From: Candidatus Paracaedimonas acanthamoebae
GTDB taxonomy: Bacteria > Pseudomonadota > Alphaproteobacteria > Caedimonadales > Caedimonadaceae
DNA length: 32,000 nt
NCBI GenBank assembly: GCA_000743035.1
Contig: CP008938.1
Coordinates: 39,043 to 71,042 of the forward strand
Direction of reading: 5' to 3'
In this document: positions 1 through 32,000 of the stretch, piece after piece
Layout: the number at the start of each line of letters is the position of its first letter
How positions within the stretch are numbered: position 1 is the stretch's first letter
Translations under genes and position numbers: made by a program
Notes under the pieces: model-generated
What the model was told of the DNA's origin: nothing
The model's database searches: none
Seen by the model: only the letters and a program-made list of their open reading frames with translations

Positions 1-1
1 T

Positions 2-1606
2 ATTATCCCTCAAGCAAAAATTCTTGAGATGGCAAGAACAGAAACCCACCATTTAATGACGACCTACTTTCACCCTTATAATGGCAATATTGTTATGCCC
101 ACTATTCAATTTTTAAAGCACCCTTGGGTGGCCTATCATGCGTCCCTTATTCATAAGATCTTGATGTACACTTTTGGCAGCTGGATTTTGGGAATGAGCG
201 GAGTTGTTTATTTGTTTTACAAGAAGAGCCGTACCTTAGAGCAAAAACAAATTCTCAAAGGAAATAGAATGATCTCAGCTCGTGAGGCCAAGGTGAGCTT
301 AAAAGTAAAAAGTTCAGATCTCTCTCTGGCAGGGTGTCCGTTGCCTAAAGGATCTGAGACAGAGCATTTTCTTCTTACAGGAACCACAGGAGTTGGAAAA
401 ACCAATTGTCTTCATGAACTGCTCCCTCAAATCAGGAAAAAAAACAATAAAGCCATTATTGTTGATTTAAGAGGGAACTTAACACCCATTTATTATCGCC
501 CTGGACAAGATATTCTGCTCAACCCTTTTGATAAAAGATCTGAGAATTGGCATGTCTGGGCTGAATGCCGTCATGCTTATGAATTTGATGAAATGGCTGA
601 AATTCTTCTGCCTTCATCCTCACATAGTGGGGAGCAAGAATGGTGGAATAAAGCCGGAAGAGCCATGTTTTCTGTGGGAGCTAAGAAGCTTTATGATGAA
701 GGAAGATTTAGTATACAAGCTTTAAAAGATTACCTTATTGCTCTCCCTCTTAAAGATATCCTGCCCTTTTTTGAAGGAACTGATATTGCTTCTTTTGCGG
801 AGAAAGATGCTTCAAAAACCACGGCTTCTATCAGAAGTGTTCTCACGCCTCTCATGCGCAAGATTGCTTATCTTCCTGACCAAGCACAAGCTTTTTCAAT
901 CCGCGATTGGGTCGCGCGTGAGGATGATAAATCCTGGCTCTTTCTCACAGCAGGTCCTAACCAAAAAAGAGCTTTACTTCCTTTGCTGTCAGCGTGGATA
1001 GGGTGGGCCATGAACTCTTTAAAGACACTTCCTGAAGTCCATCATCCACGTCTTTGGTTTATTTGTGATGAGCTTCCTCAATTACAATATCTGCCCACTC
1101 TTGAAGAAGGCCTTTCAGAAATTAGAGGATTTGGGGGCTGCTTTGTGGCAGGTATTCAAGATATCCATCAATTAAAAAAGGTTTATGGCCCTCAAGAAGC
1201 TCATACGCTCTTAAGCCTCTTTAATACTAAGGTTATCTTTAATTGTGGCAATATAGAAACAGCTTCTTATATGGCTTCTTTTTTTGGCGAGCATGAAGTC
1301 AAAGAACATTCTGAAGGGCTTTCTTTTGGAGCTAATAGTGTCAGAGATGGAGTTAACTTAAGCCAACATAAAAAGACAGAAGCTCTTGTTAAGCCTCATG
1401 ATCTATTGATGCTTCCAAAGCTTCAAGCTTATCTTAAAAGACCTGGGGGGCATTCATCTGTTCACTTATACTTTAATTACAATAAGGCTCTTGCCACTCA
1501 ACCTCGGTTTATTCCTGCCGAAAATTATGCTGATCCCATTGATGAAGAAAGTCAGGAAAATTCATCCTCGGTTTATTCTGAGGAAAAAGAAAAAGTTTTT
1601 GCTTAA
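2..1606 (+). CDS. traD: Type IV coupling protein (TraD/TraG-family T4CP), probably 5'-truncated by the window edge
   Basis: The frame is open from nt 2, upstream of the listed ATG at 29. Hydrophobic segment FGSWILGMSGVVYLFY. Walker A GTTGVGKT. Walker B-like LWFICDELPQL. Acidic C-terminal tail DEESQENSSSVYSEEKE, as in F-type TraD. Confidence 0.88.
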   Translation: MIPQAKILEMARTETHHLMTTYFHPYNGNIVMPTIQFLKHPWVAYHASLIHKILMYTFGSWILGMSGVVYLFYKKSRTLEQKQILKGNRMISAREAKVSLKVKSSDLSLAGCPLPKGSETEHFLLTGTTGVGKTNCLHELLPQIRKKNNKAIIVDLRGNLTPIYYRPGQDILLNPFDKRSENWHVWAECRHAYEFDEMAEILLPSSSHSGEQEWWNKAGRAMFSVGAKKLYDEGRFSIQALKDYLIALPLKDILPFFEGTDIASFAEKDASKTTASIRSVLTPLMRKIAYLPDQAQAFSIRDWVAREDDKSWLFLTAGPNQKRALLPLLSAWIGWAMNSLKTLPEVHHPRLWFICDELPQLQYLPTLEEGLSEIRGFGGCFVAGIQDIHQLKKVYGPQEAHTLLSLFNTKVIFNCGNIETASYMASFFGEHEVKEHSEGLSFGANSVRDGVNLSQHKKTEALVKPHDLLMLPKLQAYLKRPGGHSSVHLYFNYNKALATQPRFIPAENYADPIDEESQENSSSVYSEEKEKVFA

Positions 1607-1656
1607 AAAGCTATCTCTTCCTAAAATGAGATTTAACGACGATCACAATGAATTTT

Positions 1657-1690
1657 AAGAGGGAGTTGATTCCCTCTTTTAAGTTTTTTT
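1657..1690 (+). terminator. Rho-independent terminator downstream of traD
   Basis: 8-bp stem aagaggga (1657-1664) / tccctctt (1671-1678), 6-nt loop, followed by ttaagttttttt. Confidence 0.7.
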
Positions 1691-1846
1691 TATAAAGACA
1701 ACTCTAATTCGTGCTCTTTTTCCAGTTCCAAAGTTTTAGTTATCTTCTGAGCGATTCCCTTAAAGTGTTGCTCTTCTCTTTGAGCGATAAATTTAATTGA
1801 AGAAGAATCAATGGTGTCTCCTTTTTCAAGGGCAAGTATTGTATAC
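1690..1846 (-). pseudogene. Remnant of the last 52 codons plus stop of a traA-like relaxase gene (diverged duplicate of 2977-3133)
   Basis: Ungapped 157-nt alignment with 2977-3133, 142/157 identical by hand count. The frame is preserved and reads YTILALEKGDTIDSSSIKFIAQREEQHFKGIAQKITKTLELEKEHELELSL*. Nothing upstream in that frame continues the gene. Confidence 0.85.
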
Positions 1847-1893
1847 TGGGTATCAGTCCCATTTTGGAATGAAAATGGTCGAATAAAATACAG

Positions 1894-1918
1894 TGACAGG
1901 GTTTTTATAACCCTGTCA
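1894..1918 (-). terminator. Hairpin terminator for the minus-strand gene ending at 1930
   Basis: Perfect 10-bp stem tgacagggtt (1894-1903) / aaccctgtca (1909-1918), 5-nt loop. It lies 12 nt past the stop on the minus strand and is followed there by ctgtattttatt. Confidence 0.7.
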
Positions 1919-1929
1919 TTATCTAAGAT

Positions 1930-2383
1930 CTAATTCGAGTAAAATCTAGAAAAAAAATTATTTATTGATGAAAGTTCCAAATTTTGAAAGCTCTGTAAAA
2001 AACTTATTACTTTTTTGTTATTTTTTTCATTTTTATCTTTAATATAGTAAAGATGAATTTTTCCTTTTTTGTTGAGACAAGTCATAGTTCTAAGAATATT
2101 TCCTTTAGAAAAATCGTTTTCTAACTGACTAAAATCGACGTGGTTGCACTGCGGAGATTTTGTCATTGAGTTTTCTCTTAAATGGCTAAAATGATAGCTA
2201 TACCATTGGATGCTTGCTTCTTGCCCGTAACTTGTGCATGGAAGATCTTTTTTAGTACATCCATTGCTACGAAATTTTGCTTCATTAAAAATAGGTAAAT
2301 CTTCTTGGGTTGAGAGGAATATCCCATCTATTCCTTCCCCTTTTGCAGATGCTTTAGTCGTGATTGTACAGCCAATAACTCTC
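1930..2383 (-). CDS. C-terminal half of the split nuclease-fold gene (-1 frame relative to 2328..2681). The listed ORF 1930..2166 is only its ATG-initiated tail.
   Basis: The frame is open from 2383 to 1930, but the first 73 codons contain no ATG/GTG/TTG. They encode GEGIDGIFLSTQEDLPIFNEAKF, a D...(D/E)xK-like motif (GIDG ... E-A-K). Confidence 0.5.
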
Positions 2384-2681
2384 TTAGCTTCGTTCCTGTT
2401 CCCTCGAAAAGAATTTGAGCAACAATCTCTCCTAATATCCCCTTAGCTTTGCTCATATTGTGATTGTTTATATTCTCCTTCTCCATAATCAATTTAATCC
2501 ATTGTTGAATCGTTGCTTCACCGGCCCCAATTATCTTTACACTATGAACATACAGTGGTTCGGCTACCCCATCATCTTCACATATATATTTTGCATGAGA
2601 GCCAAAACTGATAGGGTTAATTGATAAGGTAGTAATAAAAACCAAAAGTATTTTAAAAATCATCTTTTTGTAATAACTCAT
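2328..2681 (-). CDS. Signal-peptide protein, N-terminal half of a split PD-(D/E)xK (Mrr-cat-like) nuclease-fold gene
   Basis: GGGGGA RBS about 6 nt upstream of the ATG. N-terminus MSYYKKMIFKILLVFITTLSINPISFGSHA looks like a Sec signal. GILGEIVAQILFEG resembles the first helix (Glu) of restriction-endonuclease-like folds. It ends at a TAG at 2328-2330, just after an A4G4 run. Confidence 0.6.
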   Translation of the reverse strand: MSYYKKMIFKILLVFITTLSINPISFGSHAKYICEDDGVAEPLYVHSVKIIGAGEATIQQWIKLIMEKENINNHNMSKAKGILGEIVAQILFEGTGTKLRELLAVQSRLKHLQKGKE

Positions 2682-2976
2682 AATAGGTCCCCCAAATAAT
2701 GTTTCTTTAAGCTTAGTAACTCATTTCCTAAGCCACAGACAAGTTAGCAAGAATATGGGAAAGGTAGCTAGAATTAATTTCTAATTAACCAAAAACTTCT
2801 TACTCATCTTTGATATTATTGATTATGGGTTGCATATTATGTGATGCATATAAGATCTATAAACCCCCACTCCCTCTAGGAAATTTTCACGAATGTACCT
2901 TTATATAACGCATTTTGTGCTTTAAGGTCATATCCAGTACATGGGTTTATATTGCACCGACATGCCCACTAGGCTT

Positions 2977-5900
2977 TTATAAAGGCAACTCAACTTCGTG
3001 CTCTTTCTCAAGTTCCAAAGTTTTAGTTATCTTCAGGGCAATTCCCTTAAAATGTTGTTCTTCTTTTTGAGCGACAGATTTAATTGAAGAAGAATCAATG
3101 GTGTCGCCTTTTTCAAGGGCAAGCATTGTATACGCAAACCTCTTTGTGATCTCAAAGCTCTGAGGGTGAGCGAGAGCCTCTGGGTCGTCTTTTTTTAGAA
3201 TTTCGGTTGCTTGCAAAACCAAACTCAATTTTTTAGGATGAAGGTTTATACTCTCTTCTAAGTGTTGATAGTAGTTAGCTCCTATTCTTGCGGTTTGTTC
3301 TGAAGCTCCAGCTTCAAGAAACTTTGTATAGGTTTTTTCAATATTTTGATGACTTGCTGAGTAAACTCTTTGGGTATCCATATAAATCTCATAAGACTTA
3401 GGAGCTTTGCCATGTTTGAGGAGATGCTCTTGATAAAGTCTTCCTTCAATTTTTGAGAGTCTATCCGCATACGTAAAGAGTTCGTCTTGAGTCAATTGCT
3501 TGTTTTCAAGAGCATATTCTATATAGCGCTCTTGTCTTTCTTTCTCATGATAAACACGTTGAGTAAGGACCTTTTCTGAGAGCTCAGGATAAAAATGCTT
3601 AAGAACAATCATTCTGTTAAAAGTAGGATCATCTTCTTTTAAAAGACTTTGAGTTTTTTCTTGAGGGACTTCTTGGGTTGTTGGTGAGAGGATAGTCCTA
3701 TTAAGAACAATTTGTTCTTCAGTGAGTCGGGCTTGAGGGCGTCCTGAGAGGTGGGTTTCCTTTTGGGAGCGTCTTTCTTTGAATGAAGCAACCTCCTTAA
3801 GCACTTCTTGAACAACAGCAATCCCTTCTTCTTGAAGAATATCATTAAAATCCCGTCCCTTTTCCCCTTGTGGTCTAACAATAGAGGCTTTGAACCCCTC
3901 TTCTTGAAGTTTCTTTAGATTTTGCTCAGATGATTTCCAAGCCTGAGAGCCCACCTCATCTGCATCACAACATAAGATGACAGGCTGATCCTTGTCTTTA
4001 ATATGGCTTCCTACATAGCGCATATTAGAAAGGCCTAAAGTTACAAGAATCCTCCCTTGAATGCCAGCTTCTTTTAAAGAGAGGGCTGTCTCAATTCCTT
4101 CTGCAACATAAGTAGGACCTTCCCCTGCTTGAACCTCAACAGCCGTATTCTTAATGGATCCTAAAGAGCGCTTTTTAACTTCAATATCTGCTTTATTTGC
4201 TGTTTGGGGATCGAGATAGATCAGTTGGACCGCTGTCAGCTTCTCTTGAGGATCTCGTGAAAAGGAAGCTAAGACTGGATAAGAGGGGGCTTTGTCATAA
4301 TCTTTATACTCAGCAATAAACCTTAAATCTTCGGGCAGCTCTGCTGTTTTAATATGACGATGTTCTCTTAAGTATTTTTCTGCAAGCTTTCCTTGAATGG
4401 AGCGTGAAGTATCATAAAGCTTTTTTGTAGTAGCTTGTGACTTCTCAATTTTAGCCTTTTCTTCTATCTCAGCTTGGAGTTTAAGCTCATTCTGCTTTTG
4501 TGCTCTTTCTTCCCAATTGATGGATATCAATTGAGGGGCATTAATCTCTTCTCCTATCTGCTTAATGGCGTCTTTATAAGAAATTTTAAGTGATTTGCTC
4601 ACATAATTAAAGATGTCCCCACCTTCACCCGTTTTAAAGTTACTCCAGGTGCTTTGATCCCGATAGATGACAAATCCTCCTTTAGAGCCGTATCTTATTT
4701 CATGAGAGCGGTAAGTAGGCTTAGGATTCGTCACCCACAGGTCAATATGACGTGCAAATATCTCTTCAATGTGTGATTTTGTAAGGCTTGAGAGGATATC
4801 TTCTTTATCATAAAGAGGTGTTTTATAAGCTTTGGGGAGAGGGTGCCCTTTCTTTTCTGTGTATCTCTCAGCCTCACGCTCCTCTCGATAAGAAAGCTCT
4901 GCTTGACTCTTGCCAGGGATAAGCCTTCTCTCGTCCTGCTCAATAAGGTGCCCATCCAAGGTCAGTCCAGCTTTATCTAAAGCCTTTTGAATGCGCCCTT
5001 GTACCTTTTCATCTCCCAAGCTCAACTGGTCTTTTAAGAACAAAACAACAGCGTGATCTTTAAACTTCTCAGGATCTCTCTCATGAATCTTTTGAAGGCG
5101 ATAACTTGAGGACGCATACCGTAAAGCTTGATCTTTCACTTGTCTTAAAGAGGGGTCGAATACTTCTTGATTTTGAGAGACAAATCCCCCTTGGATTAGA
5201 TCAAAAGCAGCCTTATTCCTTTTGCCTGCGGCGATAGCAAGATGGGGAATTTCTTGATTTTCTGACTTAATAATATGATCAATTTCATTAAGCTTTTTCT
5301 CGAACAAATCATTTTGTCTCAAGGCAAGAGAGATAATCTCTTTTTGGACGCTCCCTTGCTCTGGGGTATTTAAATCCCATCCATAGGTTTGAGCCCCTTT
5401 TTCTATCCAAGTCTGAACTTTATGTTTAAGAGCCTCTTTGGCGGCATTTTGACCATCTCCTTCTTTCTCAAAGGATGTCCAATCTTGAGAGGTCAATTTT
5501 GCTTCTTTAAGAGCGTGAGTCGTTCTTTGAATCGTTCGCTCAACAAAAAAGTGTGGATTATATTTGGCATTCTTAGCATGAAGCTGAGCTTCAAGTGCAA
5601 GGACGTGTTCTTGATAGGCAACCTTTTCACCTGCCAATTTAAGGTCTGCTTGCTCAGAATATACTTGCCAGATATCGGAGAATCTTTGCTTGGCCTCATT
5701 ATATCCCTCTAATAGAAGAGAGACGTCGCCTTGTTTTTCGTGAGGTAAAGATAAGATCGTTCCATAATGATGAAGAGCCTCAACAGAAACTCTTTCTTGC
5801 TTGAGGGCTGTTAAGGTGTAAGTAAGGCGTTCATCTTGTTCTAAAGAAAGCCACCCTTGAATCTCTTGAGCAAGTGCTGGTTTTTCTTGAGGAGAGGCTT

Positions 5901-8900
5901 GCTTGAAGTGCCTGACCTGCTCTGTCATTTCTTGGGCATGAGCTTCTTTAAAGAGACGATCATATTCGTGGTGAGGCGTAAAGTGGTGAAGAGTGGAATA
6001 GGCCTTCATTAGAGAACGTGCTTTTTCAAGCTTATTTATTCTTAATGAACTCCAGGAACTCTGCTTGCCTTCTCTTGTGTAGATCTCCACATACCCGCTT
6101 CTTCCTTTTTGAAGTGAGGTATGTAACTGGTTCAGCTCAACTTGGTGTCCTTGGATTTCATTTTGCAGATCAGACCAATTTTGAACTCCATTTACGGTTA
6201 AACGAAGATGGTTATTTACATACACAAGGGTTTGCGGATTTGATGCCTTAGCTTTAAGAACCTTTATCGCTTCTTCTTCCAAAGTCGCTCTCTCAAGTCT
6301 GTTGGTGCTATCCAAAAGATTGAGCGCCTTAATTTGTTCCTCTTGCACACGGGCAACCTTTTGGGTGGCAGTCGTTTTAATAATCTCCCATTCTTTGGCC
6401 ACCTCTTGATGAAGGGAGCGATAGGTGGAGAGGTCTGTATACACTTGATCAAGCTCATCTAAAGTATGGATGGATACTTCTTTCCCTTGCTGTTGCACTT
6501 TAAGACATCCTTGCTCAAACTTGAGCTTTTGAAGATCAACTCCTTGCTCTTTGAGAAGGCCATAAAGGGGCTTATCAACACTCCCTTCTTCTTTAAAGAC
6601 AAAAGAGACCAACTTATCCGCCATCTGTACTCTTGCCTCTAAGGTGTCAGCTGTCTTATAGGCTTCAACAATACCTCTGACTTCTCCAAAAACTGCATGC
6701 TTTAAGAGCATCTCTTCTTTAAGCCCTAACTTCTCAATAAAGGGGGAGGCTTGGTCATAATTGGAGAGGAGATCATAAGCCAGCTTATCTCGGTGACCTG
6801 CAAACTCTTTCATCTTCTGCTGATGTGCTTCAACCATAGCAGGTGAGGCAGCAATCTTTTCAAGCTCAGGGAGCTGCTTATAGGCGGCCACACTCAGAAA
6901 ATGGAAAGATCTATAGTCTTGAACCTGTTTGTAAGCTGCACGTTCGTGGAACGTTAGCGTCGATTCATATCTTTCTGTACGTTTGAAAGCTATATGTTGC
7001 TCTGCTTGAGCCAGGACAGCTTTAAAGCTTTGAGGACGCTGCTCATACACACTGCCACTATAAGTGACATAAGATCCCCCCTGCTCTTTAACTTTAAAGA
7101 AAGGCTTATACATTTGAGGGAAACTGGCCATCTCATAAGCCAGCTCATTCCTTATCTCTTTGATTTTTATGTACTTCTCATACTCTGGATGAGCAGAAGA
7201 GAGAGAGCCTGGATGCGTTTGAGCTATCTCTTTCCAAAGATCTTTTGCTTGATCCGCTACTTTAAAATAGACCTCAACCTTCTCAAGGGCAGCTTCTTCA
7301 GCAGAACTTAACAACCGTTGCTTCAATCCTGCTTGAACTTCAAGGACCTCTCGTCTCACCCCTGTTTGCTGAAGAAAAGAAGAACATTGAGGCCAATCTT
7401 TAAGAATATCCTCTGCCTTTTGATTCCGCTCTTGAACAAGGCTGTTGTATTGCTCCCATTCTTTGGATAAAGAGACTTCTTTTCCGCCTTTCTCAGTTTG
7501 TAAAGTTATGGTTTCAATTTGTGTGCGGAGATTACCAGCTTCTTGAGAGATCTTCCAATACTGCTGCACAAGATTAAAGTAAGGCTTTTGATGGTCAGGA
7601 AGATCATAATCTGTACTTAAGCCCTTATAATCAGCACGTGCCACATGACTCACCATCCCTTTAAGATCACAGGCTATTCCTTTAGACACATAGCCCTTGA
7701 AGCTCTCCTTATGTCGGGTGAGCCAAATCAAAAGCTGATTAGCATTAAAAGAGCTGAACAACCCATAAGAATGATCAAAGGTAGCACCTTGAGATTTATT
7801 GATGGTCACTGCATAGCCATGAGTTAAGGCGTCATACCCCTTAGTATCAAACCCCACTAACCTTCCATCAGGAAGTCGGATCTCCACTGTTTGTCGCCGA
7901 AGATTAAAAGACTCGATTACCCCTAATGTGCCATTCTTAACGCCTTGCCTTTCACTCTTTCCCTTTTCTAAAGTTTTAACATGCCACCCTTTATGATCAT
8001 TGGAGAGGAACATGACACGATCGCCTACCGCAAATCTCCAGTCATGGGCTGATTTTCTAAAATGCTGATTTTGAGGACCACCTACATCTTGCTCTCCCTG
8101 AAAGATTCCTTGTCCTTTTTGACCAAAAACAAACTCTTGGCTACCAAGCTTACCTTGGCTGCTCAAAGCACCTCTTATCAGCTCATTGAGTGCGATAACA
8201 TCCTTATTCTTCTGCGCTATTGCCATATGAGTTTGATGAGGGTTCTGTTCAAGTCCCTCTAAGTAATCTGCCACAAGAGAGATTTTAGCCCCATAATCTG
8301 TTTCTCTATAATCAAAGTGACCTTTTTCATCATAAGGCTTTAATCCTTCTTCAATGCGATGCTCATTCAATAGCGCTGAAGCTTCTCGCATCCACTTCTC
8401 GCGTTGACGTACAACGCCTTGGATCTCATAAGCGCCTACCTTCTCTTCAACCAGTCTTGCCGCATCCAACCCATAAAGTGCTTTAATCTGCTTATTGTCT
8501 TGAACAATCCGAAGCTGAGCACCTGATCTATCGACTTCTTCTAAAAGGCTCTTCCATAAAGAGCCACTGACCATACTGCCCTCATCCAGAATAACCACAT
8601 GCTTAGGTGTAAATCGCCATTCTTCAAGACGGTTAATCTCGCCTTTAGCTTTGGCCAAAGCTTGGCCTTTAAGCTCTTTGTTTTCAATCAGTCTTTTTAA
8701 GCTATCTTGCTTGCTCCACCTCTTCTTCAGCTGATCAAGCGTATAGCCTTCAATCCCTAATTCATAAGACAGCTGATCAGCCACCTTTCCTTGAAAAGCA
8801 ACACCAATGACTGTCATCCCTGTTCTTTTATAAGCATCCACCACAGGCTTAAGCACAGTACTTTTTCCTGTTCCTGCTTTGCCTGTCAGCACAGAAATCG

Positions 8901-10185
8901 CTTGAGGGATAAGAAGATGATCTATGGCTTCTCTTTGTTCTTGAGTAAAAGTGAGACCTTCTTGTTTTTGAACCTTTTCAATGGAGTTGCTTTTATGTTT
9001 TTCAGAAATTTGAGGCATTTTTCTTTGCTTCAAAAGATCCACAGTTTGAGCAATTGTAGTCTCAAGATCTTTCATTTCTTGAGAAGTGTAAAAGGTTTGA
9101 CCTTTAACATTTTCACCTAAATAAAGTGCCGTGTGTTGAGACAAAAGCTGAGCTGTAAAACGATCAATCGTGCGGCTGTAATCTTGAGTATCAAACTGAA
9201 GACTCTTGCTCTCATAAAGAAGGTTATCATTGAGTGTTTTACCAATAATAGCAGCTTTAGGGAGATCAATTCCATCCACTTTAGCCTTTAAAACAGCATA
9301 AAGTTTCTCGTCTCCTGCAACGCGTTTAAAGATCTCTTTCGCTAAATCAACTTGAGTAAAGACAGCTTTTTGGGACGCGACAACCTTGATAAGTTCTTCA
9401 GGATGTTTAAGAAAAATCTCAATATTTTGGTGGCGGATTTCTTCATTTTCTTGAACTCTGTAAGAGCGTTCTTGAAGCTTATGAAACCCATGAGGCCCAA
9501 TCTTTTTTGTGGGGACAACTTTAAGCCCTTGGTCTTCGTAAGAACGGGGATCAAGGTGGTAGTCATATCCTTTTTCTTGAGCAAATTGATTAGAGATTTC
9601 TGCAAGCTGGGAACGCAATATTTTAAGCTGCGGCTTTTCAATAACATGTCTTTTTTCTGAGAAAACTTCATCAACAAGAGGCCTTGTGGTCGCCAAAATA
9701 TGAAGGTGAGGATTTCCCTTTTTATCATGAATGGCATACTGAGTAACGAGGCCATAATTGACGTAACACTCTTTAACGATACGCTCTGAAAGCTCTATGA
9801 GATGTTCTTTATTTGTAATCTCAATTGGAAGGGCAAAAGTAAGTTTGTACCCTGTCTTACAGGTCTTTAAAAACTTCTCTTTTGCAGCAAGGCTTTTGGC
9901 ATTTTTAACTTCATCTTTGTGTCCTTTGTATCTTTTATCAGCAATATAATCTTCAAACTCTTCAACTCGATTCCAGAGAGTTTCATGATCATATACCCAC
10001 TCAGGTGACCCCTCTGGTGCAATAATATTTGTGGCTAAGAGTTCTTGGGCTTTTCCAGAATAATCCCAGGTCATTCCTGTACGTTGATCATGAGCAATTG
10101 AAGCAGATATATACGCAGAATGTGAGCAGACGGAACCTGCTCCATTTCTTGAGATGTAACTTGTGTCTGCATAATAGATAGCCAT
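2977..10185 (-). CDS. traA: Multidomain conjugative relaxase: MobA/MobL relaxase + RecD/TraA-type helicase + long unassigned helical region + Toprim primase-like domain + C-terminal domain
   Basis: N-terminus MAIYYADTSYISRNGAGS...SAYISA resembles RSF1010 MobA MAIYHL...ADYIQ. 3-His motif HDKKGNPHLHILAT. Helicase Walker A GKAGTGKST (nt ~8858-8884), VVILDEGSMV, AVTINKSQGATFDH (nt ~7771-7812). Toprim YVAEGIETAL (4081-4110) and CCDADEVG (~3949-3972). Confidence 0.92.
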   Translation of the reverse strand: MAIYYADTSYISRNGAGSVCSHSAYISASIAHDQRTGMTWDYSGKAQELLATNIIAPEGSPEWVYDHETLWNRVEEFEDYIADKRYKGHKDEVKNAKSLAAKEKFLKTCKTGYKLTFALPIEITNKEHLIELSERIVKECYVNYGLVTQYAIHDKKGNPHLHILATTRPLVDEVFSEKRHVIEKPQLKILRSQLAEISNQFAQEKGYDYHLDPRSYEDQGLKVVPTKKIGPHGFHKLQERSYRVQENEEIRHQNIEIFLKHPEELIKVVASQKAVFTQVDLAKEIFKRVAGDEKLYAVLKAKVDGIDLPKAAIIGKTLNDNLLYESKSLQFDTQDYSRTIDRFTAQLLSQHTALYLGENVKGQTFYTSQEMKDLETTIAQTVDLLKQRKMPQISEKHKSNSIEKVQKQEGLTFTQEQREAIDHLLIPQAISVLTGKAGTGKSTVLKPVVDAYKRTGMTVIGVAFQGKVADQLSYELGIEGYTLDQLKKRWSKQDSLKRLIENKELKGQALAKAKGEINRLEEWRFTPKHVVILDEGSMVSGSLWKSLLEEVDRSGAQLRIVQDNKQIKALYGLDAARLVEEKVGAYEIQGVVRQREKWMREASALLNEHRIEEGLKPYDEKGHFDYRETDYGAKISLVADYLEGLEQNPHQTHMAIAQKNKDVIALNELIRGALSSQGKLGSQEFVFGQKGQGIFQGEQDVGGPQNQHFRKSAHDWRFAVGDRVMFLSNDHKGWHVKTLEKGKSERQGVKNGTLGVIESFNLRRQTVEIRLPDGRLVGFDTKGYDALTHGYAVTINKSQGATFDHSYGLFSSFNANQLLIWLTRHKESFKGYVSKGIACDLKGMVSHVARADYKGLSTDYDLPDHQKPYFNLVQQYWKISQEAGNLRTQIETITLQTEKGGKEVSLSKEWEQYNSLVQERNQKAEDILKDWPQCSSFLQQTGVRREVLEVQAGLKQRLLSSAEEAALEKVEVYFKVADQAKDLWKEIAQTHPGSLSSAHPEYEKYIKIKEIRNELAYEMASFPQMYKPFFKVKEQGGSYVTYSGSVYEQRPQSFKAVLAQAEQHIAFKRTERYESTLTFHERAAYKQVQDYRSFHFLSVAAYKQLPELEKIAASPAMVEAHQQKMKEFAGHRDKLAYDLLSNYDQASPFIEKLGLKEEMLLKHAVFGEVRGIVEAYKTADTLEARVQMADKLVSFVFKEEGSVDKPLYGLLKEQGVDLQKLKFEQGCLKVQQQGKEVSIHTLDELDQVYTDLSTYRSLHQEVAKEWEIIKTTATQKVARVQEEQIKALNLLDSTNRLERATLEEEAIKVLKAKASNPQTLVYVNNHLRLTVNGVQNWSDLQNEIQGHQVELNQLHTSLQKGRSGYVEIYTREGKQSSWSSLRINKLEKARSLMKAYSTLHHFTPHHEYDRLFKEAHAQEMTEQVRHFKQASPQEKPALAQEIQGWLSLEQDERLTYTLTALKQERVSVEALHHYGTILSLPHEKQGDVSLLLEGYNEAKQRFSDIWQVYSEQADLKLAGEKVAYQEHVLALEAQLHAKNAKYNPHFFVERTIQRTTHALKEAKLTSQDWTSFEKEGDGQNAAKEALKHKVQTWIEKGAQTYGWDLNTPEQGSVQKEIISLALRQNDLFEKKLNEIDHIIKSENQEIPHLAIAAGKRNKAAFDLIQGGFVSQNQEVFDPSLRQVKDQALRYASSSYRLQKIHERDPEKFKDHAVVLFLKDQLSLGDEKVQGRIQKALDKAGLTLDGHLIEQDERRLIPGKSQAELSYREEREAERYTEKKGHPLPKAYKTPLYDKEDILSSLTKSHIEEIFARHIDLWVTNPKPTYRSHEIRYGSKGGFVIYRDQSTWSNFKTGEGGDIFNYVSKSLKISYKDAIKQIGEEINAPQLISINWEERAQKQNELKLQAEIEEKAKIEKSQATTKKLYDTSRSIQGKLAEKYLREHRHIKTAELPEDLRFIAEYKDYDKAPSYPVLASFSRDPQEKLTAVQLIYLDPQTANKADIEVKKRSLGSIKNTAVEVQAGEGPTYVAEGIETALSLKEAGIQGRILVTLGLSNMRYVGSHIKDKDQPVILCCDADEVGSQAWKSSEQNLKKLQEEGFKASIVRPQGEKGRDFNDILQEEGIAVVQEVLKEVASFKERRSQKETHLSGRPQARLTEEQIVLNRTILSPTTQEVPQEKTQSLLKEDDPTFNRMIVLKHFYPELSEKVLTQRVYHEKERQERYIEYALENKQLTQDELFTYADRLSKIEGRLYQEHLLKHGKAPKSYEIYMDTQRVYSASHQNIEKTYTKFLEAGASEQTARIGANYYQHLEESINLHPKKLSLVLQATEILKKDDPEALAHPQSFEITKRFAYTMLALEKGDTIDSSSIKSVAQKEEQHFKGIALKITKTLELEKEHEVELPL

Positions 10186-10195
10186 ACGACAATAT

Positions 10196-10272
10196 ACAGC
10201 CGCCCGCAGGGCCGCACAAGACGATTTTTAATCGTCGTTAAATGCGCCTATAGAGTTTTGGCACAAAACTCT
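10196..10272 (+). promoter_or_regulatory. oriT: Predicted origin of transfer (MOBQ/RSF1010-like): GC-rich patch, inverted repeat, TAAATGCGCC nick-region core, second inverted repeat
   Basis: It lies in the divergent intergenic region between traA and the traC-like gene. IR1 is gacgatt (10220-10226) / aatcgtc (10230-10236). It is followed by gtTAAATGCGCCta (10239-10248), which resembles the RSF1010 TAAGTGCGCCCT. IR2 is agagtttt (10252-10259) / aaaactct (10265-10272). The patch is locally GC-rich in an AT-rich background. Confidence 0.65.
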
Positions 10273-10374
10273 TGCAGGACTGCTGCTTTTTTGCTTATAT
10301 ATTTTTATTCGAATCAAGCTGTGGGGAGCTTTCCGATAAGAATATTTAATAACTATTTTTGGAAAGAATGAATC

Positions 10375-10674
10375 ATGCAACTCATTGAGAAAAAATTATC
10401 GAAACTAGAAGAGCAAAAGCAAAAACTTGAAAAAGAAATTTTAGCATTACAGAACAAAAGACATGAAGAATTTATATCTTTGTTAAACAAGATTCCTTCC
10501 CTCAATCTTGAACCTATGACACTTATTGGGGGACTTCTTCATGTGATGGAGGAAGCAAATAAAAAACCAGAGTTAAAGGAGAAGTGGCGTTCTGCTGCTC
10601 AGAAATTTTGCGGAAGATTACCTTCTCAAAAAAGAACAAAGACTCCTCAACCAACTTCACAGAAAGCTGCGTAA
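10375..10674 (+). CDS. Relaxosome accessory protein, Ti-plasmid TraC-like (99 aa)
   Basis: Position divergent from traA across oriT. Size and architecture (N-terminal coiled coil, basic Pro-rich tail) match Ti-type TraC. It is immediately followed by a TraD(Ti)-like gene. Confidence 0.55.
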   Translation: MQLIEKKLSKLEEQKQKLEKEILALQNKRHEEFISLLNKIPSLNLEPMTLIGGLLHVMEEANKKPELKEKWRSAAQKFCGRLPSQKRTKTPQPTSQKAA

Positions 10675-10675
10675 A

Positions 10676-11011
10676 ATGACGCAACAACTTAATAAACATT
10701 CATGGAATTTGGAGCATTATAAACGTAAGCTAAAGCGTTTCGAAGTTAGTGACCGTAAAGCTGAAAATCGGACAAAAATACAGTTAGGGGGTCTCATTTT
10801 GAAATCAGGCCTTGCTGAATTATTAGAGATCAATCCTGGGGATGATATGCAGCTTGATTCTCTAGCACGAGAGAGAGCAACTACTCTATTAGGCGTTCTT
10901 CTTAATGCAACTGAGCAGCTTCAGAATGATCCTGATGGCACCCTTAAACAAGAATGTTCTCATCGCGGTATGAAAGCTATGCATCAACAATTTATGAGAT
11001 TAAAATCATGA
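10676..11011 (+). CDS. Ti-plasmid-type small TraD-like conjugal transfer protein
   Basis: Motif RKAENRTKIQLGGLILKSGL matches the conserved R-x-K-I-x-L-G-G-L-V-x-K-x-G-L core of the small TraD family. Its start lies 1 nt after the upstream stop. Confidence 0.7.
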   Translation: MTQQLNKHSWNLEHYKRKLKRFEVSDRKAENRTKIQLGGLILKSGLAELLEINPGDDMQLDSLARERATTLLGVLLNATEQLQNDPDGTLKQECSHRGMKAMHQQFMRLKS

Positions 11012-11241
11012 CAACATCTCCAAATAATTACCCTTGTGAAAAACTGAATAAAGTTATCCAACTCTCTCTTGAACCTTCTCATGACCCTATTGCCAAAGCT
11101 TTAGAAATTGCACGTGTATCTGGAGCTTTTAAACAAAGCAATGTTATCTTTTTTAAGAATAAACTTTATCCTATTAACCCTCAAAACCCTCAGCAGTCTT
11201 TGCAGCAACTTATAATGTTAAAAGAACAGAATGTTGCATAA
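11008..11241 (+). CDS. Hypothetical protein (77 aa), translationally coupled
   Basis: ATGA overlap with the upstream stop (ATG 11008, TGA 11009-11011). The listed longer ORF from 10954 would overlap the upstream gene by 58 nt. No recognisable motif. Confidence 0.5.
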   Translation: MTTSPNNYPCEKLNKVIQLSLEPSHDPIAKALEIARVSGAFKQSNVIFFKNKLYPINPQNPQQSLQQLIMLKEQNVA

Positions 11242-11549
11242 TGCACGCAGAGTTTTATCTTAAAGCTCAGAATAAAGAGGTGGGCATATTTAGATACTAT
11301 CATATTGTTGTGATGCCCACCCTTTTTAAAGATTGGTCTCTTCTGATTGCCAATGGCAGAATAGGACAAAAAGCAAGGCAAAGGTCTTTATTGTTCACGG
11401 ACCTTAATCTCCTCATTAAGAAAATTAAGCAAATTCTCAATAAAAGGCTTAAGGCTGAAAAAAGATTAGGATGTAATTATCACCTTATTAATCATTCTTG
11501 TGATGATGAATTTAAGAGGCAAGTCATACCTCATCTCTCCATATCTTGA
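11241..11549 (+). CDS. WGR-domain protein (short stand-alone form)
   Basis: FRYYHIVVMPTLFKDWSLLIANGRIGQKARQRSLLF ... RLGCNY fits the short WGR pattern (R-F-Y ... P-x-L-F-G-x-W-S-L ... W-G-R-I-G ... G-Y). TAATG overlap with the upstream stop. Confidence 0.72.
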   Translation: MHAEFYLKAQNKEVGIFRYYHIVVMPTLFKDWSLLIANGRIGQKARQRSLLFTDLNLLIKKIKQILNKRLKAEKRLGCNYHLINHSCDDEFKRQVIPHLSIS

Positions 11550-11685
11550 AACTCTCCTTGTTAAAGGATGCTTATTTATGAGGCAATTCTTCTCAAGCAA
11601 GGAAGAGCAAAGGATGTAAGTATTTTATCCACAATGTTTTCCCCTAGAAGTGAGGATAATTTTTCTTTAACAGGAAAGGGAGTAA

Positions 11686-12261
11686 ATGTTACAAAAAAGT
11701 CATGTAAAGACTAAGGACACCAAAATGAATGATAGGCCCAAACTAACGATCAAAAAGCCCTTAAGCCCAGAAAAGCAATCTCAGATCTCTCAAGGGCTTC
11801 AATATTTAATGCCAAATGTAATTGAAAAACCTTCTGCTAAAGATCAAGAATATCTCATGCAGAAAGCTCAAAAGAAGAAGAAAGAAGAAATCAAAGCAGC
11901 TTTAAAGTGGCTTTATGAACAATTTCCCGCTTGCTTTAATCCTAAAGACTTAAAGCCTCTTAAGCTTCATATTGATAAAGACATCTCTTCCTTTCTTGGA
12001 AAAGAGAACTCTCCTTCAAAAGTTAAATTGAGATATGCTCTTACCTATTACACAAGTAACATTCATTATCTTAAGGCTGTTATAAAGGGCACACACCGGT
12101 ATGACTTAGAAGGGAATCAGGGAGAAGAGATTACTGCAGAACAAAAGGCCTATGCTCAAGAGAAATATAAGAAAACTCTTCAAGCTATTAGAGATAAAAA
12201 GCCTCATAAAAATAAGCCCTTGCCTCAAGAAAAATCAGACAATCCTTCACAAAAAGAGTAA
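11686..12261 (+). CDS. ProQ/FinO-family RNA-binding protein
   Basis: ALKWLYEQFPACFNPKDLKPLKLHIDKDI ... KLRYALTYYTSNIHYLKAVIKGTHRYDLEGNQGEEITAEQ matches the ProQ/FinO domain signature. GGGAG RBS 5 nt upstream of the ATG. Lys-rich tails. Confidence 0.8.
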   Translation: MLQKSHVKTKDTKMNDRPKLTIKKPLSPEKQSQISQGLQYLMPNVIEKPSAKDQEYLMQKAQKKKKEEIKAALKWLYEQFPACFNPKDLKPLKLHIDKDISSFLGKENSPSKVKLRYALTYYTSNIHYLKAVIKGTHRYDLEGNQGEEITAEQKAYAQEKYKKTLQAIRDKKPHKNKPLPQEKSDNPSQKE

Positions 12262-12303
12262 GATAAAACTTACAGTTATTTAACTTTTTAAGAGCTTTAT
12301 ACC

Positions 12304-13215
12304 ATGTCCAAAAATAGATTAAGCCCGCATGATAGGTATATTAGATCTGTCTTCACCAACCCTAAAGTCGTGAGAGAATTCTTTGAAGCCAATCTTCCTG
12401 AAAAGGTAAAAGAAGCAATAGACTTAAGCAATATTGAGCCACAAAAAGAAAGCTTCATAGATGATAAGCTAAAGCAGCAGATATCAGATATTTTGTTTGC
12501 AACCAAGTTTAATAATGAAGAGGGTTATCTTTATGTGTTGTTAGAGCATGCCTCCACTCCGGACAAAATGCTTCCCTTAAGGCTTGTTAAATATATGTCA
12601 GCTATTGTGGATCAGCACCTTAAGAAATCAGGGAATAATAAGCTCCCTATCATTTATCCAATGGTGCTTTATTCAGGCCAAAAGCCTTTTCCTTACTCAA
12701 CAGATCTCTTTGAGCTTTATGGTGCTAATAAAGATCTCGCTCGTGAGATCATGGGAAGACCTTATAAACTTGTTGATCTCACACAAGCTTCTGATGAAGA
12801 GCTTAAGAAGTACTTTTGGTTCGGAGCTGCGGCTTTGATAGCAAAGCATATTAAAGACCCTGATATCATGCCAACATTCAAGGTTGCTATTGACCTTTTT
12901 AGAAATATTGAAAGGCTTGGTGAAAAGCAGTATATTGAAGACTATATCTATGTCACTTTATCTTATATCTATGAAGCAGCAGATATTAAAGATGAAGAAG
13001 AATTTATGAGGACCATTAGGGAAGGTCTTCCAAGTATAGATGAGGATAAAATTATGACACTCGCTCAGAAATGGGAACAAAAAGGTTTAGAAAAAGGTCG
13101 TCTTGAAGAAAGAAATGAAGTTGCACGTTCGATGTTTTTAAAAGGCATTGACCCGACTCTTATTAGTGAAGTCACTGGCTTGAGTGAAGCAGACATTTCA
13201 AAACTCCTTAATTAG
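12304..13215 (+). CDS. Rpn-family (YhgA-like, PD-(D/E)xK) recombination-promoting nuclease / putative transposase
   Basis: HDRYIRSVFTNPKVVREFFEANLP ... DILFATKF ... YLYVLLEHASTPDKMLPLRLVKYM is the typical N-terminal nuclease core of this family. Confidence 0.82.
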   Translation: MSKNRLSPHDRYIRSVFTNPKVVREFFEANLPEKVKEAIDLSNIEPQKESFIDDKLKQQISDILFATKFNNEEGYLYVLLEHASTPDKMLPLRLVKYMSAIVDQHLKKSGNNKLPIIYPMVLYSGQKPFPYSTDLFELYGANKDLAREIMGRPYKLVDLTQASDEELKKYFWFGAAALIAKHIKDPDIMPTFKVAIDLFRNIERLGEKQYIEDYIYVTLSYIYEAADIKDEEEFMRTIREGLPSIDEDKIMTLAQKWEQKGLEKGRLEERNEVARSMFLKGIDPTLISEVTGLSEADISKLLN

Positions 13216-13229
13216 GCTCCTTTCATAAA

Positions 13230-14483
13230 TTATTTTACTTTAGGTAAGTCCTTCCATTCAGTTGTGTAATGAGGTGACAGGAACTGCCTTTGAGTAATTG
13301 TATGCGCTGCTTGTTTTATAGCTCCATAACTCACTGTTCTTTTTCCATACCTTTTGTTTAAAGTATCAAGTGTTTGCATAAGCTGCTCTTGACGGGATGA
13401 AGAACTTTTAAAAAAGGACGGCTGAAAGCTTTCTGGATTCGAAAGCTCTAATAAACACACCCCAGCTTTTTTGTAAGATAAATAAGGCTTATAAATTTTG
13501 CTTAATGCCCTTTTTGCAGCTGTAATAAAGGTTGGGGTATAATTACACGCGGCTTCAAGTTCCGCTAAATGATAGTTACTATAATAAGCTCCTTCTCCAT
13601 AACGATTCGTTTTAATAAAAACCCCTACTTGTGAGGCAAGCCTTTGCTCTCCCCTTAGCTTCTCAACAGCTCTTTCAATAAAGGCACAGACTGCATACTC
13701 TAATTCTTCATAAGACGTAACATCCTTGGCAAAAGAACGAGAAACCGTAATCATCTTTTTAGAGGCTGAAGCTTCTTCAATCTCATGAGCCATGTGTCCA
13801 TTAAGCTCAGAGACTATTCTCTCGCCAACAACACTCATCTTCTGACGAATCCATTTAGGTGGTGCTCTCTTTAATTTAAGGGCCGTATCAATTCCTTGAG
13901 AAAGAAGATACTTGGTATGGTTACGTCCAATACCCCACAAATCAGCTATAGGAAATCTTTCTAAAAAGGAGTTTATCTCTTTTTCATCCATTAGGATAAA
14001 AACGCCCTCTCCTTTTTTAGAATAGTTGTTGGCAACTTTCGCAAGCGTCTTTGTTAAAGACACTCCAATAGATATAGGGATGCCAAGTTGATGCCATACT
14101 TGTGATTTTAAACGCTGACAAAAGGTAATCACTTGAGCTTCAGGAATATCTGTTAAATTAAGAAAGGCTTCATCAATAGAGTAAATTTCCATCTGAGGAA
14201 CTTGAGATTTTAGGAAGGACATAATGCGGGTAGAGAAGTCTTGATAAAGCGTATAGTTAGAAGAGAACACAGCAATATTAAATTTTTCAACAAGTGATTT
14301 AAACTTAAAGTAAGGTTCTCCCATTTTAATACCAAGAGCTTTAGCTTCATTGGATCTTGCAATAGCACAGCCATCATTGTTTGAGAGAACAACAACAGGC
14401 TTATGCCATAAATCAGGCCTAAACACTCTCTCACAGGAAACATAGAAATTATTAATATCAACAAGAGCTATTTTGCGCATCAT
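13230..14483 (-). CDS. umuC: Y-family translesion DNA polymerase subunit UmuC
   Basis: [55 protein letters not shown] is near-collinear with E. coli UmuC. The start is set at ATG 14483, which forms an ATGA overlap with the umuD stop. The listed ORF start at 14516 overlaps umuD. Confidence 0.92.
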
Positions 14484-14902
14484 AAAGTATGAATTGCGGC
14501 TGTTACTACTCCCCATACTTGAACACTATCATCAGAACTTAAAAAGAAGGGTTCAGCATAATTAGTATCTGCCCTTAGTGTTATGTTATTGCCATACTTC
14601 TCAAAACGTCTTAGACAAAACTCTCCTGCAATAACAGCAACAATAACATCTCCTGATTGAGGTTTAAGGCTGCGGTCTACAATTAAAAGATCATCTGTAA
14701 GAATGCCTGACTCTTTTAAAGAATCACTTGAGGCTTTCATAAAAAATGTAGTGACTGGATTAGGAATGAGGTGCTCGTTAAGATCCAAAGCTCTTTCAGC
14801 ATAATCTAGGGCTGGAGATGGAAATCCTGCTGAAACTGACGTTTCATAGAAAGGTAAAGATTGAGAAGAGGAAGGATTAAATCTTGTAGGAAGAAGGTTC
14901 AT
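14480..14902 (-). CDS. umuD: UmuD-like S24 peptidase / pol V accessory subunit
   Basis: [11 protein letters not shown] (Ala-Gly cleavage site), KASSDSL (Ser nucleophile), DLLIVD and GEFCLRRF all align with E. coli UmuD. It sits directly upstream of and overlapping umuC. Confidence 0.9.
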
Positions 14903-15345
14903 TTTTTTATTCTCTTTAAGGTTTCTCCCCTACTTCCTTACAGTCATAAATGATTAATGGTCAACTATCAAGATCTATTGTTGCATAGTGGGTATGCAAA
15001 ATGGAGATGTCCAATATTATTATTCATATTTTCAGAATTTAATTAAAATTATTTGGGCATTCTAAAAAATTGACCTCTCATTGATCCATTTTCAACAGTC
15101 AATCATAGAAGTTTATATAGGACATCCTTGTCAATTTGCTTAGAGAAAAGCATAAAGGGAGCATTAAATAATGACGCTTAGGAGCTTTCGTTAAAGACAT
15201 CAAACAAGTCATTTTTATTGCAACTATAAAAAACCCTATTAGAAAATTTTACAAAAGTTAACTTGACGGTGCCCTAAAATTTAATAAGTCCTGTATTTCC
15301 TTAACTCAATTGTAATCTCAACTCAAAGCTGCAACAGAATCAGAA

Positions 15346-17256
15346 TTAACCTATACTGCCAAGCTTATTAAGAGCTATCATAGTCAACTCCTCAAATTCT
15401 ACTCTATTTGAAATATCAATGTATTTACCTATGTATGGCTTAAGCTCATAAACATTCTGCATAGCTTCCCTATAAACTTCACGAGAGCTTACTACTGATT
15501 TTATTTGTCTTTGTTGTATGAGAGCTAAAATCTTCTTTTCTAGGCACTTTAGGTATACCGCCATCAATATATTAGGCTTGCTTATAATACGATCTGCAGC
15601 CTTAATAATCGATTTTGCATTTTCATCATTCTCTGGTAAACGAAACAAAAGCCTGCCATAAGATAAATTGTCTTCACTCAAGTCTTTCAAGTCTTTTCTC
15701 TTATCTTCTGTTATTTGCATGCTCTCTTCTCTATCTTTGATTAGCTTCAATAATATATACAGTGTGTGTTGTGTTGGATCACCATGCGGCTCATGAAGCA
15801 GAAATGCTAGCTGCATATAAATCTCAAGAGGTTCGATATTTCCATTTGCATACATTTGGAGAAGTTTTTCTGGCATACTATCTATAACTTCTCGAGGAGT
15901 ATCCGGAAGGTAAGTGCCTTTGGGTTGAGATGGCATTATTGCCTTTTCAATCCACATAAAGATAGCTTGGTTGTACCAAGCAGAATAGCGTTTTTCGCTA
16001 GTATGAAATTTAAAAGCATTTTTAAATAAAGATTCAAGATTATCCCCTTCCCGTAAATTCATAAGCGCTAACATGGAATACATTTCACAAGCCTTTAGTG
16101 AACTATGCTTGGGTTCTGTTATATGCTTTATGTGCAGATCATTAAGACTTAAGAAATGTGGATTATGTTCATCTGGTAAGTAAGATCCTTCTAATTTCAG
16201 AATATGTCCTTTCAAGAAATCAAAAACCACCGTTTCTTTCCGTACGCGCAACGACAATTTTTCTAATAAGTCTATCAATTCCTTCCTTGAGCATGAAAAT
16301 TCTTCTTTTTCTTTCTGCTCGTTATACTGATTATACATCGTAACAAGCTTCAAGCTCAGGTCAATTACCCTATTATAGAAATAAATTTCAAAGGAATGAT
16401 CTGTGGGGGGGCTTTCATTTATATCATACCATTGGTCATATCCATTCTTTTTATTTAACCTATCAAAAATCAGCGCATATAATGCTGTATTTTTACATTT
16501 ATATTTAAAATCATGTTTATATTTAAAAATTTCTCGAATTGTTTCCTTAGTTGCTTCTAAAATATTCTTTTTCTCTTCTCCGTGAAACAAATCCGGATAA
16601 GCTCTTTTAGGTGAAAGTGCACCATCTATCTCATTGTAATTCCCTCCCATATACAAGATATAGTCAATTATCTCTAATGGTAATTCTAACTCAAATGCCT
16701 CAAGAATATCCTGCTTACTTGAATCTGCTCTTTCTTCCTCATGCGGGTTTTTTAATAGGCTAGGAAAATTTCTTTCTTCTATTGCTGCTATAACCTGAGA
16801 AATTTTTGGTTCATTGAAGAGCTCAACGCTAATATTATCTAGGCTCTGTAATAAGACTTTAACATTTACATCTTCAACGTCGCTAAGATCCTTTAAAAGT
16901 TCTTTACCTTCTTGAAAATATCTGGCAGCCCATCTGAAAGAATTTAAAGCTTTGATAAGATAGTAATCCTTTTCCCGCATAAAAGTAGTGTTATCGATAG
17001 CCATTAATGAAGAATTATCAGATTTTAAGCTTTCCCCATTATCTATTGCTTTCCTCTTTTTAGATTTTGGGGACCTTGTAGCAATTTCGCATGATAATGC
17101 TGAGGTTTGTTCTTGAGATGATTTAAGCTCCATCTCTGCTTCGGAAGAGCCATCTACCATTGTCTTAAAAGTCTTCTTTTCTTCTTCTTCGCTTTGAGAA
17201 GCAGGGCATAAAAAGGTTATAAAAAAAGATAAGAAAATAATATTTAAATAATGCAT
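15346..17256 (-). CDS. Hypothetical 636-aa protein with Sec-type signal peptide; no recognisable domain
   Basis: Long uninterrupted ORF. N-terminus MHYLNIIFLSFFITFLCPASQS followed by an acidic/Ser-rich stretch. Confidence 0.7.
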   Translation of the reverse strand: MHYLNIIFLSFFITFLCPASQSEEEEKKTFKTMVDGSSEAEMELKSSQEQTSALSCEIATRSPKSKKRKAIDNGESLKSDNSSLMAIDNTTFMREKDYYLIKALNSFRWAARYFQEGKELLKDLSDVEDVNVKVLLQSLDNISVELFNEPKISQVIAAIEERNFPSLLKNPHEEERADSSKQDILEAFELELPLEIIDYILYMGGNYNEIDGALSPKRAYPDLFHGEEKKNILEATKETIREIFKYKHDFKYKCKNTALYALIFDRLNKKNGYDQWYDINESPPTDHSFEIYFYNRVIDLSLKLVTMYNQYNEQKEKEEFSCSRKELIDLLEKLSLRVRKETVVFDFLKGHILKLEGSYLPDEHNPHFLSLNDLHIKHITEPKHSSLKACEMYSMLALMNLREGDNLESLFKNAFKFHTSEKRYSAWYNQAIFMWIEKAIMPSQPKGTYLPDTPREVIDSMPEKLLQMYANGNIEPLEIYMQLAFLLHEPHGDPTQHTLYILLKLIKDREESMQITEDKRKDLKDLSEDNLSYGRLLFRLPENDENAKSIIKAADRIISKPNILMAVYLKCLEKKILALIQQRQIKSVVSSREVYREAMQNVYELKPYIGKYIDISNRVEFEELTMIALNKLGSIG

Positions 17257-17368
17257 TACAAAGCCCTATGATAATTTTTAATTAAAAATAATAAATTAGC
17301 CTTATATTGATTTTGATGCAACCATGCTTATATATGTTCTTCTTACCGAGGATGATTATTTATTTAGT

Positions 17369-17613
17369 AGGCCTAATGTGTACGTCCAGTCCTTTTTGGG
17401 ACAAGATTAGTTCCTCTTATATTATTGTAGTTGTCAAATGTAGGATTCAAGCCAAGTACGCGGTGTGAGAATTATCTCCGTATTATATGATATGATGCAT
17501 AATATACGGATTTTAAAGAACTTTGAATGAATACTTCAATTATATAATCTTCTGATTTAAAATGCTTTTTTGAGATGCTATCCCAAAAAGGACTGGACGT
17601 ACACATTAGGCCT
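17369..17613. mobile_element. MITE-like element bounded by perfect 33-bp terminal inverted repeats
   Basis: aggcctaatgtgtacgtccagtcctttttggga (17369-17401) is the exact reverse complement of 17581-17613. 179-bp AT-rich interior without a credible gene. Confidence 0.55.
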
Positions 17614-17791
17614 TTAGAAAGGCTTTGAATGATTTTTGACTTACCAAAAAACAACCCCGAAAATGACCGCTTGAATTTATCGGAAAAACAAGGGGCTATA
17701 AAAGCATGGTGAAGCAAAGCCTCTCAATCATTATCGTAGGTTCTTGTGGTACCTTACGTTCCTTGTATCTCTATAAGAGATCAGTATGTGA

Positions 17792-17883
17792 AGCTAATAT
17801 ACTGATAAAGGTAGAGAGAAGTCGTTACGTACCTTGTAGCTAATATACTGATAAAGGTAGAGAGAAGTCGTTACGTTCCTTGT
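17792..17883 (+). repeat. 46-bp tandem duplication (2 units, 1 mismatch) inside the IS110 5' non-coding region
   Basis: agctaatatactgataaaggtagagagaagtcgttacgt[a/t]ccttgt at 17792-17837 and 17838-17883. The unit end ttacgttccttgt also occurs at 17753-17765. Confidence 0.9.
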
Positions 17884-18032
17884 GCCACTTGAGCACGTCA
17901 TAAAGAATTAACTCTCTCTATCTATTATTGGTTTTAAAACCGAACGGTATCTTATGACCTCAATATTGAGTGATCATGCATTTTACAAGGTTGGTTAAAA
18001 ACCATGTTTATTATACTAGATGAGGTGATTTT

Positions 18033-19007
18033 ATGCAAACCGCTCATGTTATTGGCCTTGATATATCTAAAAAGACGTTTGATGTTTGTACTATTTTTGA
18101 TGGAAAAATGAAGATTCATTCATTTTATAATAATAAAGCAGGCTATGAAGCATTCGTTTTATGGATTAAGAAATTTGATCTAATAAATCCCCATATTTGT
18201 ATGGAAGCCACAGGATCTTATTCAGAAGGTGTTGCTGAATTTTTATATAGTTTCGGTTATAAAGTCAGTATAATAAATCCGTTACAGATAAAATCCTTTA
18301 GGCTTAGTAAGATGATTCGTCAGAAAACAGATAAATCTGATTGTGAAGTCATTGCCATGTTTTGTTTGCAAAACTGTCCATCCCTATGGAATCCAAAGAG
18401 TCGAGAAAAGAAAGAATTACATGAAATCAATGCACGAATTGATGCTCTTAAAATGGAATTAAATAGGATAATCAATTTTCTCGAAAAAGAACTTTTAAAT
18501 AAAATCGTCATAAGATCAATAAAGGAAGAAATGCAATTTACTAAAGATATGATCGAAAAATTAGAACATGAAGCTTTGAATATTATCAAGAATTCACCAG
18601 TGATGAAAAAGCAATTTGATCATCTTACAGAAATAAAGGGTGTTGGCATAAAAACAGCCGTAACAATTTTAGCAGATATGCCTGATATCAACCATTTTAA
18701 GAATGCAAAACAGTATGCTGCTTTTGTGGGGGTAACCCCCTCTCATCTTCAATCCGGAACGTCTGTTAAAGGTAAATCCCACATCTCTAGACTTGGCTCC
18801 AAAAAAATTAGAAAAACTCTCTATATGGCCGCAGTTGTCATAAAAAACCACAATCCTCATTTTCAATTTCTTGTAAAACGTTTGGCCAGTAAGGGTAAAC
18901 CACCAAAGGTGATTATTGTGGCTATTATGAGAAAGTTACTACATATATTCTTTGGAATTCTTAAATATAATGAATCTTTTAATCAATATAAAGCTTTTCA
19001 ACCTTGA
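18033..19007 (+). CDS. IS110-family transposase/recombinase
   Basis: N-terminal VIGLDISKKTFDVC (DEDD RuvC-like) and C-terminal GVGIKTAVTILADMPDINHFKNAKQYAAFVGVTPSHLQSGTSVKGKSHISRLGSKKIRKTLYMAA (Transposase_20-type domain). Confidence 0.92.
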   Translation: MQTAHVIGLDISKKTFDVCTIFDGKMKIHSFYNNKAGYEAFVLWIKKFDLINPHICMEATGSYSEGVAEFLYSFGYKVSIINPLQIKSFRLSKMIRQKTDKSDCEVIAMFCLQNCPSLWNPKSREKKELHEINARIDALKMELNRIINFLEKELLNKIVIRSIKEEMQFTKDMIEKLEHEALNIIKNSPVMKKQFDHLTEIKGVGIKTAVTILADMPDINHFKNAKQYAAFVGVTPSHLQSGTSVKGKSHISRLGSKKIRKTLYMAAVVIKNHNPHFQFLVKRLASKGKPPKVIIVAIMRKLLHIFFGILKYNESFNQYKAFQP

Positions 19008-19040
19008 CTCCAAAGACGGTATCTTATGTAGATAGACCCT

Positions 19041-19196
19041 TACCTTAAGTAAAATCTACTTAAAATGAGCAATTAAGTGAATTCTACTTATGGGTTCTTT
19101 TCAATTTTTTCCGTAGTTTGATACTAATAAGGCGCATGCCTGATTAAGAAGCATTATTAAGCTTCTCTTATTTATCTTAGATTTAAGGAGGATTAC
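19041..19196 (+). promoter_or_regulatory. Leader/promoter module copy 1, with two TAAGTA-N5-TACTTA-type boxes, a conserved GC-rich box, a leader hairpin and an RBS
   Basis: Ungapped homology, about 85% (150/177 by hand count), between 19041-19217 and 23997-24173. Boxes at 19046-19062 and 19074-19090. RBS aaggagg. Confidence 0.7.
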
Positions 19197-20411
19197 ATGA
19201 AATTGAAATACTTAATGCTGCCTGTTATAACTTTTATTTATGTACACCAAGGAATGGCAAGCAATCCTTTAGAAAGTGAGCTTGAAAGAGAGGGTAATAG
19301 TGAAATTGTGGCCTATAGAACCATAAATTCCGTATTAGATGAAGAAACACTCAATTTTCAGGTTGAAACCCCTAAGTATTATTATATAAAAGCTGTCGCT
19401 CTACAAGATGAAGAACAAATGCAAGAGGCAATAGAATATTTTAAGCTAGCAGCTCACTCAGGTCATCATCGTGCTGCTTATATCTTGGCTCATTTCTATT
19501 TGGAGGGAAAATACTTAGAAAAATCTGCAGAAGAGGGAATGAAGTATCTTATTATGTCTAAAGATAGTGGAAACCTTGAAGCAAAACAGGAACTGGATTT
19601 TATTAGAAATTCAATAGATGAATTAACTGAATATTTGCCTGAATCAGGAATAATTAAAGGGTTACGTAAAGCAAGCTACGTAGCTAAAAAAGTTGAGAGT
19701 ATTACTTGGTGGCTACAATGTAGTGGTACAGGTCTTTATCACTTCTTAGACATTTTAGGATATAATAGTCAAGCAAGTTTTGTAGAAAATGGGTTACGAT
19801 ATAACCAAATGATTAATGGTGTAAGTAAGGTAGTTTATGGTGGAAGTGATTCAATCGTTTTTGGTAGACTTGAGCCACTTTTAACTAGTGGTCTTGGTGT
19901 CATTCAACTAGGAAGTATTTATCTGCAATCAGAAACCCTAAAACAACAAAAAAAATTAGAGTTAAAAGCTCAAAAATTGAAAAATTTAAAAAAAGAAAAT
20001 TCAGAAGACTATCCTTCTGAGTGGGAATCAATTTACCATGAAAAACAACAAAAGATAAAGGAAAAGAAAAAAGTATGTGATAATCAAATGATAGGTGTAA
20101 ATATTGCTGAAAATATTATGGGTACAACTCTTATAGCCTGGGCAGAAAATAAAGAAAGAAATTTTCTACAAGTTTTTCTGAATAGTGCATCAAAATGCTT
20201 TAAAGTATACGGCTATCAGATTATTTCTACAATCCTCAAGGAAACTCCAATTAAAGAAGTAGCAAAAAGAAAAGTGGGTAGCATTATTGACAATATCAGG
20301 AGTAATTTTAGTGAAGCACTTAATAGTAATTCTAATCTAGATAAAGTGTTTGATAAATTTAAAAACGAATTTTATGAGTATATTGATAGGCACGTAAGCA
20401 TGGCACCTTAA
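19197..20411 (+). CDS. Secreted/membrane Sel1-like-repeat protein
   Basis: Signal-like MKLKYLMLPVITFIYVHQGMAS. AIEYFKLAAHSGHHRAAYILAHFYLEGKYLEKSAEEGMKYLIMSKDSGNLEAK is a Sel1 (SLR) repeat pattern. Gly-rich hydrophobic central region and Lys-rich coiled coil. Confidence 0.75.
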   Translation: MKLKYLMLPVITFIYVHQGMASNPLESELEREGNSEIVAYRTINSVLDEETLNFQVETPKYYYIKAVALQDEEQMQEAIEYFKLAAHSGHHRAAYILAHFYLEGKYLEKSAEEGMKYLIMSKDSGNLEAKQELDFIRNSIDELTEYLPESGIIKGLRKASYVAKKVESITWWLQCSGTGLYHFLDILGYNSQASFVENGLRYNQMINGVSKVVYGGSDSIVFGRLEPLLTSGLGVIQLGSIYLQSETLKQQKKLELKAQKLKNLKKENSEDYPSEWESIYHEKQQKIKEKKKVCDNQMIGVNIAENIMGTTLIAWAENKERNFLQVFLNSASKCFKVYGYQIISTILKETPIKEVAKRKVGSIIDNIRSNFSEALNSNSNLDKVFDKFKNEFYEYIDRHVSMAP

Positions 20412-20427
20412 AAGGAATAGTTTAGAT

Positions 20428-20451
20428 GGCACCGTCTTATATGACGGTGCC
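20428..20451. terminator. Bidirectional hairpin terminator between convergent genes
   Basis: Perfect 9-bp GC-rich stem ggcaccgtc / gacggtgcc with a 6-nt loop, in the 96-nt gap between the stops at 20411 and 20508. Confidence 0.7.
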
Positions 20452-20507
20452 TATTAAAGAGTTGGACTAGAGGATTTTTATAAATATGGAAAGTGTTTAT
20501 CGTAAGT

Positions 20508-23500
20508 CTAATGCTTTTTAAAAAATTCAAGCTTAGCAAGTACCCTTAATAAATGAGGGGTTTTCTCTCCATAAGAAACTTTACCTAAGGAAAGGGCCTG
20601 CTGCAAGTTCTGTTCTGCTTTTTTGAGAAGAAGGCTTGATTGCAAAGGGCCTTTCCCTTGGGCTTTTTTGCGGTATAAATCTGCTAAGAGTTCATAATCC
20701 ATAAATTGCTCAGGGTGCGAACTGAGTTTAAAAATTGACAATGACCTGAACAATAAATTTTCTGAAGTTTCAAGTTGATTTTGAGCCATATAAAGGCATG
20801 CTAAAGCCCTTAATATACGGGCTGTTTCAATATGGTGAGTCCCATAGATTCTCTCATAATTCTTTAAGCTTTCTTGAAGATTCTTTTTTGCTAAATTTTG
20901 CCTTCCAGTTCCACAATATAAAATACCTAAATAATATTTGGCTAAAAAGATTGAGGAGTGTTGAGGTGGAAGATACTTTTGGCACTCTCCTAGAGCTTCT
21001 TTAAGCATAATTTCTGCTTCATGATAGCTTCCCATTTCTGTTAAAAGGTTTCCTATATGAAGAGAAAACCAAGCAATATCATCATGATTATCAGGAAGAT
21101 GTATTTGATGAAGCTTTTTCCCTTGTTGAAAGAGCTCTTGGGCTTTCTCATAATAGCCCAGTGCTTTATAAACTTTTCCGAGAAATCCTAAATTCCAACT
21201 AATCAGACGATAATGCTTTTTAAGAATCTTTTGAGTTTGTATATGGTAAGATTCTTCAAGAGAGTTTTTTGCAAGGAGGTAGTCTCCATTTTCTACATAA
21301 GCTTTGCCAAGCTTAATAAGGCTTGTTGAGATTCTTAAGTCATCCTTAGGCATATAGTTTTTTAAAAGAGCCACAGATTCTTTTAAATAATTAACACCAT
21401 CTTTATAGTGACCTAAGTATAGACTTACATCCCCTAAATGCTCAAGTGTCCAAGAAAGCCTCATATAATGGGTGGGAAACAGTGTACGATAAATCTCTAA
21501 ACCAGCTTGTACGTCACTTAAGGCAGCTTTATACTCTCCTAAACACTTTTTAACAATCCCTCTGTAGACAAGAATGTTGGCTTTCCTTAAGTCTATTTTA
21601 AGACATTCAGGCTTTATTTTTTTAGCATTTTTTAAAAGCTTGAGGCTCTTATTTAAAGTTTCAGTTGCCTTAGAATAAATGTTGAGTAAAAGGTAAAATC
21701 CTGACACCTGACACCCTAAATATCCTCTTTGCTCGTCTGTAAGCAAATTTGTGTGCTTTAAAAGGGCCTCTCCATGGTTCATTAGTTTCCTTATTTTAGC
21801 AAAATCTTCTTCGAGGACAGTGTCATAAATAAACTTCTCAAGAAACTCAGAAAGTATATATAATCTGGGGTCATTCAAAGTTAAGTTAAGCTTTTTTAAT
21901 AAATAAGCGCGCATCATTTCTTGAGTGCTGCGATGAATGGAGAATGTTGCAAGACCTTGAGATGAAGTATTATAACTAATTAAAGAATAATGGTGAAGAT
22001 CTTGGATGAAAGTATTAACCAAATCTTTGCTTTTATAACCTTCAAACAAAAATTTCGGTATTGCTTGTGAATCAATGAGTGTTAAAAGGATAAGAAAATC
22101 TTTAAAATCAGGGTGCTTTTGTAGCATTTTTTCAATAGAAAGTTTAATAATACTATAGCGGGTTTGATGATAATTTTGAGATGAGGTTAAGATCTCCTTA
22201 TGGCTTTGGGAAAGATTAGCTTCATCATGATAAAGAGCCCCAAGATATTCATTATAGCTTGCTTTTGTATTCTTTAAGTACTGAGCTGCAAGCGTGACAT
22301 CTAGAGGAAAGGGGGGGACTTGTTCTAAAAATACTTTTAAATCTTTGCGTTCTTCTAAGGTTTGCTCCTTTGAGCTGCTGTGAACCTTTGAGAATAAGTC
22401 TTCTCTTTCTTCAGGATTTAAAGCTGGGATTTGAAGGTGAGCATTAATATAAAGGCAATTTTGAATATTGCTGTTACGCGTTGTGAGGATCACTTTTCCA
22501 GGCCCCCATAAAGTAGCATCATAAGGAAAGTAATACTTAATGTCCGAGAATTGTTCAACATTGTCGTAAATTAAAATCCAATGAGGGTGTTGTTTGAGGC
22601 GATGCTTGACAAAACCTACCATTTTTTCTAAGCGTTTATAATCTTCTTTAATATCTTTTATTTGTTGGAGAAAGATTTTATCTTCTTCAGTGTGAATTAA
22701 GCTCTCAGCAAGGGTTTCAAAAGAACGAGAGAGATTTTCAGGGGTTTCTGCATTGAGTTCCCACACAAGAGATTCTTTATAAATGCGGGCATAGTGGCGA
22801 GCAAGAGTTGTTTTACCCATGCCCCCCATGCCAATAAGAGCTATAGTTTGAATTCCTTTTTGGCCTTTAAGGCTTTTATGCATATGAACCATTAAAACAG
22901 GGCGCTCTAAAAAAAAAGCAGGGGTTGGAATTGGAAGTTCTGATTGAATTTCTATCTTATGACGCTGCTTTAAAGGCCCATGGTAGAAGCCTTTAATAAA
23001 GTAAAACCCTGCTAAACTTATACCCAAAGCTCCTAGAAGAGAATAAGAAAACCCCTTAATGGATAACCAAGAGGAAAGAACAGATTTGTTTTTTCTAGAG
23101 GGTATAGTAGAAGAAAAAAAAGGGGGAGATTCAATTGATTGAGTATGAGCAATAAAGGATTCAGTTATTTTAGTGATATCTGCATGATTAGCAATCAACT
23201 TAATGATATCCAAAAATAAAGCATTTCTATTAAGGTAATGCTTGCACTCGACAGAAAGATAAGGAGAAGGAAGGATTCCTTCTTCAAGCAAATAAACACT
23301 TATTAATGAATAAGAGCTTGAAGCGCTTAAAAACTCTTTTTGTTCTTTTGTACTGAATAATCCTTTTAGAGTTTGGATGGGAAGAAAGTAAATAAGGCTT
23401 TGTATAGGCTGATTCTTTTGGAATTTAATATTTGGAAAAGGCTCATCTATTATAACAAGGGAAGTAATAAAGCCTGCTTGTTTGAGTGTTTCTTCTAAGG

Positions 23501-23933
23501 CTTTTAAGAAATAAGCCCTGTCTGAAATGTCTTCCTTCCATCCAACAATTTGAACAGCACCTTTATGAAAAGGAAGTCTTGCTATAATTTCTAAATTTTT
23601 TTCGAATTCTTTTAGCCAAGAAAGATAAAGATAAAACTTCTTAAGAGTAAAAATATGTGAAGTTTTTTCAATTAACGTGATAAGGCTCTCTTTGGAGTTA
23701 ACCTCAAGCTTTTTAAAAATATTATAAATATGAACTTCAATGGTACGAGGAGAGAGGGAGAGTAAAGCGCCAATTCCTTTGGGGGGCCTTCCATTCATAA
23801 GACAAGCAATGATTTCAATTTCTCGCCGAGTAAAGTGAACATTATGCAAAACTTGAAGTTGATGGATATAAATAAAATCTAGGATGTCTTTAAGGGAACT
23901 CTCAAAAATGTTTGAGGTTTTATTTTGCACCAA
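20508..23933 (-). CDS. STAND-class regulator: N-terminal LuxR/GerE HTH, hydrophobic segment, NB-ARC-type P-loop NTPase, C-terminal TPR array
   Basis: HTH FTRREIEIIACLMNGRPPKGIGALLSLSPRTIEVHIYNIFKKL. Hydrophobic FSYSLLGALGISLAGFYFIKGFY (aa ~295-317). Walker A IALIGMGGMGKTTLARHYA (nt ~22804-22840). ILIYDNVE Walker B-like. Multiple TPR-like YxxAxxxxxxAL repeats in the last ~400 aa. Non-ATG start (TTG 23933 or GTG 23930) behind an AAGGGAGA RBS. Confidence 0.85.
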   Translation of the reverse strand: MVQNKTSNIFESSLKDILDFIYIHQLQVLHNVHFTRREIEIIACLMNGRPPKGIGALLSLSPRTIEVHIYNIFKKLEVNSKESLITLIEKTSHIFTLKKFYLYLSWLKEFEKNLEIIARLPFHKGAVQIVGWKEDISDRAYFLKALEETLKQAGFITSLVIIDEPFPNIKFQKNQPIQSLIYFLPIQTLKGLFSTKEQKEFLSASSSYSLISVYLLEEGILPSPYLSVECKHYLNRNALFLDIIKLIANHADITKITESFIAHTQSIESPPFFSSTIPSRKNKSVLSSWLSIKGFSYSLLGALGISLAGFYFIKGFYHGPLKQRHKIEIQSELPIPTPAFFLERPVLMVHMHKSLKGQKGIQTIALIGMGGMGKTTLARHYARIYKESLVWELNAETPENLSRSFETLAESLIHTEEDKIFLQQIKDIKEDYKRLEKMVGFVKHRLKQHPHWILIYDNVEQFSDIKYYFPYDATLWGPGKVILTTRNSNIQNCLYINAHLQIPALNPEEREDLFSKVHSSSKEQTLEERKDLKVFLEQVPPFPLDVTLAAQYLKNTKASYNEYLGALYHDEANLSQSHKEILTSSQNYHQTRYSIIKLSIEKMLQKHPDFKDFLILLTLIDSQAIPKFLFEGYKSKDLVNTFIQDLHHYSLISYNTSSQGLATFSIHRSTQEMMRAYLLKKLNLTLNDPRLYILSEFLEKFIYDTVLEEDFAKIRKLMNHGEALLKHTNLLTDEQRGYLGCQVSGFYLLLNIYSKATETLNKSLKLLKNAKKIKPECLKIDLRKANILVYRGIVKKCLGEYKAALSDVQAGLEIYRTLFPTHYMRLSWTLEHLGDVSLYLGHYKDGVNYLKESVALLKNYMPKDDLRISTSLIKLGKAYVENGDYLLAKNSLEESYHIQTQKILKKHYRLISWNLGFLGKVYKALGYYEKAQELFQQGKKLHQIHLPDNHDDIAWFSLHIGNLLTEMGSYHEAEIMLKEALGECQKYLPPQHSSIFLAKYYLGILYCGTGRQNLAKKNLQESLKNYERIYGTHHIETARILRALACLYMAQNQLETSENLLFRSLSIFKLSSHPEQFMDYELLADLYRKKAQGKGPLQSSLLLKKAEQNLQQALSLGKVSYGEKTPHLLRVLAKLEFFKKH

Positions 23934-23996
23934 AAAATAGGTCTCCCTTAGCCTAAGTTTATTTGCTCAACTTTAATAAATATTTTTCTGCCTGTC

Positions 23997-24152
23997 TACC
24001 TTAAGTACAATCTACTTAAAAGCTGTAATTAAGTAGATTGTACTTATAGGTGTTTTTCGCTTTCTTACGTAGTCTGACCCTAATAAGGCGCATGCCTGAT
24101 TAAGAAGCATCATAAAGCTTCTTTTGTTTATCACATATTTAAGGAGAATTAC
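23997..24152 (+). promoter_or_regulatory. Leader/promoter module copy 2, in the divergent intergenic region between the STAND gene and the coiled-coil/patatin operon
   Basis: Boxes TAAGTAcaatcTACTTA (24002-24018) and TAAGTAgattgTACTTA (24030-24046) together form an 18-bp-arm inverted repeat. Conserved ctaataaggcgcatgcctgattaagaagcat. Hairpin 24102-24123. RBS aaggaga. Confidence 0.7.
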
Positions 24153-24872
24153 ATGAAATTAAAATACTTAATGATTACAACTTCAATTCTACTAGGTACT
24201 GGCCAAGTATTTGCAAGTTCACACTTTGATGCTGAAGCTGAAGAATCTTATCGAAGCCAATCAAGAACCAGAAGCACAGAGTCAAGATCTTATATGGAAT
24301 ATGACATTAAAGAACTTGAAGCACTTGCTCAAAAACTAGCCGTTATAAAAAAAATTAAGGAAACAGAAGCCGAACTTCCTCTGATAGCAGCTTTAGCTTC
24401 TGATAGAATTAAAGAAATAAAATATAGAGAAGAGAAAAGGGAAGAAGAGCTGCAGCAGCAAAAAATAAATACTGAAGGAATTCGTAATAAAATTGAACAA
24501 GATAAAATAATAGCATTCAACAAAAGCAAAATGGAGGCAGCACAAATACAAGCAAAAGTAATCAGCATTTTGAGTGAAACAGAGGTAAAGGTAGAAGGTA
24601 AGAGAATTGCTAATATGCGGAAAGCACGCAAGTTGCAAATGGATAAGGTAATATCAGAAGAAAGCATGGTTGGTACTCTATGGAGTGGTCTTTTTGGGAG
24701 AAAAATTGAGGATGGTGATATTTATGGTCAAATAGCAGCAGATAGAGAGAGTCAAGCCAAAGAGAAAAAGAAAATGCAAGAATATTTTTCGGGAATGTTG
24801 TCAATAGAGGCCCCTCAGAAAACTATTGGATCAATTACAAGATCAGGCCCTCGTATTGAAGAGTTAGATTAA
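24153..24872 (+). CDS. Secreted coiled-coil protein (239 aa), first gene of a three-gene operon
   Basis: Signal MKLKYLMITTSILLGTGQVFASS. Charged heptad-like sequence (EEKREEELQQQK...). Strong RBS. Confidence 0.75.
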   Translation: MKLKYLMITTSILLGTGQVFASSHFDAEAEESYRSQSRTRSTESRSYMEYDIKELEALAQKLAVIKKIKETEAELPLIAALASDRIKEIKYREEKREEELQQQKINTEGIRNKIEQDKIIAFNKSKMEAAQIQAKVISILSETEVKVEGKRIANMRKARKLQMDKVISEESMVGTLWSGLFGRKIEDGDIYGQIAADRESQAKEKKKMQEYFSGMLSIEAPQKTIGSITRSGPRIEELD

Positions 24873-24881
24873 GGTATAGTC

Positions 24882-25589
24882 ATGAAGGTAATATATAATA
24901 TTCTTAAATGCGCCCTTATATGTATATGTCTTCATGGTTTTTGGTCTTTCAGTTCATTAGCCAGTAATCCGGCTGATGAACTGGAATTATTTGGCCAGAA
25001 ACACAGACGTTGGGTAAATAGGGGTCGAAACCAGGCTTCACAACCCTTAAAGGGCAAAAAAGACAATCATCAAGAAGAATTAAGAAGAATTAAAAAAGAT
25101 TTGATGACGAGATTGTTAAGTGTCTCTCAAGAAATTCTTGAGCAAAAAATAAGTGAAAATCATTTTACCCCAACACAACGAAATGTTGAGACATTACTTA
25201 CATACGACCTACAACAGCTCAAATCTATATTAACTTACGAAGAGGAAAGGACAAAAATTATATTAAGTATTTTAAAGCAGAGGAATATATTCATAGATAT
25301 AAAAGAGCAAGAAGAACAAATTCATTTTCAAGTTCTTTTAAGGGAGCAAATGGAAAATGCTTGTAAATTTTATCAAAAGAAATTCGAGATGTATAAAACA
25401 AGATGTGAAGAGCAAGAAAAGAGAATTCAATCACAAATGATGCGAATTTTAAAGACTGAAGCTAGCAAGTTACTTAGTAATGTTCACACGAAAATGTTAG
25501 AAGTTGAAGTTGATAATCTTAGGGAAGAGATAAAATCAAAAGAAAAAATAATTGAAGAGCATGACAAAAGCAATTGCTTGTTACAATAG
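24882..25589 (+). CDS. Signal-peptide/membrane-anchored coiled-coil protein (235 aa)
   Basis: Starts 9 nt after the upstream stop. N-terminus MKVIYNILKCALICICLHGFWSFSSLAS. The remainder is Glu/Lys/Gln-rich helical sequence. Confidence 0.72.
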   Translation: MKVIYNILKCALICICLHGFWSFSSLASNPADELELFGQKHRRWVNRGRNQASQPLKGKKDNHQEELRRIKKDLMTRLLSVSQEILEQKISENHFTPTQRNVETLLTYDLQQLKSILTYEEERTKIILSILKQRNIFIDIKEQEEQIHFQVLLREQMENACKFYQKKFEMYKTRCEEQEKRIQSQMMRILKTEASKLLSNVHTKMLEVEVDNLREEIKSKEKIIEEHDKSNCLLQ

Positions 25590-25606
25590 AAATTAGGAGT
25601 ATTATT

Positions 25607-27292
25607 ATGAAAAATATTCATATTGTTAAATATTGTATGGTTTTACCATGTATAATATTAAATTTATATCATCCTGCGAGATCTTCGGGAGTGCCTAAGA
25701 TGGATATTGAATCATATCGCCCTAACTTAACAATTAATTACTTTAATATAAATACAAGCTTAGAGCAGCTTGAGGGCCAACGAAAAAGGCTAGAAGAGCA
25801 ATACCAAATGGCTTTAGATGAAAACCATAAAACTATATCTCTGTTAGAGAGAGAAGATAAAGAAAAAGAGGCACAGTTTCAAAGCAAACTTAATGAGCTT
25901 CGTAAGGAAACTCAAGAATATTATAGAAAAAGTATGTTTTTAAAAAGTGATAGGCAACAAAGAGAAGCAGAGCAACAAAGGAAACTCTTGCGTGTGAGAG
26001 ATTATGCTGAAAAAATAATAACTATTAGTCAAGATGAGGTAGATCAAACCAAAAGCATCCTTGATAATTTAGAGCAGCGCCTACAGATAGAGACTTATTT
26101 AAGTCCTTCTCTTATTTCTCCTATAGAAAACTTGAAAAGAATATTGGTCGGGACTAACCCTATTGATGCTAATCCTACTGCCCTTGTGAGACAAATAAAA
26201 TACAAAACACACCAACAAAGAGACCAAATCTTAGAAGAATATGAAGATCTGGAATTAGATTTTCGAAGAAATAGTGTTAAAAGCCTTGAGAGACCCTTCT
26301 ATTATGGTCTGTCCTTAGATGGGGGCGGTATTAGAGGGTTAAATCTTTGTCTCTGCTTGGAAGAAATAGAAAGGGTTACAGGTAAAAAAATAGCCGAATT
26401 ATTTGATTTTATAGGAGGGACATCGATTGGGGGGATTATAGCTCTAGGGCTAACTATAGGAGAATATCAAAGCCCCTACTATTCTGCTAATCATTTTAGT
26501 GAGCTATTATACAATCATAGCAAGAATATTTTCCCAAGGGAAAAAAAATTAGATCTAGTAACAAGCACATTCTATACGTTTAAAGATCTTTTCTGGTCAG
26601 CTCGTTATTCTGCGGCTCCTTTACGAGGTTTATTAGAGAGTTCCTTTTACGAAGCGCGTCTAAGCCAGGCTATTAAGCCTGTCCTTACAACAGCAGTTCA
26701 TGCAGTTGACAATTCTCTACTTTTTAAAAGAGCACAGACTTTTGAAAGCTTGGAAGCACTTGCAGATGACAATAATGATTTCTTAATTGTTGACGTTGGA
26801 CTTGCAACTTCTGCGGCTCCAACTTTTTTCCCTGCAGCTGAAGTATGGAATATCAAACGCACTAGAGCAATGAATCTTGTGGATGGCGGACTATGGTATA
26901 ATAATCCTTCACAATTAGTTTATAATAGAATGATGAATCATTTTAACTGTAGTGTTGAAAATATGATGCTAGTTTCGATAGGAACTGGAAAAGCATCAGG
27001 AGCTTCTAGCTCAGCTTTACCTAAAAGTGCTTCTTTGCTAAGGGCAGCTAAACCTACTATTGAGGCTATGATAATGGCCAATACCGAAGGTGTGCATGAA
27101 GAAATGTCTAGAATAAAAAACTTGAATTATCATAGAATTCAGCCGTTCTTAGAAAGAGATATTCAATTAGACGATGCTTCAGAGGATGCTTTAGAAGTCC
27201 TTAAGCTTGCTGCTGCAAGCCAATATAGAGAGATTAAGCCAATAGCAAAAACCTTATTAAAAAACTACGATTTTAAGAAGGATATATTATAA
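25607..27292 (+). CDS. Patatin-like phospholipase with hydrophobic N-terminus and ~230-aa coiled-coil extension
   Basis: GLSLDGGGIRG (oxyanion hole), GGTSIGG (GxSxG nucleophile), LVDGGLWYNNP (catalytic Asp). The start is set at ATG 25607 behind an AGGAG RBS. The listed 25574 start overlaps the upstream gene. Confidence 0.88.
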   Translation: MKNIHIVKYCMVLPCIILNLYHPARSSGVPKMDIESYRPNLTINYFNINTSLEQLEGQRKRLEEQYQMALDENHKTISLLEREDKEKEAQFQSKLNELRKETQEYYRKSMFLKSDRQQREAEQQRKLLRVRDYAEKIITISQDEVDQTKSILDNLEQRLQIETYLSPSLISPIENLKRILVGTNPIDANPTALVRQIKYKTHQQRDQILEEYEDLELDFRRNSVKSLERPFYYGLSLDGGGIRGLNLCLCLEEIERVTGKKIAELFDFIGGTSIGGIIALGLTIGEYQSPYYSANHFSELLYNHSKNIFPREKKLDLVTSTFYTFKDLFWSARYSAAPLRGLLESSFYEARLSQAIKPVLTTAVHAVDNSLLFKRAQTFESLEALADDNNDFLIVDVGLATSAAPTFFPAAEVWNIKRTRAMNLVDGGLWYNNPSQLVYNRMMNHFNCSVENMMLVSIGTGKASGASSSALPKSASLLRAAKPTIEAMIMANTEGVHEEMSRIKNLNYHRIQPFLERDIQLDDASEDALEVLKLAAASQYREIKPIAKTLLKNYDFKKDIL

Positions 27293-27382
27293 TTTAATTC
27301 TGATCTTGCTACATTAAAACATACGCAGAGAATTGAGATAGGTTAATGTTATTGAAAGAAGAGAACATGGACTTCACCCGAT

Positions 27383-27532
27383 TTAGAGGACAGGTTCTTC
27401 CAATGTGAGCGCCCTTCTTTCAAACTCTTTTGGAGACATGTATTCCAAAGTTGAATGAATCTTTTTCCAGGAAGAAACTATAAGGGCCTTGTGACGGAGC
27501 ATTGTACCTTTTCTTTTACAGATCTTGGCTTC
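27383..27532 (-). pseudogene. 3'-terminal remnant of an older IS3-family transposase (OrfB C-terminus)
   Basis: The open frame encodes ...KALIVSSWKKIHSTLEYMSPKEFERRALTLEEPVL*, which fits the conserved IS3 OrfB C-terminal H-x-x-L-x-Y-x-S-P-x-x-F-E motif. It is truncated upstream about 16 nt from the intact IS3 end. Confidence 0.6.
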
Positions 27533-27578
27533 TTAAATGGAGGGGCAATGAGTGCGGCTTGGGGTGTCCAGCCCCCGA

Positions 27579-28460
27579 TTAAAGATCCAGATTTAAGTTT
27601 GTATTTTGGTTAGTATTTCCTCCATTATTATAGGTATGAATCTTTTGGTTTTGTGTTTGTGTATTTGAAGAGCGGATGCGGGCAAGAGGAGCTGGAGGTT
27701 TATATCCTAATGATGAGTGAGGTCTTATATGATTATAATGCTGCCGCCATTCTTCTATAAGCACTTGAGCTTCTTTTAGACTATAAAATACTTCTCCATT
27801 GAGAAGTTCATCTCTCAATTTTCCATTAAAGCTTTCATTGTAGCCATTCTCCCAAGGTGAACCTGGCTCTATGTAAGCTGTCTTAACATTTAAGCTCTTG
27901 AGCCACTCTTTAAGAATTTGGGCTTTAAACTCACTGCCATTATCGGAGCGAATATGCTCAGGGATCCCTTCTTGAATAAATAAATCACTTAAGATATCGA
28001 GAATATCATTTGATGTTAAGTGATACCCAACCCTGATAGCTAAACATTTCCTTGTATATTCATCTATGACTGTGAGAAGTCGGATCTTTTTGCCATTTGC
28101 AAGGCGTTCCGCCACAAAATCATAACTCCAAACATGATTCGGCCAGCAAGGTTTTAACCTCAAACAAGAACCATCATTAAGATAGAGTCTTCCTTTTTTG
28201 GACTGTCTTTGTGGTACTTTAAGACCTTCTTCTCGCCAAATACGTTCAACCCTCTTATGATTGATATGCCAGCCTTCTATTTTAAGCAGAGCATGAATCC
28301 GACGATAACCATATCTTCCATAACGAGTTGTTAACCTAATAATAGCTGCTCTTAACGCTTCCTCATCATCTTCTTGTTTAGAGCAATATCTCAGCACCGA
28401 ACGATGAATCTCCAAAACCTCACAGACACGCCTTTGGGAGATCCCAAACTTCTGTTGCAT
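27579..28460 (-). CDS. IS3-family transposase OrfB (rve/DDE integrase core), expressed as an OrfAB fusion by -1 frameshift
   Basis: WSYDFV...LTVIDEYTR...[10 protein letters not shown]...[20 protein letters not shown]...[12 protein letters not shown]. The OrfB frame is open upstream to the slippery site and is -1 relative to orfA. Confidence 0.92.
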
Positions 28461-28492
28461 CTTAATGGCACATTGCCGCTGTCGCTCGGTGC

Positions 28493-28768
28493 TTAAAAGT
28501 TTCCCTCTGCAGCTTCTTTCAATATAAGCTTATCCAAAGTAAGATCGGCAACAGCTCTTTTTAACCGAGCATTCTCTCGCTCAAGCTCCTTAAGCCTTCT
28601 TGCTTGATTAACCTTCAAGCCCCCATAAACCTTACGCCATTTATAATAAGTTGCATCCGAGATCCCTAATTGACGACACACCTCAATGATACTCTTGCCT
28701 TGAGATAACAAAACATTACTCTGGCGTAATAACCCTATAATTTGCTCCGCTCCATAGCTCTTCTTCAT
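28493..28768 (-). CDS. IS3-family transposase OrfA (HTH)
   Basis: [16 protein letters not shown]...[21 protein letters not shown]...[18 protein letters not shown] (HTH plus leucine zipper). The start is set at the second ATG behind a GGAGGAGG RBS. The slippery G_GGA_AAC lies at 28499-28505, in frame 0, just before the stop. Confidence 0.9.
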
Positions 28769-29510
28769 AATAGCCTCCTCCATTCAATCAATCTCGCTAT
28801 ACTAACTAAAAACTGGAGCTATTATAGGGAGGAAGGTCACTTTTAATCTTGTTTAGATTTTGTACCATCATTATAATCTCCATTGTCATCAGTGTTATTG
28901 ACAAACCTGAGAGAGGTAGCCGCCTCTCTTAGGTCTTTCATAAGAAGATCACCGTGATCTTCTTATTTTGTTGCTGCTCAAAACTTTTGGTCTCTTGCAG
29001 TAACACCTTGATCATGCGAGATTATTTAGCTGTAAAATATTAGGGAAATATTCGTAAGGGGAATACCCTTAAGGGTATTAAAATTTGGCTTGTTTGATGC
29101 CTAATAGTCAGGCATCCTAGCTTAAATATAGATTTTTATGTAAAAATACGGTTTTGATACTGTGTTAAGGATCAAGTATTATTCTTAAGGGTTTGAGGGT
29201 TAAAGGCTGTTTTATATTTCAGCACCCCGAAGCATATGTGAAAAAGCTTTCTTATATTTGGTCTCCAAGTCTACTCCCTTATCTCAAAGTTGGAGTAGAA
29301 CCAGAAAACTAACTCCAGGCTAATTATTAAAATTTATAGTTAACTTTAAGGCAATTAAAATGTATTTCTTGTTGCCTAGGTAATTAAATAGTTATGATTT
29401 ATCCTAAAAGAACCTGCAATCGTACTTAATTGCAGTATACCTGAGAACCGAGATTTAATTACTAATTATTTAATTATAAATAAAATAAGTTAGCGTATGG
29501 AGAACTTGAG

Positions 29511-30803
29511 TTGAAAATACATTTTTTCATGTCTTTGTCTTTTATTTTTCTTTCACTCAATACTTGTGTTTATGGATCAATTGACTTAACGGAATATATC
29601 CCAAAACCTAAAGTACGCCACATAACAAGACATACTCCTCAAGCAAAATTACAGAAGAGTTACAAAAAAATGCGCAAAAATATGCATCTTGATGAATTAA
29701 AAGAGCGTGCTGAAAATTTTAAAGAGCGTATTTATGACCCTGTTGATATGGATAATATTGGAGATCAGACAGAGTACATCTCTACTTTAAGAGATTTAAA
29801 AAAGAGGTTAGATAAAGTTCATCCTATTTTAGTACCTTACTTTGAAGATCACATAGACGAAATAGATAATAGGCTGGATTTAGCAAGACTTGACGTGCAA
29901 ATTTTTAATAGAAGAGGGGTGCGAGGAAGTTTTAATCACCCGCTCATCCCACAAAATGTCCAAACTTCTTTGAGTAGCATTGTAGGAAAGATTTTTCACA
30001 TAACTCAAGAAGAGGAGGAACCAGAGGATGTCATGGATATTGGCAGTGGTATAATGGTTAAGCTCACAAATGGGAAGCCTTCCAATATTAAAAATGGTGA
30101 TATACTAAATGGTGTTATGTCATGCGCCCATGTTTTTGAAGCAGGAGATGATGAACATTTAGTCGGTGTTTATTTTGTCGCTCATGAGCATCTCAATCCA
30201 ATAACAGGGTTGCCAGAAGACCAAATAAATCCTGTCAATTCAGCACAAAACTTAATGCAATATTTAAGAACAAATCCAAATTCATATGAAATTAATCTTT
30301 ACAGTATTAAAAGAAGAACAAACCCTATTTCTATAATTGAAGGAAATAATGTAAATGCCACCAATCCTCAATATTGGAGCAATGAAGACATTATTTTTGG
30401 AACATTTAAAACAGTAGCGCATCTTTATAGTCACAATACGAGAATTAAGTTTAATACCATTACAGCTGATACCCCCTTCAAAATAACAAAAAGAAGAAAG
30501 CCTTATTTTGCAGCAGGGTACCCAGGGTGCTCACACTATAATAAAAGGAAATTTAAAGGAGATGCCAATTATTCTCTTATAAAGGAAATAGGCTTATCTC
30601 CACTTCATATAACCTCTGCTTTGCCTAAGTATCACAAAGGAGTTTTAAAAAGGCCACTTCTAAAGGATGGAAGAATCCTACATGAGGCTCCTGCTGCAAA
30701 AGGAATGAGTGGCGGCCCGCTTTTTAGAGTTAAGAATACAAAAGTAAAAATATTTGGCTGTATAACTTCGGGAGAAGATGGAGAAGAAGAAGGTTGTTAT
30801 TAA
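29511..30803 (+). CDS. Secreted trypsin-like (S1-type) serine protease with ~170-aa N-terminal extension
   Basis: TTG start behind a GGAGAA RBS. Signal MKIHFFMSLSFIFLSLNTCVYGS. Triad candidates His in MSCAHVFE, Asp in NEDIIFG and Ser in KGMSGGPLF. Acidic C-terminal tail. Confidence 0.78.
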   Translation: MKIHFFMSLSFIFLSLNTCVYGSIDLTEYIPKPKVRHITRHTPQAKLQKSYKKMRKNMHLDELKERAENFKERIYDPVDMDNIGDQTEYISTLRDLKKRLDKVHPILVPYFEDHIDEIDNRLDLARLDVQIFNRRGVRGSFNHPLIPQNVQTSLSSIVGKIFHITQEEEEPEDVMDIGSGIMVKLTNGKPSNIKNGDILNGVMSCAHVFEAGDDEHLVGVYFVAHEHLNPITGLPEDQINPVNSAQNLMQYLRTNPNSYEINLYSIKRRTNPISIIEGNNVNATNPQYWSNEDIIFGTFKTVAHLYSHNTRIKFNTITADTPFKITKRRKPYFAAGYPGCSHYNKRKFKGDANYSLIKEIGLSPLHITSALPKYHKGVLKRPLLKDGRILHEAPAAKGMSGGPLFRVKNTKVKIFGCITSGEDGEEEGCY

Positions 30804-30866
30804 TTAAATTATTTTTTATCATAAATTAGTTTTTAACATTTTATTGTTAAATGAAAGGAAGAGCAA

Positions 30867-31139
30867 ATGAACAAATTATTTTTATTAGCGGTATTATCTT
30901 TATTTGCTATTAATGATGGTTCAGCAAGTGAGCAAAAATATGAAAATCTTGAAGACCTACAAAAGTCTGGTTATCCAAAGCTTGAATCCATAGCACAAGG
31001 ATCAAAACCTAATAAGTTGGAGATTCAGGAAACTGAGTATACAAAAGAAGAATTGCGGAAAGAACGTAAATCAAACCTTAAAATTGCAGAAAAAAGGTTA
31101 GGCTTAAAAAAGAAGACAAATAAAGTAAGAAGGAAGTAA
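30867..31139 (+). CDS. Small secreted basic protein (90 aa)
   Basis: RBS aaaggaag. Signal MNKLFLLAVLSLFAINDGSAS. Lys/Arg-rich C-terminus. No known motif. Confidence 0.6.
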   Translation: MNKLFLLAVLSLFAINDGSASEQKYENLEDLQKSGYPKLESIAQGSKPNKLEIQETEYTKEELRKERKSNLKIAEKRLGLKKKTNKVRRK

Positions 31140-31283
31140 TTTCCTTTATACACTCTATGGCGTTGGGGCACAAATTAGGATGAGAAAGTATGTTCTTGCA
31201 GCTTCTGTTGTAATAAGGAAATATGGAACTCTTTAAATTTTGGACAAAGTTGGATTATAGATATTATATATGCAATGTTCGAG

Positions 31284-31844
31284 TTAATTACCTCTCAAAT
31301 ATTGATACAAAGTCTCTCGACTAATATTAAGCTCTTTTGCAATGGCTGATTTACTGTGTCCTTGAGAAACCTTCTCCTTAAGCTCTGTTATGGCTTCTTC
31401 TGTCAGCTTTTTCTTCCTTCCTTTATAAAGTCCTTTTTGCTTGGCAAGATAAATGCCTTCTAATTGACGCTCTCTGATAAGGGCGCGCTCAAACTCTCCA
31501 AAAGCGCCCATGACGGAGAGAAGAAGCTTGGCCATTGGGGAGTCCTCACCTGTAAAGACTAACTGCTCTTTCTCAAATCGAATACCTATCCCCTTCTCTG
31601 TTAAACCTTTTACAAGCTCCCTTAAATCATCAAGATTACGAGCTAATCGATCCATGCTATGGACAACAATCGTATCTCCGTCTCTTGCATAGTGAAGAAG
31701 TTCTTCTAATCCAGGTCTTTTGGTATCTTTTCCTGATGCTTTATCAGTGAAAACTTTATCAAGAGGGATTCCATCGAGTTGTCGTTCTGTATTTTGGCCA
31801 AAGCTGCTGACGCGGATATAGCCAAGTATTTTACCTTTAGACAT
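31284..31844 (-). CDS. Serine recombinase (resolvase/invertase family)
   Basis: ILGYIRVSSFGQNTERQ (catalytic Ser), DTIVVHSMDRLARN, GEFERALIRERQ, and C-terminal HTH SAIAKELNISRETLYQYL. Confidence 0.92.
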   Translation of the reverse strand: MSKGKILGYIRVSSFGQNTERQLDGIPLDKVFTDKASGKDTKRPGLEELLHYARDGDTIVVHSMDRLARNLDDLRELVKGLTEKGIGIRFEKEQLVFTGEDSPMAKLLLSVMGAFGEFERALIRERQLEGIYLAKQKGLYKGRKKKLTEEAITELKEKVSQGHSKSAIAKELNISRETLYQYLRGN

Positions 31845-31874
31845 AATAATCCTTTTTATGATAAATAAACAAAA

Positions 31875-31987
31875 TTGTCAAGATAGAGTCTAAGAGGTTG
31901 GCAAGCATTTGTCAATAAATTCTTAACCCTACTTATTTCTGACAGGGTTACGACCCTCTCCCTGACATCAGGTTAGAGTATACTCTA
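31875..31987. promoter_or_regulatory. Putative res/recombination-site region upstream of the serine recombinase
   Basis: Several TGTCA/TGACA half-sites in dyad arrangement: TTGTCAA-N16-TTGGCAA (31875-31904) and TGTCA-N25-TGACA (31910-31944). Also the palindromes CCTGAcaTCAGG (31961-31972) and TAGAGTATACTCTA (31974-31987). Confidence 0.4.
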
Positions 31988-32000
31988 TATGGACATAAAA

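What the first reader, a model, noticed from the sequence alone, without database searches (positions are those of the whole stretch)
19041..19217. 177-bp leader module (operators, GC box, hairpin, RBS, first seven codons) duplicated in front of two unrelated secreted-protein genes
19041-19217 aligns without gaps to 23997-24173, about 85% identical (150/177 by hand count). The homology runs through the RBS and the first seven codons (MKLKYLM in both) and then stops. The downstream proteins are unrelated: a Sel1-repeat protein and a coiled-coil protein. Conservation is mosaic. A 31-nt block ctaataaggcgcatgcctgattaagaagcat is identical, and the palindrome half-sites are conserved while their spacers differ. 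This argues for selection on discrete functional sites, that is a portable expression and targeting cassette, rather than a recent duplication.
Basis: seen in the sequence. Interest (0 to 1): 0.7.

Follow-up and report, generated by a model that had tools for sequence, protein, structure and literature searches.

The report
Duplicated regulator-controlled promoter and leader region
A 177-bp control region (two palindromic binding sites, a leader and the first seven codons) beside a large sensor-type transcription factor gene on an amoeba-symbiont plasmid has been partly copied in front of a second, unrelated secreted-protein gene, most likely putting both genes under that factor; this is an ordinary kind of event, with a newly predicted binding motif.

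Summary
The repeat is real: 19041-19217 and 23997-24173 align without gaps at 150/177, and the downstream proteins are unrelated past the signal peptide. The window comes from a plasmid of Candidatus Paracaedimonas (Caedibacter) acanthamoebae.

Between the copies lies a 1141-aa regulator gene (N-terminal LuxR-type HTH, NB-ARC ATPase, TPR). Copy B is its divergent intergenic region. Copy A is a partial copy that lacks the regulator's own promoter.

The TAAGTA-N5-TACTTA palindromes are the best-supported functional part. The same motif lies next to homologous regulator genes of four lineages (100, 54, 40 and 34% identity). It keeps a conserved position just upstream of the regulator's promoter.

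The identical 31-mer is not special: a run that long has P about 0.09, and a third variant changes it. There is no RNA covariation and no Rfam match.

The variants are mosaic, which points to recombination between copies. Further copies exist only as part of the whole locus, duplicated on sister plasmids. Pattern scans of genomes, metagenomes and viral contigs, and a PLSDB megablast of the region, found no independent copies.

Verdict: a duplicated regulon promoter and leader, not a widely portable cassette. Binding, transcription start and the direction of control are inferred, not shown.

The parts
19041..19217 (+). Module copy A: two palindromes, leader, ribosome-binding site and codons 1-7 of the Sel1-like gene
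   Evidence: Ungapped 150/177 match to copy B. An IS110-family transposase gene ends 34 nt upstream.
23997..24173 (+). Module copy B: divergent control region between the regulator gene and the 239-aa gene
   Evidence: Nearly invariant in the related contigs L002 and L003.
19045..19063 (.). Palindrome 1 of copy A, TTAAGTA-N5-TACTTAA (predicted regulator binding site)
   Evidence: This is the least variable 20-nt bin of the module.
19073..19091 (.). Palindrome 2 of copy A, TTAAGTG-N5-TACTTAT (promoter-proximal site)
24001..24019 (.). Palindrome 1 of copy B; abuts the -35 of the regulator's own promoter
   Evidence: The identical 17-mer lies next to the 54%-identical regulator in L041-L043.
24029..24047 (.). 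Palindrome 2 of copy B; its 17-nt core (24030-24046) is the exact reverse complement of the core of palindrome 1 (24002-24018)
23970..23998 (-). Predicted promoter of the regulator gene: TAGACA, 17 nt, TAAAGT
   Evidence: Consensus scan. Both hexamers are conserved while the spacer varies in L044/L046, whose regulator is only 40% identical. L047/L048 have the same layout.
20508..23933 (-). Regulator gene: N-terminal LuxR/GerE HTH, NB-ARC STAND ATPase, TPR repeats (1141 aa; the true start may be the GTG at 23930)
   Evidence: Pfam, NCBIfam, homologues, start alignment.
19114..19119 (+). Candidate -10 of the cargo promoter (TAGTTT in A; TAGTCT at 24070-24075 in B), inside the conserved CGTAGTYTGA block
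   Evidence: Inference only. The block is invariant in all variants. It starts 32 nt from the centre of palindrome 2, against 35-36 nt for the regulator promoters. No canonical sigma-70 promoter was found.
19124..19154 (+). Identical 31-mer (second occurrence at 24080-24110); probably the start of the transcribed leader
   Evidence: Not conserved in L002 module A. Run-length P = 0.09.
19147..19166 (+). Terminator-like leader hairpin AGAAGC/GCTTCT followed by a T-rich run (24102-24123 in B)
   Evidence: The base of the stem is kept and the stem is lengthened in L002 module A, but there is no covariation.
19185..19199 (+). Shine-Dalgarno AAGGAGG and ATG of copy A (24141-24155 in B)
   Evidence: Read from the sequence.
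19197..20411 (+). Cargo gene of copy A: 404-aa Sel1/TPR-like protein with a signal-peptide-like N-terminus
   Evidence: Identical to IM40_10195.
24153..27292 (+). Cargo genes of copy B: 239-aa and 235-aa charged helical proteins and a CapV-like patatin phospholipase; all have hydrophobic N-termini
18033..19007 (+). IS110-family transposase gene inserted immediately left of copy A
   Evidence: Pfam. An identical Logan contig, L039, carries the same arrangement. The ends of the element were not defined.

Best explanation
The module is a transcription control region plus a translation start.

Copy B is the divergent intergenic region of a STAND-type transcription factor gene (N-terminal LuxR-type HTH, NB-ARC ATPase, TPR sensor). 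Its two 19-bp palindromes (TTAAGTA-N5-TACTTAA, centres 28 bp apart) are binding sites for dimers of that factor.
- The left palindrome sits 3 nt upstream of the -35 of the regulator's own promoter, which points to autoregulation.
- The right palindrome sits just upstream of a weak rightward promoter (candidate -10 TAGTYT). That would put the transcription start near the beginning of the 31-mer.
- The resulting leader would be about 70 nt. It contains a small terminator-like hairpin and a strong AAGGAGG, followed by the n-region of a Sec-type signal peptide.

Copy A is a partial duplicate of the rightward half of this region. It has both palindromes, the promoter, the leader and codons 1-7, joined in frame to an unrelated Sel1-like gene. 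This places that gene in the same regulon.

Activation is the more likely mode, because the sites lie upstream of the -35 and STAND regulators are typically activators. Copies later exchanged sequence by recombination, which produced the mosaic pattern.

Shown: the repeat, the palindromes, the domain content of the regulator, and the co-occurrence and fixed position of the motif next to homologous regulators.
Inferred: binding, the transcription start, activation, and the direction of the duplication (B to A).
For: 1. Repeat and palindromes are real.
2. The gene between the copies has GerE (residues 34-86), NB-ARC and TPR domains. Its start lies 63 nt from copy B.
3. The motif TAAG[GT]A-N5-TACTTA lies next to regulator genes of four lineages, against 0.13 matches expected in 75 kb:
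- the window;
- P0002, 54% identical, where the identical 17-mer plus a second site lie 14 nt after the stop codon and upstream of an unrelated secreted-protein gene;
- P0004, 40% identical;
- P0009 and P0010, 34-35% identical.
4. The layout palindrome, 3-4 nt, -35, 17 nt, -10 is conserved with variable spacers in window/L044 and in L047/L048.
5. P0001-P0004 share the recognition helix RT[IV]E[VA]HIYNIFKK. A paralogue with a divergent helix (P0025) has no such palindrome upstream.
6. Half-sites vary less than spacers (P = 0.02).
7. Copy A starts 2 nt inside the regulator's -35, so it lacks that promoter.
8. Three different upstream contexts (IS110 end, regulator promoter, unrelated DNA in L002) argue that the cargo promoter lies inside the module.
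9. L002 is 98.7% identical to the window over 8.5 kb, but its module A has about 44 differences in 177 nt and a non-syntenic left flank. This indicates recombination.
Against: - No canonical sigma-70 promoter is detectable in the module. The proposed -10 (TAGTYT) and -35 are weak and are not recognisable in L041.
- No transcription or binding data exist.
- The two palindromes together also form a long hairpin followed by a T-rich run, so a structural role is not excluded.
- Palindrome 1 contains a good -10-like hexamer (TACAAT or TAAAAT), which would fit repression instead.
- The motif in the most distant lineage is imperfect (TAAGGA).
- Another DNA-binding protein could recognise the sites.
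- The complete genome of the source organism could not be searched for further copies.
Confidence: 0.6

Rival explanations
1. Same protein and same sites, but acting as operators for repression. The cargo promoter's -10 would be the TACAAT/TAAAAT hexamer inside palindrome 1. Transcription would start between the palindromes, and palindrome 2 would act as a downstream roadblock.
For: A 5/6 match to TATAAT lies inside palindrome 1 in every variant and in L041. The one variable position of palindrome 1 is the third, least constrained, base of that hexamer.
Against: No -35 is conserved: the three upstream contexts differ. For the regulator's own promoter the palindrome lies upstream of a conserved -35/-10 pair, which is an activator-like position. 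Characterised STAND transcription factors (MalT, AfsR) are activators (established knowledge).
Confidence: 0.18
2. A neutral, fairly recent partial duplication with no shared regulation. The mosaic of identical and diverged blocks would be chance plus gene conversion, and the palindromes would matter only for the regulator's own promoter in copy B.
For: The 31-nt identical run is not significant (P = 0.09). Outside palindrome 1 and codons 4-7, variation is even along the module at 5-9 variable sites per 20 nt. Copies exchange sequence.
Against: Both palindromes keep their half-sites in all A-type variants although copy A has no regulator promoter. L041 shows the same two-site arrangement upstream of an unrelated cargo gene. 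The reading frame, Shine-Dalgarno sequence and start codon are intact in every copy.
Confidence: 0.12
3. The module acts mainly at the RNA level, as a structured leader. The long palindrome hairpin and the AGAAGC/GCUUCU hairpin, each followed by U-rich runs, would serve as attenuators or stabilisers, or would define a small RNA.
For: Terminator-like sites are called in both copies. The hairpin formed by palindromes 1 and 2 is very stable in B (z = -8.3) and significant in the other variants. G-U wobbles keep pairing on the + strand in the A variants. L002 module A lengthens the second stem. L041 has an analogous hairpin before its RBS.
Against: Covariation is essentially absent: the covariation term is +0.5, and only one of 21 predicted pairs shows a two-sided change, in one sequence. 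The 3' half folds no better than shuffles (z = -0.4 to -0.8). There is no Rfam match. Each arm is palindromic on its own, which a hairpin does not need but a dimeric protein does. L044, L047 and L048 carry a single palindrome.
Confidence: 0.07
4. The palindromes are a mobile-element feature, such as a target or end of the adjacent IS110-family element or a REP/MITE-like repeat, and the module spread with it.
For: The IS110-family transposase gene ends 34 nt from copy A, and homology with B begins there. TACCTT occurs at both presumed IS junctions and at copy B (read from the sequence).
Against: Copy B, L002 module A, L041 and L044 have no IS next to the palindromes. The ends of the module are not inverted repeats of each other, and no flanking duplication was seen. 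No dispersed copies turned up in any scan.
Confidence: 0.03

Closest known systems
LuxR/TraR-type activation from a dyad-symmetric box just upstream of or overlapping the -35 (lux box, tra box)
   Same: The regulator has a GerE/LuxR-type HTH. The sites are 19-bp dyads. They abut the -35 of a promoter whose -35 is weak or atypical. Autoregulation through the regulator's own promoter region is predicted.
   Different: The regulator is a 1141-aa STAND ATPase, not an autoinducer-binding protein or a response regulator. The HTH is N-terminal. Cargo promoters carry two sites 28 bp apart. Binding and the transcription start are untested.
MalT/LAL family (large ATP-binding LuxR-type regulators; STAND transcription activators)
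   Same: A STAND NTPase, a repeat sensor domain and a LuxR-type HTH in one polypeptide. Several binding sites lie upstream of weak promoters, and target genes lie next to the regulator gene.
   Different: The domain order is reversed: the HTH is at the N-terminus rather than the C-terminus. The NTPase matches NB-ARC, and the match to the MalT model covers only the HTH (23.5 bits against a cut-off of 537). MalT boxes are asymmetric, whereas these sites are palindromes.
AfsR-type regulators (N-terminal DNA-binding domain, NB-ARC, TPR)
   Same: The same overall order: DNA-binding domain, NB-ARC, TPR. This is an NLR-like switch used for transcription control (preprint 10.64898/2026.09.02.748808 and PMC10972967, listed).
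   Different: The DNA-binding domain is LuxR/GerE type, not SARP (OmpR-like winged helix plus BTAD). The AfsR model matches only 42 residues of the NTPase. SARPs bind direct repeats rather than palindromes (established knowledge). The host is an alphaproteobacterial amoeba symbiont, not Streptomyces.
Promoter and 5'-end duplication that recruits a gene into a regulon (promoter capture, 5' gene-segment shuffling among effector genes)
   Same: A control region plus the first codons is copied in front of an unrelated coding sequence in frame. Later gene conversion between copies gives mosaic identity.
   Different: Nothing unusual. The only notable point is that two independent junctions (A versus B, and L002 A versus window A) fall within the same 12 nt, in codons 4-7.

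Membership tests
LuxR-type (GerE HTH) regulated promoter with a dyad operator | A regulator with a GerE/LuxR HTH encoded nearby | tested here: met
   PF00196 GerE, E 9.6e-14, residues 34-86 of the 20508-23933(-) product.
LuxR-type (GerE HTH) regulated promoter with a dyad operator | A dyad-symmetric site of about 18-20 bp that co-occurs with the regulator across relatives | tested here: met
   19-bp palindromes. The motif lies next to four regulator lineages, with 0.13 matches expected in 75 kb.
LuxR-type (GerE HTH) regulated promoter with a dyad operator | Site centred about 40-65 bp upstream of a mapped transcription start, with binding demonstrated | not testable with these tools
   No transcript or binding data. 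The position relative to the predicted -35/-10 is consistent.
MalT/LAL regulators | An N-terminal STAND ATPase with a C-terminal LuxR HTH | tested here: not met
   The HTH is at residues 34-86 and the NB-ARC domain at 352-580. The MalT model PRK04841 scores 23.5 bits against a cut-off of 537.
AfsR/SARP-STAND regulators | A SARP-type (OmpR-like plus BTAD) N-terminal DNA-binding domain | tested here: not met
   No SARP or BTAD hit; GerE is found instead.
Intrinsic terminator or attenuator in the leader | A stable G+C-rich stem-loop followed by a U run, maintained by compensatory changes | tested here: inconclusive
   The pattern is called in both copies, but the stems have only 6-7 pairs, there is no covariation and the fold z-scores are not significant.
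Known RNA families (Rfam 15) | A match at the gathering score | tested here: not met
   No match in the window. Only chance-level hits at E > 0.7 around module A.
MITE or IS end | Terminal inverted repeats at both ends, a target-site duplication, and many dispersed copies | tested here: not met
   No inverted repeat joins the two ends of the module. No dispersed copies were found.
   The full module was seen in front of only two gene types. Other copies are orthologues or whole-locus duplicates. The complete source genome could not be scanned.

The most novel reading that the evidence does not exclude
The module could be a recombination-active 5' cassette made of operators, promoter, leader and the start of a signal peptide. 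Through it, these plasmids would plug new secreted effector genes into the regulon of an NLR-like (STAND) sensor with a transcription-factor output. The invariant codons 4-7 would serve as the recurrent in-frame junction. The sensor would switch on a set of secreted proteins, including a CapV-like phospholipase, in response to a host or phage cue.
Probability: 0.15. Interest if true: 0.6.

Novelty: new member of a known kind. Interest (0 to 1): 0.35.

Why it matters
The result gives a concrete and cheaply testable prediction for an uncharacterised regulator family that is expanded in Paracaedibacteraceae (86 homologues at E <= 1e-10). The predicted binding motif is TTAAGTA-N5-TACTTAA. The layout is autoregulatory, and the small candidate regulon consists of proteins with signal-peptide-like N-termini encoded on plasmids of an obligate amoeba symbiont.

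These organisms cannot be manipulated genetically, so operator and regulon predictions are one of the few ways to learn which genes respond together. The 177-bp repeat itself is an ordinary partial duplication of a promoter region.

Tried and rejected
Searches for further copies:
- Megablast of 18900-24400 against PLSDB plasmids found no match.
- The genome-collection scan with the 20-mer core found only the orthologue in Ca. Paracaedibacter symbiosus PRA9, with an assembly gap upstream.
- The metagenome scan with the double-palindrome pattern returned 35 loci. All were tandem repeats or chance palindromes. The best (L015/L017/L025, 77% over 53 nt) precedes a gene whose N-terminus reads like an HTH-containing serine recombinase (by eye; not checked against a family library), with no LuxR-type regulator gene beside the site; I treat it as chance.
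- The viral scan found 0 matches.

Motif and RNA searches:
- Rfam at the gathering score and at relaxed E-values found nothing.
- Sigma-70 consensus scans found no convincing promoter inside the module.
- By eye I checked for sigma-54, CtrA (TTAA-N7-TTAA; the spacings here are 9 and 11), alphaproteobacterial LexA and EcfG motifs. None fits. These are inferences, not tool results.
- Folding the alignment of the leader showed no covariation.

IS110 element:
- I tried to define its ends from other copies, but only one identical context was on record.
- The PRA9 comparison suggests a left end near 17745. This remains unresolved.

Look-ups that failed: IM40 paralogues P0038, P0005 and P0087 are not on record, so the other plasmid copies could not be read at the DNA level.

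Defence-system reading: the regulator gives no meaningful PADLOC hit, and only the patatin gene resembles a CBASS effector.

Full report
**Observation.** The repeat is real and sits at the stated coordinates.
- 19041-19217 aligns without gaps to 23997-24173 with 27 mismatches (150/177).
- The 31-mer CTAATAAGGCGCATGCCTGATTAAGAAGCAT occurs exactly twice, with 0 expected.
- There are four TAAGT-N7-ACTTA palindromes, two per copy, against 0.04 expected.
- Homology runs through AAGGAG, the ATG and seven codons (MKLKYLM) and then drops.
- The two proteins align only over their first 30 residues (12/30) and are otherwise unrelated.
- The 'Sel1' assignment is weak: it falls below the Pfam cut-off.

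**Source and context.** The regulator encoded between the two copies is 100% identical to IM40_10715 of Candidatus Paracaedimonas (formerly Caedibacter) acanthamoebae, which is plasmid-borne. The Sel1-like protein is identical to IM40_10195 on a 71-kb plasmid.

Gene order in the window:
- IS110-family transposase, 18033-19007 (+)
- module A
- Sel1-like gene, 19197-20411 (+)
- a 1141-aa gene, 20508-23933 (-), with an N-terminal LuxR/GerE HTH, an NB-ARC STAND ATPase and TPR repeats
- module B
- genes for 239-aa and 235-aa charged helical proteins and a patatin phospholipase (+)
- IS3-family transposase

All four cargo products have hydrophobic, signal-peptide-like N-termini. Module B is therefore the divergent intergenic region of the regulator gene. 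Module A lies at the other end of that gene, in front of a gene convergent with it.

**Anatomy.** Each copy contains, in order:
- two 19-bp palindromes, TTAAGTA-N5-TACTTAA, with centres 28 bp apart;
- a T-rich stretch;
- an invariant CGTAGTYTGA block;
- the 31-mer, which includes a small GGC/GCC hairpin;
- a terminator-like hairpin AGAAGC/GCTTCT followed by a T-rich run;
- AAGGAGG, the ATG, and the codons for MKLKYLM.

In copy B the second palindrome core is the exact reverse complement of the first. The pair therefore also forms a 23-bp hairpin of -27 kcal/mol, z = -8.3.

**Comparative evidence for the palindromes.** The same motif lies next to homologous regulator genes in unrelated contigs.
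- P0002 (54% identical; L041-L043): TAAGTACAATCTACTTA, identical to palindrome 1 of copy B, plus a second degenerate site. Both lie 14 nt after the regulator's stop codon and upstream of a 95-aa secreted-protein gene. The cargo genes there are not homologous to those of the window.
- P0004 (40% identical; L044-L046): one palindrome lies upstream of the regulator gene. The roughly 95 nt between it and the start codon are about 80% identical to the minus strand of the window. Both hexamers of the TAGACA-17-TAAAGT promoter found by the scan at 23998..23970 are conserved, while the spacer varies.
- P0009 and P0010 (34-35% identical; L047, L048): TAAGGAAAATATACTTA lies upstream of the regulator gene in the same layout of palindrome, 4 nt, -35, 17 nt, -10.

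Across 75 kb of these loci the motif occurs only at these places, against 0.13 expected. P0001-P0004 share the recognition helix RT[IV]E[VA]HIYNIFKK. A paralogue with a divergent helix, P0025, has no such palindrome upstream. The palindromes are therefore best read as binding sites of this regulator family. The left one serves the regulator's own promoter.

**What is and is not conserved inside the module.** A related contig, L002, is 98.7% identical to the window from 19045 to 27564 (about 1 difference per 100 nt). Its module A, however, differs from the window's at 44 of 177 positions, and its left flank is unrelated.

Using copy B as reference:
- 18 changes are private to window A;
- 26 changes are private to L002 A;
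- 8 changes are shared by both A types, all between 19066 and 19111.

A local excess of this size cannot come from point mutation. It indicates recombination or gene conversion with other module copies.

Among four distinct variants, the only 20-nt bins with a single variable site are palindrome 1 and codons 4-7. The rest has 5-9 variable sites per 20 nt. Half-site positions vary less than spacers (2/28 against 7/19, P = 0.02).

The 31-mer is changed at 7 positions in L002 A, and a 31-nt run is not significant on its own (P = 0.09). It is more likely a conversion tract or chance than a fixed site. The base of the leader hairpin is kept, and the stem is lengthened in L002 A, but there is no covariation. 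There is no Rfam match.

**Copy number and portability.**
- A scan of 185,579 species-representative genomes with a 20-nt core found one hit: the orthologue in Ca. Paracaedibacter symbiosus PRA9, with an assembly gap where the IS lies.
- The metagenome and viral scans found no homologous copies.
- Protein cluster records show the whole locus on two plasmids of the source organism (IM40_10195/10205/10210 and IM40_10705/10710/10715). A third Sel1-like copy (IM40_11435) also begins MKLKYLM.

More copies therefore exist, but as segmental duplicates of the locus, not as a cassette scattered in front of many genes. The source genome itself could not be searched at the DNA level.

**Mechanism proposed.**
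- The STAND regulator binds the palindromes as dimers, and probably as higher oligomers once its NB-ARC/TPR module is switched on.
- From palindrome 1 it controls its own promoter, with the site centre about 47 nt upstream of the predicted start.
- From palindrome 2, helped by palindrome 1, it controls a weak rightward promoter. The best candidate -10 for this promoter is TAGTYT, at 19114-19119 and 24070-24075. That puts the site centre near -44 and the start near the beginning of the 31-mer.
- Copy A is a partial copy of the rightward half. It begins 2 nt inside the regulator's -35 and is fused in frame at codon 7. Residual similarity (21/45 nt, P about 0.014) hints that the copied piece originally extended to the signal-peptide cleavage site.
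- The regulator-adjacent arrangement is the conserved one in distant relatives, so B to A is the likelier direction.

Binding, the transcription starts and the sign of control are inferences.

**Rivals.** These are set out in the rival explanations:
- repression, with a -10 inside palindrome 1;
- a neutral duplication;
- an RNA-level leader;
- a mobile-element feature.

**Comparison with known systems.** Functionally the module resembles LuxR/TraR-type dyad boxes next to the -35, and the multi-site promoters of STAND activators such as MalT. The regulator is not a member of the MalT/LAL family, because its HTH is N-terminal. It is not an AfsR/SARP-type regulator, because its DNA-binding domain is of the LuxR type. 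The comparative genomics paper on these symbionts does not mention LuxR, NB-ARC or tetratricopeptide proteins at all (PMC5751055).

**Verdict.** This is an ordinary kind of event: a duplicated regulon promoter and leader, with later exchange between copies. It lies in an uncharacterised regulator family for which a binding motif can now be predicted. Interest is modest.

Noticed in passing
window 25574-27292 (+): The patatin protein at the end of the module B gene set matches CBASS cGAMP-activated phospholipase (CapV) models closely: NCBIfam 181 bits against a cut-off of 200, and PADLOC effector models at E 1e-55. It also carries an extra N-terminal region of about 245 residues. No cyclase gene was seen among the ORFs next to it (an IS3-family transposase follows).
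   Followed up: partly
window 17944-17956 and 19016-19028; IS110-family element around 17750-19040: The 13-mer ACGGTATCTTATG occurs in the 5' non-coding region and again near the 3' end of the IS110-family element (0 expected). This could be a guide segment of a bridge-RNA-like transcript. TACCTT lies at both presumed junctions and also at the unoccupied copy B.
   Followed up: partly
window 17789-17880: A 46-bp unit is repeated twice in tandem (96% identical) just upstream of the IS110 transposase gene. The PRA9 orthologue has a single unit.
   Followed up: partly
window 17369-17401 and 17581-17613: A perfect 33-bp inverted repeat encloses 179 nt, which looks like a miniature-element or hairpin structure.
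   Followed up: no
window 1688-1846 and 2975-3133: A 159-nt direct repeat (91% identical). One copy overlaps the 3' end of the 2402-aa ORF (2977-10185, minus strand), so the other may be a duplicated fragment of that gene end.
   Followed up: no
L044 6-146 (also L045): A 46-codon ORF upstream of regulator P0004 is identical over 40 residues to the N-terminus of the paralogous regulator P0003, and then breaks off inside the HTH-coding region. This is a sign of recombination between regulator paralogues.
   Followed up: partly
window 19221-19247 (codons 9-17 of the Sel1-like gene): Copies of the Sel1-like protein differ mostly in the hydrophobic core of the signal peptide: 4 of the 7 differences between the window protein and IM40_11435 fall in residues 9-17. 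The 5' end of the gene is a local hot spot of divergence.
   Followed up: partly
L041 4041-4079: A 19-nt inverted repeat (95% complementary) lies between the first and second cargo genes. It carries the same TACTTAA and TTAAGTA words at its outer ends, but in the opposite relative orientation.
   Followed up: no
window 13230-14902 (-): A umuC-like gene (impB/mucB/samB family, 428 aa) lies next to a 140-aa ORF (14480-14902) that was not tested against any family library. If that ORF is umuD-like, the plasmid carries a translesion polymerase pair.
   Followed up: no

Follow-up and report, generated by a model that had tools for sequence, protein, structure and literature searches.

On balance, we favor the view that an NLR-like ATPase of 1141 aa encoded on a conjugative plasmid of Candidatus Paracaedimonas acanthamoebae, which lives as a symbiont in the cytoplasm of Acanthamoeba, is a one-component, membrane-anchored STAND (NB-ARC) transcription regulator that acts through palindromic boxes on genes for exported proteins. 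In the mechanism that we propose, the cytoplasmic part would comprise the LuxR-type HTH together with a small alpha/beta domain, and a single transmembrane helix would place the NB-ARC and TPR regions across the inner membrane. Binding of a cue to the TPR region would release autoinhibition, upon which the NB-ARC would swap its nucleotide and oligomerize; oligomerization would gather the HTH domains at the cytoplasmic face, and the gathered domains would bind 19-bp palindromes of the form TTAAGTA-N5-TACTTAA. The output would be transcription of Sec-exported proteins, a patatin phospholipase included, and would most plausibly serve interaction with the amoeba host. We infer activation rather than repression, the membrane topology and the nature of the cue. 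If true, this suggests a new route for an intracellular bacterium, coupling extracytoplasmic sensing to gene expression.

The locus and its flanking genes

The window is the whole 32,000-nucleotide stretch of plasmid DNA that was analyzed. An earlier sequence-only reading had suggested that the block at 19041-27292 may be a self-contained, mobile module, an interpretation that is partly supported. The gene positions and strands are borne out by an ORF check. The block is bounded by elements of unlike families (IS110 and IS3) on a conjugative plasmid, and strain L001 differs upstream of box 1, its homology to the window beginning only at 19045, which lends no support to a self-contained, mobile unit.

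18033..19007, plus strand: IS110-family transposase, left block boundary (Pfam DEDD_Tnp_IS110 and Transposase_20)
19197..20411, plus strand: exported protein of 404 aa, signal peptide MKLKYLMLPVITFIYVHQGMA, weak Sel1-like repeat (ORF and Pfam)
20428..20451, unstranded: GC-rich hairpin where the Sel1-like and STAND genes converge, ggcaccgtc-ttatat-gacggtgcc (read from the sequence; not in the terminator-scan list)
20508..23933, minus strand: STAND-LuxR regulator, 1141 aa, IM40_10715 (ORF, Pfam, AlphaFold)
24153..24872, plus strand: exported 239-aa protein, first gene of a three-gene unit (ORF)
24882..25589, plus strand: exported 235-aa protein, second gene of the unit (ORF)
25607..27292 (ORF 25574/25607), plus strand: patatin-like phospholipase, 561 aa, third gene (Pfam Patatin, 74 bits)
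27579..28783, minus strand: IS3-family element (orfA and orfB), right block boundary (Pfam on orfB)
28840..29072, unstranded: remnant of a second, similar module (similarity to L010 upstream regions, variant box)

The orfB of the IS3-family element (27579-28460) matches Pfam rve, rve_3 and HTH_21, and the contigs of other assemblies end at this element. In the second-module remnant, positions 28840-29027 are 87-88% identical to DNA upstream of two STAND-LuxR paralogues of L010, and a variant box, GTAAGGGGAATACCCTTAA, lies at 29054-29072; a 430-aa signal-peptide protein is encoded after it (29511-30803).

As had been proposed, the flanking genes encode proteins of secreted type, with predicted signal peptides and, in the patatin, an intact set of catalytic motifs (GGGxRG, GxSxG and DGG). 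The patatin consists of a signal peptide, an N-terminal extension of ~230 aa and a CapV-like catalytic domain (residues 235-548). The label "Sel1-repeat" holds for the ORF and poorly for the domain, since the Pfam Sel1 score is weak (23 bits against a cut-off of 30.7); the same protein has weak tblastn matches to a 17-repeat Sel1 protein adjoining STAND-LuxR in L020. The two proteins that had been called coiled-coil (24153-24872 and 24882-25589) have no Pfam match, and the gene of the first is 100% identical on two further assemblies. A conserved neighborhood with patatin and coiled-coil genes is absent beside other STAND-LuxR homologues, where only exported-protein neighbors are enriched (signal-peptide proteins, 28/85 versus 83/455, p 0.003).

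Domain architecture and predicted membrane anchor

20511..21869, minus strand: TPR sensor region, kinesin-light-chain type, residues ~689-1141 (Pfam TPR_12)
21894..22901, minus strand: NB-ARC nucleotide switch, residues ~345-680 (Pfam, family alignments, Foldseek)
22986..23051, minus strand: predicted single transmembrane helix, residues 295-316, FSYSLLGALGISLAGFYFIKGF (hydropathy analysis)
23130..23558, minus strand: alpha/beta (flavodoxin-like) domain, residues 126-268, family unassigned (AlphaFold)
23676..23834, minus strand: GerE/LuxR-type HTH, residues 34-86, recognition helix SPRTIEVHIYNIFKKL (Pfam GerE)

The order of N-terminal LuxR-type HTH, NB-ARC and TPR given by the first reading is confirmed by Pfam and by AlphaFold and Foldseek (mean pLDDT of the model, 87). 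The HTH scores 51 bits with Pfam GerE (cut-off 23.5) and matches in Foldseek the DNA-binding domains of NarL, DegU, VraR and LiaR at an rmsd of 0.7-1.6 A. The NB-ARC scores 44 bits (cut-off 23.5), matches Apaf-1, CED-4 and RPP1 in Foldseek, and carries a P-loop (GMGGMGKTT), Walker B (LIYDNV), TTR, FPLD and His667 in columns that are invariant in family alignments. The TPR region scores 102 bits with Pfam TPR_12, also matches TPR_10, and has KLC1/2 as PDB matches. For the alpha/beta domain there was no Pfam match and nothing in Foldseek at E <= 0.001. STAND-LuxR proteins are a real and apparently undescribed family of STAND transcription factors, seen only in protist-endosymbiont-like alphaproteobacteria.

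What had been read as a soluble cytoplasmic sensor has a conserved predicted transmembrane helix that the first reading missed, with NB-ARC and TPR predicted to be extracytoplasmic. In 198 homologues the HTH plus alpha/beta domain is separated from the NB-ARC by a hydrophobic helix, whose position and hydrophobicity are conserved and whose sequence is not (~20 uncharged residues, KD up to 3.3). A single segment of ~20 hydrophobic residues was found in 177 of the 189 HTH-bearing representatives, starting a median of 75 residues ahead of the P-loop. Its flanks follow the positive-inside bias, with a K+R count of 3.95 on the N-terminal side and 2.38 on the C-terminal side, the N flank being richer in 154/198 and poorer in 16 (Wilcoxon p 2e-24). 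Family variants in which a TIR replaces the HTH retain the helix. The conserved helix therefore leads us to replace the soluble sensor by a membrane-tethered regulator, predicted from these patterns to be bitopic and ToxR-like, with NB-ARC and TPR outside the cytoplasm. An extracytoplasmic NB-ARC would need nucleotide outside the cytoplasm, contrary to the usual bacterial rule, and this counts against the topology.

It could be argued that the protein is a soluble cytoplasmic STAND-LuxR regulator after all, its hydrophobic helix serving oligomerization or peripheral membrane association, and its NB-ARC and TPR reading a cytoplasmic cue and, via the boxes, turning on the genes on either side. 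Such an arrangement would agree with the full conservation of the nucleotide-binding motifs and with the window protein itself, whose segment is the weakest of the family (KD 1.58), has equal flank charge (4 versus 4) and is among the ~12/189 HTH-bearing homologues that fail to reach the hydropathy threshold; MalT, GutR and AfsR, the STAND transcription factors known so far, are all cytoplasmic and require ATP (PMC10936776). Nevertheless, we consider it unlikely, given the conservation of the segment across the 198 homologues with a strong positive-inside bias, its isolation in the AlphaFold model, where residues 296-316 form a lone helix with disordered linkers on either side, and a related NB-ARC/TPR protein from a Holosporales MAG (L079) that bears a signal peptide where the HTH and transmembrane helix would be.

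Palindromic boxes as candidate operators

19041..19196, plus strand: leader module copy 1, preceding the Sel1-like gene (D1 repeat)
19045..19063, unstranded: copy 1 box 1, TTAAGTAAAATCTACTTAA, perfect 7-5-7 palindrome (motif scan)
19073..19091, unstranded: copy 1 box 2, TTAAGTGAATTCTACTTAT, starting 28 nt after the start of box 1 (motif scan, 2 mismatches)
19147..19166, plus strand: copy 1 leader hairpin, terminator-like, AGAAGC-loop-GCTTCT (hairpin/terminator analysis)
23970..23998, minus strand: TAGACA-17-TAAAGT, candidate sigma-70-like promoter of the STAND gene, directly beside copy 2 box 1 (consensus match only)
23997..24152, plus strand: leader module copy 2, where the STAND gene and the three-gene unit diverge (D1 repeat)
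24001..24019, unstranded: copy 2 box 1, TTAAGTACAATCTACTTAA (motif scan)
24029..24047, unstranded: copy 2 box 2, TTAAGTAGATTGTACTTAT (motif scan)
24102..24123, plus strand: copy 2 leader hairpin (hairpin/terminator analysis)

Both plus-strand units are preceded by the same leader with two TTAAGTA-N5-TACTTAA boxes, as the first reading had noted. The two leaders belong to a direct repeat of 177 nt (D1, 19041-19217 and 23997-24173; 85% identical) that extends into the first seven codons (MKLKYLM). In each leader the box pair precedes the start codon by ~107 nt, in copy 1 that of the Sel1-like gene and in copy 2 that of the unit encoding two small proteins and the patatin; the copy 2 pair is also upstream of the regulator's own gene. 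When the 32 kb were scanned with up to 2 mismatches, only five matches were found, namely the four leader boxes and an A/T-rich site at 29455-29473. The stem of the copy 1 leader hairpin is kept in L001 by other sequence (AGCAGC/GCTGCT). Matches in a promoter-consensus scan of the STAND upstream region were no more numerous than in shuffles.

The proposal that the HTH acts through the boxes gains an operator-like pattern from comparison with homologues. A 54%-identical homologue (P0002, in L003) has kept a box pair, CTAAGTACAATCTACTTAG and ATAAGTATGTTTACTTAG, in a leader that has diverged outside it; this pair follows the regulator gene and precedes, by 111 nt, a gene for a 95-aa signal-peptide protein, with no box in the 166 nt preceding the regulator gene. 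More widely, a 7-5-7 palindrome (nTAnGnn-N5-nnCnTAn) occurs upstream of 18 of 62 STAND-LuxR genes from other genomes and is absent from the other 44, against 0.34 expected (binomial p 3e-26) and at most 3 genes in shuffles, a count for which the pattern was broadened after inspection of the data and which is inflated by paralogue arrays (L010, L020). Most of these palindromes lie at -139 to -186 from the HTH model start, and the 19-bp palindrome, mostly single, lies ~70-115 nt upstream of the homologue's own start codon, a conserved island amid diverged intergenic regions. The half-sites vary with the recognition helix, as TAAGTA goes with PRT[IV]EVHIYN, CTACGTA with RTVETHIRN, CTAAGGG with PKTIEAHMRN and CTACGGG with PRTVETHLRN. 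The boxes are thus likely to be binding sites of the STAND-LuxR regulator, and we infer that the HTH of the window protein binds DNA.

Two other explanations deserve attention. First, the boxes might not be operators, the leader being a recently duplicated or gene-converted promoter fragment and the pair a structural inverted repeat (hairpin, cruciform, IS target or mobile-element end). The two boxes of copy 2 do form a 23-bp inverted repeat that folds as a perfect hairpin (-27.2 kcal/mol, z -7.0), in two strains box 1 is bordered on its 5' side by insertion elements or rearrangements, and the seven codons common to both copies suggest duplication. However, half-sites are conserved and spacers are not, the long hairpin is missing in copy 1 (z -2.6) and L003, a metagenome scan found no dispersed copies of the pair, and single boxes of the same form stand at a fixed distance upstream of homologous regulators in many genomes, varying with the recognition helix; we judge this explanation quite improbable. 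Second, and with a similarly small probability, the regulator might only autoregulate through the box nearest its own start, other factors controlling the flanking exported-protein genes. The single box ahead of most homologues would fit, as would the abutment of box 24001-24019 on the promoter-like site of the STAND gene. Yet leader copy 1, without an adjoining regulator gene, retains both boxes 107 nt from a start codon, and in L003 it is the secreted-protein gene that the pair precedes, the regulator's own 166 nt being box-free.

Defence and the closest known systems

The Avs-like defence role raised earlier finds no support here, and it is highly improbable that the block works as an abortive-infection module against phages (Avs- or CBASS-like), with the STAND protein sensing a phage component and the CapV-like patatin destroying the membrane. 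In favor of such a module, the patatin is recognized by PADLOC as a phospholipase effector (7e-56) and scores 181 bits with NCBIfam CBASS_lipase, its nearest solved relatives are CapV proteins, lipases that are defence effectors in CBASS, STAND NTPases commonly serve as phage sensors (PMC13581612) and TIR-bearing family variants exist. Against it, no PADLOC defence model matches the STAND protein above noise, the CBASS_lipase score is under the cut-off of 200, the scan of ORFs of 100 aa or more turned up no cyclase (CD-NTase), signal peptides are present on the patatin and both of its partners, the STAND output domain is an HTH and no effector, and the family was seen only in protist-endosymbiont-like alphaproteobacteria, which few phages can reach.

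The regulator that we favor shares with the anti-phage sensors Avs and bNACHT a STAND core, a sensor made of repeats and an N-terminal output domain that can be exchanged, with TIR-bearing relatives, but its output is an HTH with candidate cognate operators, its neighbors are exported proteins and PADLOC defence models leave it unmatched. Published work notes STANDs with transmembrane segments and predicts, for Thiohalocapsa, a NACHT located in the periplasm (10.1101/2022.07.19.500537; 10.1101/2023.09.22.558884). The catalytic domain of the patatin is most similar to CapV of CBASS; the protein differs in its signal peptide, its 230-residue N-terminal extension and its NCBIfam score below cut-off, and the scanned ORFs included no cyclase.

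STAND transcription activators switched by inducer and ATP are established in MalT, GutR and AfsR, and activation of AfsR is controlled by ATP binding (PMC10936776). AfsR of Streptomyces shares the domain order (N-terminal DNA-binding domain, central NB-ARC-type NOD, C-terminal TPR), but its DNA-binding domain is a SARP instead of a LuxR/GerE HTH, and the window protein scores 23 bits with the NCBIfam AfsR model (cut-off 1430). To our knowledge, AfsR has neither an alpha/beta domain of this kind nor a transmembrane helix. MalT has, like the window protein, a LuxR-type HTH and a TPR-like sensor; in MalT/LAL proteins, however, the HTH is C-terminal and the ATPase is of the MalT clade, whereas here the HTH is N-terminal and is the only part matched by the NCBIfam MalT model (23.5 bits versus 537). 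We know of no membrane anchor in MalT or GutR. ToxR, CadC and TcpP have an N-terminal cytoplasmic DNA-binding domain, one transmembrane helix and a C-terminal extracytoplasmic sensor. This is the predicted layout of the window protein, although in these three the DNA-binding domain is an OmpR-type winged helix and the periplasmic domains are small, where the window protein has a LuxR-type HTH and an outer part of 800 residues made of NB-ARC and TPR.

Organization of the block and its plasmid setting

All five open reading frames that the sequence-only reading had placed in the block (19041-27292) lie where it put them, and both plus-strand units are preceded by the shared leader with paired palindromic boxes that it had described.

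Features of the block and its boundaries (window coordinates)
18033-19007, IS110 transposase (Pfam), one boundary of the block
19041-19217 and 23997-24173, leader copies 1 and 2, a direct repeat
19045-19063 and 19073-19091, paired boxes of copy 1
19147-19166 and 24102-24123, conserved leader hairpins between likely promoter and ribosome-binding site
19197-20411, plus strand, Sel1-like gene
20508-23933, minus strand, STAND-LuxR regulator (1141 aa)
24001-24019 and 24029-24047, paired boxes of copy 2
24153-24872 and 24882-25589, plus strand, two small exported proteins, CC1 and CC2
25607-27292, plus strand, patatin
27579-28783, IS3 element (Pfam), the other boundary

Pfam agrees with the earlier labels GerE/LuxR HTH, NB-ARC and TPR_12/TPR_10 for the minus-strand protein and Patatin for the last plus-strand gene. 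The Sel1 label is backed by a match that is present but weak (23 bits against a cut-off of 30.7), and of the proposed coiled-coil pair both genes are there, with no Pfam family match for either protein. In translation, all four flanking products begin with signal-peptide-like sequences.

The leader repeat is 177 nt long with 85% identity, and its end covers the first seven codons (MKLKYLM). In each copy there are two 19-bp palindromes, TTAAGTA-N5-TACTTAA in form, with starts 28 nt apart, and the distance from box to start codon is 107 nt for both units. When up to two mismatches are allowed, this form has five matches in the 32 kb, namely the four leader boxes and an A/T-rich site at 29455-29473. 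Rfam and tRNA scans of the window gave no match, and the leader is thus no riboswitch or other RNA of a known kind; a sigma-70 scan gave no more matches than shuffles did, and promoter assignments therefore remain guesses. The stem of the leader hairpin is kept through different sequence in L001, one of two other assemblies that carry the block; taken alone, the hairpins have no significant fold (z -1.1 to -1.4), and they may add attenuation or RNA stability.

The regulator matches IM40_10715 at 100% identity, a protein encoded on a 169-kb plasmid of Candidatus Paracaedimonas acanthamoebae (earlier named Caedibacter). This symbiont lives in the cytoplasm of Acanthamoeba, and its genome of 1.7 Mb is accompanied by five plasmids (PMC11909080; PMC4198247). 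Since the window also encodes a type IV coupling protein, a 2402-aa MobA/TraA-like relaxase, TraD, ProQ/FinO, UmuDC and a resolvase, we regard it as the accessory part of a conjugative plasmid. A PLSDB search with the plasmid gave no match, and exact look-ups of the Sel1-like protein and of the regulator paralogue P0038 returned no record. In the two other assemblies the block recurs at 98.7% identity and both break at IS110/IS3 elements; in L001 the DNA differs from position 19045 outwards, upstream of box 1. The block had been proposed to be mobile; as IS110 and IS3 are unrelated by family and shared ends were not observed, its movement as a unit remains unsupported.

Several further arrangements were observed. 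At the 5' edge of box 1 in the Sel1 leader (19040-19045 against L001 1-218), different DNA joins at essentially the same nucleotide, an IS110 element in the window versus the start of an unrelated minus-strand gene in L001; there may be a hot spot of insertion or recombination at the box. At 17369-17613, 179 nt are enclosed by a perfect 33-nt inverted repeat with a MITE-like look, and a 46-nt tandem duplication (17789-17880) just upstream of the IS110 transposase gene lies possibly within the non-coding left end of that element. Just left of IS110, 15346-17256 (minus strand) encodes a 636-aa signal-peptide protein with no family match and no box upstream. Finally, a 159-nt direct repeat (1688-1846 and 2975-3133, 91% identical) has one copy overlapping the 3' end of the relaxase gene.

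Boxes and exported neighbours across the family

The boxes recur with homologues of the regulator. Downstream of the gene for P0002, the closest non-identical homologue (54% identity, metagenomic contigs L003-L005), CTAAGTACAATCTACTTAG and ATAAGTATGTTTACTTAG precede a gene for a 95-aa signal-peptide protein, 111 nt from its start, and the rest of that leader has diverged. Among 65 loci with regulator homologues from genome collections, 62 regulator genes had enough upstream sequence, and a 7-5-7 palindrome, nTAnGnn-N5-nnCnTAn, occurs upstream of 18 of them, mostly at -139 to -186 from the start of the HTH model, or about 70-115 nt before the start codon. Background density predicts 0.34 genes (binomial p 3e-26, for a motif generalised after the first hits had been seen and with tandem paralogues, at L010 and L020, that are not independent), and shuffles of the same upstream windows gave 0.4 genes with a box on average and at most 3. 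Under this definition 44 of the 62 homologues have no box. In orthologue groups from different MAGs, the box is a conserved island amid diverged intergenic DNA, and its half-site changes with the recognition helix of the regulator.

Recognition helices and the half-sites they pair with
PRT[IV]EVHIYN with TAAGTA (window, L003)
PKTVETHTYN with TAAGGA/TAAGTA (L008, L011)
PRTVETHLRN with CTACGGG (L010)
RTVETHIRN with CTACGTA (L012, L020, L030)
PKTIEAHMRN with CTAAGGG (L016, L024, L033, L053)

The 19-bp palindromes are associated with the genes and co-vary with the recognition helix; the HTH might bind such an inverted repeat as a dimer. The boxes behave like operators of the regulator's HTH, which would bind them. 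It could be argued that they act through nucleic-acid structure, as the box pair of copy 2 forms a 23-bp hairpin (z -7.0). However, neither copy 1 (z -2.6) nor L003 retains this long hairpin, and among the boxes half-sites are conserved and spacers variable, which favors protein sites. A metagenome scan for the box pair returned only the known relative (L076, the same as L004) and four unrelated or tandem-repeat matches, with no extra regulon members.

Judged by its sequence, 28840-29072 is a second such module, now decayed. Two STAND-LuxR paralogues from a Caedibacter MAG (L010) have upstream regions with 87-88% identity to its first part (28840-29027), after which comes a variant box, GTAAGGGGAATACCCTTAA, at 29054-29072; an IS3 element cuts its left side, and to its right 29511-30803 encodes a 430-aa signal-peptide protein with a serine-protease-like GMSGGP motif. 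The GTAAGGGGAATACCCTTAA type fits recognition helices of the PKTIE.H.RN kind, and such a helix is found in IM40_09675 (P0038), a paralogue on another plasmid. The second module may be the target of another paralogue, for example this one.

The sequence-only reading had proposed to check for co-occurrence of STAND-LuxR homologues with the box and with patatin/coiled-coil operons. The box part finds support in the 18 of 62 genes; the operon part does not, since homologues of CC1, CC2 and the patatin, sought beside the 65 loci, were found in none outside the same species, and this specific neighbourhood is thus not conserved. What recurs is a class of product: genes for signal-peptide proteins, as called by a crude predictor, are enriched beside regulator genes (28/85 versus 83/455; odds ratio 2.2, p 0.003), with a papain-like protease and a Sel1 protein of 17 repeats among the products. 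The idea that an acidic stretch behind the signal peptide marks TPR ligands was dropped (p 0.08 against other signal-peptide proteins). At three loci with CTAAGGG boxes (L024, L033, L053), the regulator gene has a divergent conserved gene for a 191-198-aa protein without Pfam match and a radical-SAM protein downstream; unlike the exported effectors, this cargo may belong to a small-molecule or peptide pathway.

The patatin scores 74 bits (Pfam cut-off 27.7) and its translation holds DGGGIRG, GGTSIGG and VDGG, corresponding to the GGGxRG oxyanion box, the GxSxG serine and the DGG aspartate; by these motifs it is a patatin-like phospholipase, of predicted activity. Its catalytic domain is closest to the CapV lipases of CBASS. 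Membership in CBASS finds no support: the NCBIfam CBASS lipase score (181 bits) is under the cut-off of 200, and Pfam scans of 18 ORFs in the window, each 100 aa or longer, found no cyclase (CD-NTase) family. The unit of two small exported proteins and a patatin with an N-terminal extension is also found in other organisms, near a TraD gene in L077 (1717-4687) and divergent from an ordinary 265-aa LuxR-type regulator in L078 (1419-5291); neither patatin operon has a TAAGTA-type box. Patatin-like phospholipases are among the genes exchanged between amoeba symbionts and have been linked to virulence (PMC5751055).

Domains and predicted topology of the regulator

The NB-ARC domain (residues 352-580) scores 44 bits against a Pfam gathering score of 23.5. 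Its motifs GMGGMGKTT (368-376), LIYDNV, T484-T485, P543-L544-D545 and H667, which we read as Walker A, Walker B, TTR (sensor), GLPL-like and MHD-like His, are invariant or nearly so in alignments of 26 and 62 sequences, and its fold is like the nucleotide-binding modules of Apaf-1, CED-4 and plant NLRs (Foldseek 5juy, 4m9s, 7dfv, 9cc8; probability 1.00). The GerE domain scores 51 bits (Pfam, 23.5) and has the four-helix HTH fold of DNA-bound NarL (1je8), DegU, VraR and LiaR (Foldseek, rmsd 0.7-1.6 A). The regulator belongs to the NB-ARC clade of STAND proteins and to the LuxR/GerE HTH class.

A feature overlooked in the sequence-only reading is a conserved predicted transmembrane helix. The AlphaFold model (mean pLDDT 87) consists of the HTH (14-119), an alpha/beta domain (126-268), a disordered linker, a lone helix (296-316), a disordered stretch, NB-ARC and TPR. 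Across the family, a single strongly hydrophobic stretch lies between the HTH region and the P-loop, conserved in position and not in sequence; it is present in 177 of the 189 HTH-bearing proteins among 217 family representatives. The uncharged stretch has a median length of 20 residues, and the median distance from its start to the P-loop is 75 residues (n=198). Within 15 flanking residues, K+R average 3.95 on the N-terminal and 2.38 on the C-terminal side (n=198), the N flank being the richer in 154 and the poorer in 16 of 198 proteins (Wilcoxon p 2e-24), which is a positive-inside bias. The window protein has the weakest segment of the family, with a KD of 1.58 and equal flank charge.

By the simple hydropathy rules used for signal-peptide and topology calls, exactly one transmembrane helix is predicted between the DNA-binding domain and the sensor, as in ToxR-like proteins. 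Because an N-terminal part of 290 residues without a signal peptide is hardly exportable, the only workable single-span topology would place the HTH inside and NB-ARC/TPR outside. A periplasmic sensor is also suggested by the charge bias and by a variant in a Holosporales MAG (L079, GCA_017307085.1), whose NB-ARC/TPR protein (33% identity over 769 residues) begins with a signal peptide and lacks both the HTH and an internal hydrophobic segment; two patatins and three exported trypsin-like proteins adjoin it (4368-15258). In three other relatives (P0050, P0060, P0071), TIR replaces the LuxR HTH and the single hydrophobic helix is kept about 75 residues before the P-loop, so that the N-terminal output domain is swappable, as in NLRs. 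Since all nucleotide-switch motifs are conserved, NB-ARC should need nucleotide wherever it is located. A possible way out of this difficulty for an outer domain may be that these bacteria live in the host cytosol.

Two side observations concern these proteins. The alpha/beta domain (23130-23558, minus strand), between HTH and helix, is confidently modelled and flavodoxin-like; Pfam gave no match for it, and structural comparison none of significance. It resembles B12-binding domains and a 'cryptic TIR' weakly, and recurs with its NYY..F.ILK motif in the L079 variant. In the latter, residues 60-200 are 47% identical to the C-terminal part of an adjacent trypsin-like protein.

Proposed mechanism and relation to known systems

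We propose that the regulator acts as a membrane-tethered one-component regulator. A ligand at the TPRs together with nucleotide exchange in NB-ARC would cause the protein to oligomerise, as has been established for MalT, GutR and AfsR (PMC10936776). Oligomerisation would gather the N-terminal HTH domains at the cytoplasmic face, where they could occupy the paired palindromes and activate both exported-protein units, and probably the regulator's own gene as well. The predicted regulator, its putative operator and the target genes sit on one 8-kb piece testable in E. coli, which is rare for uncultured symbionts.

STAND/NLR proteins are regarded as cytoplasmic switches, and a membrane anchor set between a DNA-binding head and its NB-ARC/TPR body would give signalling a new layout. 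It is tempting to go further and regard NB-ARC/TPR as truly periplasmic, part of a transmembrane NLR-like receptor whose switch could run on host ATP and report residence in a host cell or a host- or envelope-derived TPR ligand. We consider this minority reading rather unlikely. The bacterium lies free in the host cytosol and imports host ATP, so host nucleotides could reach the periplasm and the switch could run on them; oligomerisation induced across the membrane would then drive the HTH, or TIR in the variants, on the cytoplasmic side. If true, this would be a new kind of receptor, and its large family would consist of extracytoplasmic STAND ATPases that have defined operators and regulons of exported effectors; both the working of an ATP-dependent switch outside the cytoplasm and host sensing by obligate intracellular bacteria would become testable.

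The membrane-tethered regulator we propose would stand for a large family. The NB-ARC part alone matched 870 clusters (50% identity) at E <= 1e-30, and all named sources of the family are Holosporales, Paracaedibacteraceae or similar MAGs, so far only protist-endosymbiont-like alphaproteobacteria. Our literature search found no paper describing a STAND-LuxR family, and neither LuxR nor NB-ARC is mentioned in the Paracaedimonas genome papers and the Holosporales review that we searched. There are brief mentions of STANDs that have transmembrane segments and of one NACHT predicted to be periplasmic (10.1101/2022.07.19.500537; 10.1101/2023.09.22.558884).

The regulator does not belong to the MalT/LAL or AfsR/SARP families. 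An Avs-type defence role, raised earlier, finds no backing: no PADLOC defence model fits, matches are at noise level (PtuA 5.9e-4, CARF 4.4e-3), and the output domain is an HTH, which sets the protein apart from Avs/bNACHT anti-phage STANDs. AfsR/SARP-NOD-TPR proteins have an N-terminal SARP (OmpR-type wHTH plus BTAD), whereas the regulator has a LuxR/GerE HTH instead, with no Pfam match to SARP or BTAD and 22.7 bits against the NCBIfam AfsR cut-off of 1430. MalT/LAL proteins combine an N-terminal MalT-type ATPase with a C-terminal LuxR HTH, but here the HTH is N-terminal, and the NCBIfam MalT score is 23.5 bits against 537, covering the HTH only. In its working logic the regulator would nonetheless resemble AfsR, GutR and MalT, and in its predicted layout, though not by homology, ToxR or CadC.

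Follow-up and report, generated by a model that had tools for sequence, protein, structure and literature searches.

Paired palindromic boxes next to a plasmid-borne STAND-LuxR gene of Candidatus Paracaedimonas acanthamoebae as a candidate operator

Background

Operators of proteins with a GerE-type helix-turn-helix (HTH) domain come in several described forms, among them the lux box, which measures 20 bp, the NarL sites with their 7-2-7 layout, and the RcsB half-sites, which resemble a TAAG/CTTA core. A further member of this group, UvrY, binds the 18-nt inverted repeat TGTAAG-N6-CTTACA (PMC4682653). The boxes described here, TAAGTA-N5-TACTTA, share with the UvrY/GacA, lux box and NarL operators the form of inverted repeats with two half-sites of ~6 bp about one helical turn apart; their TAAG/CTTA core is similar to the UvrY/GacA half-sites, and like GerE-type operators in general they are situated upstream of or overlapping a -35 element, here a predicted one, beside the gene of a GerE-domain protein. 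They differ from these operators in their length of 17 bp, in their partly conserved, asymmetric 5-nt spacer and in the arrangement of two mirror-image dyads 28 bp apart. Moreover, in the NarL-like heptamer TACTTA(T/A) the TAC points towards the middle of the box, whereas in the 7-2-7 sites it points outward, and the presumed ligand is a STAND ATPase instead of a response regulator or an acyl-homoserine-lactone receptor.

With regard to this presumed ligand, regulators of the MalT/LAL type are comparable in that a signal-dependent STAND NTPase and a repeat sensor are fused to a GerE HTH that would control adjacent genes, and in that several sites per promoter are to be occupied on oligomerisation. 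MalT/LAL proteins, however, carry a MalT-type ATPase and have the HTH at their C-terminus, whereas the protein studied here has an N-terminal HTH, an NB-ARC domain and a transmembrane (TM)-like segment between the two; further, the asymmetric decamers known as MalT boxes form direct or inverted arrays, while the boxes here are compact palindromes. An N-terminal DNA-binding domain followed by an NB-ARC-like ATPase and TPR is found in the AfsR/SARP-type and GutR-type regulators, which are pathway-specific activators of neighbouring genes and are said to be covered by the STAND classification of Leipe et al. from 2004. Their domain order is the same as in the protein studied here, but the DNA-binding domain is different: AfsR recognises heptamers in direct repeat by means of an OmpR-type winged helix. 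None of the AfsR/GutR-type regulators is known to have a transmembrane segment, and none has been reported from Holosporales endosymbionts or from plasmids beside effector-like genes.

Another relevant comparison is the PmrA box of the Legionella and Coxiella Dot/Icm effectors, which consists of tandem direct repeats and is recognised by an OmpR-type response regulator. The likeness lies in a short conserved upstream element that, in a bacterium associated with amoebae, is common to genes for secreted or effector-like proteins that are otherwise unrelated; in contrast to PmrA boxes, the boxes in our DNA are palindromes, come with a duplicated leader and first codons, and have the regulator gene adjacent to them.

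Methods

The DNA analysed here (the window) is a stretch of 32,000 nucleotides from a 169-kb conjugative plasmid; its bearer, Candidatus Paracaedimonas acanthamoebae, lives as an endosymbiont in Acanthamoeba. The motif scanned was TAAGTA-N5-TACTTA (17 bp, half-sites TAAGTA/TACTTA), and chance expectations were taken from 300 first-order Markov simulations of the 32-kb window. For the distances to the STAND-LuxR start, either TTG 23933 or GTG 23930 was used. Related loci were retrieved via the STAND protein itself; for the homologues P0002 and P0003, the contigs reach no further than 5-166 nt beyond the start of the gene, and their promoters were accordingly read in part.

Results

Regulator and plasmid setting

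In addition to the features collected in Table 1, the window includes conjugation and related genes (T4CP, a 2402-aa relaxase-helicase-primase, TraD-like, ProQ/FinO and umuDC), and an IS3-family element and a resolvase are located downstream of the patatin gene. No Rfam family matched the window at gathering thresholds.

Table 1 Coordinates of the features under discussion, counted from the first letter of the window
Feature	Position	Strand	Remarks
IS110-family transposase	18033-19007		left of copy 1
Promoter/leader cassette, copy 1	19041-19217	+	before Sel1-repeat gene; from direct repeat and alignments
Box A, copy 1	19046-19062	.	TAAGTAaaatcTACTTA
Box B, copy 1	19074-19090	.	TAAGTGaattcTACTTA; one half-site mismatch
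Sel1 gene behind copy 1	19197-20411	+	404-aa signal-peptide protein, weak Sel1/TPR match
STAND-LuxR gene	20508-23930	-	GerE HTH (residues 34-86), linker, TM-like segment (294-312), NB-ARC (352-580), TPRs; from Pfam and hydropathy
Predicted sigma-70-type STAND promoter	23970-23998	-	-35 TAGACA (23998-23993), 17-nt spacer, -10 TAAAGT (23975-23970); from consensus scan
Promoter/leader cassette, copy 2	23997-24173	+	boxes, ~60 nt, two small leader hairpins, SD, ATG, 7 codons (MKLKYLM)
Box A, copy 2	24002-24018	.	TAAGTAcaatcTACTTA; STAND-proximal dyad; same 17-mer in L001, L002 and L004-6
Box B, copy 2	24030-24046	.	TAAGTAgattgTACTTA; mirror of box A, proximal to + strand operon
Candidate -10 of + strand promoter	24070-24075	+	TAGTCT (copy 1 TAGTTT); inferred from sequence only
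Small leader hairpin	24102-24123	+	AAGAAGC-N8-GCTTCTT, then TTGTTTAT; twin at 19147-19166; terminator-like matches in scan, folds
First gene behind copy 2	24153-24872	+	239-aa signal-peptide/coiled-coil protein
Second gene behind copy 2	24882-25589	+	235 aa, coiled-coil
Patatin-like phospholipase gene	25607-27292	+	third gene of putative operon behind copy 2; PF01734; 561 aa in L001 and L002

The STAND protein of the window (P0001) is identical to the annotated IM40_10715. Its domains, a GerE/LuxR HTH (PF00196, E = 1e-13) with NB-ARC and TPR, bear out an earlier note on this DNA, made from the letters alone, which had placed a LuxR-type regulator beside the boxes. The start codon is probably GTG 23930, which aligns with the ATG of the related locus L056. 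Among solved structures, the HTHs closest to the N-terminal domain are the C-terminal domains of FixJ and NarL. We rejected the identity of a MalT/LAL regulator, as the HTH is N-terminal to the NB-ARC domain (residues in Table 1) and the TPR_MalT match remains below the cut-off (43.1 vs 45 bits). The hydrophobic TM-like segment between HTH and NB-ARC is found at the same position in 8/8 aligned homologues, with Kyte-Doolittle values of 1.6-2.6 and a K/R-rich N-terminal flank.

At least 86 clusters make up the STAND-LuxR family, mostly from Paracaedibacteraceae and alphaproteobacterial MAGs. No account of this family or of the box motif was found in the searchable literature, using the organism in combination with LuxR, NB-ARC or TPR. 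The recognition helix of the window protein is SPRTIEVHIYNIFKKL and its counterpart in P0002 is SPRTVEVHIYNIFKKF, and a helix of the form (S/F)-R-T-[IV]-E-[VA]-H-I-Y-N-I-F-K-K is common to four family proteins. The hexamers of the predicted STAND promoter and their 17-nt spacing are conserved in L056, and box A of copy 2 stops 3 nt short of this -35, on its upstream side.

Paired boxes in the window

Box motifs occur at two loci only in the 32-kb window, and all four 17-bp boxes are located where the earlier note had claimed them. Its other measurements were likewise reproduced: copy 1 and copy 2 alike have 28 bp between their box centres, 7 of the 8 half-sites are perfect, with TAAGTG as the sole variant, and the boxes of copy 2, said to lie 70-110 bp and 107-150 bp from the flanking starts, are 69-116 nt from the STAND start and 107-151 nt from ATG 24153. 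Two of its statements stand in part. The spacers had been said to vary, and they do differ in sequence, but not freely, since box A has a CAATC-like spacer and box B (GATTG, GATTC, AATTC) its mirror image, which gives the box pair an overall two-fold axis. The inverted repeat with 18-bp arms reported for copy 2 is also there, with fully complementary arms (24002-24019 and 24029-24046) and a DNA fold of -16.7 kcal/mol (z = -8.2); elsewhere, however, this long stem is weak (-6.6 kcal/mol in copy 1, -7.7 kcal/mol in the related locus L001) or absent, as in L004, where separate dyads only are folded.

Within each 17-bp dyad the half-site centres are 11 bp apart. The simulations gave 0 perfect boxes and 0.18 with at most one mismatch, and the observed numbers are 3 and 4. 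Regardless of sequence, perfect 6-N5-6 palindromes are frequent in the window (22 vs 14.5 expected), and the box signal is consequently the recurrence of one half-site and not palindromy. A comparison of the 45-bp element between copy 1 and copy 2 gave mismatches at 1 of 24 positions inside the half-sites and at 7 of the 21 outside them (Fisher p = 0.017). We regard this 45-bp cis-element as real and conserved, and not as a random occurrence.

Several known kinds of element were considered and rejected as identities of the boxes. An intrinsic terminator would not have tails without a T-run (TAGGTG / TGGGTT), AT-rich stems and a long stem that is not conserved, and none was called here in the terminator scan. 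An IS110 end or target was rejected since the junction lies ~30 nt left of box A and the boxes of copy 2, L001, L004 and L056 are found without IS110. The res site of the window resolvase was dismissed because that gene is 7 kb away and has TGTCAA-type repeats upstream, with no TAAGTA. In a CtrA box (TTAA-N7-TTAA) the motifs are 11 bp apart from start to start, while the TTAA at 24001, 24016 and 24029 are 15 and 13 bp apart. Apart from these rejected kinds, a REP- or MITE-like reading was considered, and the copies observed were two loci in 32 kb and 0 in genome contigs, PLSDB and STAND-related metagenome contigs.

Promoter/leader cassette

Both box pairs form the 5' end of a 177-nt direct repeat (19041-19217 and 23997-24173) that is 85% identical between its copies, and the two window loci are for this reason not independent. 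The repeated unit, hereafter the cassette, spans from box A to codon 7, with the boxes as its first 45 bp, and its copies precede two otherwise unrelated signal-peptide genes. Copy 1 has no neighbouring STAND start, from which it follows that the boxes belong primarily to the + strand genes. For these genes the consensus promoter scan found no convincing sigma-70 -35/-10 pair and did not flag TAGTCT; CGTAGTYTGA is kept in three paralogous cassettes.

The third of these cassettes comes from L001, a Logan contig from a related strain. L001 and the window are 99.3% identical in the Sel1 CDS and 98.5% in the STAND CDS, but between the cassette that precedes the Sel1 gene in L001 and copy 1 of the window identity drops to 77%, and further left the sequences are unrelated. 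Given this difference between cassette and CDS, the cassette before the Sel1 gene has been swapped between strains. Overall the L001 cassette is 77-83% identical to its paralogues, and no half-site is altered (TAAGTAcaatcTACTTA / TAAGTGgattcTACTTA). The left edge of box A is where the three paralogous cassettes begin to be homologous; an IS-related breakpoint was rejected as the cause of the homology break between the window and L001, the whole cassette having been replaced by a paralogous copy instead. A 186-nt cassette query against PLSDB gave no match. Based on these alignments, we propose that the unit from the boxes to codon 7 is a portable promoter/leader, which may have been placed before different secreted-protein genes.

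Boxes at related STAND-LuxR loci

P0002, which is 54% identical to the window STAND protein and is represented by L004-6 from three samples, has boxes 14 nt after the STAND stop codon. This pair consists of TAAGTAcaatcTACTTA and TAAGTAtgttTACTTA, the second with a 4-nt spacer, the centres are 28.5 bp apart, and three small signal-peptide genes unrelated to the window genes follow. Although the DNA around the L004 boxes can hardly be aligned with the window, the distances from the box centres to the ATG are nearly equal (147/118.5 nt in L004 vs 143/115 nt in the window). No box was present in the 166 nt available upstream of the P0002 start itself.

At L056-8, which encode P0004 (40% identical overall, same helix), a single perfect box, TAAGTAatttgTACTTA, is located 3 nt upstream of TAGACA-17-TAAAGT. 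DNA identity with the window is here ~87% across the promoter and the HTH-coding part; in L056 the distal box has decayed and the divergent secreted-protein gene is absent. According to a composition estimate, ~0.005 perfect boxes would be expected by chance in the ~10 kb of L004 and L056 together. Copy 1, copy 2, L001 and L004, all of them with a secreted-protein gene behind the boxes, have retained both boxes, whereas L056, with the STAND promoter alone, has retained the proximal box alone.

A second subfamily, P0010 (L067) and P0009 (L070), with 57% identity between the two proteins, has the helix APKTVETHTYNVMKKL. The longest perfectly conserved upstream block of L067 and L070, 29 nt in length, contains TTAAGGAaaataTACTTAGGT (TAAGGA-N5-TACTTA), a dyad that ends 4-5 nt before the putative -35 of TTTAAC-17-TAGCTT, and the divergent neighbour genes of the two loci differ. 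Neither a box nor an analogous compact dyad was found at the P0025 locus.

Searches with other entry points were also made. The strict box-pair pattern had 0 matches in a genome contig collection that does not include the source plasmid, and an N-terminal alignment search of the same collection returned distant or truncated loci only, without boxes. A pattern scan of metagenomes gave 48 loci, almost all of them tandem-repeat arrays, and no further STAND-linked box. Look-alike boxes, ACCTTAAGTGtgataTACTTAAA-N7-TTAAGTGaggtgTACTTATGG, were seen directly before the serine-recombinase gene of an IS607-like element in the phage contigs L024, L027 and L038, with no STAND gene nearby; we regard them as a coincidence or an unrelated operator, though there may be a deeper link.

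Discussion

Operator reading

The co-occurrence of boxes and STAND genes, the conserved half-sites and the position next to a conserved, predicted -35 are our grounds for reading the element as an operator. With moderate confidence, we interpret the boxes as sites where the NB-ARC/TPR protein encoded next to them would bind as dimers through its N-terminal GerE domain and so activate the neighbouring effector-like genes and its own gene. The 6-5-6 inverted repeat with half-site centres 11 bp apart has the geometry of FixJ/NarL-type HTH dimers, and the STAND protein is the sole DNA-binding protein common to all box contexts. It is through co-occurrence only that the STAND-LuxR protein becomes the most likely binder, and this co-occurrence is biased, as the loci were reached through the STAND protein. 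The sequence facts, the co-occurrence and the conservation pattern are observed; from them we infer which protein binds, whether it activates or represses, and where transcription starts.

The earlier note had proposed an operator beside the STAND gene that serves autoregulation together with divergent control. In favour of this proposal, the boxes travel with homologues that share the recognition helix in two other lineages (L004-6 and L056-8), box A abuts the conserved -35/-10 of the STAND promoter, and secreted-protein genes are adjacent. It needs to be narrowed on two points: copy 1 adjoins no STAND start, and autoregulation is not universal, since P0002 has no box of its own in the 166 nt upstream of its start.

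Under the operator reading, the NB-ARC/TPR part would turn active and oligomeric, and HTH dimers would then occupy both dyads. Should the -10 of the + strand genes lie within the conserved CGTAGTYTGA, box B would be centred at about -44; overlapping a poor -35, it could recruit RNA polymerase to the secreted, effector-like genes, that is, the Sel1-repeat protein as well as the coiled-coil proteins and the patatin phospholipase. Promoters that depend on an activator typically have the layout predicted here, in which a box near -44 covers a poor -35. Box A may assist box B cooperatively, and for the divergent STAND gene, with its centre at about -47 and its end 3 nt from the -35, it may mediate positive autoregulation. 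Insertion of the cassette before further secreted-protein genes would recruit these to the regulon. The retention of both boxes or of the proximal box only agrees with this activation model.

There are also observations that fit the operator reading less well. The second L004 box has a 4-nt spacer, a change that rigid HTH dimers usually tolerate poorly, and the 28 bp between dyad centres correspond to 2.7 helical turns, which would place the two dimers on different faces of the DNA. Also on this side are the motif scans made independently of the protein, which gave no further STAND-linked box, the negative results in the 166 nt upstream of P0002 and at the P0025 locus, and the failure of the consensus scan to find a convincing sigma-70 promoter for the + strand genes. 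In addition, the promoter/HTH DNA is unusually conserved among paralogues (87%), and box conservation could partly reflect recent exchange. The conserved TM-like segment between HTH and NB-ARC makes the topology of the regulator, and hence its mechanism, uncertain.

Alternative explanations

The boxes could belong to another regulator, plasmid-wide or chromosomal and encoded outside the window, with the STAND-LuxR gene as one member of its regulon. Dyad architecture and a promoter-adjacent position would fit any dimeric HTH protein, the sequence inspected amounts to ~19% of the plasmid (169 kb) and does not extend to the chromosome, and P0002 is a regulator gene without a box in the 166 nt upstream; nevertheless, we consider this explanation unlikely. 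The STAND-LuxR gene is the only regulator gene that is always found with the boxes, in four independent contexts from 2-3 species-level lineages. Moreover, the recognition helices are almost the same at the three loci whose half-sites match exactly, and the second subfamily, with its different helix, has a slightly different dyad (TAAGGA). It is even less probable that the boxes have no function at all, being conserved through recent cassette duplication or exchange, with palindromes that are accidents of inverted micro-duplication. That L004 keeps its boxes in DNA that is no longer alignable speaks against this, as do the substitutions that avoid the half-sites in three paralogous cassettes, the perfect proximal box next to a decayed distal one in L056, and the related dyad within the longest perfectly conserved upstream block of the second subfamily. 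These points have to be set against the location of both window copies in one 85% repeat, the exchange of promoter/HTH DNA among paralogues (87% DNA vs 40% overall protein identity) and the 22 perfect 6-N5-6 palindromes of this AT-rich window.

A role in recombination, either as the terminal site of a cassette-moving recombinase or as the relic of an IS end or target, is very unlikely, although the left edge of box A is precisely the point where homology of three cassettes sets in and the Sel1-gene cassette was swapped between strains. Boxes are present at one cassette end only, and at the other end homology is lost gradually within the CDS, as in homologous exchange; typical recombinase core sites are, moreover, longer than a 6-5-6 site. 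An IS110-family element does lie 30 nt left of copy 1, but its right junction is marked not by a box but by the 13-nt ACGGTATCTTATG, which is found at 17944 (in the left non-coding region of the IS) and at 19016, ~30 nt left of box A, and copy 2, L004 and L056 have no IS nearby. The paired look-alikes of the IS607-like element in phage contigs and the resolvase gene in the window would suit a recombination site, yet the resolvase has its own, different repeats upstream, and the fixed distance to the ATG and the position beside a conserved -35 point to transcription. Least probable among these accounts is that the boxes act as nucleic-acid structure, be it a hairpin or cruciform or two RNA mini-hairpins, serving as a terminator, insulator, processing or stability element. 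The perfect 18-bp stem of copy 2 invites this idea, but the long stem is weak or missing at the other loci; and while the L004 boxes, 14 nt past the STAND stop codon, occupy an expected terminator site, the 6-mer stems are AT-rich, the T-run is absent and the terminator scan was silent. The variant half-site TAAGTG would keep a G-U pair in RNA. The boxes of copy 2, on the other hand, lie between two divergent starts and upstream of the STAND promoter, and are for that reason probably not transcribed; additionally, L056 has kept a single dyad, and Rfam gave no match.

Significance

If the operator reading is true, the boxes represent the first cis-element and the first candidate targets for the large, uncharacterised STAND-LuxR family of amoeba endosymbionts (Holosporales). 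The 17-bp dyad and the ~120-aa N-terminal domain would further provide a testable handle on the regulation of plasmid-borne effector-like genes in an obligate intracellular bacterium, one in which promoter/leader cassettes are swapped between genes and strains. The paired boxes are an ordinary kind of element, new for the STAND-LuxR family, and do not represent a new principle of gene regulation; the more novel aspects are the regulator architecture and the portable promoter/leader cassette. In a broader and doubtful version of the operator reading, the boxes would be the cis-element of a hitherto undescribed class of membrane-anchored one-component regulators (LuxR HTH, linker, single TM, NB-ARC, TPR) that has expanded in Paracaedibacteraceae, and the cassette would, by recombination, recruit secreted, effector-like genes of a conjugative plasmid to a host-sensing STAND switch.

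Additional observations

Two further inverted repeats were noted. One is near P0010 and has copies of 11 nt that lie 43 nt apart. In the leader of the cassette, the arms of the small hairpin have changed in a compensatory manner in L001 (AAGCAGC/GCTGCTT).

Cassette variation between strains

The cassette of the Sel1 gene, a promoter and leader repeat that runs from the paired TAAGTA-N5-TACTTA boxes to codon 7, shows only 77% identity between the window (19041-19217) and L001, a contig of a related strain (L001:215-387), even though the coding sequences on either side of it match at 99.3% and 98.5%. To the left of this cassette, the window and L001 are not related at all. The L001 cassette is a mosaic in which some parts resemble copy 1 and others copy 2, and this composition implies cassette swapping or gene conversion.

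The leader also contains small conserved hairpins (see table). The second leader hairpin (24102-24123, with its twin at 19147-19166) is followed by a T-rich run and was scored as terminator-like in the terminator scan; in L001 it carries compensatory changes (AAGCAGC/GCTGCTT). At the equivalent leader position L004, a contig encoding the STAND-LuxR homologue P0002, has a 10-bp hairpin. These leader hairpins may act as an attenuator or a stabiliser.

Leader hairpins and insertion elements in the window
Feature	Position	Strand	Details
Small 5'-leader hairpins	24102-24123 and 19147-19166		conserved
Further small leader hairpin	24085-24096		AGGCgcatGCCT
IS110-family element	about 17850-19015		transposase 18033-19007
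IS3-family element	27565-28800	minus	orfA 28493-28783, orfB 27579-28460

STAND-LuxR protein and homologous loci

The most hydrophobic 19-residue stretch of the STAND-LuxR protein (20508-23930, minus strand) comprises residues 294-312, after the HTH and linker and ahead of the NB-ARC domain, and the hydrophobic maximum lies at the same position in this protein and its seven aligned homologues. Based on this shared stretch and its K/R-rich N-terminal flank, a single transmembrane helix is predicted; if true, the membrane would separate the HTH from the ATPase.

Upstream of the promoter of the homologue P0004 lies a 46-codon N-terminal fragment (L056:6-146) that matches the beginning of the paralogue P0003 without a difference, and the contigs of P0002 and P0003 end 5-166 nt upstream of their genes; both observations point to a repeated, recombining unit made up of the promoter and the HTH-coding segment. 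Upstream of the homologue P0010, a perfect 11-nt inverted repeat (AGATTGCTCAT / ATGAGCAATCT; L067:3766-3778 / 3822-3835) has 43 nt between its arms and is partly conserved in L070, the contig of the homologue P0009.

Mobile elements and other repeats

Paired boxes resembling those of the window (ACCTTAAGTGtgataTACTTAAAtaaaagaTTAAGTGaggtgTACTTATGG; L038:5131-5178) occur in three phage-like contigs (L024, L027 and L038), carried by an IS607-type element that encodes a MerR-HTH serine recombinase and TnpB and is inserted within a DNA-polymerase gene; the boxes end at the recombinase start codon.

Around the IS110 transposase, the 13-nt ACGGTATCTTATG is found at 17944 (88 nt before the start) and at 19016 (9 nt past the stop), and may represent either a direct repeat or a bridge-RNA guide with its target. 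Next to the left end of the element lies a 46-nt tandem duplication (17789-17880), and the gap between the element and the 636-aa gene contains a perfect 33-nt inverted repeat whose arms enclose 179 nt (17369-17401 / 17581-17613); it may form a large hairpin or be of the MITE type. The IS3-family element is absent from the contigs L001 and L002, in both of which homology to the window ends at 27564.

A 159-nt direct repeat is 91% identical between its copies (1688-1846 / 2975-3133). The second copy overlaps the 2402-aa relaxase gene at its 3' end, and a duplicate of this gene end consequently lies 1.3 kb downstream. Upstream of the resolvase gene (31284-31844, minus strand), TGTCAA-containing repeats (TTGTCAAGATAGAG ... 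TTTGTCAATAAA; 31845-31930) probably constitute its res site.
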